In this document: positions 1 through 64,000 of the stretch, in pieces | Numbering within the stretch: the stretch's first letter is position 1 | How the letters are laid out: the number at the start of each line of letters is the position of its first letter | Assembly (NCBI GenBank): GCA_032718475.1 | Contig: JAUCBJ010008622.1 | Location: forward strand, 87,826-151,825 | Origin: Nemertoderma westbladi | Taxonomy: Eukaryota > Animalia > Xenacoelomorpha | Direction: 5' to 3' | DNA length: 64,000 nucleotides | Notes under the pieces: model-generated | Databases searched by the model: none | What the model was told of the DNA's origin: nothing | Seen by the model: only the letters and a program-made list of their open reading frames with translations | Position numbers and translations under genes: made by a program

Positions 1-11
1 TTGATCAATTT

Positions 12-629
12 TTGGATATTGTCAAAGAAATTTGTTCAAGTTATATACCGAAGCAAAACCTGTCATTAGATGAAGCTTTACTAAAGCACAAGGGACGATT
101 GTCATTCAAGGTTTATATAAAAACTAAACGTGCACGATTTGGTATAAAACTATTCCTTGCTTGTGATTCTAATGGCTATATGGTTGTTGTTCGTGTTTAT
201 TACGGTAAAAAGTGGGAGATTCCTCAGGTGGATGATGGGAAGGAACTTTCTATGAGTGAAAATGTTGTTGCGCTGCTTTTGAAGGAGGTGCACCTTATGG
301 ATCAAGGTTATATTGTCCATGTAGATAATTGGTACACCAGTTTACGGCTAGTACGGTACTTACTAACTCATAGTACAGGTTTGAGGGGCACCATTAGAGT
401 AAACCGGGGAATACCAACTGCACTAAAGAATACCAAACTGACGCCCATCTCCTCTAAGTTTATGAGGAATGAGAGTATACTGGCTGTCAAATACACTGAC
501 AAACGAGATGTCTATATGTTGTCCACCGTTGACAATGCAGGTACTGTAGATAAGACCCGGCATGTTCGTGGTGGTGGCACAGTTGAATATACGAAACCCA
601 TCTGTATTGAGGAGTGTAACCGCAACATG
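12..629 (+). CDS. piggyBac transposase, catalytic core (5' segment)
   Basis: SLDEAL, KRARFGIK, VDNWYTS and DKRDVYMLST motifs; frame is cut at NM by the LTR insertion. Confidence 0.9.
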
Positions 630-1819
630 TGTTCGCGCTTTCAGACCTTTGGCAGTTTAACCCGCCAAATTAGGATGTCTTCTAGATAATAAATCGCTTT
701 AGCCTCTAACAAGTATTTGATTCACTACACTAGTTGAAACCAATCTGTGCGCGATCATTCACCCATTGGATATACCCGGGAGATTGACTTCGACGGCTTA
801 ATCGTATTGCTATGTAAGCCTAATGTATTATTCGACTGACAGTATTATATAATCTCTGACAATATTATTCATCTTCGGGGAATATTAACAGTTCCTTTAG
901 GACGTGGCGCTCTATCTATATAAACAGAGTTATGACTTAAACTACTCACAACGATATGGCTTAGTTACAATTCACATATATGGCGCATTCTTTAGGAAAT
1001 GCTTCGTTATCAGTCTCACTCATACACAATGCTGCACAATACTGCACACTAATCTGCCGATCTTCACTGATTTTAGTCACATATAAAAGGAACACAGACC
1101 GACTCATGTAGGGTCTATCAAATAACATTAGATTCACTTAAAACCACTTTAACATAAGTCGCAATCGTTATATGTAACCTTTCTCTCTTACCTTCGGTAT
1201 ATCAAGAATATTGGGTTTCGGGGTTATTTCTCGTTATTCCAAATATAATAATTCATCAACAAATATAATGAATAACCGACAGCAAAGCAGTAATGTTAAG
1301 TTAAGTTGCACAGTATGGGCCAGTTAACCAGTGTTAAACAGTGCAGATAACATTGAGTTACCCAGATAACGGATATATGTCCTTATAATTAAGCCTACTA
1401 GTGTAAGGCTAAAGCAGAAAAGCACAAAATACTCCAAAGCCGTTCTTCCTTGGCTCAGGACTGAATGATAACACTGCCCATAATGCATTACGTGATTTCT
1501 CGGAAATTTCTGTACAAGAGCCATAAAAATGCTCTGATTGGCTGACTGAACTAAGAGAGAACAAAGAAACAAAGAAATGTTCTACGTGGCAATATCAGCT
1601 GTTAGCCGTCGTCATGGTAGCGACACTGTTTTCAAGAGTATCCAGCTATTGCGTCACGAAATTACGGATTATGTCCTTTAAAGTACACATACAGAAGAAA
1701 TGGCTTTTATGTCCTCTAAAACACCAGTACAGTAAGGACACGGCCGTTTTATGCCTGGTAAACCAACTACAGAGTACTTTACGGGAAAATAACCGGCTAA
1801 TTACGCAAAAGCTTTTACA
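630..1819 (-). repeat. 3' LTR of copy 1
   Basis: Near-identical to 11636-12816 (about 10 substitutions and a 9-bp indel by eye); preceded on the minus strand by purine-rich GGGAGCGG (PPT-like). Confidence 0.92.
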
Positions 1820-4800
1820 CCGCTCCCAGAAAATGGGATTTAAGTCTATAAAATATAACAAATCACAGTTTCTAAAATATAAAGATACTCTAAACAGTTA
1901 GTCTTTCTTACGCAGACGGCGTTTACGCAGTTTTTTGAGGCTAGCAAGAGTCTTTTTCTCTTTGGGGCGAGCCACTTTACTAGGAAGGCTAGAACTCCTG
2001 GGTAAAGGGTGCAATACAATTGCATTAGAAGGTTTGGGTTTACGGTCGGTGTCTCGTCCAGTTCGATATGCTTCTCCTCGAGCTGATTTTCCTCCGCTTG
2101 TCATGGGATACGTTCGTCCAAAACTCTCGCAGAGAATAGGGTTTTCTAAGCTTGATATCTTCTTAGAGATTCGAGATTTCCCAATCGACCTGAGATAAGG
2201 CTAATTCGTTTATCGATTGGACTTACTGTTATAACTTACGTTTATCTGAACAAACGCAGATTTCTTTTTTGATCTTTATAGAATAGCGTTCAACTCGTTT
2301 CGTACAACGCTCTCCTTCACCTTGATGAAGGGTTGTATCGCGTTAAACGGGGACGACCATACGGTTGGATAGTGATATTAGGTGTCCGCGTCACAATCCG
2401 GCTAGGTAAGATTGGCGGCTAGCTACAAATCACTGTCGGAGTGTTACCGATTAATTGTTAGGGTAGCACTAGATCTTTGAACAGTGAATACAGTCCGCGA
2501 GGATCCGCGACACCACCAGGATCGCAGGTCTGAGGTCCAACTAAGGAATGAGGAGGTTTGACCGAGTATTCCGGGACTCTGATCGTAGGTTTACTCCAGG
2601 ATCGTTCGAGCCGAGTGAGCATAGGTGATACGTCAAACAAGTTTCGCTCGAAACTCCAGTAAATATAACGAACACAACTGTGTTTAACACAACGTTTCCG
2701 TGGATGTTTATGTCTTTCCGTTTATTGGCTGGGTCTAGGGCATTTATCGTAATAATACCAAAGACGCACGTCTTGAAGGGGAAACGCGGGTGATATTTAT
2801 TTGTTGTTACAATGCTTCTATCAAGAATTCCAAATATATGTTGGAGTTACCGCGTTTATTTGTTTCTTTAATGTCTTTTCTTTCGAGTCGATTTCGAATA
2901 GGATTTTCGCATTAGAAATTTGGTTTATCGTTTCGACTCCTCTGGGTATGATATGTTCGACATAGTCCGTATCGTGTAAATTGATAGAATGGCCAATGGT
3001 TAAGAAGTCCATATACATACCATTACAATGCGTGTAGCGAGCGGTGAATTTTCCATAGTCCAATTCACGCGTAAGTTACTTCCAGGAAATCGTAGGTTCG
3101 ATATAACGACCATCATCCTTCGTAGTAGTTGGACTAGTATCACCGCGTATCAAGCTATCAACAAACGTTTGAAAGTAGAGTATATCGCTCCCCGATACCA
3201 AGACCATCTTCTATCAACTCAATCATATCTGCTATATGAGTTTATCCATATTATAATGAGTTTATATTTAGGCGAGCGGGCGTCGCTGCCTACCCCAATC
3301 AGCCCCCGGACAGTGCGAGATCCTCAGCACCGATGTGTCGTCGCCGCTGTACTTTCGCCAACGACGTAGCCGCACAACGACAACGACAACCGGCACAAGT
3401 CACTTGACTGTCCGTCCCAAAGGCTTAGATACACCTCAGGTTCTTACTGGAGAGTTAGGGTTACTTTCACAATTGCGACTCGCTACTGTAAACACACCTT
3501 AGTAGTAACATTCGCCTATAAACTCACAAATACCACACACACAACTTGTCACAAATTACACACACTCGGGCCATTTGTCCGTTAGTCAATGCCTTCCAGA
3601 ATGTCACTGTATTATTATGTATCCTTGGATACTAGCAGTGCGCTATTTATTCCCTATGCTATTCAATGGGACAAGCTTTCTATTGTTCTTTTAACTCAAT
3701 TCTAATTCTAGCGTGGTTGTTGCTATGGTGACATTATGCAAAACTAGCGGTAGAATTAGAGTAATTCCAATGCATACAGATCTGGGATGTTATTTAATAG
3801 TAATTCTTTAATGATCAATGTTCTGTTTTATACATGACTTTATGAATTTTATCGGCTATTGACTATGTTTGGGAGACTTTCGCACACTCATACGCATGAT
3901 AAGATAAATCTCCGCTCCCGTGATCTATTAATTAATGGAATTTTGGGAATGTTATAAATTGCGTAAAAATGGCAATTTATTAAATTCATTAAAAGGCATG
4001 AATTTAAATTTATTCCCTGAAATTTTATTATTTGATAATTAAATTGACATATTTTGATTCTAGAACATGTCTGGGGACACAAGATCCTTAATTCTATGAA
4101 AATTGTCCTTTTAAGAATATCGGTAAATGCTACGATATCTTAATTGACTAGAATTGTTGAAGGATCTGAATTTTACAGATTTTGATTTATTAGATTTGCA
4201 AATATTAAATAATTAATATTTGAGATGGGCACCGATTTATTCCAGAACTTTTCTGGGGACGTTAACCACTGATTCTAGAATTTGTCTTTCAAGTATATCG
4301 GTGGGTGCCGCGATATCTTAATCGACTAGAATTGCAGATGGTCAAAGGGTTTAACAGATTTATTTTGCGTTATACTCTACTGTTAAAGGGACATCACGCT
4401 ACTATATGTATTATTTAATATACGGTATGAGAGCAATATCGCACGAAGCAATGTCAGTGTGAAGAGGCAAGTCGTTTCCAAGGTCTACCCAGAGCTTGGT
4501 TTAGCCGAGACACGAGGATCTGAACTTTGCATTCCTAATACTCTGCCTACCAATAATACTTGAATATAGTAGTGGCTTTATTGTACTTTGATAAGTACGG
4601 ACATTTCATCTTACTGTAGTTACGTATTTGTAATGTAATACGGACAGTAAGGAAAGAGAAAAAATAATTATTTCTCGCCGTTGCACTAAATATATTATAA
4701 GTAATTACGTACGTAATAAACACTAATATATTGCACTAATCTACTAAATAATCTCTAAAATACCATACTACTAAATAAAATTAAATAAAACGATTAAAAT

Positions 4801-4882
4801 AAAATTACATAATAATACATACATAAATATAAAAATAAAACAAATACAAAATAATAGAGTCACACACCCACTCCATATGTTG

Positions 4883-7800
4883 TTACGTTATGGAGTCCCT
4901 AGATGTTTGAAGGATTAGGGAGGTGGTCGTGGGAAGAGAATCTTGCCTTCCACAGTTTCCGGAGAGTCCTCCATTCCCTTCCGGTAAACACAAACGACCG
5001 ACTGGGTGATTGAGTCGCTGCATCCCGAATACAATTCCAGGTTTCCTCTTCGTCCTGGAATAGTGACGATAGAAACATCGCTCTAGGTACACGACGGCCT
5101 TACAAAGCCGATTCCAGGAGCTATAGTGGTCCGTCGCTCCCTGCAGGAGAGGTGAGAGTCCCTGCGAGACGTCTGATGTTCCAGAGCTCTCTCTGGTCTT
5201 CATGAAGGATCCACTCGCGGTGGGGAGGTCCAGATCCACGGCGTCGTCCCTGGCAATATGTAATACCGACAGATCTATCCCGGGTTCAAATAACTCCGCT
5301 CCACCCGTCCGGGTTTTAGGTTTAACTTTCTCCGCTCCCTTGGCTGGTCTAATCTCAGTCGGAGTAAGATGGGGAGGCCATTCATCCTCCTTACTCAGGA
5401 AGTCGGGTTCACCTAACCGGTCTGTAGTATCTGTCAGTTCTTGAGGAGTTGCTCCTCTGGAAGCGATGTCAGTTGGATTAAACTTCTTGGGGCAATATCT
5501 CCATTGATCTACATTGGAGCTAAGATTGTCATTATCTGAGGAGTGTGGTGTTCCCTCAGTTGGGTCGTCTCCCTTACTAGTATCATCTTCCCATTCACTC
5601 ACCTGGCGGACGCGATCTTGAAGCAGTCTTTCTCTGAGCGTTCTTCGGGAAGGTCCAGTAAGGTACCAACCTACTCTAGTTCTTACCGCATAGGTCTGAA
5701 GTGGTTGCGGTTGAGCAGGTCGTTTCTCCAATGTCTCCAGCGCCTCATGCGCGTTTTGACCAATTAATATTTGTACTCCAGGATAATCGGTGTCGAATCT
5801 AGGGATGTTAAGTTGTTGGGCATGATCATCTTCGTCCCAATTATAAGGTTCCACTTGGGTGGTAGCGAAGTTCTTTATTGCCACCATTTTGACTGACCTT
5901 ATACTGTATTCTCCTAGTTTATCCTGTGGAGTGGACAACTCACCTATATAATAGTCGGCAGCCACAGCAGGTTTCCAAACCTGCATGATCCCTGACATGT
6001 TTAGCTTGGTTCGGAACTTGGGTTGTCCAGCAAAGATGTCTTCGGCTAGTTCTTTATCGATGAATGTTCCTGTGCTACCGGAGTCCAGGAGGGCGTTCAC
6101 TATATAGCTCTTCTGAGGTCCGTGGACCCGTAACTGGACGACAGGAAATTCTCGGATTCCTATATTGGAAGTTGGCGTTTTCCAAGATGGTTGTTGATCA
6201 GAAGTAGTTAAGGTAAGGTCGCTGTCTGTGTCTTTCTCATGCACGAGTGCTCGATACACTGCGGTGGTGTTTATTAGGTAACAGGATTCGTTTTGGTCGG
6301 AGAACTCGTCCGTATAGAATCCTTCCATCTCAGATTGATCAGTGTCGTTCACATCACTGAATTGGACATGTAGTTCGGACTCACTTACCTGACTCGGACT
6401 ATTTCGTTCGAATTCCGTGTGCAACAAGATATGATGTTTTGCGCCGCACTTTGCACACCTTGCGTCGGAGTAACAGGTTCGCCGTTGGTGTCCTCGTCTG
6501 AGGCAATTATAACACAACCGCTTATCCCACATGACTTCACGTCTATCCTTTAGTGATTTCCTCAGGAATTTAACACACGCATTTAAACGGTGGGGCCCGT
6601 CGCACAGCACACATTTCGGCTTGATGTTACTTACTTTAACCTGTGCTATGTGGTGCACACTTGTTCTTTCCTCGGGCTTTCTCACCTGAATTCTCTTGGG
6701 AGACGTAAGAGGAGTTTTTCTTACCTGTTCTCTCTTATCATTGGATCGAGACTTAAATTTACTTCCCTGTTCGTTAGGTGTTTTATGGCTATCATAAGAT
6801 CTTTCAGTGTCTTTTCCGCTGTCCTCTCCTTGAGAAGTCTGGCTTTCGCCATCGTCGGTATAACACACTGGCGTTACCTTTCTCCTGGAGACGGGTTTCT
6901 CACTTACCTTGTTTTCCGATGTCTTCTCTCTGGACTGCTTTATGAGCTGTAATTTCACTTCGCCATCCAAGAATGTCATGAGATCAGTCATGGTAGGGTC
7001 TCGTTGTTGTTGTTCCATCATGTATAACACCTTTTTGTCCCAGCGTGTACCTACTCCACCCTTCGGTAAAGTAGAAGCCACTGCTCTAATAACCATAGCA
7101 CTCTGATACTCATGAGACTTACCTAGCCAATCTAATTGTCTGCAGATCTCCTGAATTTCATCGGAAAACTCTATAATCCCGCTGCTAATAAACTTTCGGG
7201 GCGCTACCAACTTTGCATACAAATACCCAGCTATGTTATTCCTATTACCATACCTGATGTTTAGTGTATCCCAAACTTGTCTTAATCCGTCTGGATGTCC
7301 AATAAACCTTAACGCCATTAACTTGGGAGGTCCTTCCAAGCACTCGATGAGGAATCTAAGTTTCTCTCCATTAGATAGCACAGAGTTCTGTATGTTATCT
7401 TTGTAATATTCATTAAAAGGTAACCATTTCATCTCATCTCCATTGAACTTGACGATCTCTCCAACCTTTACCGCTTGTCGGGCTTCGGTTCTAGCCATTT
7501 GGCGTGTAAAACTTTCTTGAGCCATCGTATTATTGAATAGAGAATTATCGGTATATAAGTTTCTCGGATTATTATCAAGTCTAGATGAGATATCATTATC
7601 AACAGGTTTATAATTACCCTTAATAGGGTTTACTATAGGAGTTTCTACTTCGCTAGCAGTATAGATGCGTGTAGGCTCCACACCTTGCGCATGGGATACT
7701 TCAGACCTAACGGGTTGACACATTGTTACAGGGGGTGGTGGTATACCCTTTTGTGTGTTCACTAATTTATCGCGTTCTAGCGCGATACTTTGCTGCACTT

Positions 7801-9412
7801 CTTGCAACTCTAGTCTACTTTCCCTTACTGTGCCCTTGAATTGCTGAACAGTCTCCTGCATCTGCCCGAGCAGGAGATCCATCCCCGTCTCTCGTCCACC
7901 CATTCGACCGCCGAAGCGGGAGTCGCCAACGTTGTAGCGGGCGGACGAGGGACAACGGGCGACAAATCATGAATATTTCGCTCGGGGTCCAGGACCTGAA
8001 CTGTCTCCTGGGCAGTTCTACTGGGCACAGGTAGCTTAGTGCTGTGCAGAGGGAATTTAGAGGTAGCTTCAGGGAGCACAGGTGTGTCTATCACCGAAGG
8101 GGTGATTTCAAGAACAGGCCTAATTATTTCAGGCTCATCTACTATAGTAGGGAGTCTTTCTATTTTAATTATTTGGTCTGTGGGTTCTGTACTACCTAAG
8201 TTAGTGCTATTTAGTTGCCTTCTAACAGCTGGAGGCAAATCAGGCAATTTCTGACGGTGGGATGTTCTTTTACGTCTACTTAGACGAGATCTATTTCCTT
8301 TGCCTTCATTATCGGTGGTATCGCCTTCCTCAGATGATGTATATCCCTGTCTTTTGGGAGTAGATCGATTCATCATCTGCATATTACTAGCTACTAACTG
8401 TTTATTTATGCAGTCTTGATTCTCCTGAATGTTTTCCAATTCTAATTGGGTGATTTCTTCCGCCGCTCTACGTTCTGCTTCTGCCACTGCCACATCCGCC
8501 TTTCTTTTCATTTCTGCTGCCTTTCTTTTCGCTTCTGCCTCTGCCGCTGCCACTGCCACATCCGCCTTTCTTTTCATTTCTGCTGCCTTTCTTTTCGCTT
8601 CTGCCTCTGCCGCTGCCGCTGCCGCTGCCGCTGCCACTGCCGCTGCCGCTGCCGCTGCCGCTGCCGCTGCCGCTGCCGCTGCCGCTGCCGCTTTCCTTTC
8701 CATTTCGTCAAATTTACTTTCCTCTTCGGCTGCTTTCCTTTCCGCTTCGGCAGCTGCTACTGCTGCTTTCTTTCTGTCTTCTATACGTTTTTTCTTTACT
8801 TGGTTATTTAGCTTGGTTCGCCGCTAACATTTCCGCATCGATTGCGTCCAGCACAAGCTTGGTTCCTTCACTATTAGGGCTAAGCCCCTCCAGCCTTCTC
8901 CTCAACTCGTCATCACCTAAAAAACGTTGATAGTCTGACAGATAGATGTCAATGGCATCTCTCTTTCGAGGCCCCTCCGCTGTCCCTTCGATTTCTTCTT
9001 GAGAAGAAGTGGTGTCGGTTGATTCTTCATAGGTTGGCCGTTCATTATAAACCGTATCCGCCATCTTCGCTCCGCGTTCGGGCGTCCGCTCAACAGTATC
9101 CGAACTACTGGAGCTCTCGGGCCGCTGAGAACTAGGTTCTTGGCTAGGAGGTTGCTGCTGTTTGGCAGCTGCTTCTTGATCCCGCTTAACTTGGGCCCGA
9201 GTACCGATGATAGACCTACGGCGCTTCACTAACTTCGCGAATTGCGAAATTGCTTCTACTAACCTAGGTTCTGACACAGCTACTGTAGGGGTTGTCTTTC
9301 TTACAGTAGGAGGGGTTTCAGACCTCGGTCTGGGATTCTCTATACTCCTATCTGATAAACAGACTGTTGTTTCTAGGAGACTATCTGACAGAGTTTGCCT
9401 TGTGTCAGACAT
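4883..9412 (-). pseudogene. BEL/Pao gag-protease polyprotein, frameshifted into three ORFs
   Basis: ORFs 8804-9412, 7825-8703 and 4883-7903 are collinear with the single frame 38420-42814; KFNGDEMKW...KLRFL capsid-like region, CVLC/CYNC/CAKC knuckles, DSG protease. Confidence 0.88.
8608..8692. repeat. (GCCGCT)n microsatellite encoding poly-Ala in gag
   Basis: Visible hexamer run; much shorter in copy 2. Confidence 0.9.
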
Positions 9413-10739
9413 GTTTGTTTGTACAGTTGGATGCCTACTGCTATATTACAGCCTAAGCAAGTCTAGTAATTCAATATTAACTGTTAGCCTAGTAATTAAT
9501 TATCGATACTGCTACTCAGTGTAGCGTGATATATATATAATATATTAGAATATCGGTATGCTTATAGTATATATAAGTATTATTACGGACTAGGTTTATC
9601 ACAGAATACCGGTATAATTTTAGCACAAATATATATAAATATATAATAGGCCTATCGGGAATACCGGTATACAGCTTACAGTTTGTAGCATATATAAGTA
9701 TAATTCTGGACTAGAATTAATTATAAAGTACCGGTATAATTTCAGCCTAAATTTATAGAAATAAAGATAATAGGCCTATCGTAAATACTGGTATATCAAT
9801 TATTTTAAATAATTGAATTTCTGAACTTTAGGGTTACTTGGTTACTTTACTTACTTTATTACCGCTATTTGAGCAGTAGTCCAACTGATATTGAGACCTA
9901 ATGGTTGTGTGGTAGGCCTACTATTTATAAATCGTTAGATTTGATTTATAATATATATATACCCGTTTTAATGGGTTTTGTCAATGTTTGAAATAAATGT
10001 TATTATTTCTGGGGAGTAATCACTACACAAAGCGGTGCGCTTTCAGTGAAGTGTTACTTATAGGACACTTAAACAAATAATGCTAATTTACCTAAGTTAC
10101 TTAATACTACAAATTACGTACAATTCGGGTGAGATTACAATCTCTAAATAAACACAAAAATTTACAAAAAACACAAATACGAATTTTTAGGGTAATTTTA
10201 CAAGAAGTCTACAAACCAGCCTAACAAAGGGTTAGAAATCTGGTTATTACAACGGACAGGGTACTACGGTATTTGAAAATAATAAGTAGTAGTAAATACA
10301 CTGCGTTGTCCAGATAGGAAAATACCACCGCCTGACGACCTATAGCCGTATCGCTATAGGTTCTACGTTATGTATGACGGAGTGTTCCTACCTAGAAGTT
10401 AATAGAGCTAATCGAACGTGCCTATCAACCACTTTACAACACAAATATAATGCCTACACTAATTACTTTCGGAAAGCACTGTACACTAAACCCTAAATTA
10501 GGTACGAGTACTTGTACAACAGATAATCAGTAGTTAAATATACTTGAACAACTAAAAGAACCACGGCATCTGCTGGAGTGACCGGTGCACAAAATCACCA
10601 GTCTTTACCTACGCCAAGCAGCCCGTGTAGTACTGGGGTTAGTTTAACTATAACGGTATGTATAACAAACACAATTACTGTAGGAACAAACTTGGGGAAT
10701 GAATGTTGCGAATAATCGCATAAACTCTGAATAATAAAT

Positions 10740-11310
10740 ATTACGCTACGCGTACAAACTACTCAAACAAAATGCAGACCAAACACTGACAGACTACTAT
10801 CAAGCCTAAATAAACTACAGGACATGCAGACTCCGAAATGATTAGGTAGTATGCGTTCTAACCCAGTAGTACGACTTTTTCTTTAGATGGGGGTTTACCT
10901 TACAGCTTTGGCTGCCCCTACTTCCTAACCGTTCTTTATCGGACAGAGGCTCTACACACACTGCAATCCGTTCAGACCTAATAACAGCCAGACAACTATC
11001 CAGCCTACAAATTTTCTAAATAAATATTATACGCTACCCGTACAGACTTACACAAACAAAGTACAGACTAAACGATGGCAGACTACTCTCAAGCCTAAAT
11101 AAACTACAGGACATGCAGACTCCGAAATGATTAGGTAGTATGCGTTCTAACCCAGTAGTACGACTTATTCTTTAGTTGGGGGTTTACCTTACAGCTTTGG
11201 CTGCCCCTACTTCCTAACCGTTCTTTATCGGACAGGTGATCTACATACACTGCAATCCGTTCAGACTTAACAGCAATCAGACAACAGTTCAACCTACAAA
11301 TTGTCTGTAC
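10740..11310. repeat. 289-bp tandem duplication in the element's 5' UTR
   Basis: AAGCCTAAATAAACTACAGGACATGCAGACTCCG at 10802 and 11091. Confidence 0.8.
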
Positions 11311-11623
11311 AATCTGATCAGGCTTACACGCCTTCTGTTCAATACTGGCCTACAAACAAATAAAACTGACAGAAATAGGCCTAAGTAAAATCCCAATAAA
11401 AACCAGGCGTCCCCGATTAATTATTAAGACCTACTGGTATATAATAATCAAAATCGAATAATACTGCTGTACCTATACGGGAAGTACCGGTTAGGACAGT
11501 TGGGCCTACAGACCTACAGAAGTACCGGTTCTGGCAGTTGGGCCTACTGACCTACAGATGTACCGTTCAGGTTTACCGGTTGACCGGTACTTTCAACTTT
11601 ATTGCTTACTTCAATAAAGAAGC

Positions 11624-11635
11624 TATATCCGTTAT
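11624..11635 (-). promoter_or_regulatory. Putative self-priming primer-binding site ATAACGGATATA
   Basis: Directly follows the 5' LTR, has no TGG, and is the exact reverse complement of an LTR-internal 12-mer at 12363-12374. Confidence 0.6.
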
Positions 11636-12816
11636 TGTTCGCGCTTTCAGACCTTTGGCAGTTTAACCCGCCAAATTAGGATGTCTTCTAGATAATAAAT
11701 CGCTTTAGCCTCTAACAAGTATTTGATTCACTACACTAGTTGAAACCAATCTGTGCGCGATCATTCACCCGTTGGATATACCCGGGAGATTGACTTCGAC
11801 GGCTTAATCGTATTGCTATGTAAGCCTAATGTATTATTCGACTGACAGTATTATATAATCTCTGACAATATTATTCACCTTCGGGGAATATTAACAGTTC
11901 CTTTAGGACGTGGCGCTCTATCTATATAAACAGAGTTATGACTTAAACTACTCACAACGATATGGCTTAGTTACAATTCACATATATGGCGCATTCTTTA
12001 GGAAATGCTTCGTTATCAGTCTCACTCATACACAATGCTGCACAATACTGCACACTAATCTGCCGATCTTCACTGATTTTATTCACATATAAAAGGAACA
12101 CAGACCGACTCATGTAGGGTCTATCAAATAACATTAGATTCACTTCAAACCACTTTAACATAAGTCGCAATCGTTATATGTAACCTTTCTCTCTTACCTT
12201 CGGAATATTGGGTTTCGGGGTTATTTCTTGTTATTCCAAATATAATAATTCATCAACAAATATAATGAATAACCGACAGCAAAGCAGTAATGTTAAGTTA
12301 AGTTGCACAGTATGGGCCAGTTAACCAGTGTTAACCAGTGCAGATAACATTGAGTTACCCAGATAACGGATATATGTCCTTATAATTAAGCCTACTAGTG
12401 TAAGGCTAAAGCAGAAAAGCACAAAATACTCCAAAGCCGTTCTTCCTTGGCTCAGGACTGAATGATAACACTGCCCATAATGCATTACGTGATTTCTCGG
12501 AAATTTTTGTACAAGAGCCATAAAAATGCTCTGATTGGCTGACTGAACTAAGAGAGAACAAAGAAACAAAGAAATGTTCTACGTGGCAATATCAGCTGTT
12601 AGCCGTCGTCATGGTAGCGACACTGTTTTCAAGAGTATCCAGCTATTGCGTCACGAAATTACGGATTATGTCCTTTAAAGTACACATACAGAAGAAATGG
12701 CTTTTATGTCCTCTAAAACACTAGTACAGTAAGGACACGGCCTTTTTATGCCTGGTAAACCAACTACAGAGTACTTTACGGGAAAATAACCGGCTAATTT
12801 CGCAAAAGCTTTTACA
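11636..12816 (-). repeat. 5' LTR of copy 1
   Basis: TGTAAAAG...GCGAACA on the minus strand; direct repeat of 630-1819. Confidence 0.92.
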
Positions 12817-12818
12817 AC

Positions 12819-13265
12819 ATGGGTGGAGTTGATCGTCAAGACCAATATATATCTGCATACAACCCTCTTAGAAAGAGCCATATCTGGTTCAAGAAGGTAG
12901 GCTTCAATATAATAATGCGTCTGCTGGTGAATGCATTTATTATCTATAAACAGGAGAAGAACTCAAAGGCCCGACTCCTAGACTTCATAAAAACGACTGT
13001 GATTTGGTTGACTGATATGCCGACCACTTCGAAAGGGAAATCTGGCGCATCCGCTATCCAGCCCATTCAACCTGCCCAACTTCATACTCTTGTTCCGCAT
13101 CCACCTACACCTAAAAAGAATAGACCAACCTATCGGTGTCGTGTGTGCTATTCCAATAGCAAGAAACGCAAAGAAACTCGATACTACTGTCCACAATGTG
13201 CTACAAAGCCAGCACTTTGTCTGGGTGGGTGTGCAGCGAAGTGGCACGAGTCAGTTTCCCAATAA
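12819..13265 (+). CDS. piggyBac transposase, C-terminal segment with Cys-rich domain
   Basis: MGGVDRQDQ (third catalytic Asp), WFKKV, CRVC...TRYYCPQC...ALC..GC...WH; joins 12..629 in frame once the insertion and one ACATG are removed. Confidence 0.9.
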   Translation: MGGVDRQDQYISAYNPLRKSHIWFKKVGFNIIMRLLVNAFIIYKQEKNSKARLLDFIKTTVIWLTDMPTTSKGKSGASAIQPIQPAQLHTLVPHPPTPKKNRPTYRCRVCYSNSKKRKETRYYCPQCATKPALCLGGCAAKWHESVSQ

Positions 13266-13325
13266 CTTCGTATTGCGTCATGTGTGAATTATTATTATAT
13301 TTGGATGAATTATTATTTTGAATTC

Positions 13326-13985
13326 ATTATAATGTATCTGCAGGGTGATGCTGGGTTTCACCTGGGACTAAGGGAATTGAAATGGTATGTCGACGATGTG
13401 CCCATGACAACCGCCGTGGTCGATTTACTGGGAGTAGCCATACTTTAGGACAGTAGGCTTTGAATACATTATAATGTATCTGCAGGGTGATGCTGGGTTT
13501 CACCTGGGACTAAGGGAATTGAAATGGTATGTCGGCGATGTGCCCATGACAACCGCCGTGGTCGATTTACTGGGGGTAGCCATACTTTAGGACAGTAGGC
13601 TTTGAATACATTATAATGTATCTGCAGGGTGATGCTGGGTTTCACCTGGGACTAAGGGAATTGAAATGGTATGTCGACGATGTGCCCATGACGACCGCCG
13701 TGGTCGATTTACTGGGGGTAGCCATACTTTAGGACAGTAGGCTTTGAATACATTATAATGTATCTGCAGGGTGATGCTGGGTTTCACCTGGGATTAAGGG
13801 AATTGAAATGGTATGTCGACGATGTGCTCATGACAACCGCCGTGGTCGATTTACTGGGGGTAGCCATAATTTTGGCCAGTAGGCTTTGAATACAGTTATA
13901 TTGTATCTGCAGGGCGATGCTGGGTTTCACCTGGGGCTAAGACTAAGAAGGAACTGAAATTGTACGTCGACAATGTGCCCAAGTG
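13326..13985. repeat. 142-bp tandem repeat (about 4.6 copies) in the piggyBac 3' subterminal region
   Basis: Units start at 13326, 13468, 13610, 13752 and 13894. Confidence 0.9.
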
Positions 13986-14269
13986 CAAGTGTGTCAAAGG
14001 TTACAGAATTAAATAACGATTCCAAAACTGTTTCATTTTTGAAAATCTGATGAGCCGTTCATTTGATATGCCATGAGACGTAATGGTGTGAAATTTGAAT
14101 TTTGGTTTGAATTTTGCCCGGTTCTGGGGTGTAAATAGTCTCTGTTTCCCGTACTGAAGGGGTTAAGCAGGAATTGCACAAAGTAAGTACTGTATATTCT
14201 ACATAAATTATTAACATTGGGTTGCTTGTAGAATAGTCGTAGTCTGTCCTAGTGTCCAGAATAGCTCAA

Positions 14270-14835
14270 CTGTCCTCGTGTTCAGTCTCCTTATATTTTA
14301 TTCTTCTACATCTTTAATTTCGTCTGTTTCGATTGATTCACAACAATATATATATACATATAAGCAACTGGCTGCTCCTATAGGCGCACATAGAGCAAAA
14401 ACACCACCTTCACCAATTTTAATTGATGTTAACGACGTATTGACTAACAGGGGGTTGTTATTAATATATTAACTTAAAGGAAGAACAGGAGTCTTACACC
14501 CCCAATAATTTTATTACTTTATATAATTACTCTCTTATTACTTTTTATTACTTGTTATTTTATACCCCCATTTTATTGGGGGTGTAAGAGTCATGTTCTT
14601 CCTTTAAGTTAATACCTTCACCAATGGTATTCGTAGTGGTTAAATATTGACAGTCAACATTTGATAACCAATGAACGCTGGTTGCTATATGTAATTGCCA
14701 GTACTCCTGGCCCAATTAGGAAATACCTCTGAATTGATTGTCCATGGGATGGCAGCCACACCAAAACCAATATATGCCATGAACAAGGTGACAGCCGTTA
14801 CAAGCAAATAGGAGTATCCAAAATATGGGATGCGG
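14270..14835 (-). pseudogene. Sugar-porter (myo-inositol transporter/HMIT-like) C-terminal fragment
   Basis: GVAAIPWTINSEVFPNWARSTGN resembles the PW..NSE..P.W.RS.G motif; a frameshift follows, then IGEGGVFALCA...IYCCESIET (degenerate last helix/PET region). Confidence 0.7.
14478..14603. mobile_element. Small TTAA-flanked MITE with AGG...CCT ends (Kolobok/T2-like)
   Basis: TTAA-AGGAAGAACA..CTTACACCCCCAATAA and its inverted repeat followed by TTAA. Confidence 0.7.
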
Positions 14836-15058
14836 ATCAACGATTTCGAGATATAAAGGCAGAAAAGATAATAATACAAGAGAAAAGTATGGACGACGCC
14901 AAGTTAGCCTAGTACTAAACTGCTTTACTCGAGCGAGATCTCCTAATCGAGGAGGATAGGGAAAGAGGGATCGAGCGGGAGTATGAACCCAGCCCCATCC
15001 ACGAGTTGGAGAAAACCAATCCATTCAAGGAACCCGCTCCTCTCCAACCTATCCTTAA

Positions 15059-15430
15059 CCCTATTAAACCAGGGGGGGAGGGGGGGTATCAATATGACCC
15101 GCCCCGTGGTTTTTTTGGTTATAACTCTGAAACAAACGCAGTGGAGAATCTGAAATTTTGTGAATTTTCCTAAAAATCTATTGACTTCTTGATAGTTAAA
15201 ACGGTTTTCAAAATTATTAGAAAGTTTTCTAGTTATAGCACCATTTTTTAACCCTACTTTTGGTACTTTTTTGAGGCGTTTTTTGAAAATTACATTTCAT
15301 TAAATATGAATTGTAACATCTATATTTTGGATTTACATCGGTTTTTTGGTGTTTACAATTAGATGGAATCTAAATTAATTTAGAAATTTCAAACATTTTT
15401 TTTCGGCGTGTGCCAATTTTGGTGCCAGCA
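15059..15430 (+). mobile_element. CCCTATTA-family MITE, 5' fragment
   Basis: TTAA-CCCTATTAAACC-polyG-TCAATATGACCC start, as in the complete copies. Confidence 0.75.
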
Positions 15431-15560
15431 ATTAATTGAAGCAGTAGGCCTAGTCTCTGATTACAGCTGCGCTGGTAAATACAGCTGGTATATGTGTGTA
15501 AAATAATGTTGGTAGAATATTATTATAATTATTAGTTGAATAAGTACTATATATTCTTAC

Positions 15561-15722
15561 CTGTTGTTGTTGGAACTGTAGTTGGAGCTGTGGTTGTTGG
15601 AACTGTAGTTGGAGCTGTTGTTGTTGGAATTGTAGTTGGATCTGTGGTTGTAGGAACTGTTGTTGGAGCTGTGGTTGTAGGAACTGTTGTTGGAGCTGTG
15701 GTTGTAGGAACTGTTGTTGGAG
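15561..15722 (-). CDS. Host gene exon, mucin-like (APTTVPTTT)n
   Basis: 162 nt, acceptor tttcag, donor gtaag, phase 1-1, open frame, 27-nt repeat. Confidence 0.7.
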
Positions 15723-16054
15723 CTGAAACTGAAATATATAAAATATAAATAAAACATATTATTATTATTATTATTATGTTTAATTTCGTGCAAGAACATT
15801 AATGTAAACATTATGTAGCACCGCACAACTCTACTGTAGGCTACTACTGTATCTATAAACTAATATAAAGCAACTACAGTACCTAGCAGCTAGCACAATG
15901 TACTGTAAGAATGAGACGTTATTAATGGGCGCACCCAAAAAAAGAAAAGGAATGTAGAAACTATCGGCCATAAGTTAATAATGAAATACCAAAGTGTTCA
16001 TAAATTGTATAGATTGAAAAGAGAATAGAGTACAAATTACTAATTGGATATAGG

Positions 16055-18919
16055 TTAGTTTTCATAGACCCCTAAAACAATATTCCAGCGAGATCTAAGC
16101 GTAGACATACCAATAGAGTTACAGGTACGAAGTATAGGATTTGAAGATATTGAAACACGATGTAACAGTGAAAAAATAGCAGTACGACAAATTGATTTAA
16201 AAGTATTGATACGGTTCAAACAAAATAAAGTGTTGGCGTCTTCGGTACTACAATATGAAAATAATTGACGGAAAGCGTAATTGTAAGCTACCTTTAATCT
16301 ACGTAAGGATTCAACACGAAACACAGACCATAGAGAACAACAGTATAAGTTATAACAATAAGTTTTGAAAATAATGGATTTTATAGGTAAAGAGCATTTA
16401 TTAAACGTTCTGGCTAATTGATTACCACGACAATATAAGGTTGATTTCAAACGCTTAATGTCAGGTTCATCAGATAGGTTGCAACAGAGGGTATGCCCTA
16501 AGTAACAGTATTCTAGAACACAAGGGAGGATCATACCACAAAGGTATACGTCACCAGCTCGTCCAAATTGTGAAGGGATAAAATACATACACTTTGATTT
16601 AACGAAATTAAACATAACATCAAATTTAGCACCATAATCTTCACAAATTTTAAGTAAAGACCGTAAACCAAAAATACTGGGAGCCATTAAACTTAGATCA
16701 TCGGCATACAATAGATGGTTGATTACAATATTACCAACCTTACAACCTGCAGGACATTTGTTCAATAAAATACTTAAGTCATTCAAGTATATGTTAAATA
16801 GAAGAGGAGAAAGCAAACTACCCTGTCGTACACCATTACATACAGTGAAGGGTACGCTTGTTGCGCTGCCCCAACGTACCGCTAGCAATTGATTGGTATA
16901 CCAAAAATATAGTAAACGTATTACACCAAGGGGAACTTTAAGATAAATTAACTTTTTAAAAAGTTTTACATAATTAACACGGTCGAATGCCTTAGAAGCA
17001 TCCAAAAAAGCTGTAAAAGCAGGGGTGTCTCTAGATACAAAATAATGGACTGTCTCTTTAAATGCAAAAATACAGGTTTCAGTACCAAGACCGGGTTGAA
17101 ATCCAAACTGGTTCGGCGTGATATTCACACAATTCGTAATTAGCATAAGGAAGCAAAACTCTAACAACTTGGAACAAGCATTAGATGTGGCTATAGGTCT
17201 ATAATTTAACTGATCAGTAAGTTTATTGTTCTTATTTTTAACGATAGGCATTAAGTGACTGGTAATTAACGAGACTGGCAAAAACCCATGTGAAATAAAT
17301 GAATTGAATAGTAAACTAAGAACAACCGCCAATCGACACCCTGCATAATACCAGCACTCAGGCGCCAACTGGTCTGGCCCAGAAGCCTTACCAAGTTTAA
17401 GACTAGCTAAAGCCTCTTCCACATTCCTTGGGAAAATATGGATTCTATCAGATCCATCCCAAGTTTCAAACTTACTCTTTAAGAATGTAACGTCAGCCAA
17501 ATCAGGCTCTACACTATTATATGTAGATTCGTAGCCATTACTAAACAAATTGGCAATGTCCTCATCATTGTGGGCATTACCTATGATATTAGCACGTGGA
17601 ACTTTTGTGTTACAGTGTTTTTGGGCGCAGTGCCAAAAATCCTTGCTGGAAGACAGGAACGACTGAGCTAACTTGTCATTTCTTATTGTTGCTTCATTTT
17701 TTCTACAATTTTTCAGCGCCAGTTTATACTGCGCGCAACTTTTACGTTTTAATTCCCATAGAATTCCAGAGCGAGGTTTACCGTTATCCCTCCAGTGTTG
17801 AGAAGCTTCAATAGAGGCTTCGCGCTTCTCCTTAACGAAGTCGTTCCAGCCAGGAATATGGACCCGCTTGTTATTACTACAATTACCGGAAGAAGTTACT
17901 GGTATATGGATATCAGTGGCGGTGCTGAAAATATTACAGATTTCAGTGTAACAATTATCAAGCGCCCGTAAATGGACAACATTACTACAATGAACATCAC
18001 AGCAGATTATACTATCGAGAGGCAGAATCAAGTTGGAAAGATAGTCATTAACTTGATTTGTATAATTAAAAATGTTATTGGGCAATGCCTTGCTCCAATT
18101 AGGTACCGCAGTAAACTTGGGCTCACGATCAGCACAGCAGTGCTCCACTGAGCCCATGTTTATGTTGGTATCCATAGAAACCGGTATATGATCACTACCT
18201 ACCAAATTATATAAAAGCGAAATTTTAGATATAGAGGTATGAAAATCGTTACTAGAAATAATGTGATCAAGCCACGAGACAGAACCGTGGGCTGAACTAA
18301 TAAATGAGAAGGAATCAGTGGGTAATACAATTTTGTCTGAAAATGTAAGACCTGAAAAATTACAAAAACACTCCAGATTTTTACCAAAAGTATTAGCAGG
18401 GTTGGCGTTGAAATCGCCAATAATACAACTACGGCTACCGGGGTATTCGGTAACGATACCATGGCATTTACCCAGTAAAGAACTAAATAAATCACGATTA
18501 ATAGGTGAGTCACATGGAGCATATATGTTAATAAAAAGCACCAAATTACCATCCGAGGTAGCTACTGTGCAACCCAGGAGACGCTCATCGTCATATTGTA
18601 TACAAGTTACTAAGTGAGATATGGACTTTCTCCATAAGATAGCTAGACCCCCAAAGGGACGACCAGACCGGGGACCATCTGATAAGTCTACCGAGGAAAC
18701 CCCATACCCAAGAAATTCCGGATGTATAGAATTGAGTTTACTTAAGTCTTGCTTATAGAGCCACGTCTCTTGGAGAAATACAAGGTCATGTGAGTTACAT
18801 AGGTCGAGAATAACCACACCGTTGTTATTCAAACCCGAACAGTTATATGTACAAACTCTAAGTGGGGCCTGTATTGGATCCATTGCGATTTGCTGAGTCA
18901 CGACGAGGGCGCGAAACAA
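16055..18919 (-). CDS. LINE ORF2: AP endonuclease + reverse transcriptase
   Basis: LQET, GDFN, WLDH, SDH (endonuclease); FLDASKAFD, GVRQG, YADD (RT); 954 aa uninterrupted. Confidence 0.95.
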   Translation of the reverse strand: MFRALVVTQQIAMDPIQAPLRVCTYNCSGLNNNGVVILDLCNSHDLVFLQETWLYKQDLSKLNSIHPEFLGYGVSSVDLSDGPRSGRPFGGLAILWRKSISHLVTCIQYDDERLLGCTVATSDGNLVLFINIYAPCDSPINRDLFSSLLGKCHGIVTEYPGSRSCIIGDFNANPANTFGKNLECFCNFSGLTFSDKIVLPTDSFSFISSAHGSVSWLDHIISSNDFHTSISKISLLYNLVGSDHIPVSMDTNINMGSVEHCCADREPKFTAVPNWSKALPNNIFNYTNQVNDYLSNLILPLDSIICCDVHCSNVVHLRALDNCYTEICNIFSTATDIHIPVTSSGNCSNNKRVHIPGWNDFVKEKREASIEASQHWRDNGKPRSGILWELKRKSCAQYKLALKNCRKNEATIRNDKLAQSFLSSSKDFWHCAQKHCNTKVPRANIIGNAHNDEDIANLFSNGYESTYNSVEPDLADVTFLKSKFETWDGSDRIHIFPRNVEEALASLKLGKASGPDQLAPECWYYAGCRLAVVLSLLFNSFISHGFLPVSLITSHLMPIVKNKNNKLTDQLNYRPIATSNACSKLLEFCFLMLITNCVNITPNQFGFQPGLGTETCIFAFKETVHYFVSRDTPAFTAFLDASKAFDRVNYVKLFKKLIYLKVPLGVIRLLYFWYTNQLLAVRWGSATSVPFTVCNGVRQGSLLSPLLFNIYLNDLSILLNKCPAGCKVGNIVINHLLYADDLSLMAPSIFGLRSLLKICEDYGAKFDVMFNFVKSKCMYFIPSQFGRAGDVYLCGMILPCVLEYCYLGHTLCCNLSDEPDIKRLKSTLYCRGNQLARTFNKCSLPIKSIIFKTYCYNLYCCSLWSVFRVESLRRLKVAYNYAFRQLFSYCSTEDANTLFCLNRINTFKSICRTAIFSLLHRVSISSNPILRTCNSIGMSTLRSRWNIVLGVYEN

Positions 18920-20090
18920 AGTACTTCTTTACTAACACCCCTTCCGGCCATGACTCGCATTCGAGAAGTTTATTAGAATCCGCCTGGTTAGCGCAACTTA
19001 CAATGAAAGAGTTGTAAGAATTGTCATTCTTGTCAGGGTTCTCCGTAACGAGAGCGACTATATCATGGTTATCTTTAATGAAAGCGACAATCTCTTCTGA
19101 GGTTACTGTGGAGTCCAGTCTTGATATGAAAACCCGATTGTTAGAGGAAGATGGCTTCTTGGCCACCTGGAGGGCGGTAAAGTTGCCAGTACCAACTCTG
19201 GCTGGTGGCCGATTTCTCTCTTTCCGGTTACGAACGAGAGTAAACCCGTCGGGTACCTGAATGTCAGGTGGACCACCACGCCCGGTAACAGAACCGCTTG
19301 GTGGAGGAACGGTAGACATAGACGGGGGTTGTTGTAAAACGACATTAGAATACAATGGTGCTGGCGGAGCCGTTACAATGCTCGAAGATTCAGTAGGAAA
19401 AGGAGGAGATGCAGGAGATCTGTTCGCAGTCGCTCCATAAGTAGAAGTATTCATGGAAATAATACTTCCTGCAACATTGCAGAATCGAGAAGTGTCGCCA
19501 GTTGCACCGGCAACAGACAAAGCATTAACGGTAGCCAAGGCACACTTCATCGCTGTTTTCACTTCGACTAATTCAGCACGGGTCACAGTGTTCTTAAGAG
19601 CTTCAACATGACCAGACACCGTTTGATGTAGGTCGTTTACAAGGCTGTTGAGGTTCCTGAGTTCCTCCGCCTGGACCATGTCGTGAATGGAACGTTTATC
19701 TGAAGACGGAAGTCTTGAGGGATCAAGCGCAAAGAAGGTTGGTCGAGAGTCGGAGTCGACGAAGGCACTCTCTTGGAAAACGGCGTAGATATCACAAGCA
19801 TGAGCCTGGGATTTCTTTTTACCGATGCGTCCGATCCAGGCAGGTAGAGGACGGTCAGGAACTGCGCAACTCACAGCCTCTGAGTAGAGTAGTTGCTTCG
19901 CCGCCAGAATTTCCTCTCCAGAGTAAAAGTGGCAAATAACGGAAATCAAAGAAGATTTATTCAACCTTGACATTTCATACTGAATGAAACAAAGTAGCTC
20001 GTTGCGGATCAGTTGCGAGCGACCGGAACCAATCGACCGGAAGCAAAGAAGCGTCACCAAGGGGGGTAACATCGTTATCGTTAATGCCAT
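18858..20090 (-). CDS. LINE ORF1
   Basis: NELLCF..FYS.EEI..AK.LL N-terminal motif, coiled region, RRM-like C-terminus (VFISRL...YNSF...WPEGV); overlaps the ORF2 start. Confidence 0.8.
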   Translation of the reverse strand: MALTITMLPPLVTLLCFRSIGSGRSQLIRNELLCFIQYEMSRLNKSSLISVICHFYSGEEILAAKQLLYSEAVSCAVPDRPLPAWIGRIGKKKSQAHACDIYAVFQESAFVDSDSRPTFFALDPSRLPSSDKRSIHDMVQAEELRNLNSLVNDLHQTVSGHVEALKNTVTRAELVEVKTAMKCALATVNALSVAGATGDTSRFCNVAGSIISMNTSTYGATANRSPASPPFPTESSSIVTAPPAPLYSNVVLQQPPSMSTVPPPSGSVTGRGGPPDIQVPDGFTLVRNRKERNRPPARVGTGNFTALQVAKKPSSSNNRVFISRLDSTVTSEEIVAFIKDNHDIVALVTENPDKNDNSYNSFIVSCANQADSNKLLECESWPEGVLVKKYFVSRPRRDSANRNGSNTGPT

Positions 20091-21029
20091 CAGTTAGTAG
20101 AGAGTTGAAGTCGTCGTCATCAGAGTGATTAGTGTCTATACCTTCCAGATGACCCTGGGGTGTCAAAGAAGAACCACGTTTAATTCTACAACTTTCACAG
20201 AGAAGTCGGTTGAGAAACATAGACAGGATAACACGACCTTGTGGCCCAGAGGGAGTCTCTGCAACATTGCAGTCGATACAGCGCCGTGCCATTGCAGGCA
20301 ATAAGAAGCCCAAACGAGCTCGAAACGGATTATGGGTATTGGTACAGCAAAAAAAAGATTGATGTATGGCAGTACAGCAGTAGGCCTACTGCAGTACTGC
20401 TGGCACTATTTTAGTCCTATTACCTGAATGCATTATTAGAACAGAATTGTAATATTATTCGTTATAGTAGTAATTAGGTTATATATAAAGTAAATTGTAA
20501 ATGTATTACCACTCTCAGTTAAACCCACCAGCTGGAGAAGAATGTGCGAATGCAAACTCCAGGAATCGCTTTTGTAGAGTCGCCAAGCGGAAGGATAAGT
20601 TAGAATGGGTAATTAACTCGCCCTTCTTCGACCCAGGCAGCCCAGTAAATGTCCCATTCTCTCGCACCGAAGTTGAGCTTTGTATAAATAAACTGTTCGC
20701 GTTATTTTCAAATTTTGGTGGCGGGCATATATAAAAATAAACTTTAATGAACGATTATTCCCAAAAGTCCTGGACACCGTGTGAAAAACCCGGAACGATA
20801 AACCGACCTGGTAGCTAAGTGGCATTAAAACTAGCACTGAGTATTTTATTGGGCCGTTTCGACTGAGACATACATGTAAAATTGTAAAGCTTCCATGTGA
20901 CCCATTTATTTATTATATTAAGCAGGAATTGCACAAAGTAAGTACTGTATATTCTACATAAATTATTAACATTGGGTTGCTAGCAGAATAGTCGTAGTCT
21001 GTCCTCCTAGTGTCCAGAATATCTCAACT

Positions 21030-21595
21030 GTCCTCGTGTTCAGTCTCCTTATATTTTATTCTTCTACATCTTTAATTTCGTCTGTTTCGATTGATTCACA
21101 ACAATATATATATACATATAAGCAACTGGCTGCTCCTATAGGCGCACATAGAGCAAAAACACCACCTTCACCAATGATAATTGATGTTAACGACGTATTG
21201 ACTAACAGGGGGTTGTTATTAATATATTAACTTTAAAGGAAGAACAGGAGTCTTACACCCCCAATAATTTTATTACTTTTATGTAATTACTCTCTTATTA
21301 CTTTTTATTTTATACCCCCATTTTATTGGGGGTGTAAGAGTCATGTTCTTCCTTTAAGTTAATACCTTCCTTCACCAATGGTATTCGTAGTGGTTATTGA
21401 CAGTCAACATTTGATAACCAATGAACACTGGTTGCTATATGTAATTGCCAGTACTCCTGGCCCAATTAGGAAATACCTCTGAATTGATTATCCATGGGAT
21501 GGCAGCCACACCAAAACCAATATATGCCATGAACTGAACAAGGTGACAGCCGTTACAAGCAAATAGGAGTATCCAAATTATGGGATGCGTATCAA
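21030..21595 (-). pseudogene. Second copy of the sugar-porter fragment
   Basis: Same motifs within duplication copy B, with an extra frameshift. Confidence 0.65.
21237..21353. mobile_element. Duplicate of the small Kolobok/T2-like MITE
   Basis: Same TIRs and TTAA flanks as 14478-14603. Confidence 0.7.
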
Positions 21596-21813
21596 CGATT
21601 TCGAGATATAAAGGCAGAAAAGATAATGATACAAGAGAAAAGTATGGACGACGCCAAGTTAGCCTAGTACTAAACTGCTTTACTCGAGCGAGATCTCCTA
21701 ATCGAGGAGGATAGGGAAAGAGGGATCGAGCGGGAGTATGAACCCAGCCCCATCCACGAGTTGGAGAAAACCAATCCATTCAAGGAACCCGCTCCTCTCC
21801 AACCCATCCTTAA

Positions 21814-23258
21814 CCCTATTAAACCAGGGGGGGGGGGGGGTATCAATATGACCCGCCCCGTGGTTTTTTTTGTTATAACTCTGAAACAAACGCAGTGGAG
21901 AATCTGAAATTTTGTGACTTTTCCTAAAAATCTATTGACTTCTTGATAGTGAAAACGGTTTTCAAAATTATTAGGAAGTTTTCTAGTTATAGCACCATTT
22001 CTTAACCCTACTTTTGGTACTTTTTTGAGGCGTTTTTTGAAAATTACATTTCATGAAATATGATTTGTAACATCTCTATTTTTTATTTACACCAGTTTTT
22101 TGGTGTTTACAAGTAGATGGAATCTAAATTAATTTAGAAATTTCAAACTTTTTTCGGCGTGTGCCAATTTTGGTGCCAGCACCAAATTTTGAAATTTATG
22201 ACAAATTTGTAAATTGATTGTTTGAACCTGTTTTTTGCGCATTTGGAGTTTTTTGGGGTGCTGATTTCGATGGAATATATACGAGTTGCACCAAGAGTAT
22301 GAAACTTGTATTTTTCGGCGCGGTCTGCAAAATTTGGTGCCAGCACGAAATTTTGAAAATTCATTCAATAGTTAAATTGCTTGTGACAACTTGTTTCTCG
22401 CGTTTTAGAGGTTTATGGCGGTTCTGAATTCAATGAAATAAATAAATATCTATCTAGACATCTGAAACTTGTATTTTTCGGAAGTGGGTGCAATATTTGG
22501 TGCTAGCACCAAATTTTGAAAACCACCAAATATATCAATTAATTGTTTTAAATTGTTTCTTGCGTTATACGGGTTTGTAAGGGTTGCGGTTCTGAATTCA
22601 ATGGAATATGTAAACATTGCATAGGAGTGTTCAAACTTAAATTTTTCGCCGGTAGGTGTAAATTGTTGTGCCAGCACCAAATTTTGGAAAATAAGCAAAT
22701 TGATCATTAGATAGTATCATCTTGTTCCTTGCGGTATACGGGTTTATGAGGGTCCGGAATCCGATGGAATCAGCAAAAACCGCACTAGACATTTCAAACT
22801 TGTAGATTTTGGTGATGGGTACGAAATTTGGTGCTATCACCAAAATTTGCCATATTACGTCGAAAAAAACAATTAGCAATGATCTGGCAAATTAGAAATG
22901 TATTCCATTAGAATCAGGGTCCCAGAAAACCTAAAATTGTGAATTTATAGCATCGTATAAGTGAATTACAAATTTTGTGTTCAAACTGAAAAGTGCTAAA
23001 ACAGCCATTTATAGTAATTAGATCATTTTAAACACATTCCAATGGATTTTGCGCCAGAGAAAACCTAGTATTTAAAAAACAATTAGCCGAAAATTATAAC
23101 TTTCAAATATTATGAAAATTGTTCACTACTTGTAATTTTGGTGAAGCAACCACCCAGTACATTTTTTCGAAATGTATTTTTCGGTCGAATTCGCACTGTT
23201 AATGAGATTGACATACTAACAAAAAACGTTTTCGTTGAAATTTGTAGATTCTAGAGGG
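21814..23258 (+). mobile_element. CCCTATTA-family MITE lacking its 3' TIR
   Basis: Homologous to 45946-47501, with internal GGTGCTAGCACC/AAATTT repeats. Confidence 0.75.
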
Positions 23259-24179
23259 TAGTGGTGTTCTCTGTCTCCGAGCTCGTTAATGTTCATTATT
23301 TGCGTACATTTTTCCGCTGAATAAATCCGGGAGATCTCACCAAATATAATCTCGGATAGGTCTAATTAAGGACAATACTGTTGTATTGAAGACAACAGTC
23401 AAAAAGATCTACCAACAGTCAGAAAAACTCGCTAACAGTTAGATAATTGTCCCAGATAGTCTACCAACAGTCATGGGCTTCAAAAAATTCCGATTATCTA
23501 AATGGGGTTCTTTAAATTCGAAATAATCAAAATCATATCAGCTGATATCAGTAACTAAGGAAATTACATCATTCTGTACTGTACCATACAGCAGTAGGCA
23601 TATGGTTTATGGAACCGAAACAGTTGTTATCACAGTAGGCTATTATTACCAGCATGGTATCCGGGAACGGCGAGAGGTCGACGTTGGACTTGTTCAGTAG
23701 TTTAGTTTGTGGTACCAACACAAGTCAAAGTACTGAGGATTAAATTGCGAAGGACTGTTATTTGGTGTTGATGTAACAGACGAGTCTTCTTAATAATATG
23801 GCCGCGACTATACCGGTGGCGGCCATCAGTACCAGTACAGCGGTAGGATAGAAGAAAGGGGATCTGTACCCTCAGCCAGTAACGGACAAAGTACTTTCGA
23901 TTATTGATAGTAACAATGTGTTGGCAAGCTGTATTTTTCGAGGTGTGATGGGATGTGATGGGATTAGTCCTACAATTGCGCCAATAAAAGATAAGTTATT
24001 TTCGGTAAAATAAACTTATCATTCGAGGTAAAGACCCCTAGATCCCTTCCTATAATAAATGTATAATAACAAACACCTCGAAAAATACAGCTTGCCAACA
24101 CATTGTTACTATCAATAATCAAAAACTCAGGGGCTAATAAAATGGCAGCTGGCTTTGAAATTAATACTCCATATCTCAA

Positions 24180-24248
24180 GAACCTGTGGCCTAGTGGTTG
24201 TAGTCTCGGCTTCCACCTCGAGGTCCCAGGTTCGAATCCGACACCACG
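24180..24248 (+). promoter_or_regulatory. tRNA-derived Pol III promoter (first of 9 copies, +412 bp each)
   Basis: A box TGGCCTAGTGG at 24187-24197 and B box GGTTCGAATCC at 24229-24239; no intact cloverleaf. Confidence 0.8.
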
Positions 24249-24285
24249 CTGATGAGACCCAGTAAGGTCGAAACGCGTACGTGGT
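24243..24285 (+). ncRNA. Minimal type I hammerhead ribozyme (copies at 24243, 24655, 25067, 25479, 25891, 26303, 26715, 27127, 27539)
   Basis: ACCACG-CTGATGA-GACC-CAGTAA-GGTC-GAAAC-GC-GTA-CGTGGT: full catalytic core, 6-bp stem I, 4-bp stem II, palindromic ACGCGT stem III; predicted cut after 24279. Confidence 0.92.
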
Positions 24286-27200
24286 TTGGAGAGATATGAG
24301 ATATTAATTTCAAGAAAAATTACGCGATTCTTAAATTTGTACACTACCCGGTTAAAAAGTACGCATGTGATGGGATTAGTCCTACAATTGCGCCAATAAA
24401 AGATAAGTTATTTTCGGTAAAATAAACTTATCATTCGAGGTAAAGACCCCTAGATCCCTTCCTATAATAAATGTATAATAACAAACACCTCGAAAAATAC
24501 AGCTTGCCAACACATTGTTACTATCAATAATCAAAAACTCAGGGGCTAATAAAATGGCAGCTGGCTTTGAAATTAATACTCCATATCTCAAGAACCTGTG
24601 GCCTAGTGGTTGTAGTCTCGGCTTCCACCTCGAGGTCCCAGGTTCGAATCCGACACCACGCTGATGAGACCCAGTAAGGTCGAAACGCGTACGTGGTTTG
24701 GAGAGATATGAGATATTAATTTCAAGAAAAATTACGCGATTCTTAAATTTGTACACTACCCGGTTAAAAAGTACGCATGTGATGGGATTAGTCCTACAAT
24801 TGCGCCAATAAAAGATAAGTTATTTTCGGTAAAATAAACTTATCATTCGAGGTAAAGACCCCTAGATCCCTTCCTATAATAAATGTATAATAACAAACAC
24901 CTCGAAAAATACAGCTTGCCAACACATTGTTACTATCAATAATCAAAAACTCAGGGGCTAATAAAATGGCAGCTGGCTTTGAAATTAATACTCCATATCT
25001 CAAGAACCTGTGGCCTAGTGGTTGTAGTCTCGGCTTCCACCTCGAGGTCCCAGGTTCGAATCCGACACCACGCTGATGAGACCCAGTAAGGTCGAAACGC
25101 GTACGTGGTTTGGAGAGATATGAGATATTAATTTCAAGAAAAATTACGCGATTCTTAAATTTGTACACTACCCGGTTAAAAAGTACGCATGTGATGGGAT
25201 TAGTCCTACAATTGCGCCAATAAAAGATAAGTTATTTTCGGTAAAATAAACTTATCATTCGAGGTAAAGACCCCTAGATCCCTTCCTATAATAAATGTAT
25301 AATAACAAACACCTCGAAAAATACAGCTTGCCAACACATTGTTACTATCAATAATCAAAAACTCAGGGGCTAATAAAATGGCAGCTGGCTTTGAAATTAA
25401 TACTCCATATCTCAAGAACCTGTGGCCTAGTGGTTGTAGTCTCGGCTTCCACCTCGAGGTCCCAGGTTCGAATCCGACACCACGCTGATGAGACCCAGTA
25501 AGGTCGAAACGCGTACGTGGTTTGGAGAGATATGAGATATTAATTTCAAGAAAAATTACGCGATTCTTAAATTTGTACACTACCCGGTTAAAAAGTACGC
25601 ATGTGATGGGATTAGTCCTACAATTGCGCCAATAAAAGATAAGTTATTTTCGGTAAAATAAACTTATCATTCGAGGTAAAGACCCCTAGATCCCTTCCTA
25701 TAATAAATGTATAATAACAAACACCTCGAATAATACAGCTTGCCAACACATTGTTACTATCAATAATCAAAAACTCAGGGGCTAATAAAATGGCAGCTGG
25801 CTTTGAAATTAATACTCCATATCTCAAGAACCTGTGGCCTAGTGGTTGTAGTCTCGGCTTCCACCTCGAGGTCCCAGGTTCGAATCCGACACCACGCTGA
25901 TGAGACCCAGTAAGGTCGAAACGCGTACGTGGTTTGGAGAGATATGAGATATTAATTTCAAGAAAAATTACGCGATTCTTAAATTTGTACACTACCCGGT
26001 TAAAAAGTACGCATGTGATGGGATTAGTCCTACAATTGCGCCAATAAAAGATAAGTTATTTTCGGTAAAATAAACTTATCATTCGAGGTAAAGACCCCTA
26101 GATCCCTTCCTATAATAAATGTATAATAACAAACACCTCGAAAAATACAGCTTGCCAACACATTGTTACTATCAATAATCAAAAACTCAGGGGCTAATAA
26201 AATGGCAGCTGGCTTTGAAATTAATACTCCATATCTCAAGAACCTGTGGCCTAGTGGTTGTAGTCTCGGCTTCCACCTCGAGGTCCCAGGTTCGAATCCG
26301 ACACCACGCTGATGAGACCCAGTAAGGTCGAAACGCGTACGTGGTTTGGAGAGATATGAGATATTAATTTCAAGAAAAATTACGCGATTCTTAAATTTGT
26401 ACACTACCCGGTTAAAAAGTACGCATGTGATGGGATTAGTCCTACAATTGCGCCAATAAAAGATAAGTTATTTTCGGTAAAATAAACTTATTATTCGAGG
26501 TAAAGACCCCTAGATCCCTTCCTATAATAAATGTATAATAACAAACACCTCGAAAAATACAGCTTGCCAACACATTGTTACTATCAATAATCAAAAACTC
26601 AGGGGCTAATAAAATGGCAGCTGGCTTTGAAATTAATACTCCATATCTCAAGAACCTGTGGCCTAGTGGTTGTAGTCTCGGCTTCCACCTCGAGGTCCCA
26701 GGTTCGAATCCGACACCACGCTGATGAAACCCAGTAAGGTCGAAACGCGTACGTGGTTTGGAGAGATGTGAGATATTAATTTCAAGAAAAATTACGCGAT
26801 TCTTAAATTTGTACACTACCCGGTTAAAAAGTACGCATGTGATGGGATTAGTCCTACAATTGCGCCAATAAAAGATAAGTTATTTTCGGTAAAATAAACT
26901 TATCATTCGAGGTAAAGACCCCTAGATCCCTTCCTATAATAAATGTATAATAACAAACACCTCGAAAAATACAGCTTGCCAACACATTGTTACTATCAAT
27001 AATCAAAAACTCAGGGGCTAATAAAATGGCAGCTGGCTTTGAAATTAATACTCCATATCTCAAGAACCTGTGGCCTAGTGGTTGTAGTCTCGGCTTCCAC
27101 CTCGAGGTCCCAGGTTCGAATCCGACACCACGCTGATGAGACCCAGTAAGGTCGAAACGCGTACGTGGTTTGGAGAGATATGAGATATTAATTTCAAGAA

Positions 27201-28571
27201 AAATTACGCGATTCTTAAATTTGTACACTACCCGGTTAAAAAGTACGCATGTGATGGGATTAGTCCTACAATTGCGCCAATAAAAGATAAGTTATTTTCG
27301 GTAAAATAAACTTATCATTCGAGGTAAAGACCCCTAGATCCCTTCCTATAATAAATGTATAATAACAAACACCTCGAAAAATACAGCTTGCCAACACATT
27401 GTTACTATCAATAATCAAAAACTCAGGGGCTAATAAAATGGCAGCTGGCTTTGAAATTAATACTCCATATCTCAAGAACCTGTGGCCTAGTGGTTGTAGT
27501 CTCGGCTTCCACCTCGAGGTCCCAGGTTCGAATCCGACACCACGCTGATGAGACCCAGTAAGGTCGAAACGCGTACGTGGTTTGGAGAGATATGAGATAT
27601 TAATTTCAAGAAAAATTACGCGATTCTTAAATTTGTACACTACCCGGTTAAAAAGTACGCATGTGATGGGATTAGTCCTACAATTGCGCCAATAAAAGAT
27701 AAGTTATTTTCGGTAAAATAAACTTATCATTCGAGGTAAAGACCCCTAGATCCCTTCCTATAATAAATGTATAAAGTACTTTCGGAGCGAATACATTTCC
27801 ATGGGATACATTTCCGACCTCTCTGTCATGATTGTCTATTGTCGGGTATGAGAGATGGAATTCTTTATTTTCTATATACCCTATGTGTCTCCATTACTAC
27901 TAATATAATTATTTTTATGTTGTGTGCTATAGTTGTGATTATACTGTAGTTAGGTCATTTCATTCATGTGTTTATTTGGTGTAATAGTAATAATTTGTAC
28001 TGTAGTAAGTTCGTTTTGTGCAATATTCACTACTATCTCATACTGTATAAGAATTTATATTTAAGCAACAGAATGTACCACTACCGGTTACCAATTCATT
28101 ATCTGATTTAGTGATTGATAATGGCTGCGATCTGCAGTTGAAATATATTTATTTTGCCTAGGCCCTACCGTACTGCCGTACCGATTCGAATTGTATATAT
28201 AGTACCTAATATACTGCTTGACAATTATATTTTATACTCCGAATTAAACTTATTATTTTCTTAATATAATTATTAATAAACATTTTTTTAATAATTTTAC
28301 TTTTGTCCAGAACGACCACATTAACTTGCTAAGAAGTGACCTAACTATTTGTTTTTATTCAAAAGGGAAACCAATACAAATTCTATATGTTCCCTTGCAT
28401 AATGGTCGAATTATTAATAATAGCCTTTTTATATATATAAATTTAATATATCTTAATAGTAAATAATAAAGTTAATTGCTTTAATAAAAAAAATCTATGA
28501 ATTATTCAAAAAGTTAAAGTAATATTAATATAATATATATATACTGTGCTTTATTAGATTATATTTATTAC

Positions 28572-28781
28572 CAAAACAAGGTGTTGGACAAATCCCCCAG
28601 TTCCCTGATTCCGGGCCGCCCACATAGTATCCACTTTCAGCGGCTTCTTCGGTAATAGCACACCAATAGTTATTGGGGATGGATACAGAATCAAAAATAC
28701 ATTCATAGTAATCGACTGGGTCAGTTTCATTAGCTTTCTGAGGAAATATGCAAAGACTATCGCCATTTGTTATACACGAGT
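28572..28781 (-). CDS. Host gene exon, fibronectin type II-like domain (not in the ORF track)
   Basis: 210 nt, acceptor ttacag, donor gtaata, phase 1-1; SCITNGDSLCIFP...YYEC...NYWCAIT...GNWGICPTPCF. Confidence 0.8.
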
Positions 28782-29239
28782 CTGTAAAAAAATAACAATA
28801 TAAGTTAGAGACCTACAGAATACAATATCGGCCGATGTAGGAACTTTTTTTGCATTGTTTAATCAAGTCAGTCCAGGAGGAAGTTGCCATGTTTGTAAAA
28901 AGTCTATTGTATCAGAATGGCGCCAAAAATGATGTTTGCATTTCCAGCAATATTTTTTACTAGTTTAATCAAGATGAGCGACCTTGAAAACACATATACC
29001 TTCAGAATTATGAAAACAAACACAAAACTTTTTAGTTTGAAATTTTCTTGTACTTTTCATCCTGGGGGACCAAAATATTACCAAAAATGATGGTTGCATT
29101 GCCAGAAAATATTTTTTAACAAGTTTTATCATGATCAGCGACCTCGAAAAGCATTATACCATCAACATTGTAATTTTCGAGCCAAGATCTAAAAAAGTTA
29201 TAAAATGACCCCCCTAACTATATACGTAGTAAAACACGT

Positions 29240-29845
29240 TCGTGGGGACTTCGCGCAGCACGTAGTCGGCAAGCCTTGGCATACGGTTCATATAGAGCAA
29301 ATGGGGCATGTCTAGTTTGGACCCAATATCCCATGCTATAAATGTATTCATTCGATATACAATCATATGTTAATCCGCTAGGTGGTGTCAAATTGTTATT
29401 CTGCAATTTCGTACTTACCAGTGCAGCACTGTACAGCAGTACCGTACCGGTAGGCCTATGTCATTACTTCTGAGTCTCTAGCGGATCCCCAATTAAATGT
29501 CTTAACTTTTCAATTTCGTAAAAGATATACTTCATGATTCTCTACAGGCCACCAAAATTTCAGCTCAGGAAAATGAGGCCTTCCCGAGAAATTTAACATT
29601 TTCTAAAAACCACATAATCTGTCGTAGCTGACGTCAGACTGCATGATTTTTCACCAAACTTTACAAACTTTCTAAACTTTCTCTCTACTACTTACCTACT
29701 AAGTTTGGTTCAATTCCGAACCAGCGATGCAGAGAAATTCGCGTTCAAACATTTACCAGACAGACAGACAGACGGACATGCCCCATTTGCCCTATATGAA
29801 CCGTATGCCAAGGCTCGCCGACTACGTGTCTCGCCCCACAGCCCA
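29240..29845. mobile_element. Non-autonomous element with ~55-bp inverted repeats and (CAGA)n
   Basis: CACGTAGTCGGC..CCTTGGCATACGGTTCATATAG..AAATGGGGCATGTC is mirrored at about 29774-29828; possibly Helentron-associated. Confidence 0.5.
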
Positions 29846-30134
29846 GGCCATATACGGTTAAAGTTGAATGTTGATTGTCTTTGATTGAGCGTCTCCATAG
29901 TCTACAATGCGCTATTATAGCTTTTAGTTGAAAATTGAAAGCTCATGGGTGACCTGGGCCTTAGGTTTAATTATGGTATGCTTTTAAACGCATCTCCGTT
30001 GTAAAGTTAGTAAAGTTGTAAATGTTTCTATTAGTAGCGTTTTGTTATTATTCCTTGTAGAGCTGACCTCGATATGTGGTTGCTACACAAACCACTCACT
30101 CATATTCTATCTTAACGGATTCTCTGGTATCAAA

Positions 30135-30258
30135 GCAAACAGTCGGCCGAGGCCTGAGGCGACCCGAAGGCTCCTCTTTCGATAGCTGCTACCCGAAGGT
30201 AGAGGTGGGCGCTACTCCTATCCAAAAATTTGCTCCCAGTAATTTAACTGGTACTCAT
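30135..30258 (-). mobile_element. SINE 3' fragment
   Basis: Minus strand ATGAGTACCAG...GGAGTAGCGCCC...GCAGCTATCGAAAG..GAGCCTTCGGGTCGCC resembles invertebrate SINE central/tail regions (from memory, not searched). Confidence 0.4.
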
Positions 30259-30569
30259 CTCTGGTATGGTTTAGGTTATAGTAATAATGTATGCTTATTA
30301 GAAAATGATGTTTTTACCTTTACAAACCAATTTTAGCATATAAAGAATTATGAAATTTCCTTTTGTGATCAAATGCGCTAACAGAACCAGCGGATTCGGA
30401 TACAGCACAATTAATTGATTTAATATAAAACTATTGGATGCCGGCCTTTACCTAATATTTTAGGTAATTTTCAGGATTTGGAACCTGTAGACGATTTTAT
30501 AAATAAACATTGTATAGTATTTTGTAAAATATTATTTATTGTTGTAATTTATGTCATAGATTAGTAAGT

Positions 30570-30805
30570 AGGTATAATATAAGGCCTAATTAATTGGTAC
30601 TTATAGAATAAGATAGAGTAGGCATAAATATAAGGCCTAATTAATTGGTACTTATAGAGTAAGATAGAGTAGGCATAAATATAAGGCCTAATTAATTGGT
30701 ACTTATAGAGTAAGATAGAGTAGGCATAAATATAAGGCCTAATTAATTGGTACTTGTAGAGTGTGTAGGAAGTAGGTATAATATAAGGTCTAATTAATTG
30801 GTACT
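30570..30805. repeat. 51-bp intronic minisatellite, left block
   Basis: AGGCCTAATTAATTGGTACTTATAGAGTAAGATAGAGTAGGCATAAATATA units. Confidence 0.9.
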
Positions 30806-31359
30806 TGTTGTTAGCTTATTCAATCCCGCTAACACGAACCCATAAAGTTGGTTATTAAGCAATATTGGGGGACACGAGATTTGGCAATCAATCACTCGTG
30901 TCACCCCAACAGAATGGGAAGGAGAAACACACGGCAAGGGTCAGGGGCCAAACCCCTAACAGAGAGAGAATAGCTGGAGTGAAAGGGAACACTCCGAAAG
31001 GCGCCAACAAGGGTATCAACCAATCAGGGGGGGGGGGGGGGGGAAGCATCGATTAGGTACAGTAACAAGGCCAACCCGTGCAATATAACCAGTTGGCAGT
31101 AATCATAGCATTCAGTTATCTCAGCATATTGGTGCTAGTGTAGAAAATAGTTTAGCTAGGGAAGTACCGGGACTTCAGTTACCGTATCCCGCCTTCCGTA
31201 TACAACAACCATATTATCTCATATCTATACCTATATCTATATCTGTATACCCAAATATTATATACGACGAACAGCACAAACTCCTTTATCTTTCATACAC
31301 GGCGGGGACGAGTGAACTGACAAACGGATAAACCGGGATCTCATCTGGATCCCGTCACA
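30806..31359 (+). repeat. Putative 5' LTR of a second BEL/Pao family
   Basis: TGTT..CACA ends, TATAA at 31084 with TCAGTT initiator at 31112, terminal hairpin CGGGATC..GATCCCG, gag 74 nt downstream; no partner LTR in the window. Confidence 0.55.
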
Positions 31360-31432
31360 GTAACTGAACGCAGAGCTGCCGCCCTAGCTAGTTAAACTCA
31401 GTGACTACCAGCCATCAATCTATAAAAGAGAG

Positions 31433-32748
31433 ATGAGTCAGTCAGGAGAAGCGACACCGCCGCGGACCCCGGACGAAGAACTAACGATCCGCGAGGCTGC
31501 GACCAGACGATATAGGCCCACGACGCCAGACCCATCGGTAACGGGTGACCCGGCAGTTCAGGACGAGGGGGGCCGTCTGGAGCCAGAGGTCGAGTCGAGA
31601 GGAGGGGGAGTCGAGCCGAGAGAAGGTGAGAGCGAGACGGAGGGAGAAGGAGACGAGTCGACACGGAACGAGGGTCGACATACCGATGTCGCCCGCCAGC
31701 CACAGGCCGAGGGCGACGAACGGCCCACCGAAACGGCGACGGTGGGGCCACCGGTACGACGTCGGACCCGGAGAGACGGAAGAGAGGTCGGCGACGAGGA
31801 CGTCGGGGTTTCTGATCGACTTCGACGGGCCTACAACGCGACCCGGAAACTACTAAAGGAGGCCAAAGAGGAGAGGGCGAAGATAGACGAGGTGAGACTG
31901 AGGAAGCGACTAGGTGAGTCAAATAGACACTTTAATTATCTAATGCGCTTCGGGCAGAGAGAACTGGCCAAGGAGAGAGCTAGAGGGGTTGCCGAGGAAC
32001 TGTGTGACTTATGGCGGTGTAGAGGTATGCAACCTAGCGTAGTGTACGTAGGGCCATACTTAGTCGATGCCCGGGGAGTAAAATTAGTGGGTTGGAGGAG
32101 ACCTGAGGAGGGCGAATCCGAGGTTAACCCCGAGGATTCGGCCTCGTCGGTCGGAGGGAGTTCAGGGAGGCGGGGGAAAGTTAGTGGGACGGGAAGACGG
32201 AGGGAATCCGTCATAACCGATAAGTCTGCTACATCCTCCGTAAAAAAAAGACGGGTGAGAGAGATAAAGGCCACTTACCATCTCGACGTGATAGCGCAGG
32301 GTCAAAGGGAAATAGATAGACGGTTAGAGGAGGGGAGAATGCTGCTAGAGAGGGAACCTTGATTAGAGAAACCGGAGAGAGGGCCGAAAGGGCCGTGAAA
32401 AGCCTTAGGGAGTGTGAGGAAATAGAGAGAAAGGAACAAGAGGAGCATGTGGCAGAACGCAGGGAGCGTGAGGCGAGAGAGGAGAAGGAGCGCAAGGAGC
32501 GTGAGGCGAGAGAGGAGAAGGAGCGCAAGGAGCGTGAGGCGAGAGAGGAAAAGGAGCGCAAAGAGCGTGAGGCTGAGCGTAAGGAGCGTAAGGCGAGAGA
32601 GGAAAGGGAACGCAAAGAGCGTGAGGCTGAACGTAAGGAGCTTGAGGCAAGAGAGGAGAAGGAACGTAAAGAACGTGAGGCAAGGCGACGGGAGGGAGCT
32701 AGGAGAGTGGTAGAGTTGGCCGAGCAGAGCGCACGGGAGTGTCGGGAG
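31433..32748 (+). pseudogene. BEL/Pao gag N-terminal region, frameshifted and truncated
   Basis: VNPEDSASSVGGSS...SSVK motif typical of BEL Gag N-termini, then an E/R/K coiled-coil repeat; cut by a TIR element at 32749. Confidence 0.6.
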
Positions 32749-33317
32749 TAGGGTTCAACAGAAGGCACTTTATGGGGCCGAACCGAACCGAACCGAAGCA
32801 GGGCCAACTTCGGGCCGAACCGAACCGAATCTGAACCGAAGTTCTGAAATTTAGCAATTTATGGTCATAAATTCGTATTTACGTCACTATACTGGCTGAC
32901 TGGCAGTGGCAGACTGGTACCTAATTGGTCTGTGGACTTAGCGAGAAAGCTATGATTAATTAAAAAAATAAGTACTACAAAATAAAATGGCAATATTTAC
33001 ATTACTGTACATTACTAACCTAAACTACTGTATACTTACTTTATGCATGCACTTACTGTATATGCACCACATTTTCACCCGTAGTAAGCCGTACAGTAGT
33101 AACATCAAATTTAAAAAACCTCACTAAAAGTACAGGTAGTCTTTCCGTCTTTGTAATACTATTTATATGAGATAGTAGGTATATTTGGTATTATGTATCA
33201 AAGTTATGATTAATTAAAAATTAGGTACTACAAAGTAAAATTGCAATATTTAGCCTAACCTAAACTACTATATAATTAAGCTAATTTTGAAACTACCCAA
33301 GTAACCTGTAAACAATT

Positions 33318-34590
33318 ACACGAAGTGGGGCCTTCACGCAGCACGTGAAATGAGTTAATGCTAAGTATCAACTCGAAAGGATTATAAAAACATAGGAGAA
33401 GATTTTCCCGGAAAACGTTAACCCTCTAGCGGGAGACTGGGTAACTGAAGAAGGAAGGATTAGTTTCCCTACAAAGCCACAGCCTATGGTCTATTACATA
33501 TCTACCAAGTTTCCGATTTACGGATCATAAATAACGAAATGTTGGAAGGTTTTCACTTTCATACATTTAGCCCTCTAGCAGCATATTAAAGAACTACGGA
33601 TCGATCACCTTCCTCACAAAGACGAGGCATGTGGTCTAGTACATACTGGTACTGTATATTCCAAAATTCAGCTTAAATAGATTAAGATCAAGGAATTCGC
33701 GAAGGTTATCACTTTCCTACATTTCGCCCTCTAGCGGCAGACTCGAAAACTCCGGACCGATTACTGTCCACACAAAGACTTAGGATGTCTTCTAGTACAT
33801 ATATGACAAGTTTCAGCGTAATCAGATCATAAACAACTAAATGGAAGAATAATTTCACATTCGGGACATTTCGCCCTCTAGCGGCAGACTGGAGAACTGC
33901 AGACAGATTAGCCTCCTTTGAAATTTACAGCTAATGGTCTAGTACATACTTCCCAAGTTTCAGCTTAAACGGATTAAAAGCAAAGAAATGGGTGGCCATT
34001 TAATGTTTAGACATGTGGCCCTCTACCGGCAGACTGGAAAACTTCAGACCGATTACAATCCACACAAAGACTCAGGATGTCATCTAGTACATATATGACA
34101 AGTTTCAGCGTAATCAGATCATAAACAACTAAATGGAAGAATAATTTCACATTCGGGACATTTCGCCCTCTAGCGGCAGACTGGAGAACTGCAGACAGAT
34201 TAGCCTCCTTTGAAATTTACAGCTAATGGTCTAGTACATACTTCCCAAGTTTCAGCTTAAACGGATTAAAAGCAAAGAAATGGGTGGCCATTTAATGTTT
34301 AGACATGTGGCCCTCTAGCGGGAGACCATTGCACTGATGGTGTCTGAAAGTCTCTCAAAAATCTCAACTTTTGCTCATATTGATACCTACAAATTTTCAA
34401 CTTGGCAGCTTTAAATCCGACAAAGTTATTAGCATGTCAAAATCGTAACGACGACGACGACGACAACGACGACGACGACGACGACAACGACGACGACGAC
34501 GACGACGACAACTATTTGCATAAATTGACCCACCCCCTAACAGTGTCAATTCGCTAAGGCTCCGCCAACTTCGTGGCTCGCCCCACAAAA
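33318..34590 (-). mobile_element. Helentron-associated-like non-autonomous element
   Basis: Subterminal inverted motifs CACGAAGT and GTGGGGC, internal CCCTCTAGCGG repeats, (ACG)n microsatellite at 34448-34510. Confidence 0.5.
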
Positions 34591-34621
34591 ATAATGCCAT
34601 TTAAATGGAAGTTCAGTCCAA

Positions 34622-35600
34622 AATTATGGGTGTAAACGTTAAGCAGACAGTGGTGCAGATTGCAGAAACCTGGTGCGGCCAGTGGTGCAGACACTGGTGC
34701 AGACAGTGGTGCAGCGTGCAGACAGTGGTGCAGCGTGCAGACAGTGGTGCAGACACCTGGTGCGGACAGTGGTGCAGACAGTGGTGCAGACAGTGGTGTA
34801 GACAGTGGTGCAGACACTGGTGCAGACAGTGGTGCAGACATTGGTGCAGACAGACGTGCCGACACTGGTGCAGACAGTGGTTCAGCCACTTGTGCAGACA
34901 GTGGTGCAGACACTTGTGCAGACAGTGGTGCAGACACCTGGTGAAAATACTGAAATACCAGAGTACCACAAAACACAATACCACCAGGCACTATTATATT
35001 ATATTTTATCATAGACTTTATTATCTACAAATATGCGAGTAACTACTGAAAGGTTCTACATGAAGTAGGGAGGACGTATGTAGTACAAGCTGACAAGTCG
35101 AGGTGCGTGCGGGTGAATGTGCCCTGATTACAAATAATTATAAGAGGTGTGTACGAAAGTAATTAAGTGCAGACTGCACCAGGTGCCTGCACCACTGTCT
35201 GCTCCACTGCCTGCACCAGTGTCTGCACCACTGTCTGCCCCAGTGTCTGCACCCCTGTCTGCACCAGTGTCTGCACCACTATCTGCACCACTGTCTGCAC
35301 CACCGTCTGCACAACTGTCTGCACCACTGACTGCACCACTGTCTGCACCAGTGTCTGACCACTGTATGCACCAGTGTCTGCAACACTGTCTGCACCAGTG
35401 TCTGCAGCACTGTCTGCACCAGGTGTCTGCACCAGTGTCTGCACCACTCTGCACCAGTGCGTGCACCACTGTCTGCACCAGGTGTCTGCACCACTGTCTG
35501 CATCTCTGTCTGCACCACTGTCTGCATCTCTGTCTGCACCACTGTCTGCACCACTGTCTGCTCTGCACCAGTGTCTGCTTAACGTTTACACTCCAAAATT
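34622..35600. mobile_element. Foldback element with inverted 12-bp (GGTGCAGACAGT) minisatellite arms
   Basis: GTGTAAACGTTAAGCAGACA plus array 34645-34945 is mirrored by array 35170-35580 plus TGTCTGCTTAACGTTTACAC. Confidence 0.75.
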
Positions 35601-36060
35601 AATTAGTACAACCTGACAACGATGGACAGATTGATTAGTCTTACTGTCTTCTGGTCTTAGCTCAATCAGTCAATGTAATACTTGGAATATTTAGCAAAGT
35701 TTGCTCCGGTCTTCTGCAGTATCAATTGCAGAAGCCGAACCGAACCGAAATTGCCAAACTTCGGCCCGAACCGAACCGAAGCCGAAGCTTCTGTTGAGCC
35801 CTAAGTCTGACAGTGTACAATCATAGCATTTACAATTTTTTACAGTAGGGCCTATCTGTAATAGTCTGCTAGTCAGCCAGCTGGCCAGTACCAGTACTGC
35901 AGTACAGTCAGTCAGTCATTGACTTTAAGTAAATACTGCAGTATTACTGTATTATCAGATTATACTTGATATTGAAGCTGTACTACAGTACTTATAGTGT
36001 TAAATAATTGTTCAGATTAGAATATGCACGAAATATAATACTTTATTAAAAAATTAACTC

Positions 36061-36640
36061 CGGCAATATTTTTACCGGAGCCGGAGCAGGAGCCGGAGGT
36101 GCCAAAATGGCCGGAGCCGGAGCCGGAGGCCGGAGCTCCGATCGATCCCTAAAAGTTACCTTTGCAGCTCTGTCAGTCAGGGAGATCATCAATTTTGGGG
36201 TTACCCCAAATTTCGAATTCTGGTAATAGACTGTCGAAAATTGGGGTTTTTTGTTCAAATTTGAGGTATTTTTAGGCTCATAATATCGAGTGTTGCTGCG
36301 ACTTAGGGAAACTATTGGAGCAACTTCTACTTTTAATATGTTAAAATATAATGTAAAATAAGAACTTTTATCGATGCAATAAAATATTTCACCGATGCAA
36401 ACATGCTTTTATTGGGGGCGAAAATTGAAATTTGAGGTTAAACCTCAAATTTGAGACAAAACCTCAAATTTCGCCAGCCTTTACAACATCACCAGCCTGT
36501 CAGCAGTAGGGTGTTGCAGTAGGCTTTGCTGCTTAGTGCTTATAGAGCTTGGTGAGAATGGGTGACCAGTGTAACCTGTGACATGACATGTATGCAGGGT
36601 AGGGCTCGATCGGAGCTCCGGCCTCCGGCCTCCGGCTTCG
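36061..36640. mobile_element. Two termini of another hAT-like MITE family
   Basis: ...CCGGAGCTCCGATCGATCCCTA ending at 36151 and TAGGGCTCGATCGGAGCTCCGG starting at 36600. Confidence 0.5.
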
Positions 36641-38419
36641 TTTGGTCTGTACTTTGTTTGTGTAAGTCTGTACGGGTAGCGTATAATTTTATTTAGATAA
36701 TTTGTAGGCTGGATAGTTGTCTGGCTGTTATTAGGTCTGAACGGATTGCCGCGTGTGTAGATCATCTGTCCGATTAAGTACGGTTAGGCAGTAGGGGCAG
36801 CGAACGCTGTAAGGTAAACCCCCAACTAAAGAATAAGTCGCACTACTGGGTTAGAGCGCATACTCCCTAATCATTTCGGAGTCTGCATATACCGTAGTTT
36901 GTTTAGGCTTGATAGTAGTCTGTCAGTGTTCGGTCTGTATTTTGTTTGAGTAGTTTGTACGCGTAGCGTAATATTTATTATTCAGAGTTTATGCGATTAT
37001 CCGCAACATTCATTCCCTAAGTTTGTTCCTACAGTAATTGTGTTTGTTATACATACCGCTATAGTTAAATTAACCCCGGTACTACACGGGCTGCTCGGCG
37101 TAGGTAAAGACTGGTGATTTTGTGCATCGGTCACTCCAGCAGATGCCGTGGTTCTTTTAGCTGTTCAAGTATATTTAACTACTGATTATCTGTTGTACAA
37201 GTACTCGTACCTAATTTAGGGTTTAGTGTACAGTACTTTCCGAAGTAATTAGTGTAGGCATTATATTTGTGTTGTAAAGTGGTTGATAGGCACATTCGAT
37301 TAGCTCTATTAACTTCTAGGTAGGAACACTCCGTGATACATAACGTAGAACCTATAGCGATACGGCTATAGGTCGTCAGGCGGTGGTATTTTTCTATCTG
37401 GACAACGCAGTGTATTTACTACTACTTATTATTTTCAAATACCGCAGTACCCTGTCCGTTGTAATAACCAGATTTCTAACCCTTTGATTAGGCTGGTTTG
37501 TAGACTTCTTGTAAAATTACCCTGAAAATTCGTATTTTGTGTTTTTTGTAAATTTTTGTGTTTATTTAGAGATTATAATCTCACCCGAATTGTACGTAAT
37601 TTGTAGTATTAAGTTAAGTAACTTAGGTAAATTAGCATTATTTGTTTTAGTGTCCTATAAGTAACACTTCACTGAAAGCGCACCGCTTTGTGTAGTGATT
37701 ACTCCCCAGAAATAATAACATTTATTTCAAACATTGACAAAAACCCATTTCAACGGGTATATATATATTATAAATCAACTCAAACAATTTATAAATAGTA
37801 GGCCTGCCATACAACAATTAGGTCTCAATATCAGTTGGACTACTGCTTAAATAACGGTAATAAAGTAAGTTAAAGTAACCAAGTAACCCTTAAAATTCAG
37901 AAATTCAATTATTTAAAATAATTGATATACCGGTATTTACGATAGGCCTATTATCTTTATTTCTATAAATTTCGGCTGAAATTATACCAGTACTTGTAAT
38001 TAATTCTAGCCCAGAATTATATATACTACAAACTGTAAGCTGTATACCGGTATTCCCGATAGGCCTATTATATATATATAAATTTAGGCTGAAATTATAC
38101 CGGTACTCTGTAATTAATTCTAGTCCAGAATTATACTTATATATACTATACTATAAGTGTAAGCTGTATACCGGTATTCCCGATAGGCCTATTATATATT
38201 TATATATTTGTGCTAAAATTATACCGGTATTCTGTGATAAACCTAGTCTGTAATAATACTTATATATACTATAAGCATACCGGTATTCTAATATTATATA
38301 TATCATGCTACACTGAGTAGCAGTATCGGTAATTAATTACTAGGCTAGCCGTTAATGCTGAATTACTAGACTTGCTTAGACTGTAATATAGCAGTAGGCA
38401 TTGAACTGTACAATCAAAC

Positions 38420-41400
38420 ATGTCTGACTCACAACAAACATTGTCAGATAGTCTTTTAGAGGGTGTTAGAATGAGTATTAGACTTAGACAGCGTCTTAAA
38501 AGGATCTGTGACCAAGATCAAAGTATGGAACATCCCAGACCAAAGTCTAAGTCCCCTCCTACTGTGCGAAAGATCATCCCTCAAGTAGTCCCCTCAGACC
38601 CTAGGCTAGTCCAACATCGTAGGTCTATCATAGGCACTCGAGCTCAGGTCAAGCGGGACCAAGAAGCAGCGGAACCTCAACAACCCGCGAGCCAAGAACT
38701 TACTTCTCAACGGCCCGATAGCTCCAGTAGTTCGGATACTGTTGAGCGGACGCCCGAACGCGGAGCGAAGATGGCGGATAAGGTTTATGATGAGCGGCCA
38801 ACCTATGAAGAATCAACCGACGCCACTTCTTCTCAAGAAGAAAGCGAAGTGACAGCAGAGAAACCGCATAAGAGGGATGCTATTGACATCTATCTGTCAG
38901 ACTATCAACGCTTTGTAGGAGATGAAGAGTTGAGGAGAAGGCTGGAGGGGCTTAGTAGTGAAGGAACCAAGCTTGTGCTGGACGCAATCGATGCGGAAAT
39001 GTTAGCTGCGAACCAAGCTAAATTTGATGAACTCCTCCGCATCACTAGAGACCAAGAAGAACAAGTAAAGAAAAAACGTATAGAAGACAGAAAGAAAGCA
39101 GCAGTGGTAGCTGCAGAAGCAGAAAGAAAAGCGGCAGCGGCAGAGGCAGCGGCAGAGGCAAAGGCGGCCGAGGCTGAAAGAAAGGCAGCAGAGGCAGTGG
39201 CAGAAGCCGAACGGAGAGCAACTGAAGAAACCACCCAATTAGAATTGGAAAACATTCAGGAGAATCAAGACTGCATAAATAAACAGTTAACAGCTAGTAA
39301 TATGCAGATGATGAATCGATCTACTCCCAAAAGACAGGGATATACATCATCTGAGGAAGGCGATACCACCGATACTGAAGGCAAAGGAAATAGATCTCGT
39401 CTAAGCAGACGTAGAAGAACATCCCACCGTCAGAAATTGCCTGATTTGCCTCCAGCTGTTAGAAGGCAACTAAATAACACCAACTTAGGTAGTACAGAAC
39501 CCACAGACCAAATAATTAAAATAGAAAGACTCCCTACTATAGTAGATGAGCCTGAAATAATTAGGCCTGTTCTTGAAATCACCCCTTCGGTGATAGACAC
39601 ACCTCTGCTCCCTGAAGTTACCTCTAAATTCCCTCTGCACAGCACTAAGCTACCTGTGCCCAGTAGAACAGCCCATGAGGCAGTTCAGGTCCTGGACCCC
39701 GAGCGAAATATTCCTGATTTGTCGCCCGTTGTCCCTCGTCCGCCCGCTACAACGTTGGCGACTCCCGCTTCGGCGGTCGAATGGGTGGATGAGAGACGGT
39801 GGGGGATGGATCTCCTGCTCGGGCAGATGCAGGAGACCGTTCAGCAATTCAAGGGCACAGTAAGGGAAAGTAGGTTAGAGTTGCAAAAGGTGCAGCAAAG
39901 TATCGCGTTAGAACGCGATAAATTAGTGAACACACAAAAGGGTATACCACCACCCCCTGTAACAATATGTCAACCCGTTAGGTCTGAAGTATCCCATGCG
40001 CAAGGTGTGGAGCCTACACGCATCTATACTGCTAGCGAAGTAGAAACTCCTATAGTAAACCCTATTAAGGGTAATTATAAACCTGTTGATAATGACATTC
40101 CCTATAGACCTGATCATAATCCGAGAAATTTATATACCGATAACTCGATATTAAATAACACGATGGCCCAAGAAAGTTTTACACGACATATGGCTAGAAC
40201 CGAAGCCCGGCAAGCGGTAAAGGTTGGAGAGATCGTCAAGTTTAATGGAGATGAGATGAAATGGTTACCTTTTAATGAATATTATAAAGATAACATACAG
40301 GACTCTGTGCTATCCAACGGAGAGAAACTTAGATTTCTCATCGAGTGCTTGGAAGGACCTCCCAAGTCAATGGCGTTAAAGTTTATTGGACATCCAGATG
40401 GATTAAGACAAGTTTGGGACACACTAAACATCAGGTATGGTAATAGGAATAACATAGCTGGGTATTTGTATGCAAAGTTGGTAGCGCCCCGAAAGTTTAT
40501 TAGCAGCGGGATTATAGAGTTTTCCGATGAAATTCAGGAGATCTGCAGACAATTAGATTGGCTAGGTAAGTCTCATGAGTATCAGAGTGCTATGGTTATT
40601 AGAGCAGTGGCTTCTACTTTACCGAAGGGTGGAGTAGGTACACGCTAGGACAAGAAAGTGTTATACATGATGGAACAACAACAACGAGACCCTACCATGA
40701 CTGATCTCATGACATTCTTGGATGGCGAAGTGAAATTACAGCTCATAAAGCAGTCCAGAGAGAAGACATCGGAAAACAAGGTAAGTGAGAAACCCGTCTC
40801 CAGGAGAAAGGTAACACCAGTGTGTTATACCGACGATGGCGAAAGCCAGACTTCTCAAGGAGAGGACAGCGGAAAAGACACTGAAAGATCTTATGATGGC
40901 CATAAAACACCTAACGAACAGGGAAGTAAATTTAAGTCTCGATCCAATGACAAGAGAGAACAGGTAAGAAAAACTCCTCTTACGTCTCCCAAGAGAATTC
41001 AGGTGAGAAAGCCCGAAGAAAGAACGAGAGTGCACAATGTTACCCAAAATAAGGTAAGTAACATCAAACCGAAATGTGCGCTGTGTAACGGGACCCACCG
41101 TTTGAATATGTGTGATGAATTCCTGAAGAAATCATTAACGGAGAGACGAGAAGTCATGTGGGATAAGCGGTTATGTTATAATTGCCTCAGACAAGGACAC
41201 CAACGGCGAACCTGCTACTCTGACATAAGGTGTGCAAAGTGTGGTGCGAAACATCATATCTTGTTGCACACTGAATTCGAACGAAGCAGCCCGAGTCAGG
41301 TAAGTGAGTCCGAACAACTACATGTCCAATTCAGTGATGTGAACGACACTGATCAATCTGAGATGGAAGGATTCTATACGGACGAGTTCTCCGACGAAAA

Positions 41401-42814
41401 CGAATCCTGTTACATGATAAATACTGCAGTGTATCGAGCACTCAGATATGAAAAAGATACGGACAGCGACCTCACTCTAACTACTTCTGATCGACAACCA
41501 TCTTGGAAAGCGCCAACTTCCAATATAGGAATCCGAGAATTTCCTGTAGTCCAGTTACGGGTCCACGGACCTCAGAAGAGCTATATAGTGAACGCCCTCC
41601 TGGACTCCGGTAGCACAGGAACATTCATCGATAAAGAACTAGCCGAAGTCATCTTTGCTGGACAACCCAAGTTCCGAACCAAGCTAAACATGTCAGGGAT
41701 CATGCAGGTTTGGAATTCTACTGTAGCTGCCGACTATTATATAGGTGAGTTGTCCACTCCACAGGATAAACTAGGAGAATACAGTATAAGGTCAGTCAAA
41801 ATGGTGGCAATAAAGAACTTCGCTACCACCCAAGTGGAACCTTATAATTGGGACGAAGATGATCATGCCCAACAACTTAACATCCCTAGATTCGACACCG
41901 ATTATCCTGGAGTACAAATATTAATCGGTCAAAACGCGCATGAGGCGCTGGAGACATTGGAGAAACGACCTGCTCAACCGCAACCGCTTCAGACCTATGC
42001 GGTAAGAACTAGAGTAGGTTGGTACCTTACTGGACCTTCCCGAAGAACGCTCAGAGAAAGACTGCTTCAAGATCGCGTCTGCCAGGTGAGTGAATGGGAA
42101 GACGATACTAGTGAGGGAGACGACCCAACTGAGGGAACACCACACTCCTCAGATAATGACAATCTTAACTCCAATGTAGATCAATGGAGATATTGCCCCA
42201 AGACGATGAATATAGCCGACATCGCTTCCAGAGGAGCAACTCCTCAAGAACTGACAGATACTCCAGACCGGCTAGGTGAACCCGACTTCCTGAGTAAGGA
42301 GGATGAATGGCCTCCCCATCTTACTCCTACTGAGATTAGACCAGCCAAGGGAGCGGAGAGAGTCAAACCTAAAACCCGGACGGGTGGATCGGAGTTATTT
42401 GAACCCGGGATAGATCTGTCGGTATTACATATTGCCAGGGACGACGCCGTGGATCTGGACCTCCCCACCGCGAGTGGATCCTTCATGAAGATCAGAGGGA
42501 GCGATTGGAGCTCTGGAACATCAGACGTCTCGCAGGGACTCTTACCTCTCCTGCAGGGAGCGACGGACCACTATAGCTCCTGGAATCGGCTTTGTAACGC
42601 CGTCATATACTTTGAGCGATGTTTCTATCGTCACTATTCCAGGACGAAGAGGAAACCTGGAATTGTATTCGGGATGCAGCGACTCAATCACCCAGTCGGT
42701 CGTTTGTGTTTACCGGAAGGGAATGGAGGACTCTCCGGAAACTGTGGAAGGCAAGATTCTCTTCCCACGACCACCTCCCTAATCCTTCAAACATCTAGGG
42801 ACTCCATAACGTAA
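38420..42814 (+). pseudogene. BEL/Pao gag-protease polyprotein (1464 codons, one internal TAG at 40646)
   Basis: ORFs 38420-40648 and 40658-42814 are in one frame; copy 1 has Trp at the stop position. Confidence 0.9.
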
Positions 42815-44484
42815 CAACATATGGAGTGGGTGTGTGACTCTATTATTTTATATTATTTTATTATTTTTATATTTCTGTATGTATTACTATGTAATTTTAT
42901 TATAATCGTTTTATTTAATTTAGTAGAATATTATTTAGCGATTATTTAGTAGAATAGTGCAATATATTCGTGTTTATTGCGTACGTAATTACTTATATTA
43001 TATTTAGTGCGACGGCAAGAAATAATTATTTTCCTCTTTCCTTACTGTCCGTATTATATTATAAATACGTAACTACAGTAAGATGACATATCCGTACTTA
43101 TTAAAGTACAATAAAGCCACTACTATATTCAAGTATTATTGGTAGGCAGAGTATTAGGAATGCAAAGTTCAGATCCTCGTGTCTCGGCTAAACCAAGCTC
43201 TGGGTAGACCTTGGAAACGACTTGCCTCTTCACACTGACATTGCTTCGTGCGATATTGCTCTCATACCGTATATTAAATAATACATATAGTAGCGTGATG
43301 TCCCTTTAACAGTAGCGTATAACGCAAAATAAATCTGTTAAACCCTTTGACCATCTGTAATTCTAGTCGATTAAGATATCGCGGCACCCACCGATATACT
43401 TGAAAGACAAATTCTAGAATCAGTGGTTAACGTCCCCAGACAAGTTCTGGAATAAATCGGTGCCCATCTCAAATATTAATTATTTAATATTTGCAAATCT
43501 AATAAATCAAAATCTGTAAAATTCAGATCCTTCAACAATTCTAGTCAATTAAGATATCGTAGCATTTACCGATATTCTTAAAAAGACAATTGTCATAGAA
43601 TTAAGGATCTTGTGTCCCCAGACATGTTCTAGAATCAAAATATGTCAATTTAATTATCAAATAATAAAATTTCAGGGAATAAATTTAAATTCATGCCTTT
43701 TAATGAATTTAATAAATTGCCATTTTTACGCAATTTATAACATTCCCAAAATTCCATTAATTAATAGATCAAGGGAGCGGAGATTTATCTTATTATGCGT
43801 ATGAGTGTGCGAAAGTCTCCCAAACATAGTCAATAGCCGATAAAATTCATAAAGTCATGTATAAAACAGGACATTGACCATTAAAGAATTACTATTAAAT
43901 AACATCCCAGATCTGTATGCATTGGAATTACCCTAATTCTACCGCTAGCTTTGCATAATGTCACCATGGCAACAACCACGCTAGAATTAGAATTGAGTTA
44001 AAAGAACAATAGAAAGCTTGTCCATTGAATAGCATAGGGAATAAATAGCGCACTGCTAGTATCCAAGGATACATAATAATACAGTGACATTCTGGAAGGC
44101 ATTGACTAACGGACAAATGGCCCGAGTGTGTGTAATTTGTGACAAGTTGTGTGTGTGGTATTTGTGAGTTTATAGGCGAATGTTACTACTAAGGTGTGTT
44201 TACAGTAGCGAGTCGCAATTGTGAAAGTAACCCTAACTCTCCAATAAGAACCTGAAGTATATCTAAGCCTTTGGGACGGACGGTGGAGTGGCTCGTGCTG
44301 GTTGTTGTAGTCGTTGTGCAGCTACGACGTTGGCGATAGGCACATCGGCGAAAGGACACCAGCGCTGAGGATCTCGCACTGTCCGGGGGCAGAGAGGGGT
44401 AGGCAGCGACGCCCGCTCGCCTAAATATAAACTCATTATAATATGGATAAACTCATATAGCAGATATGGTTGAGTTGATAGAAG

Positions 44485-44871
44485 ATGATCTTGGTATCAG
44501 GGAGATATACTCTACCTTTACAAGCGTTTGTTGATAGCTTAATACGCGGCGATGCTGGTCCAACTGCTGCGGAGGACGACGGTCGTTATATCGAACCGCC
44601 AATGTCCCAAGAGCAGCTCGCGCGCGAGTTGGACTATAGAAAATTCGCCGCTCGATATACGCAGCGTAATGGTACATATATGGACCTCTTAACTACTGGA
44701 CATTCTATCGATTTACACGATACGGACTATGTCGAACATATCCTACCCAGAGGAGTCGAAACGATAAACCAAAATTCTAATGCGAAAATCCTATTCGAAA
44801 TCGACTCGAAAGAAAAGACATTAAAGAAACAAATAAACGCGGTAACTCCAACATATATTTGGAATTCTTGA
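44485..44871 (+). CDS. Unknown ORF in the 3' internal region of the BEL/Pao derivative
   Basis: 128 aa; homologue at about 2821-3207 (-) with one stop; no recognisable domain. Confidence 0.3.
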   Translation: MILVSGRYTLPLQAFVDSLIRGDAGPTAAEDDGRYIEPPMSQEQLARELDYRKFAARYTQRNGTYMDLLTTGHSIDLHDTDYVEHILPRGVETINQNSNAKILFEIDSKEKTLKKQINAVTPTYIWNS

Positions 44872-45872
44872 TAGAAGCATTGTAACAACAAATAAATATC
44901 ATCCGCATTTCCCCTACCAGACGTGCGTCTTTGGTATTATTACGATAAATGCCCTAGACCCAGCCAGTGGACGGAAAGACATAAACATCCACGGAAACGT
45001 TGTGTTAAACACAGTTGTGCTCGTTATATTTACTGGAGTTTCGAGCGAAACTTGTTTGACGTATCACCTATGCTCACTCGGCTCGAACGATCCTGGAGTA
45101 AACCTACGATCAGAGTCCCGGAATAATCGGTCAAACCTCCTCATTCCTTAGTTGGACCTCAGACCTGCGATCCTGGTGGTGTCGCGGATCCTCGCGGACT
45201 GTATTCACTGTTCAAAGATCTAGTGCTACCCTAACAATTAATCGGTAACACTCCGACAGTGATTTCTAGCTAGCCGCCCATCTTACCTAGCCGGATTGTG
45301 ATGCGGACACCTAATATCACTATCCAACCGTATGGTCGTTCCCGTTTAACGCGATACAACCCTTCATCAAGGTGAAGGAGAGCGTTGTACGAAACGAGTT
45401 AAACGCTATTCTATAAAGATCAAAAAAGAAACCTGCGTTTGTTCAGATAAACGTAAGTTATAACAGTAAGTCCAATCGATAAACGAATTGGCCTTATCTC
45501 AGTTCGATTGGGAAATCTCGAATCTCTAAGAAGATATCAAGCTTAGAAAACCCTATTCTCTGCGAGAGTTTTGGACGAACGTATCCCATGACAAGCGGAG
45601 GAAAATCAGCTCGAGGAGAAGCATATCGAAATGGACGAGATACCGACCGTAAACCCAAACCTTCTAATGCAATTGTATTGCACCCTTTACCCAGGATTTA
45701 TAGCCTTCCTAGTAAAGTGGCTCGCCCCAAAGAGAAAAGGACTCTGGCTAGCCTCGGGAAACTGCGTAAACGCCGTCCGCGCAAAGAAAACTAACTGTTT
45801 AGAGTATCTTTATGTTTTAGAAACTGTGATTTTTATATTTTATAGACTGAAAATCCCATTTTCTGGGAGCGG

Positions 45873-48652
45873 TGTAAAAGCTTTTGCTGAATTGCCCGGT
45901 TATTTTTCCTTATTTTTCCCGTAAAATACTCTGTAGTTGGTTTAACCCTATTAAACCCGGGGGGGGGGGGGTCAATATGACCCCTCCCATGGTTTTTTTA
46001 TTTAATTCAGAAACAAACGCAGTTGGGAATCTGACATTTTATGACTTTTCCTAAAAATCTTTTGTCTTCATGGTAGTGAAAACCGTTTTCAAAAATATTG
46101 GGTACTTTTCGAGTTATAGCACCATTTTTTAACCCTACTTTTGGCACTTTTTTTGAGACGTTTTTTGAAAATTACATTTCATTAAATATGAATTGTAACA
46201 TCTCTATTTTTTATTTACACCGGTTTTTTGGTGTTAGAAATTAGATGGGATTCATATAAATTGATTTAGAAATTTCAAACTTGTTTTTTTCGATGGGTGC
46301 CAAATTTTGGTGCCAGCACCAAATTTTGAAATAAGTCAATTTTGTAAATTGATTGTTTGAAACTTGTTTTTTACGCAATTGGGGTTTTTTGAGGTTCTGG
46401 ATTCGATGAAATATATACGAGTTGAACCAAGCGTATCAAACTTGTATTTTTCGGTGCTGTGTGCTAATTTTGGTGCTAGCACGAAATTTTGAAAATCCAT
46501 TCAATATATAAAATTGCTTGTGACAATTTATTTCTTGCGTTTTAGAGGTTTATGGCTGTTCTGAATTCAATGGAAAATATAATTATCGAACTAGACATCT
46601 CAAACTTGTATTTTTCGGATGTGGGTGCAAAATGTGGTGCTAGCACCAAATTTTGAAAACCATCAAATATATCAATTGATTGTGTCACCTTGTTTCTTGC
46701 GTTATACGGGTTTGTGATGGTTCTGAATTCAATGGAATCATTAAAAATTTCATAAGAGTTCTCAAACTTGTATTTTTCGCCGGTGGGTGAAAATTGTTGT
46801 GCCAGCACCAAATTTTGGAAAATATGCAAATAGATAAGTAGATAGTATCACCTTGTTTCTTGCGTTATACGGGTTTATGAGGGTCCTGAATCCGATGGAA
46901 TCAATAAAAACAGCACTGGACATCGCAAACTTGTACTTTTTGGTGATGGGTACGAAATTTGGTGCTAGCACCAAAATTTGCTAAATTACGCCGAAAAATA
47001 CAAGTAGCAATGATCTGGCATATTAGAAATGTATTCCATTAGAATCAGCGCCCTCGAAAACCTGAAAATGTGAATTTATAGCATCGTATAAGTGAATTAA
47101 AAATTTTGTGTTCTAACTGAAAAGTGCTGGTTACTTGTTTTTTTCATTTTTTTCCTACGCAGAGAGGACTAAACAGCCATTTATAGTAATCATATCATTT
47201 TTAAATATTTTCCAATGTATTTTGCACCCCAAAAAACCTGTATTGAAAAATAATTAGCCGAAAATGTAACTTTCAAATTTTGTGAAAATTGTGCACTACT
47301 TGTAATTTTGGTGCTGCAATATAACCACCCCAGTACATTTTTTCGAAAATTTCTTTTTTCGGTCGGATCCAGACAAGTGATACCTACGTACAAACAAAAA
47401 ATCAGACGTTTTCGTAAATATTTGTAGATTTTAGAGGGGGGGGGTCAATATGACCCTCTCCCGGTATTTGTACAACATTTTATAGCCCGGTACTAATAGG
47501 GTTAATAGGCGTAAGAGGCCGTGTTATTGCTGTATCGGTGTTTTTAGAGGATCTAAGAGCTATTTCTTCCGTGTGTGTACTGTGGAAGGCATAGTTGATG
47601 ATTCTATGGCAATTCCGTGACGCAAAAGAGGCGAGATACTCTTGAACAGTAGTTACTATGACGACGGTTAACAGCTGATATTCCTACGTGTCGATTTTCT
47701 TTGTTCTACGTCTACGGCATCTCTCAGTTCAGTCAACCAATCAGAGCGTTTTTACTGTTCTTGTACAGAAATTTCCTAGAAATCACGCAATGCTTTATGG
47801 GCAGTGTTATCATTCTGTCCTGAGCCAGGAAGAACGGCTTTGGAATATTTTGTGCTGTTCTGCTTTTAGCCTAACACTAATAAGGACATATATCCGTTAT
47901 CTGAATCACTGTGCAACTCAATACTTGCCTACTAACCTAACTCAACTGGGCAATGCATATATCTTGTTGCACATACCTTTATATTGTTATACTGCTATTT
48001 ACTGTCGATTATTCATTATATGGTGATAAATATTATATTGGAATAACGAGAAATAACCCCGAAAACCCAATATTCTTGATATACCGAAGGTAAGAGAGAA
48101 AGGTTACATATAACGATTGTGACTTATGTTAAAGTGGTTTGAAGTGAATCTAATGTTATTTGATAGACCCTACATGAGTCGGTCCGTGTTCCTTTTATAT
48201 GTGACTAAAATCAGTGAAGATCGGCAGATCAGTGTGCAGTATTGTGCAGCATTGTGTATGAGTGAGACTGATAACGAAGCATTTCCTAAAGAATGCGCCA
48301 TATATGTGAATTGTAACTAAGCCATATCGTTGCGTGTAGTTTAAGTCATAGCTCTGTTTATATAGATAGAGCGCCACGTCCTAAAGGAACTGTTAATATT
48401 TCCCGAAGGTGAATAATATTGTCAGAGATTATATAATACTGTCGGTCGAATAATACATTAGGCTTACATAGCAATACGATTAAGCTGTCGAAATCAATCT
48501 CCCGGGTATATCCAACGGGTGAATGATCGTGCACAGATTGGTTTCAACTAGTGTAGTGAATCAAATACTTGTCAGAGGCTAAAAGCGATTTATTATCTAG
48601 AAGACATCCTAATTTGGCGGGTTAAACTGCCAAAGGTCTGAAAGCGCGAACA
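45873..48652 (+). repeat. 3' LTR of copy 2, interrupted by a MITE
   Basis: TGTAAAAG after GGGAGCGG; ends GCGAACA; homologous to 630-1819. Confidence 0.88.
45946..47501 (+). mobile_element. Complete ~1.56-kb TTAA-flanked MITE (piggyBac-type CCC..GGG ends)
   Basis: TTAA|CCCTATTA...TAATAGGG|TTAA inserted in the LTR. Confidence 0.85.
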
Positions 48653-51600
48653 ACCTCGGTAGAAGACAAGCAGGCTTTACAAAGCGTGGAGGAATCGATG
48701 ACATGCGATGAGGGGCGATATACCATAGGGATGGTATGGAAGCTACCGAAGCTACCGTTACCCGACAACAAAGGGATGGTACTTACGAGGCTTCGCAAAT
48801 TAAAGCAGACGTTAAAACGGAGCCCCGAGAAGAATGAGTATATCCACAAGACGATCAAGAAGTATGTCGAGAAAGGATGGGCCGTGGAGTTACCGGTCGA
48901 CGAACCAAACACGGATAGGACCTACTACCTGCCACTCCACGTGGCTTTAGACCCAAAGAAAGGTAAACTACGGATGGTAGTGGATGCATCGGCAAAGACC
49001 AACGGAAAATGTCTAAACGACTATCTGCTAGAAGGTCCCAACATTTACAACTCAGGGATAGAGGTCCTACTTAGATTTAGAAATGGGAAATACGCCTTCA
49101 CCTGTGACATAGAAGGCATGTTCAACCAAGTCCGTGTGACGGAAGAGGATAGCGACAGTCAACGCTTCCTATGGTACGACGGCGACGAGGAACCGTCGAC
49201 CATACCAATGTATAAGATGATAGTGCAGAACATGGGAGCCAAGTTGTCTTCATTTACAACGACTATGGCCGTAAGAGACACGGTAAAGGGCAAGGAGGAT
49301 AAATGTAGCACTAGAGCCGTCGACATGATTCGACGCGGCTTTTACGTAGACGACGGGATGATGTCTGGAAATACAGTTAAGGAGCTGCTGGACATAGGGC
49401 GCGAGGTTCGCGACATCCTTAAGGGATCCGGTTTTAACCTAACCAAATTCCAATCCAGTTCTGAGGAATTTATCAAGGCGATAGAGGATAGGAGACCTGA
49501 ATCGACCATGGATAATCCCACAACAGCCAAAGGGCAGGACATGGCGAATAAGAGAAGAGAGTCTCAACAGAAGGCACTGGGAATCGTGTGGGACAAAGAG
49601 ACAGATGAACTAAAGTACCAGTTAAGCCAGGAGGGCGCAGACATCCACACAAAGTGAGGCTATGTGTCGTACATAGCAAGAATATACGATCCCCTAGGCC
49701 TAGCATCCCCATTACTAGTCACGGGAAAACAAATACTCAAGAGAGTGTATAAACTAAAGGACGAGTGGGACGCAGAGGTCCCGGAAGTGATTAGAAAGCA
49801 GTGGCATAAGTGGACGGAGAGCATGGAGCAGATGGGAACATACAGCATGCCGCGAGTATATTTCCCAGATGGGAACATGACGAGCCTGGACCTACACATG
49901 TTCTCCGATGCGTCATTAGAGGCATACGGAGCAGCACTCTATTTAGTACAACAAGAAGGGGCTCATAAACCCAGACTCGCCTTCAGCAAGGCAAAGTCAA
50001 CGCCACCAGATTCGGCATCGGTTCCCAAACTAGAATTAACAGCTGCGAGACTAGGAGTTAGGGCCACGACCTACCTAATGAATACAATACCAAACATAGT
50101 GGAGACACACTACTGGACGGATTCCATGGTAGTGCTTGGCTGGCTACATAATGAGAAAACGCGGTACCCAAAATTCGTCGCAAATAGAGTGGACGAAATA
50201 AGGGCGACCACAGAACTGGAAAGGTGGCACTACTGCCCTACGGACGAGAACCCAGCGGACTTGTTATCGAGGGGCGTAGCACGCCACACTTTCTTAAGAA
50301 AGGAAGAATTGTGGCAACACGGGCCGCAGTTTCTGAGCGACAAGGAGGCCTGGCCGCCGATGAGAAAGGTGGACCCGGGCTCCAAAGTAGTGTCAGAGGG
50401 AGAAGAGGGAGATTCAGAAGGAGAAGAGATATACTCCCAGATGGTAAGGGAGATTAGGGACGTGCAACCAAAACAAGAACTATGCGATAACCCGACGGAT
50501 AAACTCCTCAGCTACAGCTCTAGTTGGTATAAGACCAAGAAATTAGTGGCGTACTGGAGAGCCTTCGGGAATTTCCTCGCGGGAGTCAGTAAGATCAAGA
50601 AGATCAGGACAACCATAGATCTGGAAGGAGCGGCTAAAGCAGTCATCCGCTATGAACAATGGAAGAACTACGGCGACGAGGTGGAACGTGTCGGTAAGCA
50701 ACAACATCTCCGACGGGACAGCGAGCTGACCATGCTGTCACCACAACTTAATGATGATGGGATTCTAGTAATGAACTCTAGGGTGGGTTACAACAACAGT
50801 ATTGTCGTACCACCAAAGCCCATCATCATCCCTACAGGATCGCCAATAGTCCACCAGATTATCTGGGACTCCCACAAGTCGATATTGCATGGGGGCACCA
50901 ACCGAACCCTCGCGGAGATAAGGAGGACCTACTGGGTTAAGCAGTTGAGGAAGAAGGTGAAAGCGGTAGTGGGGCAGTGCCAGACCTGCCGACGAGCAAA
51001 GAAGGAGCGAGCCATACAGGAGATGGCACCACTACCAGCGAGTAGAGTAAGACAGCACGACCCGCCATTTACGCATTGCGGTGTGGACATGTTCAGGCCG
51101 ATAAAGATCAAAGTGATGCGACACACGGATAAACGCTATGGCATTATCTTCGTATGCAACAACACACGGGCAGTAGGGATAGAACTTGCCCAAGATGCAA
51201 CTGCATCAGCATTCATTAATGCTTTAGAAAGGTTTAGAGACCGCAAAGGTGGGACGATCACAGTGATATACAGCGACAACGGCACCAATTTTGTGGGGGC
51301 AGAGTACGAGATGGCAGAGGCCTTGGACATCTTGGAAGGGGAGGAAGTCAGGGCAGCCATGAGACGACGACAAGTCAAGTGGGAGAGAAGGACGCCGTAT
51401 GCACCACATACACTAGGATGCGTCGGGAGACTAGTGGGCAGTTCAAAGCGTCTCATGACGAAATTAATGAATACCCATATGGTCACAGAGGACGTCCTGA
51501 GAACAGTACTTGCGAAGTGTGAGGGTATCATTAATAGCAGACCGCTATACCCGGAGAATGATGACCCTGAGTCATTAGAGGTGCTGACGCCCAGCCATTT

Positions 51601-51982
51601 TCTAATGGAAAGGCCAGCGACCATCGATATGCGGGGTGTAGATCCAGACGACATACACTCCCGCCAAAGTTGGAAAGTCGCTAAAGCAATCAGCGCAGAG
51701 TATTGGAGGAGGTGGGTCGAGGAATACCTACCCACGCTCCATAAAATAAGCAAGTGGAGGAAGCCGAACAGGGAGTTAAGAGAGGGAGATCTCGTAATCG
51801 TTACGGATGATACTATCATCAACAACCAGTGGCGGTTGGCGAGAGTTGTAGGCACTTACTCCGATGAGGACGGAAGAGTCCGATCGGTAGAAGTGCGGTT
51901 AGGTGGCAAGATAGGTGCAAAGGACAGAAAAACCTACAGAAGAGCAGTAGGGAAATGCTGTCTGTTAGAAGGGGCACCTTAA
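48653..51982 (+). pseudogene. BEL/Pao pol: RT, RNase H, integrase (frameshift near 49655)
   Basis: YYLPLH, LRMVVDAS, DIEGMF, FYVDD; FSDAS, PKLEL, WTDS, NPAD..SRG; H..HGG..CQTC, GVD, SDNGTNF; integrase Glu position reads GRLV. Confidence 0.93.
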
Positions 51983-52089
51983 TTTGGAGTTAGAGAGAGT
52001 TTAGTCTTCCAAGTTTTGGACTGAGGGGGGTGGGATTGAGGGCGAGACACCCTTCCCACACATAAAAATAAAAAATAAATAAATAAAAA

Positions 52090-52660
52090 TTAGAGTTAGT
52101 TAGTTAGGAGTCAGTTAGAAGGTACGTAGTATCCGGAGTTAGTTAGTTAGTTAGGAGTCAGTTAGAAGGTACGTAGTACCTAGAGTTAGTTAGTTAGAAG
52201 GTACGTAGTACCGCTAGTTAGAGAGTTAGAGGGTACGTAGTACCGCTAGCTAGAGAGTTAGAGGGTACGTAGTACCGCTAGCTAGAGAGTTAGAGGGTAC
52301 GTAGTAACGCTAGTTAGAGAAGAGTTCGAGGGTACGTAGTACCGCTAGTTAGAGAAGAGTTAGAGGGTACGTAGTACCGTTAGTTAGAGAGTTAGAGGGT
52401 ACGTAGTACCGTTAGTTAGAGAGTTAGAGGGTACGTAGTACCGCTAGTTAGAGAAGAGTTAGAGGGTACGTAGTACCGTCAGTTAGAGAGTTAGAGGGTA
52501 TGTAGTACCATTAGTTAGAGAGTTAGAGGGTACGTAGTACCGTTGGTTAGAGAGTTAGAGGGTACGTAGTACCGCTAGTTAGAGAAGAGTTAGAGGGTAC
52601 GTAGTACCATCAGTTAGAGAAGAGTTAGAGGGTACGTAGTACCGTTAGTTAGTTAAGGAG
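52090..52660. repeat. 31-34-bp tandem repeat in the BEL 3' UTR
   Basis: AGTTAGAGGGTACGTAGTACCGCTAGTTAGAG units. Confidence 0.9.
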
Positions 52661-52775
52661 AGTAAGAGTTAGTAAGAAAGTATATAGTACTAGTTAGTAA
52701 GAGAAAGAGATAGAGGTAGTAGGGTATATACAGATATAGATATCAGATAGTAGTTAGTAGCAAGAGGGGGGCATA

Positions 52776-53058
52776 TGAGTACAGCTGGATAAATCGTGTG
52801 GCCACACGACGCATACTGTTGTACTGCATAGGCCCACAGAGTAGGCCAGAATGTGGATTAGGAGATAGAATAATCCATAGAAAGTAGTAGGGTAGTAGAG
52901 TTAAGTTAAAATTAAAATCAGTAGTTTAGTCATAAATATACATTCAAAGTAAGTACTATAGTCATACAACCTTTTCCAATTAGCTACTGGACCAGGGAGG
53001 ACTGACTATGACGAACGAGACACCAGACGATTTCACACTTCTTGAGTGCGACGGCACA
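52776..53058 (+). repeat. Putative 3' LTR of the pol-bearing BEL element
   Basis: Follows PPT AAGAGGGGGG; TGAGT...GCACA ends; no partner LTR in the window. Confidence 0.5.
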
Positions 53059-53072
53059 GGAGGGGGGGTGAG

Positions 53073-53187
53073 TAATTGGTACTTATAGAGTAAGATAGAG
53101 TAGGCATAAATATAAGGCCTAATTAATTGGTACTTGTAGAGTAAGATAGAGTAGGCATAAATATAAGGCCTAATTAATTGGTACTTG
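53073..53187. repeat. 51-bp minisatellite, middle block
   Basis: Same unit as 30570-30805. Confidence 0.9.
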
Positions 53188-54473
53188 TGTTCGCGGTATT
53201 TCAACTTTTCATAACGCGAGTTGAATATTTTTTGTATTTATTTAAAATGATTATTCCGATATCACTACTGGGTGCGGGACCATGGGTTTTGGGCACATTC
53301 AATGGACTGGGGGCAATTTATGGGTGAACATTGGGGCGACTTACAGGGTACGGGACTCATTTCATGTTTATAAGGGCCAGGGGTGGGAGGCAAAATTAAG
53401 CAGTATTCAGGTTTGCCTGATTACTATTAGGCCTAGCCAACTTCCTGCTGCCTGTAGAGGTGGATTTGGTAACTCGCTAGGTCTAAAGGACAAGGACTGC
53501 CCTTAGCGGTCCCTGGCCAACAGCAGTTATTACGAGCCTTAAAAGGACATCGGAAAGTCTGCTGCTTGTGCCAGGGATTTGCGACGGGAAACAACAGCCC
53601 CCTTAGCTAAGCCGTACTGGTTCTCGATGACCGATCCCTTCGGGGTTCGCGAGGGGTGGGATGGACATGCGAAAGGGTTGGCCGACTTACAGAGGAAGGG
53701 TTTGACGAGGACTGCCCTTAGCGGTCTCTGGTCAACAGCAGTTATTACGAGCCTGAAAAGGAAATTCGGAAAGTCTGCTGCTTGTGCCAGGGATCTGCGA
53801 TGGGAACCGACGACAGACCCCTTAGCTAAGCCGTACTGGTTCTCGATGACCGATCCCTTCGGGGTTCATGAGGGGTGGGACGGACATGCGATGGGGTCGA
53901 AAGACAAAGGACTGGACGCTACTAGCCGGAGCAGTTTCTTGGCTGCCGAAGTGACTACGAGCCTGAATAAGGACTCGGAAAGCCTAGGTGGTTGGGTCTC
54001 TGCGATGAACCGACGGACCCCTAGCCAAACCGTACTGGTTCTCGATGATCGATCCCTCCGGGGATTGGGAGGGGTGGGACGGACACGCGAACGGGTCCAC
54101 CGACATGACAGACTCCTAGCCAAGCCTGTACTGGTTCTCGATGATCGATCCCTTCGGGGTATGGGAGGGGTGGGACGGATACGCGACAGAGTCTACCGAC
54201 TGGACCGACCCTTAGCCAAGCCGTACTGGTTCTCGATAATCGTTCCCTTCGGGGTTCGTGAGGGGTGGGACGGACACGCAACTTGGTCGACCGACACCGA
54301 CACTACGGCACCAAGACTAGGACCGAGGGAAAATCTGGGGAACATTAGTTAGGCTAAAATCTGAGCGAAACAGTGGGTAATTAAATAATATACTGTAGGG
54401 ATTTATATTGTCGTGTATAATTATTGTGAATATTTGGTGTATATTGATTTGGGGAAGCCCAAAATTATTCTCA
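53188..54473. mobile_element. Unclassified 1.3-kb insertion with GC-rich structured repeats (possible solo LTR)
   Basis: Interrupts the minisatellite; TG..CA ends; five copies of a ~70-nt motif. Confidence 0.4.
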
Positions 54474-54830
54474 AGGCCTAATTAATTGGTACTTGTAGAG
54501 TAAGATAGAGTAGGCATAAATATAAGGCCTAATTAATTGGTACTTGTAGAGTAAGATTGTAGTAAGTAGGCATAATATAAGGCCTAATTAATTGGTACTT
54601 GTAGAGTAAGATAGAGTAGGCATAAATATAAGGCCTAATTAATTGGTCCTTGTAGAGTAAGATAGTAGTAAGTAGGCATAATATAAGGCCTAATTAATTG
54701 GTACTTGTAGAGTAAGATAGTAGTAAGTAGGTATAATATAAGGCCCAATTAATTGGTACTTGTAGAGTAAGATAGTAAGTAGGCATAATATATGGCCTAA
54801 TTAATTGGTACTTATAGAGTGTGATAGTAA
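54474..54830. repeat. 51-56-bp minisatellite, right block
   Basis: Same unit family; lies next to a host exon donor. Confidence 0.9.
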
Positions 54831-54842
54831 GTAGATTCATAC

Positions 54843-54875
54843 CTGAGGCAGTTGGTGCTGGTGTTGTCGGAATTC
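54843..54875 (-). CDS. Host gene micro-exon, Thr/Pro linker (IPTTPAPTAS)
   Basis: 33 nt, acceptor atgcag, donor gtatga, phase 1-1. Confidence 0.55.
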
Positions 54876-55171
54876 CTGCATATAAATAAAATCATAATAT
54901 GTTATATTGTTACATTATAGCAATATTCTTTATATAATTTGTAATAATTAAATGTTTTATAAGATGTATCGTAAATGTATTACCAACTGCAAACGAGTAT
55001 TGCTACACTACTGCCTTTAATTTATTTAATTTAATTAAGCTGCATGTGCATTTAACACGAAGCGGCATTTGGGAAATAGGACATTCTCCCACCCCCAGTC
55101 TTTATATGTAACATAATTATTCTCATACTCATGATCAGACTCCAGATGGCAGACCTAGAAAAAAGTTTTAA

Positions 55172-55610
55172 CCATATTAAAACCAGGGGGGGGGGGGGTG
55201 GGGTCAATATGACCCCCCCCCCCCCCCCCATTTCCCGCCCACCTACATGGTTTTTTGTTATAAATCTGAAACAATCGCAGTTGTGAATCTGAAATTTTAT
55301 GACTTTTCCTAAAAATCTATTGTCTTCCTAATTGTGAAAAACGTTTTCAAAAACCCTACTTTTTAGTTTTACCCTACTTTTGGCATTTTTTGAAAATTAC
55401 ATTTCAAGAAATATGATTTTTAACATCTCTATTTTTTATGTATTTACACCGGTATTTTGGTGTTTGCAATTAGATCAAATTTCATATAAATTAATTTAGA
55501 AATTTCAAACATGTTTTTTTTCGGTGGGTGTCAGATTTTGGTGCATGCACCAAATTTTGAAATATGAAAATTTTGTAAATTGATTGTTTGAACCTGTCTT
55601 TTGCGCTTTT
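55172..55610 (+). mobile_element. Degenerate 5' fragment of the CCCTATTA-family MITE
   Basis: polyG-TCAATATGACCCC and following homology. Confidence 0.6.
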
Positions 55611-57293
55611 CTATTTCCATAAGAACAAATTAATATCTACTAGAACATGCAGCTTAAGTCGTTAAGTGCGTTATATTTGTAACTAATACACCATGTCCTG
55701 GAATATAATGTCTTTATTCATGTTCACACCCCCCCCCCCTTCCTAATGTGAAACTATCTCTGTTTCAAACTTCATGCAATGTCATTAAGATTTGTAGAAA
55801 AATTAGATGGGGGGTCCGTGTCATCAGAAAAAGACACTATATTACGGGTCATGGTGTGTATATGTATAATGGTAGTTGAAATTTGATTACAAAATTTATT
55901 TAGACTATATTTTTTAAAGTGATATTATATTTTATAAAACATGTTTGCGCCGGTTGCGAAGCCAATATTTGACCTAACAAAGAATGCCCAACGTTTGCGA
56001 CATTTGCGAAAATCGCGACGTTGGTGAAATTCGTCAGTTTCTTCACTCTAATGAAAAGGAAACAATAGAAAATAGTACCATCTCTCATCCGATACCAGAT
56101 TGGATTTTCTGGAATGGAGCGCACTTATCAGTTGATGCTATCTTCTGTGCTTCTCTATCTATGCGAAGATGGCATGGGGTTAGTGTAAGCGGATCCATTC
56201 CGCTCTACATTTCCAACCTAAAATGGGAAGGGAGCCAATTAAACAATATTGGACCCAGAGAAATGCCGAACCAGTAAGTGGGCTCCAACAAGCTTACTTA
56301 CAGCTACAGGTAATCAATCATACCAGGCAAATTGATGATGCAATAGGGCCAGCTGGTGGGTGAGTAAGGAACAATAAGAAGGCGGCATGTGGCATGTATT
56401 AACCAGAGGCCAAAGAAACGTGTTTGCCTCCTAAAGGCAATGTATTTTCCCAACATATGATACTGGTCATTGATTGTGCAACCAGGTGCCATTATATTCC
56501 ATACAGTGTAGAGGTGATATATTTTCTACCACTGCGCTTCCGGGATCCCATGCCAACCACGATCCCGTCACAAACAAAAAATTCCCGAATCATTATTAAA
56601 ATCATGACGTTGGCGTAATTCGCGAAAAATCCTTCAGTTTCTGTGCCCTAACGCATTCCACAGGGTGGGTGTCGCAGTAAAGTCAGATATGGGGCCATCA
56701 CCCATCACCATACTAACTCTGATGCACATTTGGCTATGCATCCCTCTTTGGCTATGCAGCTCATCTGCTGGGCCATGCCCTGTACCACTGCTGCCAGGTG
56801 CAGCTCGCAGTGAAGTGCACTTAAATTGGACATGAGAACACTCCACTCCTGACCAGCCATTGTTATCTGCCTGGTTAGGCCATATACCCCCACAGCCTAC
56901 AACCGACTATATGGGTCCTTCACCTTAACCCATGACCAAGGACATATCTATCCCAGAATGAAGGGGGTCCTAGTTACAGCACCAGATTTGCATTTAGTAA
57001 AAGGGTCTATGCAGCCACAGGTAGCACCTCTTTTATGCTACATGGAGGAGGCAAGTTTTCTGAATCAATGACCCAGATTATCAGACCTTTATTTCTCAAA
57101 TTTCCCCCAAGACTTCCTCATCCTCATCCACCTTTACTCAAAGGTTGAATATAATACTATTTACTGTATTTACTATTTATTATATACGTTTACTACCGTA
57201 TACATAAAATTACAAAATTACTTATACCTGACACACGTGTGGTTGGTGTTGAGATAAATGAGAAATTTTTTTTAAATAACATATTTATATTAC

Positions 57294-57497
57294 CTGAACA
57301 TCCTTTTGCACAGTATCCCCAGGTTGTTTCATCCGCGTTCCCAGTGTACGACCCAGTTGCACCACTAGTTAAGGTAATAGCACACCAATATTTATCCGTA
57401 GCAGATTCATGAAGACATTCTTCAGTGTCTGCTTCACTGGCAGGGTCAGCTTTGAATGGAAATCGGCAATAATTTCCACCCTCTGTTACACAAGCGA
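57294..57497 (-). CDS. Host gene exon, fibronectin type II-like domain
   Basis: 204 nt, acceptor ttacag, donor gtaata, phase 1-1; CVTEGGNYCRFPF...EECL...YWCAIT...TWGYCAKGCS. Confidence 0.82.
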
Positions 57498-58204
57498 CTG
57501 TAATAAACAATAATATATGTTAAAGGCCTACTTTATCCAGTATTGGCTGATGAAGAAATATTTTTGCCTCGTCCAACATAAATGTGTATAATAACATAAA
57601 TGCAAGGGTTTTGCTGCCATAGCACAATGTTGTGAGGGGATGAGCAGTCTTATTTTCCCATTTTATTAATCCCATTAAACCAGTGGGTTTACAATTAGAT
57701 GGAAATCATATAAATAAATTTAGAAATTTTAAACTTGTTTTTTTCGGCAGGTGGCAATTTTGGTGCCAGCACTAAAGTGGAAATCCACTCAACATTAAAA
57801 TTGCTTTGACAACTTATTTCTCGCGTTTTAGCGGTTTATGGCGGTTCTGAATTAAATGGAATAAATAATTATTTAATTAGATATCTCAAATTTGTATTTT
57901 TCCCAAGTGGGTGCAAAATTTGTAGCTAGCACCAAATTTTGAAAACCATGTTAGCGCATTTGAAAAAAAGACGTTCATTAATCTCATTTTTCATATATTT
58001 TGACTCTTTCCGATTATTTAATAAACTATGCGAGAATGAGAGTAAAATGCCCGCTCTGAGACACTGAAATGGTAATGGCGCCCCCTTTTGTTGGGGGCTG
58101 CCGCAACCATAATTTCAATTCAATTCAATGTATTTAATCAGATAAACTGACATATAAATAAAAGTGTAAAAATGCGGTTACTACCCGACCCGACCGAAAA
58201 AAAA

Positions 58205-59426
58205 AAATTTTTCGAAAAAATATACTGGGGTGGTTATATTGCAGCACCAAAATTACAAGTAGTGCACAATTCTCACAAAATGTGAAAGTTACATTTTTCG
58301 GCTAATTGTTTTTCAATACAGGTTTTCTGGGGCGCAAAATAGATTGGAAAATATTTAAAAATGAAATGGTTACTATAAATGGCTGTTTAGTCCTCTCTGC
58401 GTAGGAGAAAAATGAAAAAAACAAGTAACCAGCACTTTTCAGTTTGAACACAAAATTTTTAATTCACTTATACGATGCTATAAATTCACATTTTTAGGTT
58501 TTCGTGGGCGCTGATTCTAATGGAATACATTTCTAACTTGTAATTTGGCAAATTTTGGTGCTAGCACCAAATATCGTACCCATCACCAAAAAGTACAAGT
58601 TTGCGATGTCCAGTGCTGTTTTTATTGATTCCATCGGATTCAGGACGCTCATAAACCCGTATAACGCAAGAAACAAGATAATACGATCTTCTGATCAATT
58701 TGTTTATTTTCCAAAATTTGGTGCTGGCACAACAATTTTCACCCACCGGCGAAAAATACAAGTTTGAAAACTCGTTTGAAATTTTTACTGATTCCATTGA
58801 ATTCAGAACCCTCACAAACCCGTATAACGCAAGAAACAAGGAGACACAATCAATTGATTCATTTGATGGATTTCAAATTTTGGTGCTAGCACCACATTTT
58901 GCACCCACTTCCGAAAAATACAAGTTTGATACGCTTGGTGCAACTCGTATATATTTCATCGAAACCAGAACCCCAAAAAAACCCAATTGCGCAAAAAACA
59001 AGTTTCAAACAATCTATTTACAAAATTGACATATTTCAAAATTTGGTGCTGGCACCAAAATTTGGCACCCGCAGAAAAAAAACAAGTTTGAAATTTCTAA
59101 ATCAATTTATATGAATTCCATCCAATTGCTAACACCAAAAAACCGGTGTAAATCAAAAATAGAGATGTTACAATTCATATTTATTGAAATGAAATTTTCA
59201 AAAAACGCCTCAAAAAAGTGCCAAAAGTAGGGTTAAAAAATGGTTCTATAACTCGAAAACTACCCAATATTTTTGAAAACGGTTTTCACTACTAGGAAGA
59301 CAATAGATTTTTAGGAAAAGTCATAAAATTTCAGATACTCAACTGCGTTTGTTTCAGAATTATAATAAAAAAACCACGGGGGGTGGGGTCATATTGACCC
59401 CCCCCCCCCCCCCGGGTTTAATAGGG
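58205..59426 (-). mobile_element. CCCTATTA-family MITE, inverted and partial
   Basis: Ends TTTAATAGGG|TTAA at 59426; reverse complement of the complete copies. Confidence 0.75.
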
Positions 59427-59430
59427 TTAA

Positions 59431-62400
59431 GGCTGCATCTAGGTCCCTGAACAGGCAGTACTCTGTTAATCTACAGGAGCTAATAAACCAACAGGTTGAT
59501 GCCATCAATGATGCCGACGCCAGCAGGCAATCATCCCAGGCATGGAAATCGATCAACTTGCTTACTGGGCGGAAAAGCCAACCAACCACCAAGGTTAAGG
59601 CTGAATCACCAGCCGATCGCCTCAATGGTTGGAAGGCCCCACTTTGAAAAGCTCCTCAATAATGAGTGTATTGCCTGATAACTTTATAGAAGTAAAAGTG
59701 TCTGAGTCTGTACTCCCAGATATTCCCATTGGCGATATCTCCTTTGCAGAAGTGAAGGCTGCTGCAAAGAGCATTAAGACCAATCGTGCCAGTGGAGTAG
59801 ATGGTGTCCCCCCTGAGGTCTTTAAAATACCTGAGTGTTTAAAGCTCATCTATCCCATCATAGTAGACATGTACCGAACAACAAGAGTCCCACAAGAAAT
59901 GAAAACAAATAAGTTGGTGCCAGTCCCCAAGAAGGGCAACCTAACACTCTATGGTTCTTTTCGGGGAATCTCATTGATCTCGATTGCTGCAAAGCTATAC
60001 AATAGAATTCTATTAAATCGCATCAGGGATCCCATTGAGAGACTGCTCCGTAAAGGTCGTGGGACCATGGAACCCATTTTGGCACTTAGAAGGATAATTG
60101 AAGAGTTGTCAAAAAAGAAAGACAGGCATCTGGCTGTTATCTTTGTTGACTTCTTCAAGGCCTTTGATTCAGTCTCCCGCTCACGTATGTTCAGCATACT
60201 TTCATTATATGGGATTCCTGATGAAATTATTGCAGCAATCAGATCAGTATATGATGGTTCGACAACATTTGTGTCTACTGTTGATGGTGACAAAGAACCA
60301 TTTGAAGTGTTATGGGCCGTCCTCCAGGGAGACACACTTGCACCATTCTTGTTCATAATTGTGGTTGACTATGTTCTACGCATGTCCTTAGATCATCATA
60401 ATGTTGATGGGGTGATGATAACTCCACCTACTGGCTCCAGAAGTCGAGGAAATCCTGCCAAGTACCTAACTGATCTAGACTTTGCTGATGACTTAGGAGT
60501 ACTCTCAGAATCAGCTCATTAGAACATGCTGCTTCTAGTGTTGGTCTTTTTAATAACTCCAGAAAGACCAAAATTTTGACAGTTAACTTTGAAAGTTCTC
60601 ACCAAGTCTCTGATCGGATGAGCATAAGCTCAAAGGATTGTATGCTTGAGCATGTGGACGACTTCTGTTACCTGGGATCATGGATCCGGAAGTCAGGTGA
60701 GGACCTTCGAATACGTAAGGGAAAGGCATGGGCAGCCTTGAATAGGTTTTCCAGGATTTGGAAGTCACCGATAATTAATCGGAAACTTAACCCTATTAAA
60801 CCCGGGGGGGGGGGGGGTCAATATGACCCCCCCCCCGTGGTTTTATTATTATAATTCTGAAACAAACGCAGTTGGGAATCTGAAATTTTATGACTTTTCC
60901 TAAAAATCTAAGTAGTGAAAACCGTTTTCAAAAATATTGGGTAGTTTTCGAGTTATAGCACCATTTTTTAACCCTACTTTTGGCATTTTTTTTGAGACAT
61001 TTTTTGAAAATTACATTTCATTAAATATGAATTGTAACATCTCTATTTTGATTTACACCGGTTTTTTGGTGTTAGCAATTGGATGGAATACATATAAATT
61101 GATTTAGAAATTTCAAACTTGTTTTTTTCGGCGGGTGCCAATTTTTGGTGCCAGCACCAAATTTTGAAATATGTCAATTTTGTAAATTGATTGTGTGAAA
61201 CTCGTTTTTACGCAATTTGGGTTTTTTGGGGTTCTGGTTTCGATGAAATATATAGGAGTTGCACCAAGCGTATCAAACTTGTATTTTTCGGTGGTGGGTG
61301 CAAATTTTGGTGCTAGCACGATATTTTGAAAATTCATTCAATTGATAAAATTGTTTGTGACAATATACTTCTTGTGTTTTATAGGTTTATGGCTATTCTG
61401 AATTGAATAGAATATATAATTTTCGAACTAGGCATCTCAAACTTGTATTTTTCTGAAGTGGGTGCAAAATGTGGTGCTAGCACCAAATTTTGAAAACCAT
61501 CAAATATATAAATTGATTGTGTCACCTTGTTTCTTGCGTTATACGGGTTTGTGAGGGTTCTGAATTCAATGGAATCAGTAAAAATTTCATAAGAGTTTTC
61601 AAACTTGTATTTTTCGCCGGTGGGTGAAAATTGTTGTGCCAGCACCAAATTTTGGAAAATAAGCAAATTGATCAGTAGATAGTATCATCTTGTTTATTGC
61701 GTTATACGGGTTTATGAGGGTCCTGAATCCGATGGAATCAATAAAAACAGCACTGGACATCGCAAACTTGTACTTTTTGGTGATGGGTACGAAATTTGGT
61801 CCTAGCACCAAAATTTGCCAAATTACGCCGAAAAATACAAGTAGCAATGATGGGGCATTTTAGAAATGTATTCCATTAGAATCAGCGCCCTGGAAAACCT
61901 GAAAATGTGAATTTATAGCATCGTATAACTGAATTAAAAATTTTGTGTTCTAACTGAAAAGTGCTGGTTACTTGTTTTTTTCATTTTTTTTCTACGCAGA
62001 GAGGACTAAACAGCCATTTATAGTAATAGTATCATTTTTAAATATTTTCCAATGTATTTTGCGACCCAGAAAACCTGTATTGAAAAACAATTAGACGAAA
62101 AATGTAACTTTCAAATTTTGTGAAAATTGTGCACTACTTGTAATTTTGGTGCAGCAATATAACCACCCCAGTACATTTTTTCGAAATTTTTTTTTTCGTT
62201 CGGATTCTGACTAGTGATACCTACGTACAAACAAAAAATCAGACGTTTTCGTAAAAATTTGTAGATTTTAGAGGGGGGGGGGGGGGGGGGGGGGGGTCAA
62301 TATGACCCCCACCCCCGGTATTTGTACAACATTTTATAACCCGGTACTAATAGGGTTAAGGTCCGATTATTTAGAGCAGCAGTAGTTCCAGTACTCCTCT

Positions 62401-62852
62401 ATGGGAGTCCATGCTGGGCTCTAACTGCTGAGGACACCAAATCTCTGGATGGCACATTCACAAGAATGCTACGCCGGGTTCATTGTGTCAAGTACAATGC
62501 ACACATCTCCAACCAGACACTATATAACATTGGAGGTGTCTCCTTGGTTCCCCCAAGCTTGACACTAGAACAAAATCGCCTCCGCTTTGCAGGACATTGC
62601 TTTCGCCGTGAGGACCAGCCAGTGCATAATCTTGTACATTGGCAGCCTCATGGAGTGAATAAGCATGGTGGACAGCCCATGACTTTCTTGAGACGCATCT
62701 TAAAGGACACTGGCCTTGAAGATGCGCATGATCTAGCAAATTTCATGGGTGATAGGGAGTTGTGGCGGCGCAGTTTTGTCGACAAGTCGGCACAGCATTC
62801 TTTAAAATGCAGCTGCAATGCAGCATGCCGATACTACTAGTAGTAGTAGTAC
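59431..62852 (+). mobile_element. Degraded RTE-clade LINE (RT region), split by a MITE
   Basis: PVPKKG, FRGISL, FVDFFKAFD, LQGDTLAPFLF, FADD; NRKL|KVRLFRAAVVPVLLYG rejoins across the MITE; RLRFAGHCFR; (TAG)n tail. Confidence 0.88.
60791..62355 (+). mobile_element. Complete TTAA-flanked CCCTATTA MITE
   Basis: TTAA at 60787-60790 and 62356-62359; TIRs intact. Confidence 0.88.
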
Positions 62853-62979
62853 TATTTTCCAGGAATTTTCACATTCAAAAAAAAAAATTTACCAAAAAAT
62901 CTCAAATCGAGTTAGTGCTAATTGATTAGCAATCACTACCTTTTGTGGAGCACTTTGCCTTCGATAACCGCGGATTTTA

Positions 62980-63705
62980 TTTGTCCGATCATATACCTAT
63001 GTACCCAATTATGAGTACATATTTGTTCTATAAATCTTAATCTCTTACTTACTGTACTTGTGCACAAGAACTTAACTCCGAAATATCTTGTGGACGACCA
63101 ACGACGTGCAAATTGCAAACACATGATTTATCAGTACATGCTCTCTCATTGGAACTCGGTAGTATTAATATGGCATGGCAGATCTAGACCTAGTACAGCA
63201 TTCTGATCAAGCAAGCCTGATAAGGACAGCTGTCCTGAGCGCATGTCGCATTGAAAAAGTAAATCACAACAGGAACCACGCTGAACAAGTTGGTAATTCA
63301 ACCTCCAGTGTCAATGATTTAATGAAGGAGTGCGAAACTGCATTTAATGACTTAAAATAATTTCTACAATTAGTAACAATAATCCAGCAAAGACCGACAT
63401 ACCATTACTAATTTCAATTCTAAACGCTCGAGACTCAACTCTCAGATCATCACAAATTACCATAGCGATGACAGAAAGAGGTGGAATGAGCTGCTTGATG
63501 CTGATGCCAGCAACTCCAAGGAGTTGTGGAACAAAATTGATTGGAAGGGTAATAAATAAAATAAATAGCAAGAAAACCGTGGTTATTCCACCATCCTTGG
63601 CCGATTTTGAATCTCATGTTGAATCGCTTTACGCTCTCACTGATAACGAGTCAACCGCAAATTGATTTACATTAAACTCCATGGTTCATATTCCGCAATT
63701 GGGGA
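62980..63705 (+). pseudogene. Degraded LINE ORF2 fragment (end of endonuclease plus linker)
   Basis: LSDHIP near 62980, then KELWNKIDWKG and FESHVESLY in shifting frames. Confidence 0.45.
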
Positions 63706-64000
63706 ATAGTTCTTTTTACAGAACACAGCAGAACACAGTAGAACACAGCAGAACACAATAGAATACAGGCGGAACATAGGCGAACACAGCTGTAATTAAA
63801 ATCTACACCAAAAAATAACACACTTGGGAAAGTACCGGACTAAATCATACAACTGTAAGATGTCAATTACATATTAAATTAAATGGCGGTTTTCCATATC
63901 CTCCAAAATAAATTACCTGATCACAGTTGCCCGATCAGCTGTTCTGGTTAGGCCTGTACCTGTTACTAGTCCAGTAGTCTGCCTGTCAGCCTGTTCCAGT

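Follow-up and report, generated by a model that had tools for sequence, protein, structure and literature searches.

A BEL/Pao LTR retrotransposon on the minus strand of the 64,000-nucleotide window analysed here (contig JAUCBJ010008622.1, Nemertoderma westbladi) has next to its 5' LTR a primer-binding position that begins without TGG and is exactly complementary, over 12 nt, to a motif within its own LTR (Table 1). This self-complementary primer site is real and does not result from chance. It suggests that the element probably starts minus-strand DNA synthesis from its own RNA, in the manner of Tf1, and not from a tRNA.

Table 1. Coordinates of the BEL/Pao element, its second copy and their features in the window
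Feature	Position	Strand	Basis or remark
Whole BEL/Pao LTR retrotransposon	12816-630	-	5-bp target duplication, LTRs 99% alike
5' LTR, 1181 nt, TG...CA	11636..12816	-	LTR-LTR match
3' LTR, 1190 nt	630..1819	-	12-nt motif at 1377-1366
Target-site duplication CATGT, 5 bp	625..629, partner 12821-12817	-	sequence
Purine-rich tract preceding 3' LTR	1820..1827	-	sequence
Primer-binding position, 12 nt, adjoining 5' LTR, without TGG	11624..11635	-	sequence, shuffles
Candidate self-primer in LTR	12363..12374 (LTR position 443-454)	-	exact complement of 11635-11624
24-nt block containing the motif, identical in copies 1 and 2	12360..12383	-	alignment
Predicted 77-nt GT-AG intron in LTR	12121..12197	-	good donor, branch-like site, in all three LTR copies
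Candidate splice acceptor	11943..11950 (AG ends 11948)	-	in all three LTR copies
Gag-protease region, three overlapping frames	4886..9445	-	frames 9445-8807, 8823-7828, 7966-4886
Copy 2	36638..48652	+	internal identity about 95%, pol deletion shared, lacks 5' LTR and primer site
Copy 2 3' LTR	45873-48652	+	split by 1.56-kb repeat (45942-47505); motif 47889-47900
Matches of the 12-mer	11635-11624, 12374-12363, 1377-1366, 47889-47900		site, 5' LTR, 3' LTR, copy 2 LTR

The assignment to BEL/Pao, proposed in an earlier note on this DNA, is borne out by a DUF1759 domain (Pfam PF03564, E 4e-11) in the 1027-aa frame 7966-4886, which also carries a Cys-His array and a protease motif, and by blastp matches to BEL/Pao polyproteins (E down to 2e-14 for homologues and 1e-23 for loci). 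In this frame, the protease motif runs directly into a short C-terminal remnant of RNase H and about 350 residues are absent relative to the homologue P0024. The element 12816-630 lacks reverse transcriptase (RT), integrase and most of RNase H, and blastx of 1820-4900 against 120 BEL/Pao pol homologues gave no match. The element has the LTR traits of Belpaoviridae, being TG...CA ends, a target duplication and a purine tract, and does not show the Pol order RT-RNase H-integrase expected of this family: it is a non-autonomous BEL/Pao derivative, a point that the earlier note had missed. It also inserted recently, since its LTRs differ by 10 substitutions in 1181 columns (98.4% match, with one additional 9-nt gap). 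This recent mobility of an element devoid of a tRNA-type site, attested by the intact target duplication, the near-identical LTRs and the pol deletion found in two copies, argues for self-priming. In both copies, about 3 kb with short decayed frames extend from the truncated pol to the 3' LTR (1820-4880, minus strand, and 42815-45872, plus strand). Pfam gave no match in this 3' internal region, and searches of Rfam and Pfam with LTR/leader and 3' internal fragments returned nothing. An AATAAA at 12083 is private to the 5' LTR 11636-12816, the other copies having ACTAAA.

The pairing between the primer site and the motif ends exactly at the last LTR base. The earlier note had pointed out this halt at the LTR edge, and the edge is independent of the pairing since it was set by the match between 12816-11636 and 1819-630 and by the CATGT duplication. 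The absence of a tRNA-type site, also claimed earlier, is confirmed by the lack of any TGG in the first 200 leader bases, where Belpaoviridae are expected to carry a tRNA-complementary primer site. The 12-nt complement is indeed present in both LTRs. When the LTR was shuffled 20,000 times with its dinucleotides preserved, 6 shuffles yielded one as good at offset 0, and 10 yielded at least 12 nt at offsets 0-3. When mock primer sites were placed at internal positions, 2 of 9,786 reached 12 nt, one of them being the real site. The threshold taken for a self-primer is a complement of at least 10 nt between the LTR and the site that follows the 5' LTR; here, 12 of 12 bases pair at offset 0. Furthermore, a search of the 64-kb window for the 12-mer with at most one mismatch returned exactly four matches, all perfect, a number reached by none of 100 shuffles. 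A 22-nt LTR-end pattern had 0 matches in metagenome contigs.

Priming by a host RNA, either an internal tRNA fragment as in the half-tRNA priming that exists in Ty1/copia lineages (excerpts of PMC6317226) or a small RNA, would make the LTR match a by-product or a secondary feature. However, such a primer leaves the 12/12 LTR complement unexplained (p about 3-5 in 10,000), and two different primers would be needed since the two alleles of the site described below differ at two of the five LTR-adjacent bases. Moreover, Rfam gave no match in 11300-12900 at E up to 1. We consider this explanation improbable. The 64-kb window contains no tRNA genes.

Copy 2 provides a further view of the motif. The earlier note had reported the 12-mer as intact at 47889-47900; the match is perfect, but it concerns the LTR motif only, and the loss of the primer site from this copy had been overlooked. 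Since its 5' LTR and primer site are lost, copy 2 bears on motif conservation and not on covariation. The 24-nt block that contains the motif is the longest identical stretch of LTR positions 50-613, and the regions on either side of it are 80% and 61% alike. Over LTR positions 50-560, 42 of 499 12-mers (8%) are likewise identical between the copies. The conservation of the motif in copy 2 is modest evidence.

Folding predictions are consistent with a primer-like interaction, depending on where the RNA starts. The duplex of 12363-12374 with 11635-11624 has a predicted energy of -13.3 kcal/mol, and no other segment of the LTR pairs as well as the motif with the first 20 leader bases (-17.7 kcal/mol for the motif versus -11.9 for the next one). 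For an RNA starting at 12374, both the minimum-energy and the centroid structures have the first 12 bases paired to the site. The mean predicted probability of this pairing is 0.91-0.98 when the start lies between 12420 and 12370, and 0.01-0.17 when it lies at 12440 or farther upstream, because 12425-12415 competes for the LTR end. The two helices cross, and the model excludes pseudoknots. A possible 5-bp extension of the helix (12381-12377 with 11621-11617) is disfavoured in full folds, with a pairing probability of at most 0.07. Regarding the 'pretzel' described for Tf1, the central duplex is predicted, while the flanking helices are local or involve other partners, depending on the start.

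The position of the transcription start matters accordingly for the pairing. As the earlier note had cautioned, no TATA box lies 25-30 nt upstream of 12374. A TCATTC at 12465, which we take to be initiator-like by its consensus, is preceded by a CCAAT box 73 nt before it, at 12538. A start at 12465, about 90 nt upstream of the motif, would leave the predicted pairing at 0.01-0.14 and would count against self-priming. A pyrimidine tract ending in TTTAG (12423-12406, minus strand) lies 31 nt upstream of the motif and is kept in copy 2. No strong donor was seen by eye upstream of it; a splice or trans-splice acceptor at this place would give an RNA whose 5' end favours pairing (0.97 if the start is 12405).

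The same folds bear on the view that the pairing is structural, serving to close the leader in packaging, in dimerisation or in the control of translation, and that priming is achieved otherwise. In favour of such a role, the leader is more stably folded overall than its shuffles (z -4.3, 20 shuffles) and alternative helices involve the LTR end. However, the pairing ends at the last LTR base, which is the register of a primer, both here and in a distant locus (L055, see below), and no other primer site is in view. A purely structural role has little probability in our opinion.

Self-priming by the element would proceed as follows. The transcript would begin at or just upstream of the motif (about 12420-12374) and its 5' part would fold onto 11635-11624, RT and RNase H being provided in trans by an autonomous relative. 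RNase H would then cut just after 12363, leaving a free 3'-OH as in Tf1, from which RT would extend into U5. The primer would finally be copied back into the primer site of the progeny; site and motif would thereby stay matched, and the linked two-base change of the second allele would be explained. Of the earlier proposal of self-priming in BEL/Pao, the complementarity and the missing tRNA-type site stand as observations, and the priming itself is probable.

This second allele, which had also escaped the earlier note, occurs in many copies of the family. Contigs from four of seven listed runs were aligned to 11500-12500 (X1 may be the window's own sample), and variant percentages are shares of summed contig depth rather than copy numbers. 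The second allele combines 11635 T>A and 11631 G>T, i.e. changes at site bases 1 and 5, and its depth shares at 11635 and 11631 are 66% and 69% in X1 and 53% and 65% in X3, so that the window-type allele represents about one third to one half of the depth in these two runs. In X5, it accounts for 16.6 of 20.1 depth (83%) in one contig, where the two changes are apparently linked; X4 is uninformative at both positions. Relative to the LTR motif 12374-12363, the second allele has two mismatches, one of them at the primer 3' end, and keeps 10 of 12 matches. A prediction set beforehand was that self-pairing would entail compensating changes at 12363 and at 12367. Of the 115 variant rows, the 40 listed include none within 12363-12374. 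This counts weakly against simple covariation, because clipping would remove changes this near to the divergent flank from the variant table. A minor contig form carries G>A at 12368, with which a G-U pair is retained.

The same LTR offers an exact complement of the second allele across a candidate splice joint: 12374-12368 joined to 11947-11943 (7+5 nt), with GT at 12367, AG at 11948 and a span of 420 nt. Common variants at 11952 and 11951 raise the pyrimidine content of the 11948 acceptor. This match is only a lead, since an acceptor followed by the five matching bases occurs in 6-12% of shuffles and since the donor at 12367 is weak, with a poor fit to the usual consensus. The predicted 77-nt intron of the LTR was also considered as a primer-builder and was rejected: its joint complements neither allele, and the pairing is unchanged after its removal.

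These data also bear on a third alternative, in which the match is due to chance or to a one-off conversion in a defective lineage, the common allele being devoid of self-pairing. The common allele does mismatch the motif with no compensating LTR change among the variants listed, and 8% of the 12-mers in that part of the LTR are as conserved as the motif. However, a chance match of this quality has a p of about 3-5 in 10,000, the window-type allele still makes up a large part of the depth in X1 and X3, and the common allele, which retains most of its matches, corresponds to a GT-AG joint within this LTR; in addition, the clipping mentioned above would hide compensating changes. We regard this alternative as unlikely, if slightly less so than the two preceding ones.

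The window contains pieces of other BEL/Pao elements. Copy 2 inserted into the pol of another, very divergent BEL/Pao family (48653-53060, plus strand), which encodes an RT fragment, Peptidase_A17, integrase and DUF5641, has best homologues at 33-34% identity and is interrupted by one in-frame stop (49655-49657). It is possible that this family is related to the helper. No relatives of this pol were found in viral contigs. Furthermore, 9 bases following a CA at 31359 (31360-31368, plus strand) begin with GT and complement the acceptor-like sequence 31174-31182, 76 of 2,000 shuffles being as good; downstream lies a gag-like frame (31388-32362) with no significant Pfam match. Possibly, 31174-31368 belongs to a second family with a self-pairing site, its LTR end being presumed. 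A perfect 17-nt inverted match connects the 5' region (31233-31249) of the neighbouring BEL/Pao pieces with their 3' untranslated region (52727-52743) and could be an end-to-end pairing signal. Other features include a 412-bp unit repeated in tandem about 9-10 times, with copies nearly 100% identical (23953-27774), two opposite arrays of a 12-bp unit about 230 bp apart within a nest of inverted-repeat elements (34622-35600), and a LINE-type endonuclease-RT frame (16055-20093, minus strand; 957 aa + 411 aa) flanked by direct repeats (14163-15430 and 20918-22181).

Self-complementary sites were also found in distant BEL/Pao loci. The neighbouring pol and 35 homologues were aligned, and 78 loci were obtained from a scan of 12 of the 64 parts of a metagenome collection. 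Twenty of them have a usable LTR-to-gag span, after five near-duplicates and the loci without such a span were left out; nine are of the tRNA type with TGG (L076 being counted as such by its likeness to L072) and 11 have no TGG. With strict splice filters, a splice-joint complement of at least 10 nt was found in 3 of the 11 non-TGG loci versus 2 of 420 cross-pairs. Under a rule that was loosened after the sequences had been viewed, a splice joint in the LTR of the locus itself pairs with the site over 10-13 nt in nine of these 11 loci, compared with 0 of 9 tRNA-type loci and 8 of 110 cross-pairs, a contrast that speaks for self-priming. A rule allowing any GT and any AG was dropped, as 24 of 132 cross-pairs (non-TGG set plus window) reached 10. 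The match of one of the nine loci, L010, is probably due to chance. The other eight (L008, L012, L027, L037, L045, L051, L054 and L055) are like the window element in having no TGG and a 10-13-nt self-complement in the register of a primer. They differ from the window allele in that the latter pairs with an unspliced, contiguous LTR; the second allele of the window family, with its 7+5 nt and GT-AG span, would fit their pattern. Moreover, eight of the nine splice-joint loci begin with GT right after the presumed LTR end, while the window site begins with AT. L055 is the sole locus whose LTR end was set independently, and there also the pairing ends at the last LTR base.

Several of these loci deserve separate mention. 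In L008, L051 and L054, the predicted primer-building LTR introns are just 33-38 nt long, with 3 match bases past the joint. The non-TGG locus L031 has a contiguous, window-like 11-nt self-complement one base past the CA of a presumed LTR end. Two related non-TGG loci, L028 (about 120-140) and L038 (about 17-32), have a T-rich stretch and a short palindrome after CA that fit neither a tRNA nor a self-complement in the available DNA. Eleven further contigs are split; among them, L005 shows a comparable 10-nt match, and the match in L014 is doubtful.

A quick tree built on RNase H-integrase from 41 rows has the 15 TGG rows on one side (SH-aLRT 94) and the 25 others on the opposite side (86). In two gag-protease trees, the window element joins the TGG side by a long branch, outside the non-TGG group, but its placement inside the non-TGG group is not rejected (p-AU 0.2). 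As these loci show, self-complementary sites of unrelated letters occur in BEL/Pao elements devoid of tRNA sites, which does not imply that the window element belongs to their group. Its gag-protease placement on the tRNA-type side, the two mismatches of the second allele and the AT instead of GT at the start of the site all count against self-priming.

A broader reading, which we put forward as a speculation with more chances of being wrong than right, is that the family uses two self-made primers from one LTR: the spliced joint (12368 joined to 11947) for the common allele and the unspliced RNA for the window allele, the site being rewritten from whichever primer was used. Much of BEL/Pao would then be self-primed as a rule, often with a splice-built primer, and the need for splicing could be lost from a lineage in one step.

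BEL/Pao is one of the three large groups of animal LTR retrotransposons. If self-priming is true of the window element, this would be the third superfamily to use it, which bears on whether the mechanism is ancestral or arose repeatedly, and annotation tools that require a tRNA site would miss or mislabel such elements. Should some lineages build their primer by splicing, reverse transcription would be gated by the RNA processing of the host. A family with two alleles of its primer site offers a natural test from sequence data alone. A Cer element of C. elegans has reportedly been proposed to bring along a tRNA-like primer of its own.

Among the papers listed by searches of open full texts, none was found to report self-priming in BEL/Pao. 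Term searches in PMC3601003, PMC3118150, PMC554778, PMC8220671, PMC6238403, PMC6934838 and PMC12451622 gave none, and the main texts of De la Chaux 2011, Copeland 2005 and Thomas-Bulle 2018 do not mention PBS, primer (primer binding for Copeland) or tRNA. The ICTV profile describes Belpaoviridae as tRNA-primed, with an 18-nt site for tRNA-Arg or tRNA-Gly, and calls BEL/Pao replication poorly understood (PMC8742986). The window element shares with these tRNA-primed members a DUF1759 Gag with Cys-His motifs, a protease, TG...CA LTRs, a 5-bp duplication and a purine tract; it differs from them by having no tRNA site and by its deletion, which removed RT, integrase and most of RNase H.

Tf1 is the established case of self-priming, and the same mechanism is inferred for the Tf1/sushi group (PMC10085805, PMC4600332, PMC5341516 and PMC11042837). 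Cleavage of the Tf1 mRNA releases the self-primer from its 5' end, and the cDNA receives a copy of the site (PMC10085805, PMC5341516 and PMC11042837). With Tf1/Tf2 of Schizosaccharomyces pombe, Tj1, Tosmo, Tcry and the other Tf1/sushi elements, all Ty3/gypsy chromoviruses, the window element shares a site adjoining the 5' LTR, a complement in the LTR and the absence of a tRNA match. The earlier note had cited a Tf1/Tf2 primer site for comparison; the first five site bases are indeed the same (PMC11042837), but the full site as given there was not found in the papers listed. The two flanking 'pretzel' duplexes of Tf1 (from an extract of PMC10085805) are not clearly recovered. Unlike Tf1/sushi elements, which have a Ty3/gypsy chromovirus RT and a chromodomain integrase, the window element has a BEL/Pao-type Gag (DUF1759) and no RT or integrase, an animal host, a 1.2-kb LTR and a non-autonomous structure. 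The likeness to Tf1 is one of mode of working only and is no evidence of kinship. Self-primers were also predicted for plant Tcn1 (Ty3/gypsy) and TAR/Houba/Osr-1 (Ty1/copia), where a complement of at least 10 bp to the 5' LTR starts 0-5 bp after it (excerpted text of PMC6317226). The site of the window element has such a complement; the plant elements belong to another superfamily and kingdom, and they too are predictions from sequence.

What the first reader, a model, noticed from the sequence alone, without database searches (positions are those of the whole stretch)
23888..27784. tRNA-head + hammerhead ribozyme 412-bp array inserted as one event (retrozyme-like circular RNA element)
Seen: 9 almost identical units (about 4 substitutions noticed in total), each with Pol III A/B boxes running directly into a complete type I hammerhead. 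The whole 3.9-kb array lies between 12-bp direct repeats (AAAGTACTTTCG) and starts and stops at arbitrary points of the unit, not at the tRNA head. Known: metazoan non-LTR retrozymes and schistosome Sm-alpha are tandem hammerhead repeats that yield monomeric or circular RNA. Inference: a 412-nt circular RNA was reverse-transcribed about 9 times round and integrated by a borrowed RT; the family may be undescribed.
Basis: partly seen in the sequence, partly recalled or inferred. Interest (0 to 1): 0.9.

Follow-up and report, generated by a model that had tools for sequence, protein, structure and literature searches.

The report
Penelope-style insertion of tRNA-hammerhead repeat
Nine head-to-tail copies of a short non-coding unit, each with a tRNA-like promoter sequence and a predicted self-cutting RNA motif, sit in a freshly duplicated target site whose two ends suggest copying by a Penelope-type jumping-gene enzyme, likely from a small circular RNA.

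Summary
The array is real: 9.27 copies of a 412-bp unit with 4 substitutions, A/B boxes running into a type I hammerhead, and a 12-bp target duplication. Other individuals carry the uninterrupted site. Two corrections. Second, the ends are not arbitrary: in public DNA of this high-copy family, junctions to unrelated flanks pile up at unit positions 166-167 and 103-116, and this insertion uses one at each end. Two fixed ends bounding a roughly 55-nt tail, plus an inverted arm, match the published Penelope-like (PLE) signature. The hammerhead has a 1-2 bp helix III with a palindrome, so it probably cuts only as a dimer. Best reading: an Sm-alpha-like, promoter-bearing non-LTR retrozyme inserted by a borrowed PLE enzyme priming both DNA strands. 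A circular template is likely but not shown; no RNA, cleavage or partner PLE was seen. The scan noted the same footprint in other genomes. New member of a known kind.

The parts
23888..23899 (+). Left copy of the 12-bp target-site duplication
   Evidence: single-copy (empty) form of the site in public contigs
23900..23946 (-). Inverted 47-bp arm = unit phases 167 to 121 (phase 1 = 23953); starts at the family's commonest end site E1 and stops 7-9 nt short of E2
   Evidence: exact reverse complement; 51 of 52 when extended into the duplication; loose ends at 24119/23900
23944..23963 (+). Joint of the two arms: 3-nt microhomology and a 10-nt direct duplication of unit phases 2-11
23953..27774 (+). 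Forward array, 9.27 x 412 bp, 4 substitutions, ending at phase 112-114 (end site E2)
   Evidence: loose ends at 24055-24068
23999..24002 (+). Only T4 run of the unit (repeats every 412), 232 nt after the tRNA-like head; possible leaky Pol III terminator
   Evidence: function inferred
24065..24119 (+). 55-nt 'tail' between end sites E2 and E1, 69% A+C against 55% for the unit (repeats every 412)
24154..24314 (+). Predicted RNA domain: a long outer helix enclosing the tRNA-like head and the hammerhead (z -5.9)
24184..24250 (+). Decayed tRNA-like head with A box 24187-24197 and B box 24229-24239; its 3' end is the 5' strand of hammerhead helix I (9 copies)
24243..24285 (+). Type I hammerhead: helix I 6 bp, helix II 4 bp, minimal helix III with palindrome 24273-24278, predicted cut 24279|24280 (9 copies; the unit 7 copy has G26728A in the first pair of helix II)
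27773..27784 (+). Right copy of the 12-bp target-site duplication
23698..23887 (.). Left half of the low-copy repeat that was interrupted
   Evidence: paralogous contigs (record 2)
27785..27816 (.). Right half of the interrupted low-copy repeat
   Evidence: paralogs leave the window's sequence after 27814-27816

Best explanation
This is one young insertion of an abundant non-coding repeat family with a tRNA-like head and a type I hammerhead motif in each 412-bp unit, likely copied into this site by the enzyme of a Penelope-like retrotransposon (PLE) and likely from a circular monomer RNA.

Steps. (1) Inferred: Pol III reads from an A/B box through the T4 run into the next units of a tandem copy. 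(2) Predicted: two adjacent hammerheads pair through their ACGCGU palindromes and cut out 412-nt monomers. A lone hammerhead is nearly inactive, so a ligated circle would stay closed. (3) Inferred from the junctions: the enzyme nicks both target strands 12 nt apart and primes reverse transcription from both nicks, at two fixed sites on the RNA, E1 (phase 167) and E2 (phase 112-116). (4) Inferred: the E1 copy stalls after 47 nt just before E2, while the E2 copy runs 3,822 nt, nine times round. (5) Shown as sequence, inferred as process: the two copies join through a 3-nt microhomology with a 10-nt slip, leaving inverted arm, array and 12-bp duplication. Confidence is about 0.7 for PLE-type single-event insertion and about 0.45-0.5 that the template was a circle.
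For: Anatomy.

Fixed ends (18 of 607 loose-end rows shown). At 24119 (phase 167) 15 contigs in X1 and 15 in X2 leave into long, mutually unlike flanks (median 189 and 157 nt, agreement 0.43 and 0.40). There are also 9 at 24118, 7 at 24064 and 7 at 24068 in X1, and 6 at 23900 and 6 at 24055 in X2. All are sense-strand 3' ends. If the 395 partly laid X1 contigs were spread evenly, the chance of 15 at any phase is about 7e-11.

PLE signature in print. An inverted 5'-truncated copy and a 30-40 bp tail on one end only (Craig et al., passages). The anole PLE protein cuts and extends both strands and starts RT at two internal sites that bound the tail (PMC11167929, parts 1-2 of 4).

Empty site. Two X2 contigs run from left-flank-like sequence (27 of 30 matches by eye) through one 12-mer into the right flank, one with 0 mismatches over 42 bases.

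Single template. All 9 units carry the minority allele at phases 78, 174 and 379, where 70-96% of laid depth in X1 and X2 has another base.

Circle rather than cut monomer. E2 lies 197 nt after the cut site, so 3,822 nt across 9 cut sites needs a circle or an uncut 10-mer. The double hammerhead scores -32.9 kcal/mol against 2 x -6.7 for monomer folds; the circle folds at z -4.25 against 60 shuffles.
Against: The partner is missing: no PLE or GIY-YIG frame was found among 140 window frames scanned, no genome is held, and no sequence shared with a PLE pLTR was shown. The tail here is 51-55 nt, longer than the 30-40 bp in print, and no clear stem-loop is predicted there (-2.7 kcal/mol). Three of the 4 substitutions fall within 277 bp of unit 7 (P 0.055), which fits a linear multimer from a slightly heterogeneous donor array better than a single circle. 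For the anole PLE, unprocessed RNA was the main template and hammerhead mutants did not change insertion. Each unit holds a T4 run that could stop Pol III at 232 nt. Only 1 of 9 predicted Xenopus retrozyme dimers cleaved in vitro. The empty-site contigs could be a near-identical paralog, since the target is itself a repeat.
Confidence: 0.68

Rival explanations
1. Same PLE-type insertion, but the template was an uncleaved linear multimer (10 or more units) transcribed by read-through from a homogeneous donor array, not a circle. This is a variant inside the main reading.
For: [quoted passage not shown] Three substitutions cluster in unit 7 (P 0.055). The weak hammerhead may often fail to cut.
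Against: It needs nine read-throughs of T4 and nine uncut hammerheads in the tandem context where the double hammerhead is favoured. The short arm stopping 7-9 nt before E2 fits either template.
Confidence: 0.25
2. A short copy (about 1.3-2.3 units) was inserted PLE-style, and the array then grew in place by unequal crossover or slippage.
For: It explains the shared private alleles equally well. Local amplification of retrozyme satellites is proposed in bioRxiv 10.64898/2026.07.22.740005.
Against: The locus looks very young: uninterrupted sites occur in other samples and both duplication copies and the inverted arm are perfect. None of the 4 substitutions is shared between units, as stepwise duplication would tend to produce.
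Confidence: 0.15
3. A tRNA-derived SINE mobilised by an ordinary LINE, with the inversion made by L1-type twin priming.
For: tRNA-like head, 12-bp duplication, 5' inversion with 4 of 5 bases of microhomology at the left nick. Two APE/RT-type LINEs lie in the window.
Against: No poly(A) or simple-repeat tail, and two fixed internal ends shared across the family. The forward arm does not begin where the inverted arm was primed (phase 1 against 167), as twin priming would give (recalled; one search was listings only). BLAST of the unit finds nothing better than E 3.2 elsewhere in the window, LINE ends included.
Confidence: 0.08
4. The number of units is an assembly artefact of a collapsed or over-extended repeat.
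For: Units are 99.9% alike, and no raw long read was available.
Against: Four unit-specific substitutions and two distinct, interpretable junctions. The family and both end sites are seen in independent runs. An artefact could change the count, not the anatomy.
Confidence: 0.04

Closest known systems
Schistosome Sm-alpha / Sj-alpha hammerhead SINE-like repeats (review PMC6765202, passages; PMC2770079, passages; the primary paper PMC108972 was not held)
   Same: Pol III promoter followed by a hammerhead in each unit, tandem copies, tRNA-derived, very high copy number.
   Different: The S. mansoni elements are linked to tRNA-Gln-TTG; here the anticodon-like loop reads TCC(A). The passages read describe linear monomers and name no PLE partner, fixed ends or inverted arm. 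No sequence comparison with Sm-alpha could be made.
Metazoan non-LTR retrozymes (PMC7229834, sections 14 and 17 and passages; bioRxiv 10.64898/2026.07.22.740005, parts 1-3 of 5)
   Same: Tandem 150-450 bp units, type I hammerhead, GC below 45% (39% here), target duplication longer than 4 bp, no coding frame, PLE proposed as partner.
   Different: PMC7761336 (passages) says retrozymes seem to lack promoters and any motif that points to their partner; this unit has A/B boxes and fixed end sites. Circular RNA was shown for coral, mussel and axolotl, not here.
Penelope-like elements and their pLTR/tail insertions (PMC8557442 and its preprint, passages; PMC11167929, parts 1-2 of 4), including non-autonomous Chlamys such as MRC1
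   Same: Partial tandems, inverted 5'-truncated arm, tail on one end only, two internal start sites, A+C-rich start region.
   Different: No RT or GIY-YIG frame; tail 51-55 nt rather than 30-40; canonical (helix I 6 bp, helix II 4 bp) rather than minimal PLE-type hammerhead (PMC4209133, passages); tRNA-like head.

Membership tests
Metazoan non-LTR retrozyme | Tandem units of about 150-450 bp, GC below 45-50% | tested here: met
   412 bp, 39% GC, 9.27 copies
Metazoan non-LTR retrozyme | Type I hammerhead in every unit | tested here: met
   9 of 9 by motif, 0 of 20,000 shuffles; Rfam HH9 below gathering score
Metazoan non-LTR retrozyme | Non-coding; target duplication longer than 4 bp | tested here: met
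   Only a 145-codon stop-to-stop antisense frame per unit (not scanned against Pfam); 12-bp duplication with empty site. PBS/PPT not searched.
Metazoan non-LTR retrozyme | Dispersed multi-copy family | tested here: met
   1648 (X1) and 4063 (X2) contigs laid, many unlike flanks
Metazoan non-LTR retrozyme | Expressed as linear and circular monomer RNA | not testable with these tools
   Only assembled contigs were available; a self-closing contig cannot tell a circle from tandem DNA
Metazoan non-LTR retrozyme | Self-cleavage as monomer or dimer | not testable with these tools
   Energy model only
Sm-alpha-type hammerhead SINE | tRNA-derived A/B boxes directly upstream of the hammerhead | tested here: met
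   (cloverleaf only at relaxed ARAGORN threshold)
Sm-alpha-type hammerhead SINE | Pol III transcription into multimers | not testable with these tools
   T4 run 232 nt downstream leaves this open
Sm-alpha-type hammerhead SINE | Sequence homology to Sm-alpha; schistosome host | not tested
   No Sm-alpha sequence was available from the tools; host taxon unresolved (best hit 39% identity)
Non-autonomous PLE-mobilised element | Inverted 5'-truncated arm and tail on one end only | tested here: met
Non-autonomous PLE-mobilised element | Two fixed internal 3' ends across the family | tested here: met
   table 7; spacing 51-55 nt, longer than 30-40
Non-autonomous PLE-mobilised element | Autonomous PLE in the genome sharing pLTR/tail sequence | tested here: inconclusive
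   None in 140 window frames; no genome held
Autonomous PLE | RT plus GIY-YIG reading frame | tested here: not met
   No such frame in the insert
LINE-mobilised tRNA SINE | 5' end at the tRNA head, 3' poly(A) or LINE-derived tail | tested here: not met
   Ends lie at phases 112-116 and 167, mid-unit; no tail; no match to the window's LINEs

The most novel reading that the evidence does not exclude
A tRNA-headed retrozyme with its own Pol III promoter makes a 412-nt circle whose lone hammerhead is silent. A dimeric Penelope enzyme docks on a 55-nt tail of that circle and primes from both target strands at once: one RT stalls against the other after 47 nt while the second rolls nine times round. 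This locus would be a direct genomic record of rolling-circle reverse transcription, and the element a SINE-like parasite of Penelope rather than of LINEs.
Probability: 0.4. Interest if true: 0.7.

Novelty: new member of a known kind. Interest (0 to 1): 0.5.

Why it matters
The papers read propose, but do not show, that PLE enzymes copy retrozyme circles into tandem arrays. This family supplies base-level predictions: two RT start sites (phases 167 and 112-116), a 12-nt nick stagger, and a short arm that stops where the second RT would sit. These can be tested directly with the published in vitro PLE assay. It also joins two groups usually treated apart, promoter-less retrozymes and Pol III-driven Sm-alpha. 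The architecture itself is known, and the scan has noted similar footprints in other genomes, so the surprise is moderate.

Tried and rejected
Whole genome: none held. Rfam at gathering threshold: 0 hits. The mir-31 and MIR8007 hits come from the inverted arm pairing with unit 1 and were rejected. No Rfam tRNA match at E up to 10. Sequencing runs: no RNA holder listed.

Run X4 (organism B, RNA only a guess) gave one 441-nt contig that closes on itself at 411 nt. Tandem DNA or contamination gives the same picture, so it is not used as evidence. No contig clearly showed the filled right junction; holes prove nothing. An X1 contig ending exactly at 23899 could mean heterozygosity or a paralog; left undecided. 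Summed depth (about 4e5 on the unit against 50-130 on flanks) is not a copy number.

Two exact patterns found 0 matches in metagenome contigs. A B-box-then-hammerhead pattern gave 16 viral loci; 0 of 16 had a full helix II and none matched the unit. The LINE ORF2 search did not place the host. Gene conversion of unit 7 from a typical family member was rejected, because it keeps the private alleles at phases 78 and 174. No earlier scan finding by sequence or in this genome.

Literature searches listed no paper that maps PLE-type junctions of a retrozyme array; most hits were seen as listings only. bioRxiv supplements were not seen and may bear on this.
Full report
Observation. The array runs 23953-27774 with period 412 and 9.27 copies. 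Eight full units were compared with unit 2: units 5 and 7 differ, by 1 and 3 substitutions, and the rest are identical. The 12-mer occurs twice in the window, at 23888-23899 and 27773-27784; a repeat this long arose in 12 of 17,515 random position pairs. Each of the 9 full units has an A box and a B box 42 nt apart, a pairing seen in 60 of 20,000 shuffles. ARAGORN sees no tRNA by default and a 67-nt tRNA-like fold at 80% of its threshold, so the head is a decayed tRNA. Its last bases are the 5' strand of hammerhead helix I. The hammerhead motif arose in 0 of 20,000 shuffles and matches Rfam HH9 below the curated score. The window is repeat-rich, with BEL/Pao, piggyBac-type and LINE frames and two sugar-transporter exons, as expected of an animal genome. 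The host taxon was not placed.

Between the left duplication and the array lie 47 bases that are the exact reverse complement of unit phases 121-167, counting phase 1 at 23953. They join the array through a 3-nt microhomology and a 10-nt duplication of phases 2-11. The array's right end is phase 112-114. The two arms therefore end about 55 nt apart on the unit, and the short arm stops 7-9 nt before the point where the long arm ends.

The family. Four public runs were laid on 23400-24400: 1648 contigs in X1, 4063 in X2, 95 in X5 and 1 in X4. The unit is thus an abundant, variable family in organism A. The loose-end table shows 18 of 607 rows. Rows with long, mutually unlike flanks fall at 24119 (15 contigs in X1, 15 in X2), 24118 (9), 24064 (7) and 24068 (7) in X1, and 23900 (6) and 24055 (6) in X2. 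I set aside the rows at 23953 and 24125, whose loose parts are short (median 9-12 nt) continuations of the unit, and the single-contig rows. The retained rows are phases 166-167 and 103-116, all sense-strand 3' ends. Fifteen at one phase has a chance of about 7e-11 if the 395 partly laid X1 contigs were spread evenly; insertions shared between samples are not independent. The ends are therefore fixed, not arbitrary, and this insertion uses one at each side. At phases 78, 174 and 379, 70-96% of laid depth in X1 and X2 carries another base, while all 9 units here carry the minority base. The array thus descends from one template haplotype.

The target. On 27761-27960, 15, 26, 9 and 1 contigs were laid from X1, X2, X3 and X5 (X2 and X3 are one sample). 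Two X2 contigs continue left of the 12-mer into sequence matching the window's left flank at 27 of 30 bases by eye. One of them has no mismatch over 42 bases at about single-locus depth. Further contigs in X1, X2 and X3 are diverged paralogs with a single copy of the site. The 12-mer is therefore a true duplication made when the element entered a low-copy repeat. The orthologous empty allele is likely present, but a near-identical paralog cannot be excluded.

The ribozyme. Helix I has 6 bp and helix II 4 bp; helix III is one pair around the palindrome ACGCGU. PMC4209133 (passages) describes this as the canonical metazoan form, which cuts poorly alone and well as a dimer, and notes that this would spare monomeric circles. 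My model gives -32.9 kcal/mol for the double hammerhead against -6.7 for each monomer fold, with a dimer minimum of -35.2. Head and hammerhead sit inside a long predicted helix (z -5.9), and the monomer circle folds better than 60 shuffles (z -4.25). Unit 7 has lost the first pair of helix II. No cleavage or RNA was observed.

Mechanism. PLE insertions often carry an inverted truncated copy and a 30-40 bp tail at one end. The purified anole PLE protein cuts and extends both strands and starts RT at two internal sites that bound the tail. The present anatomy follows if the top-strand nick primed at phase 167 and the bottom-strand nick at phase 112-114, with 4 of 5 and 2 bases of microhomology. 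E2 is only 197 nt from the cut site, so a cleaved linear monomer cannot be the template; it was a circle or an uncut multimer of ten units. I favour the circle because the tandem context favours cutting and each unit has a T4 run. Against it, 3 of 4 substitutions cluster in 277 bp (P 0.055), and the anole enzyme mainly used unprocessed RNA. Growth in place after a short insertion is not excluded, because contigs cannot count units per locus. No PLE frame was found in 140 window frames (12; 128 chosen from 279 candidates), so the partner is inferred from the footprint alone.

Comparison. The unit works like Sm-alpha, described as a Pol III promoter followed by a hammerhead in tandem (review passages), and meets the testable features of non-LTR retrozymes. 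Retrozymes are said to lack promoters and partner motifs, and their mobilisation by PLEs is proposed from co-occurrence and pLTR homology. I stated the PLE reading, before seeing that the scan had noted similar footprints in other genomes, some with tRNA heads and some with hammerheads (8 notes shown). Those notes are unchecked and are not evidence here.

Verdict. A real, young, probably polymorphic insertion of a tRNA-headed hammerhead retrozyme with a Penelope-type footprint. It is a new member of a known kind, useful mainly because it gives exact predictions for an assumed but unshown copying step. Interest 0.5.

Noticed in passing
records 7 (X1, 1706 nt), 12 and 15 (X2, 1702 and 1297 nt), 24 (X5, 1831 nt, depth 401): Long contigs share only 110-160 bases of the unit at about 85-92% identity, several over the B box and hammerhead. 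They may be a related longer element or the autonomous partner; their sequences could not be retrieved.
   Followed up: no
run X4 (organism B), laid on window 23953-24364: One 441-nt contig closing on itself at 411 nt, with the family's majority alleles plus a one-base deletion at 24120 that is a minority in organism A DNA (11,179 of 118,938 depth in X1). It may be an expressed copy, a sister species or contamination.
   Followed up: partly
window 14688-14903 (-) and 21438-21779 (-): Two frames match the same part of Pfam Sugar_tr (profile positions ending at 388), suggesting a duplicated exon. The array may lie in an intron of such a gene, antisense to it.
   Followed up: partly
window 16055-20093 (-): Apparently intact LINE with a 411-codon upstream frame and a 957-codon endonuclease-RT frame; closest database protein 39% identical.
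   Followed up: partly
window 4883-9445 (-) and 38405-42814 (+); 48626-51982 (+): Two related copies of a BEL/Pao gag-like region (DUF1759) in opposite orientation, and a BEL/Pao pol with one in-frame stop.
   Followed up: no
window 59605-62840 (+): Second RT-bearing LINE fragment, apparently split by a 162-163 bp repeat block at 61083-61817.
   Followed up: no
window 46254-46980, 58549-58973, 61083-61817, about 22100-23260: Dispersed blocks of a diverged 162-163 bp repeat at about 75% identity.
   Followed up: no
window 28528-28812 (-): Cysteine- and tryptophan-containing frame that by eye resembles a fibronectin type II module (recalled); no Pfam match at E 0.005.
   Followed up: partly
window 26492, 26728, 26768: Three transitions in one unit; A26768G lies in the long predicted helix, where A-to-I editing could act. 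Not tested.
   Followed up: no
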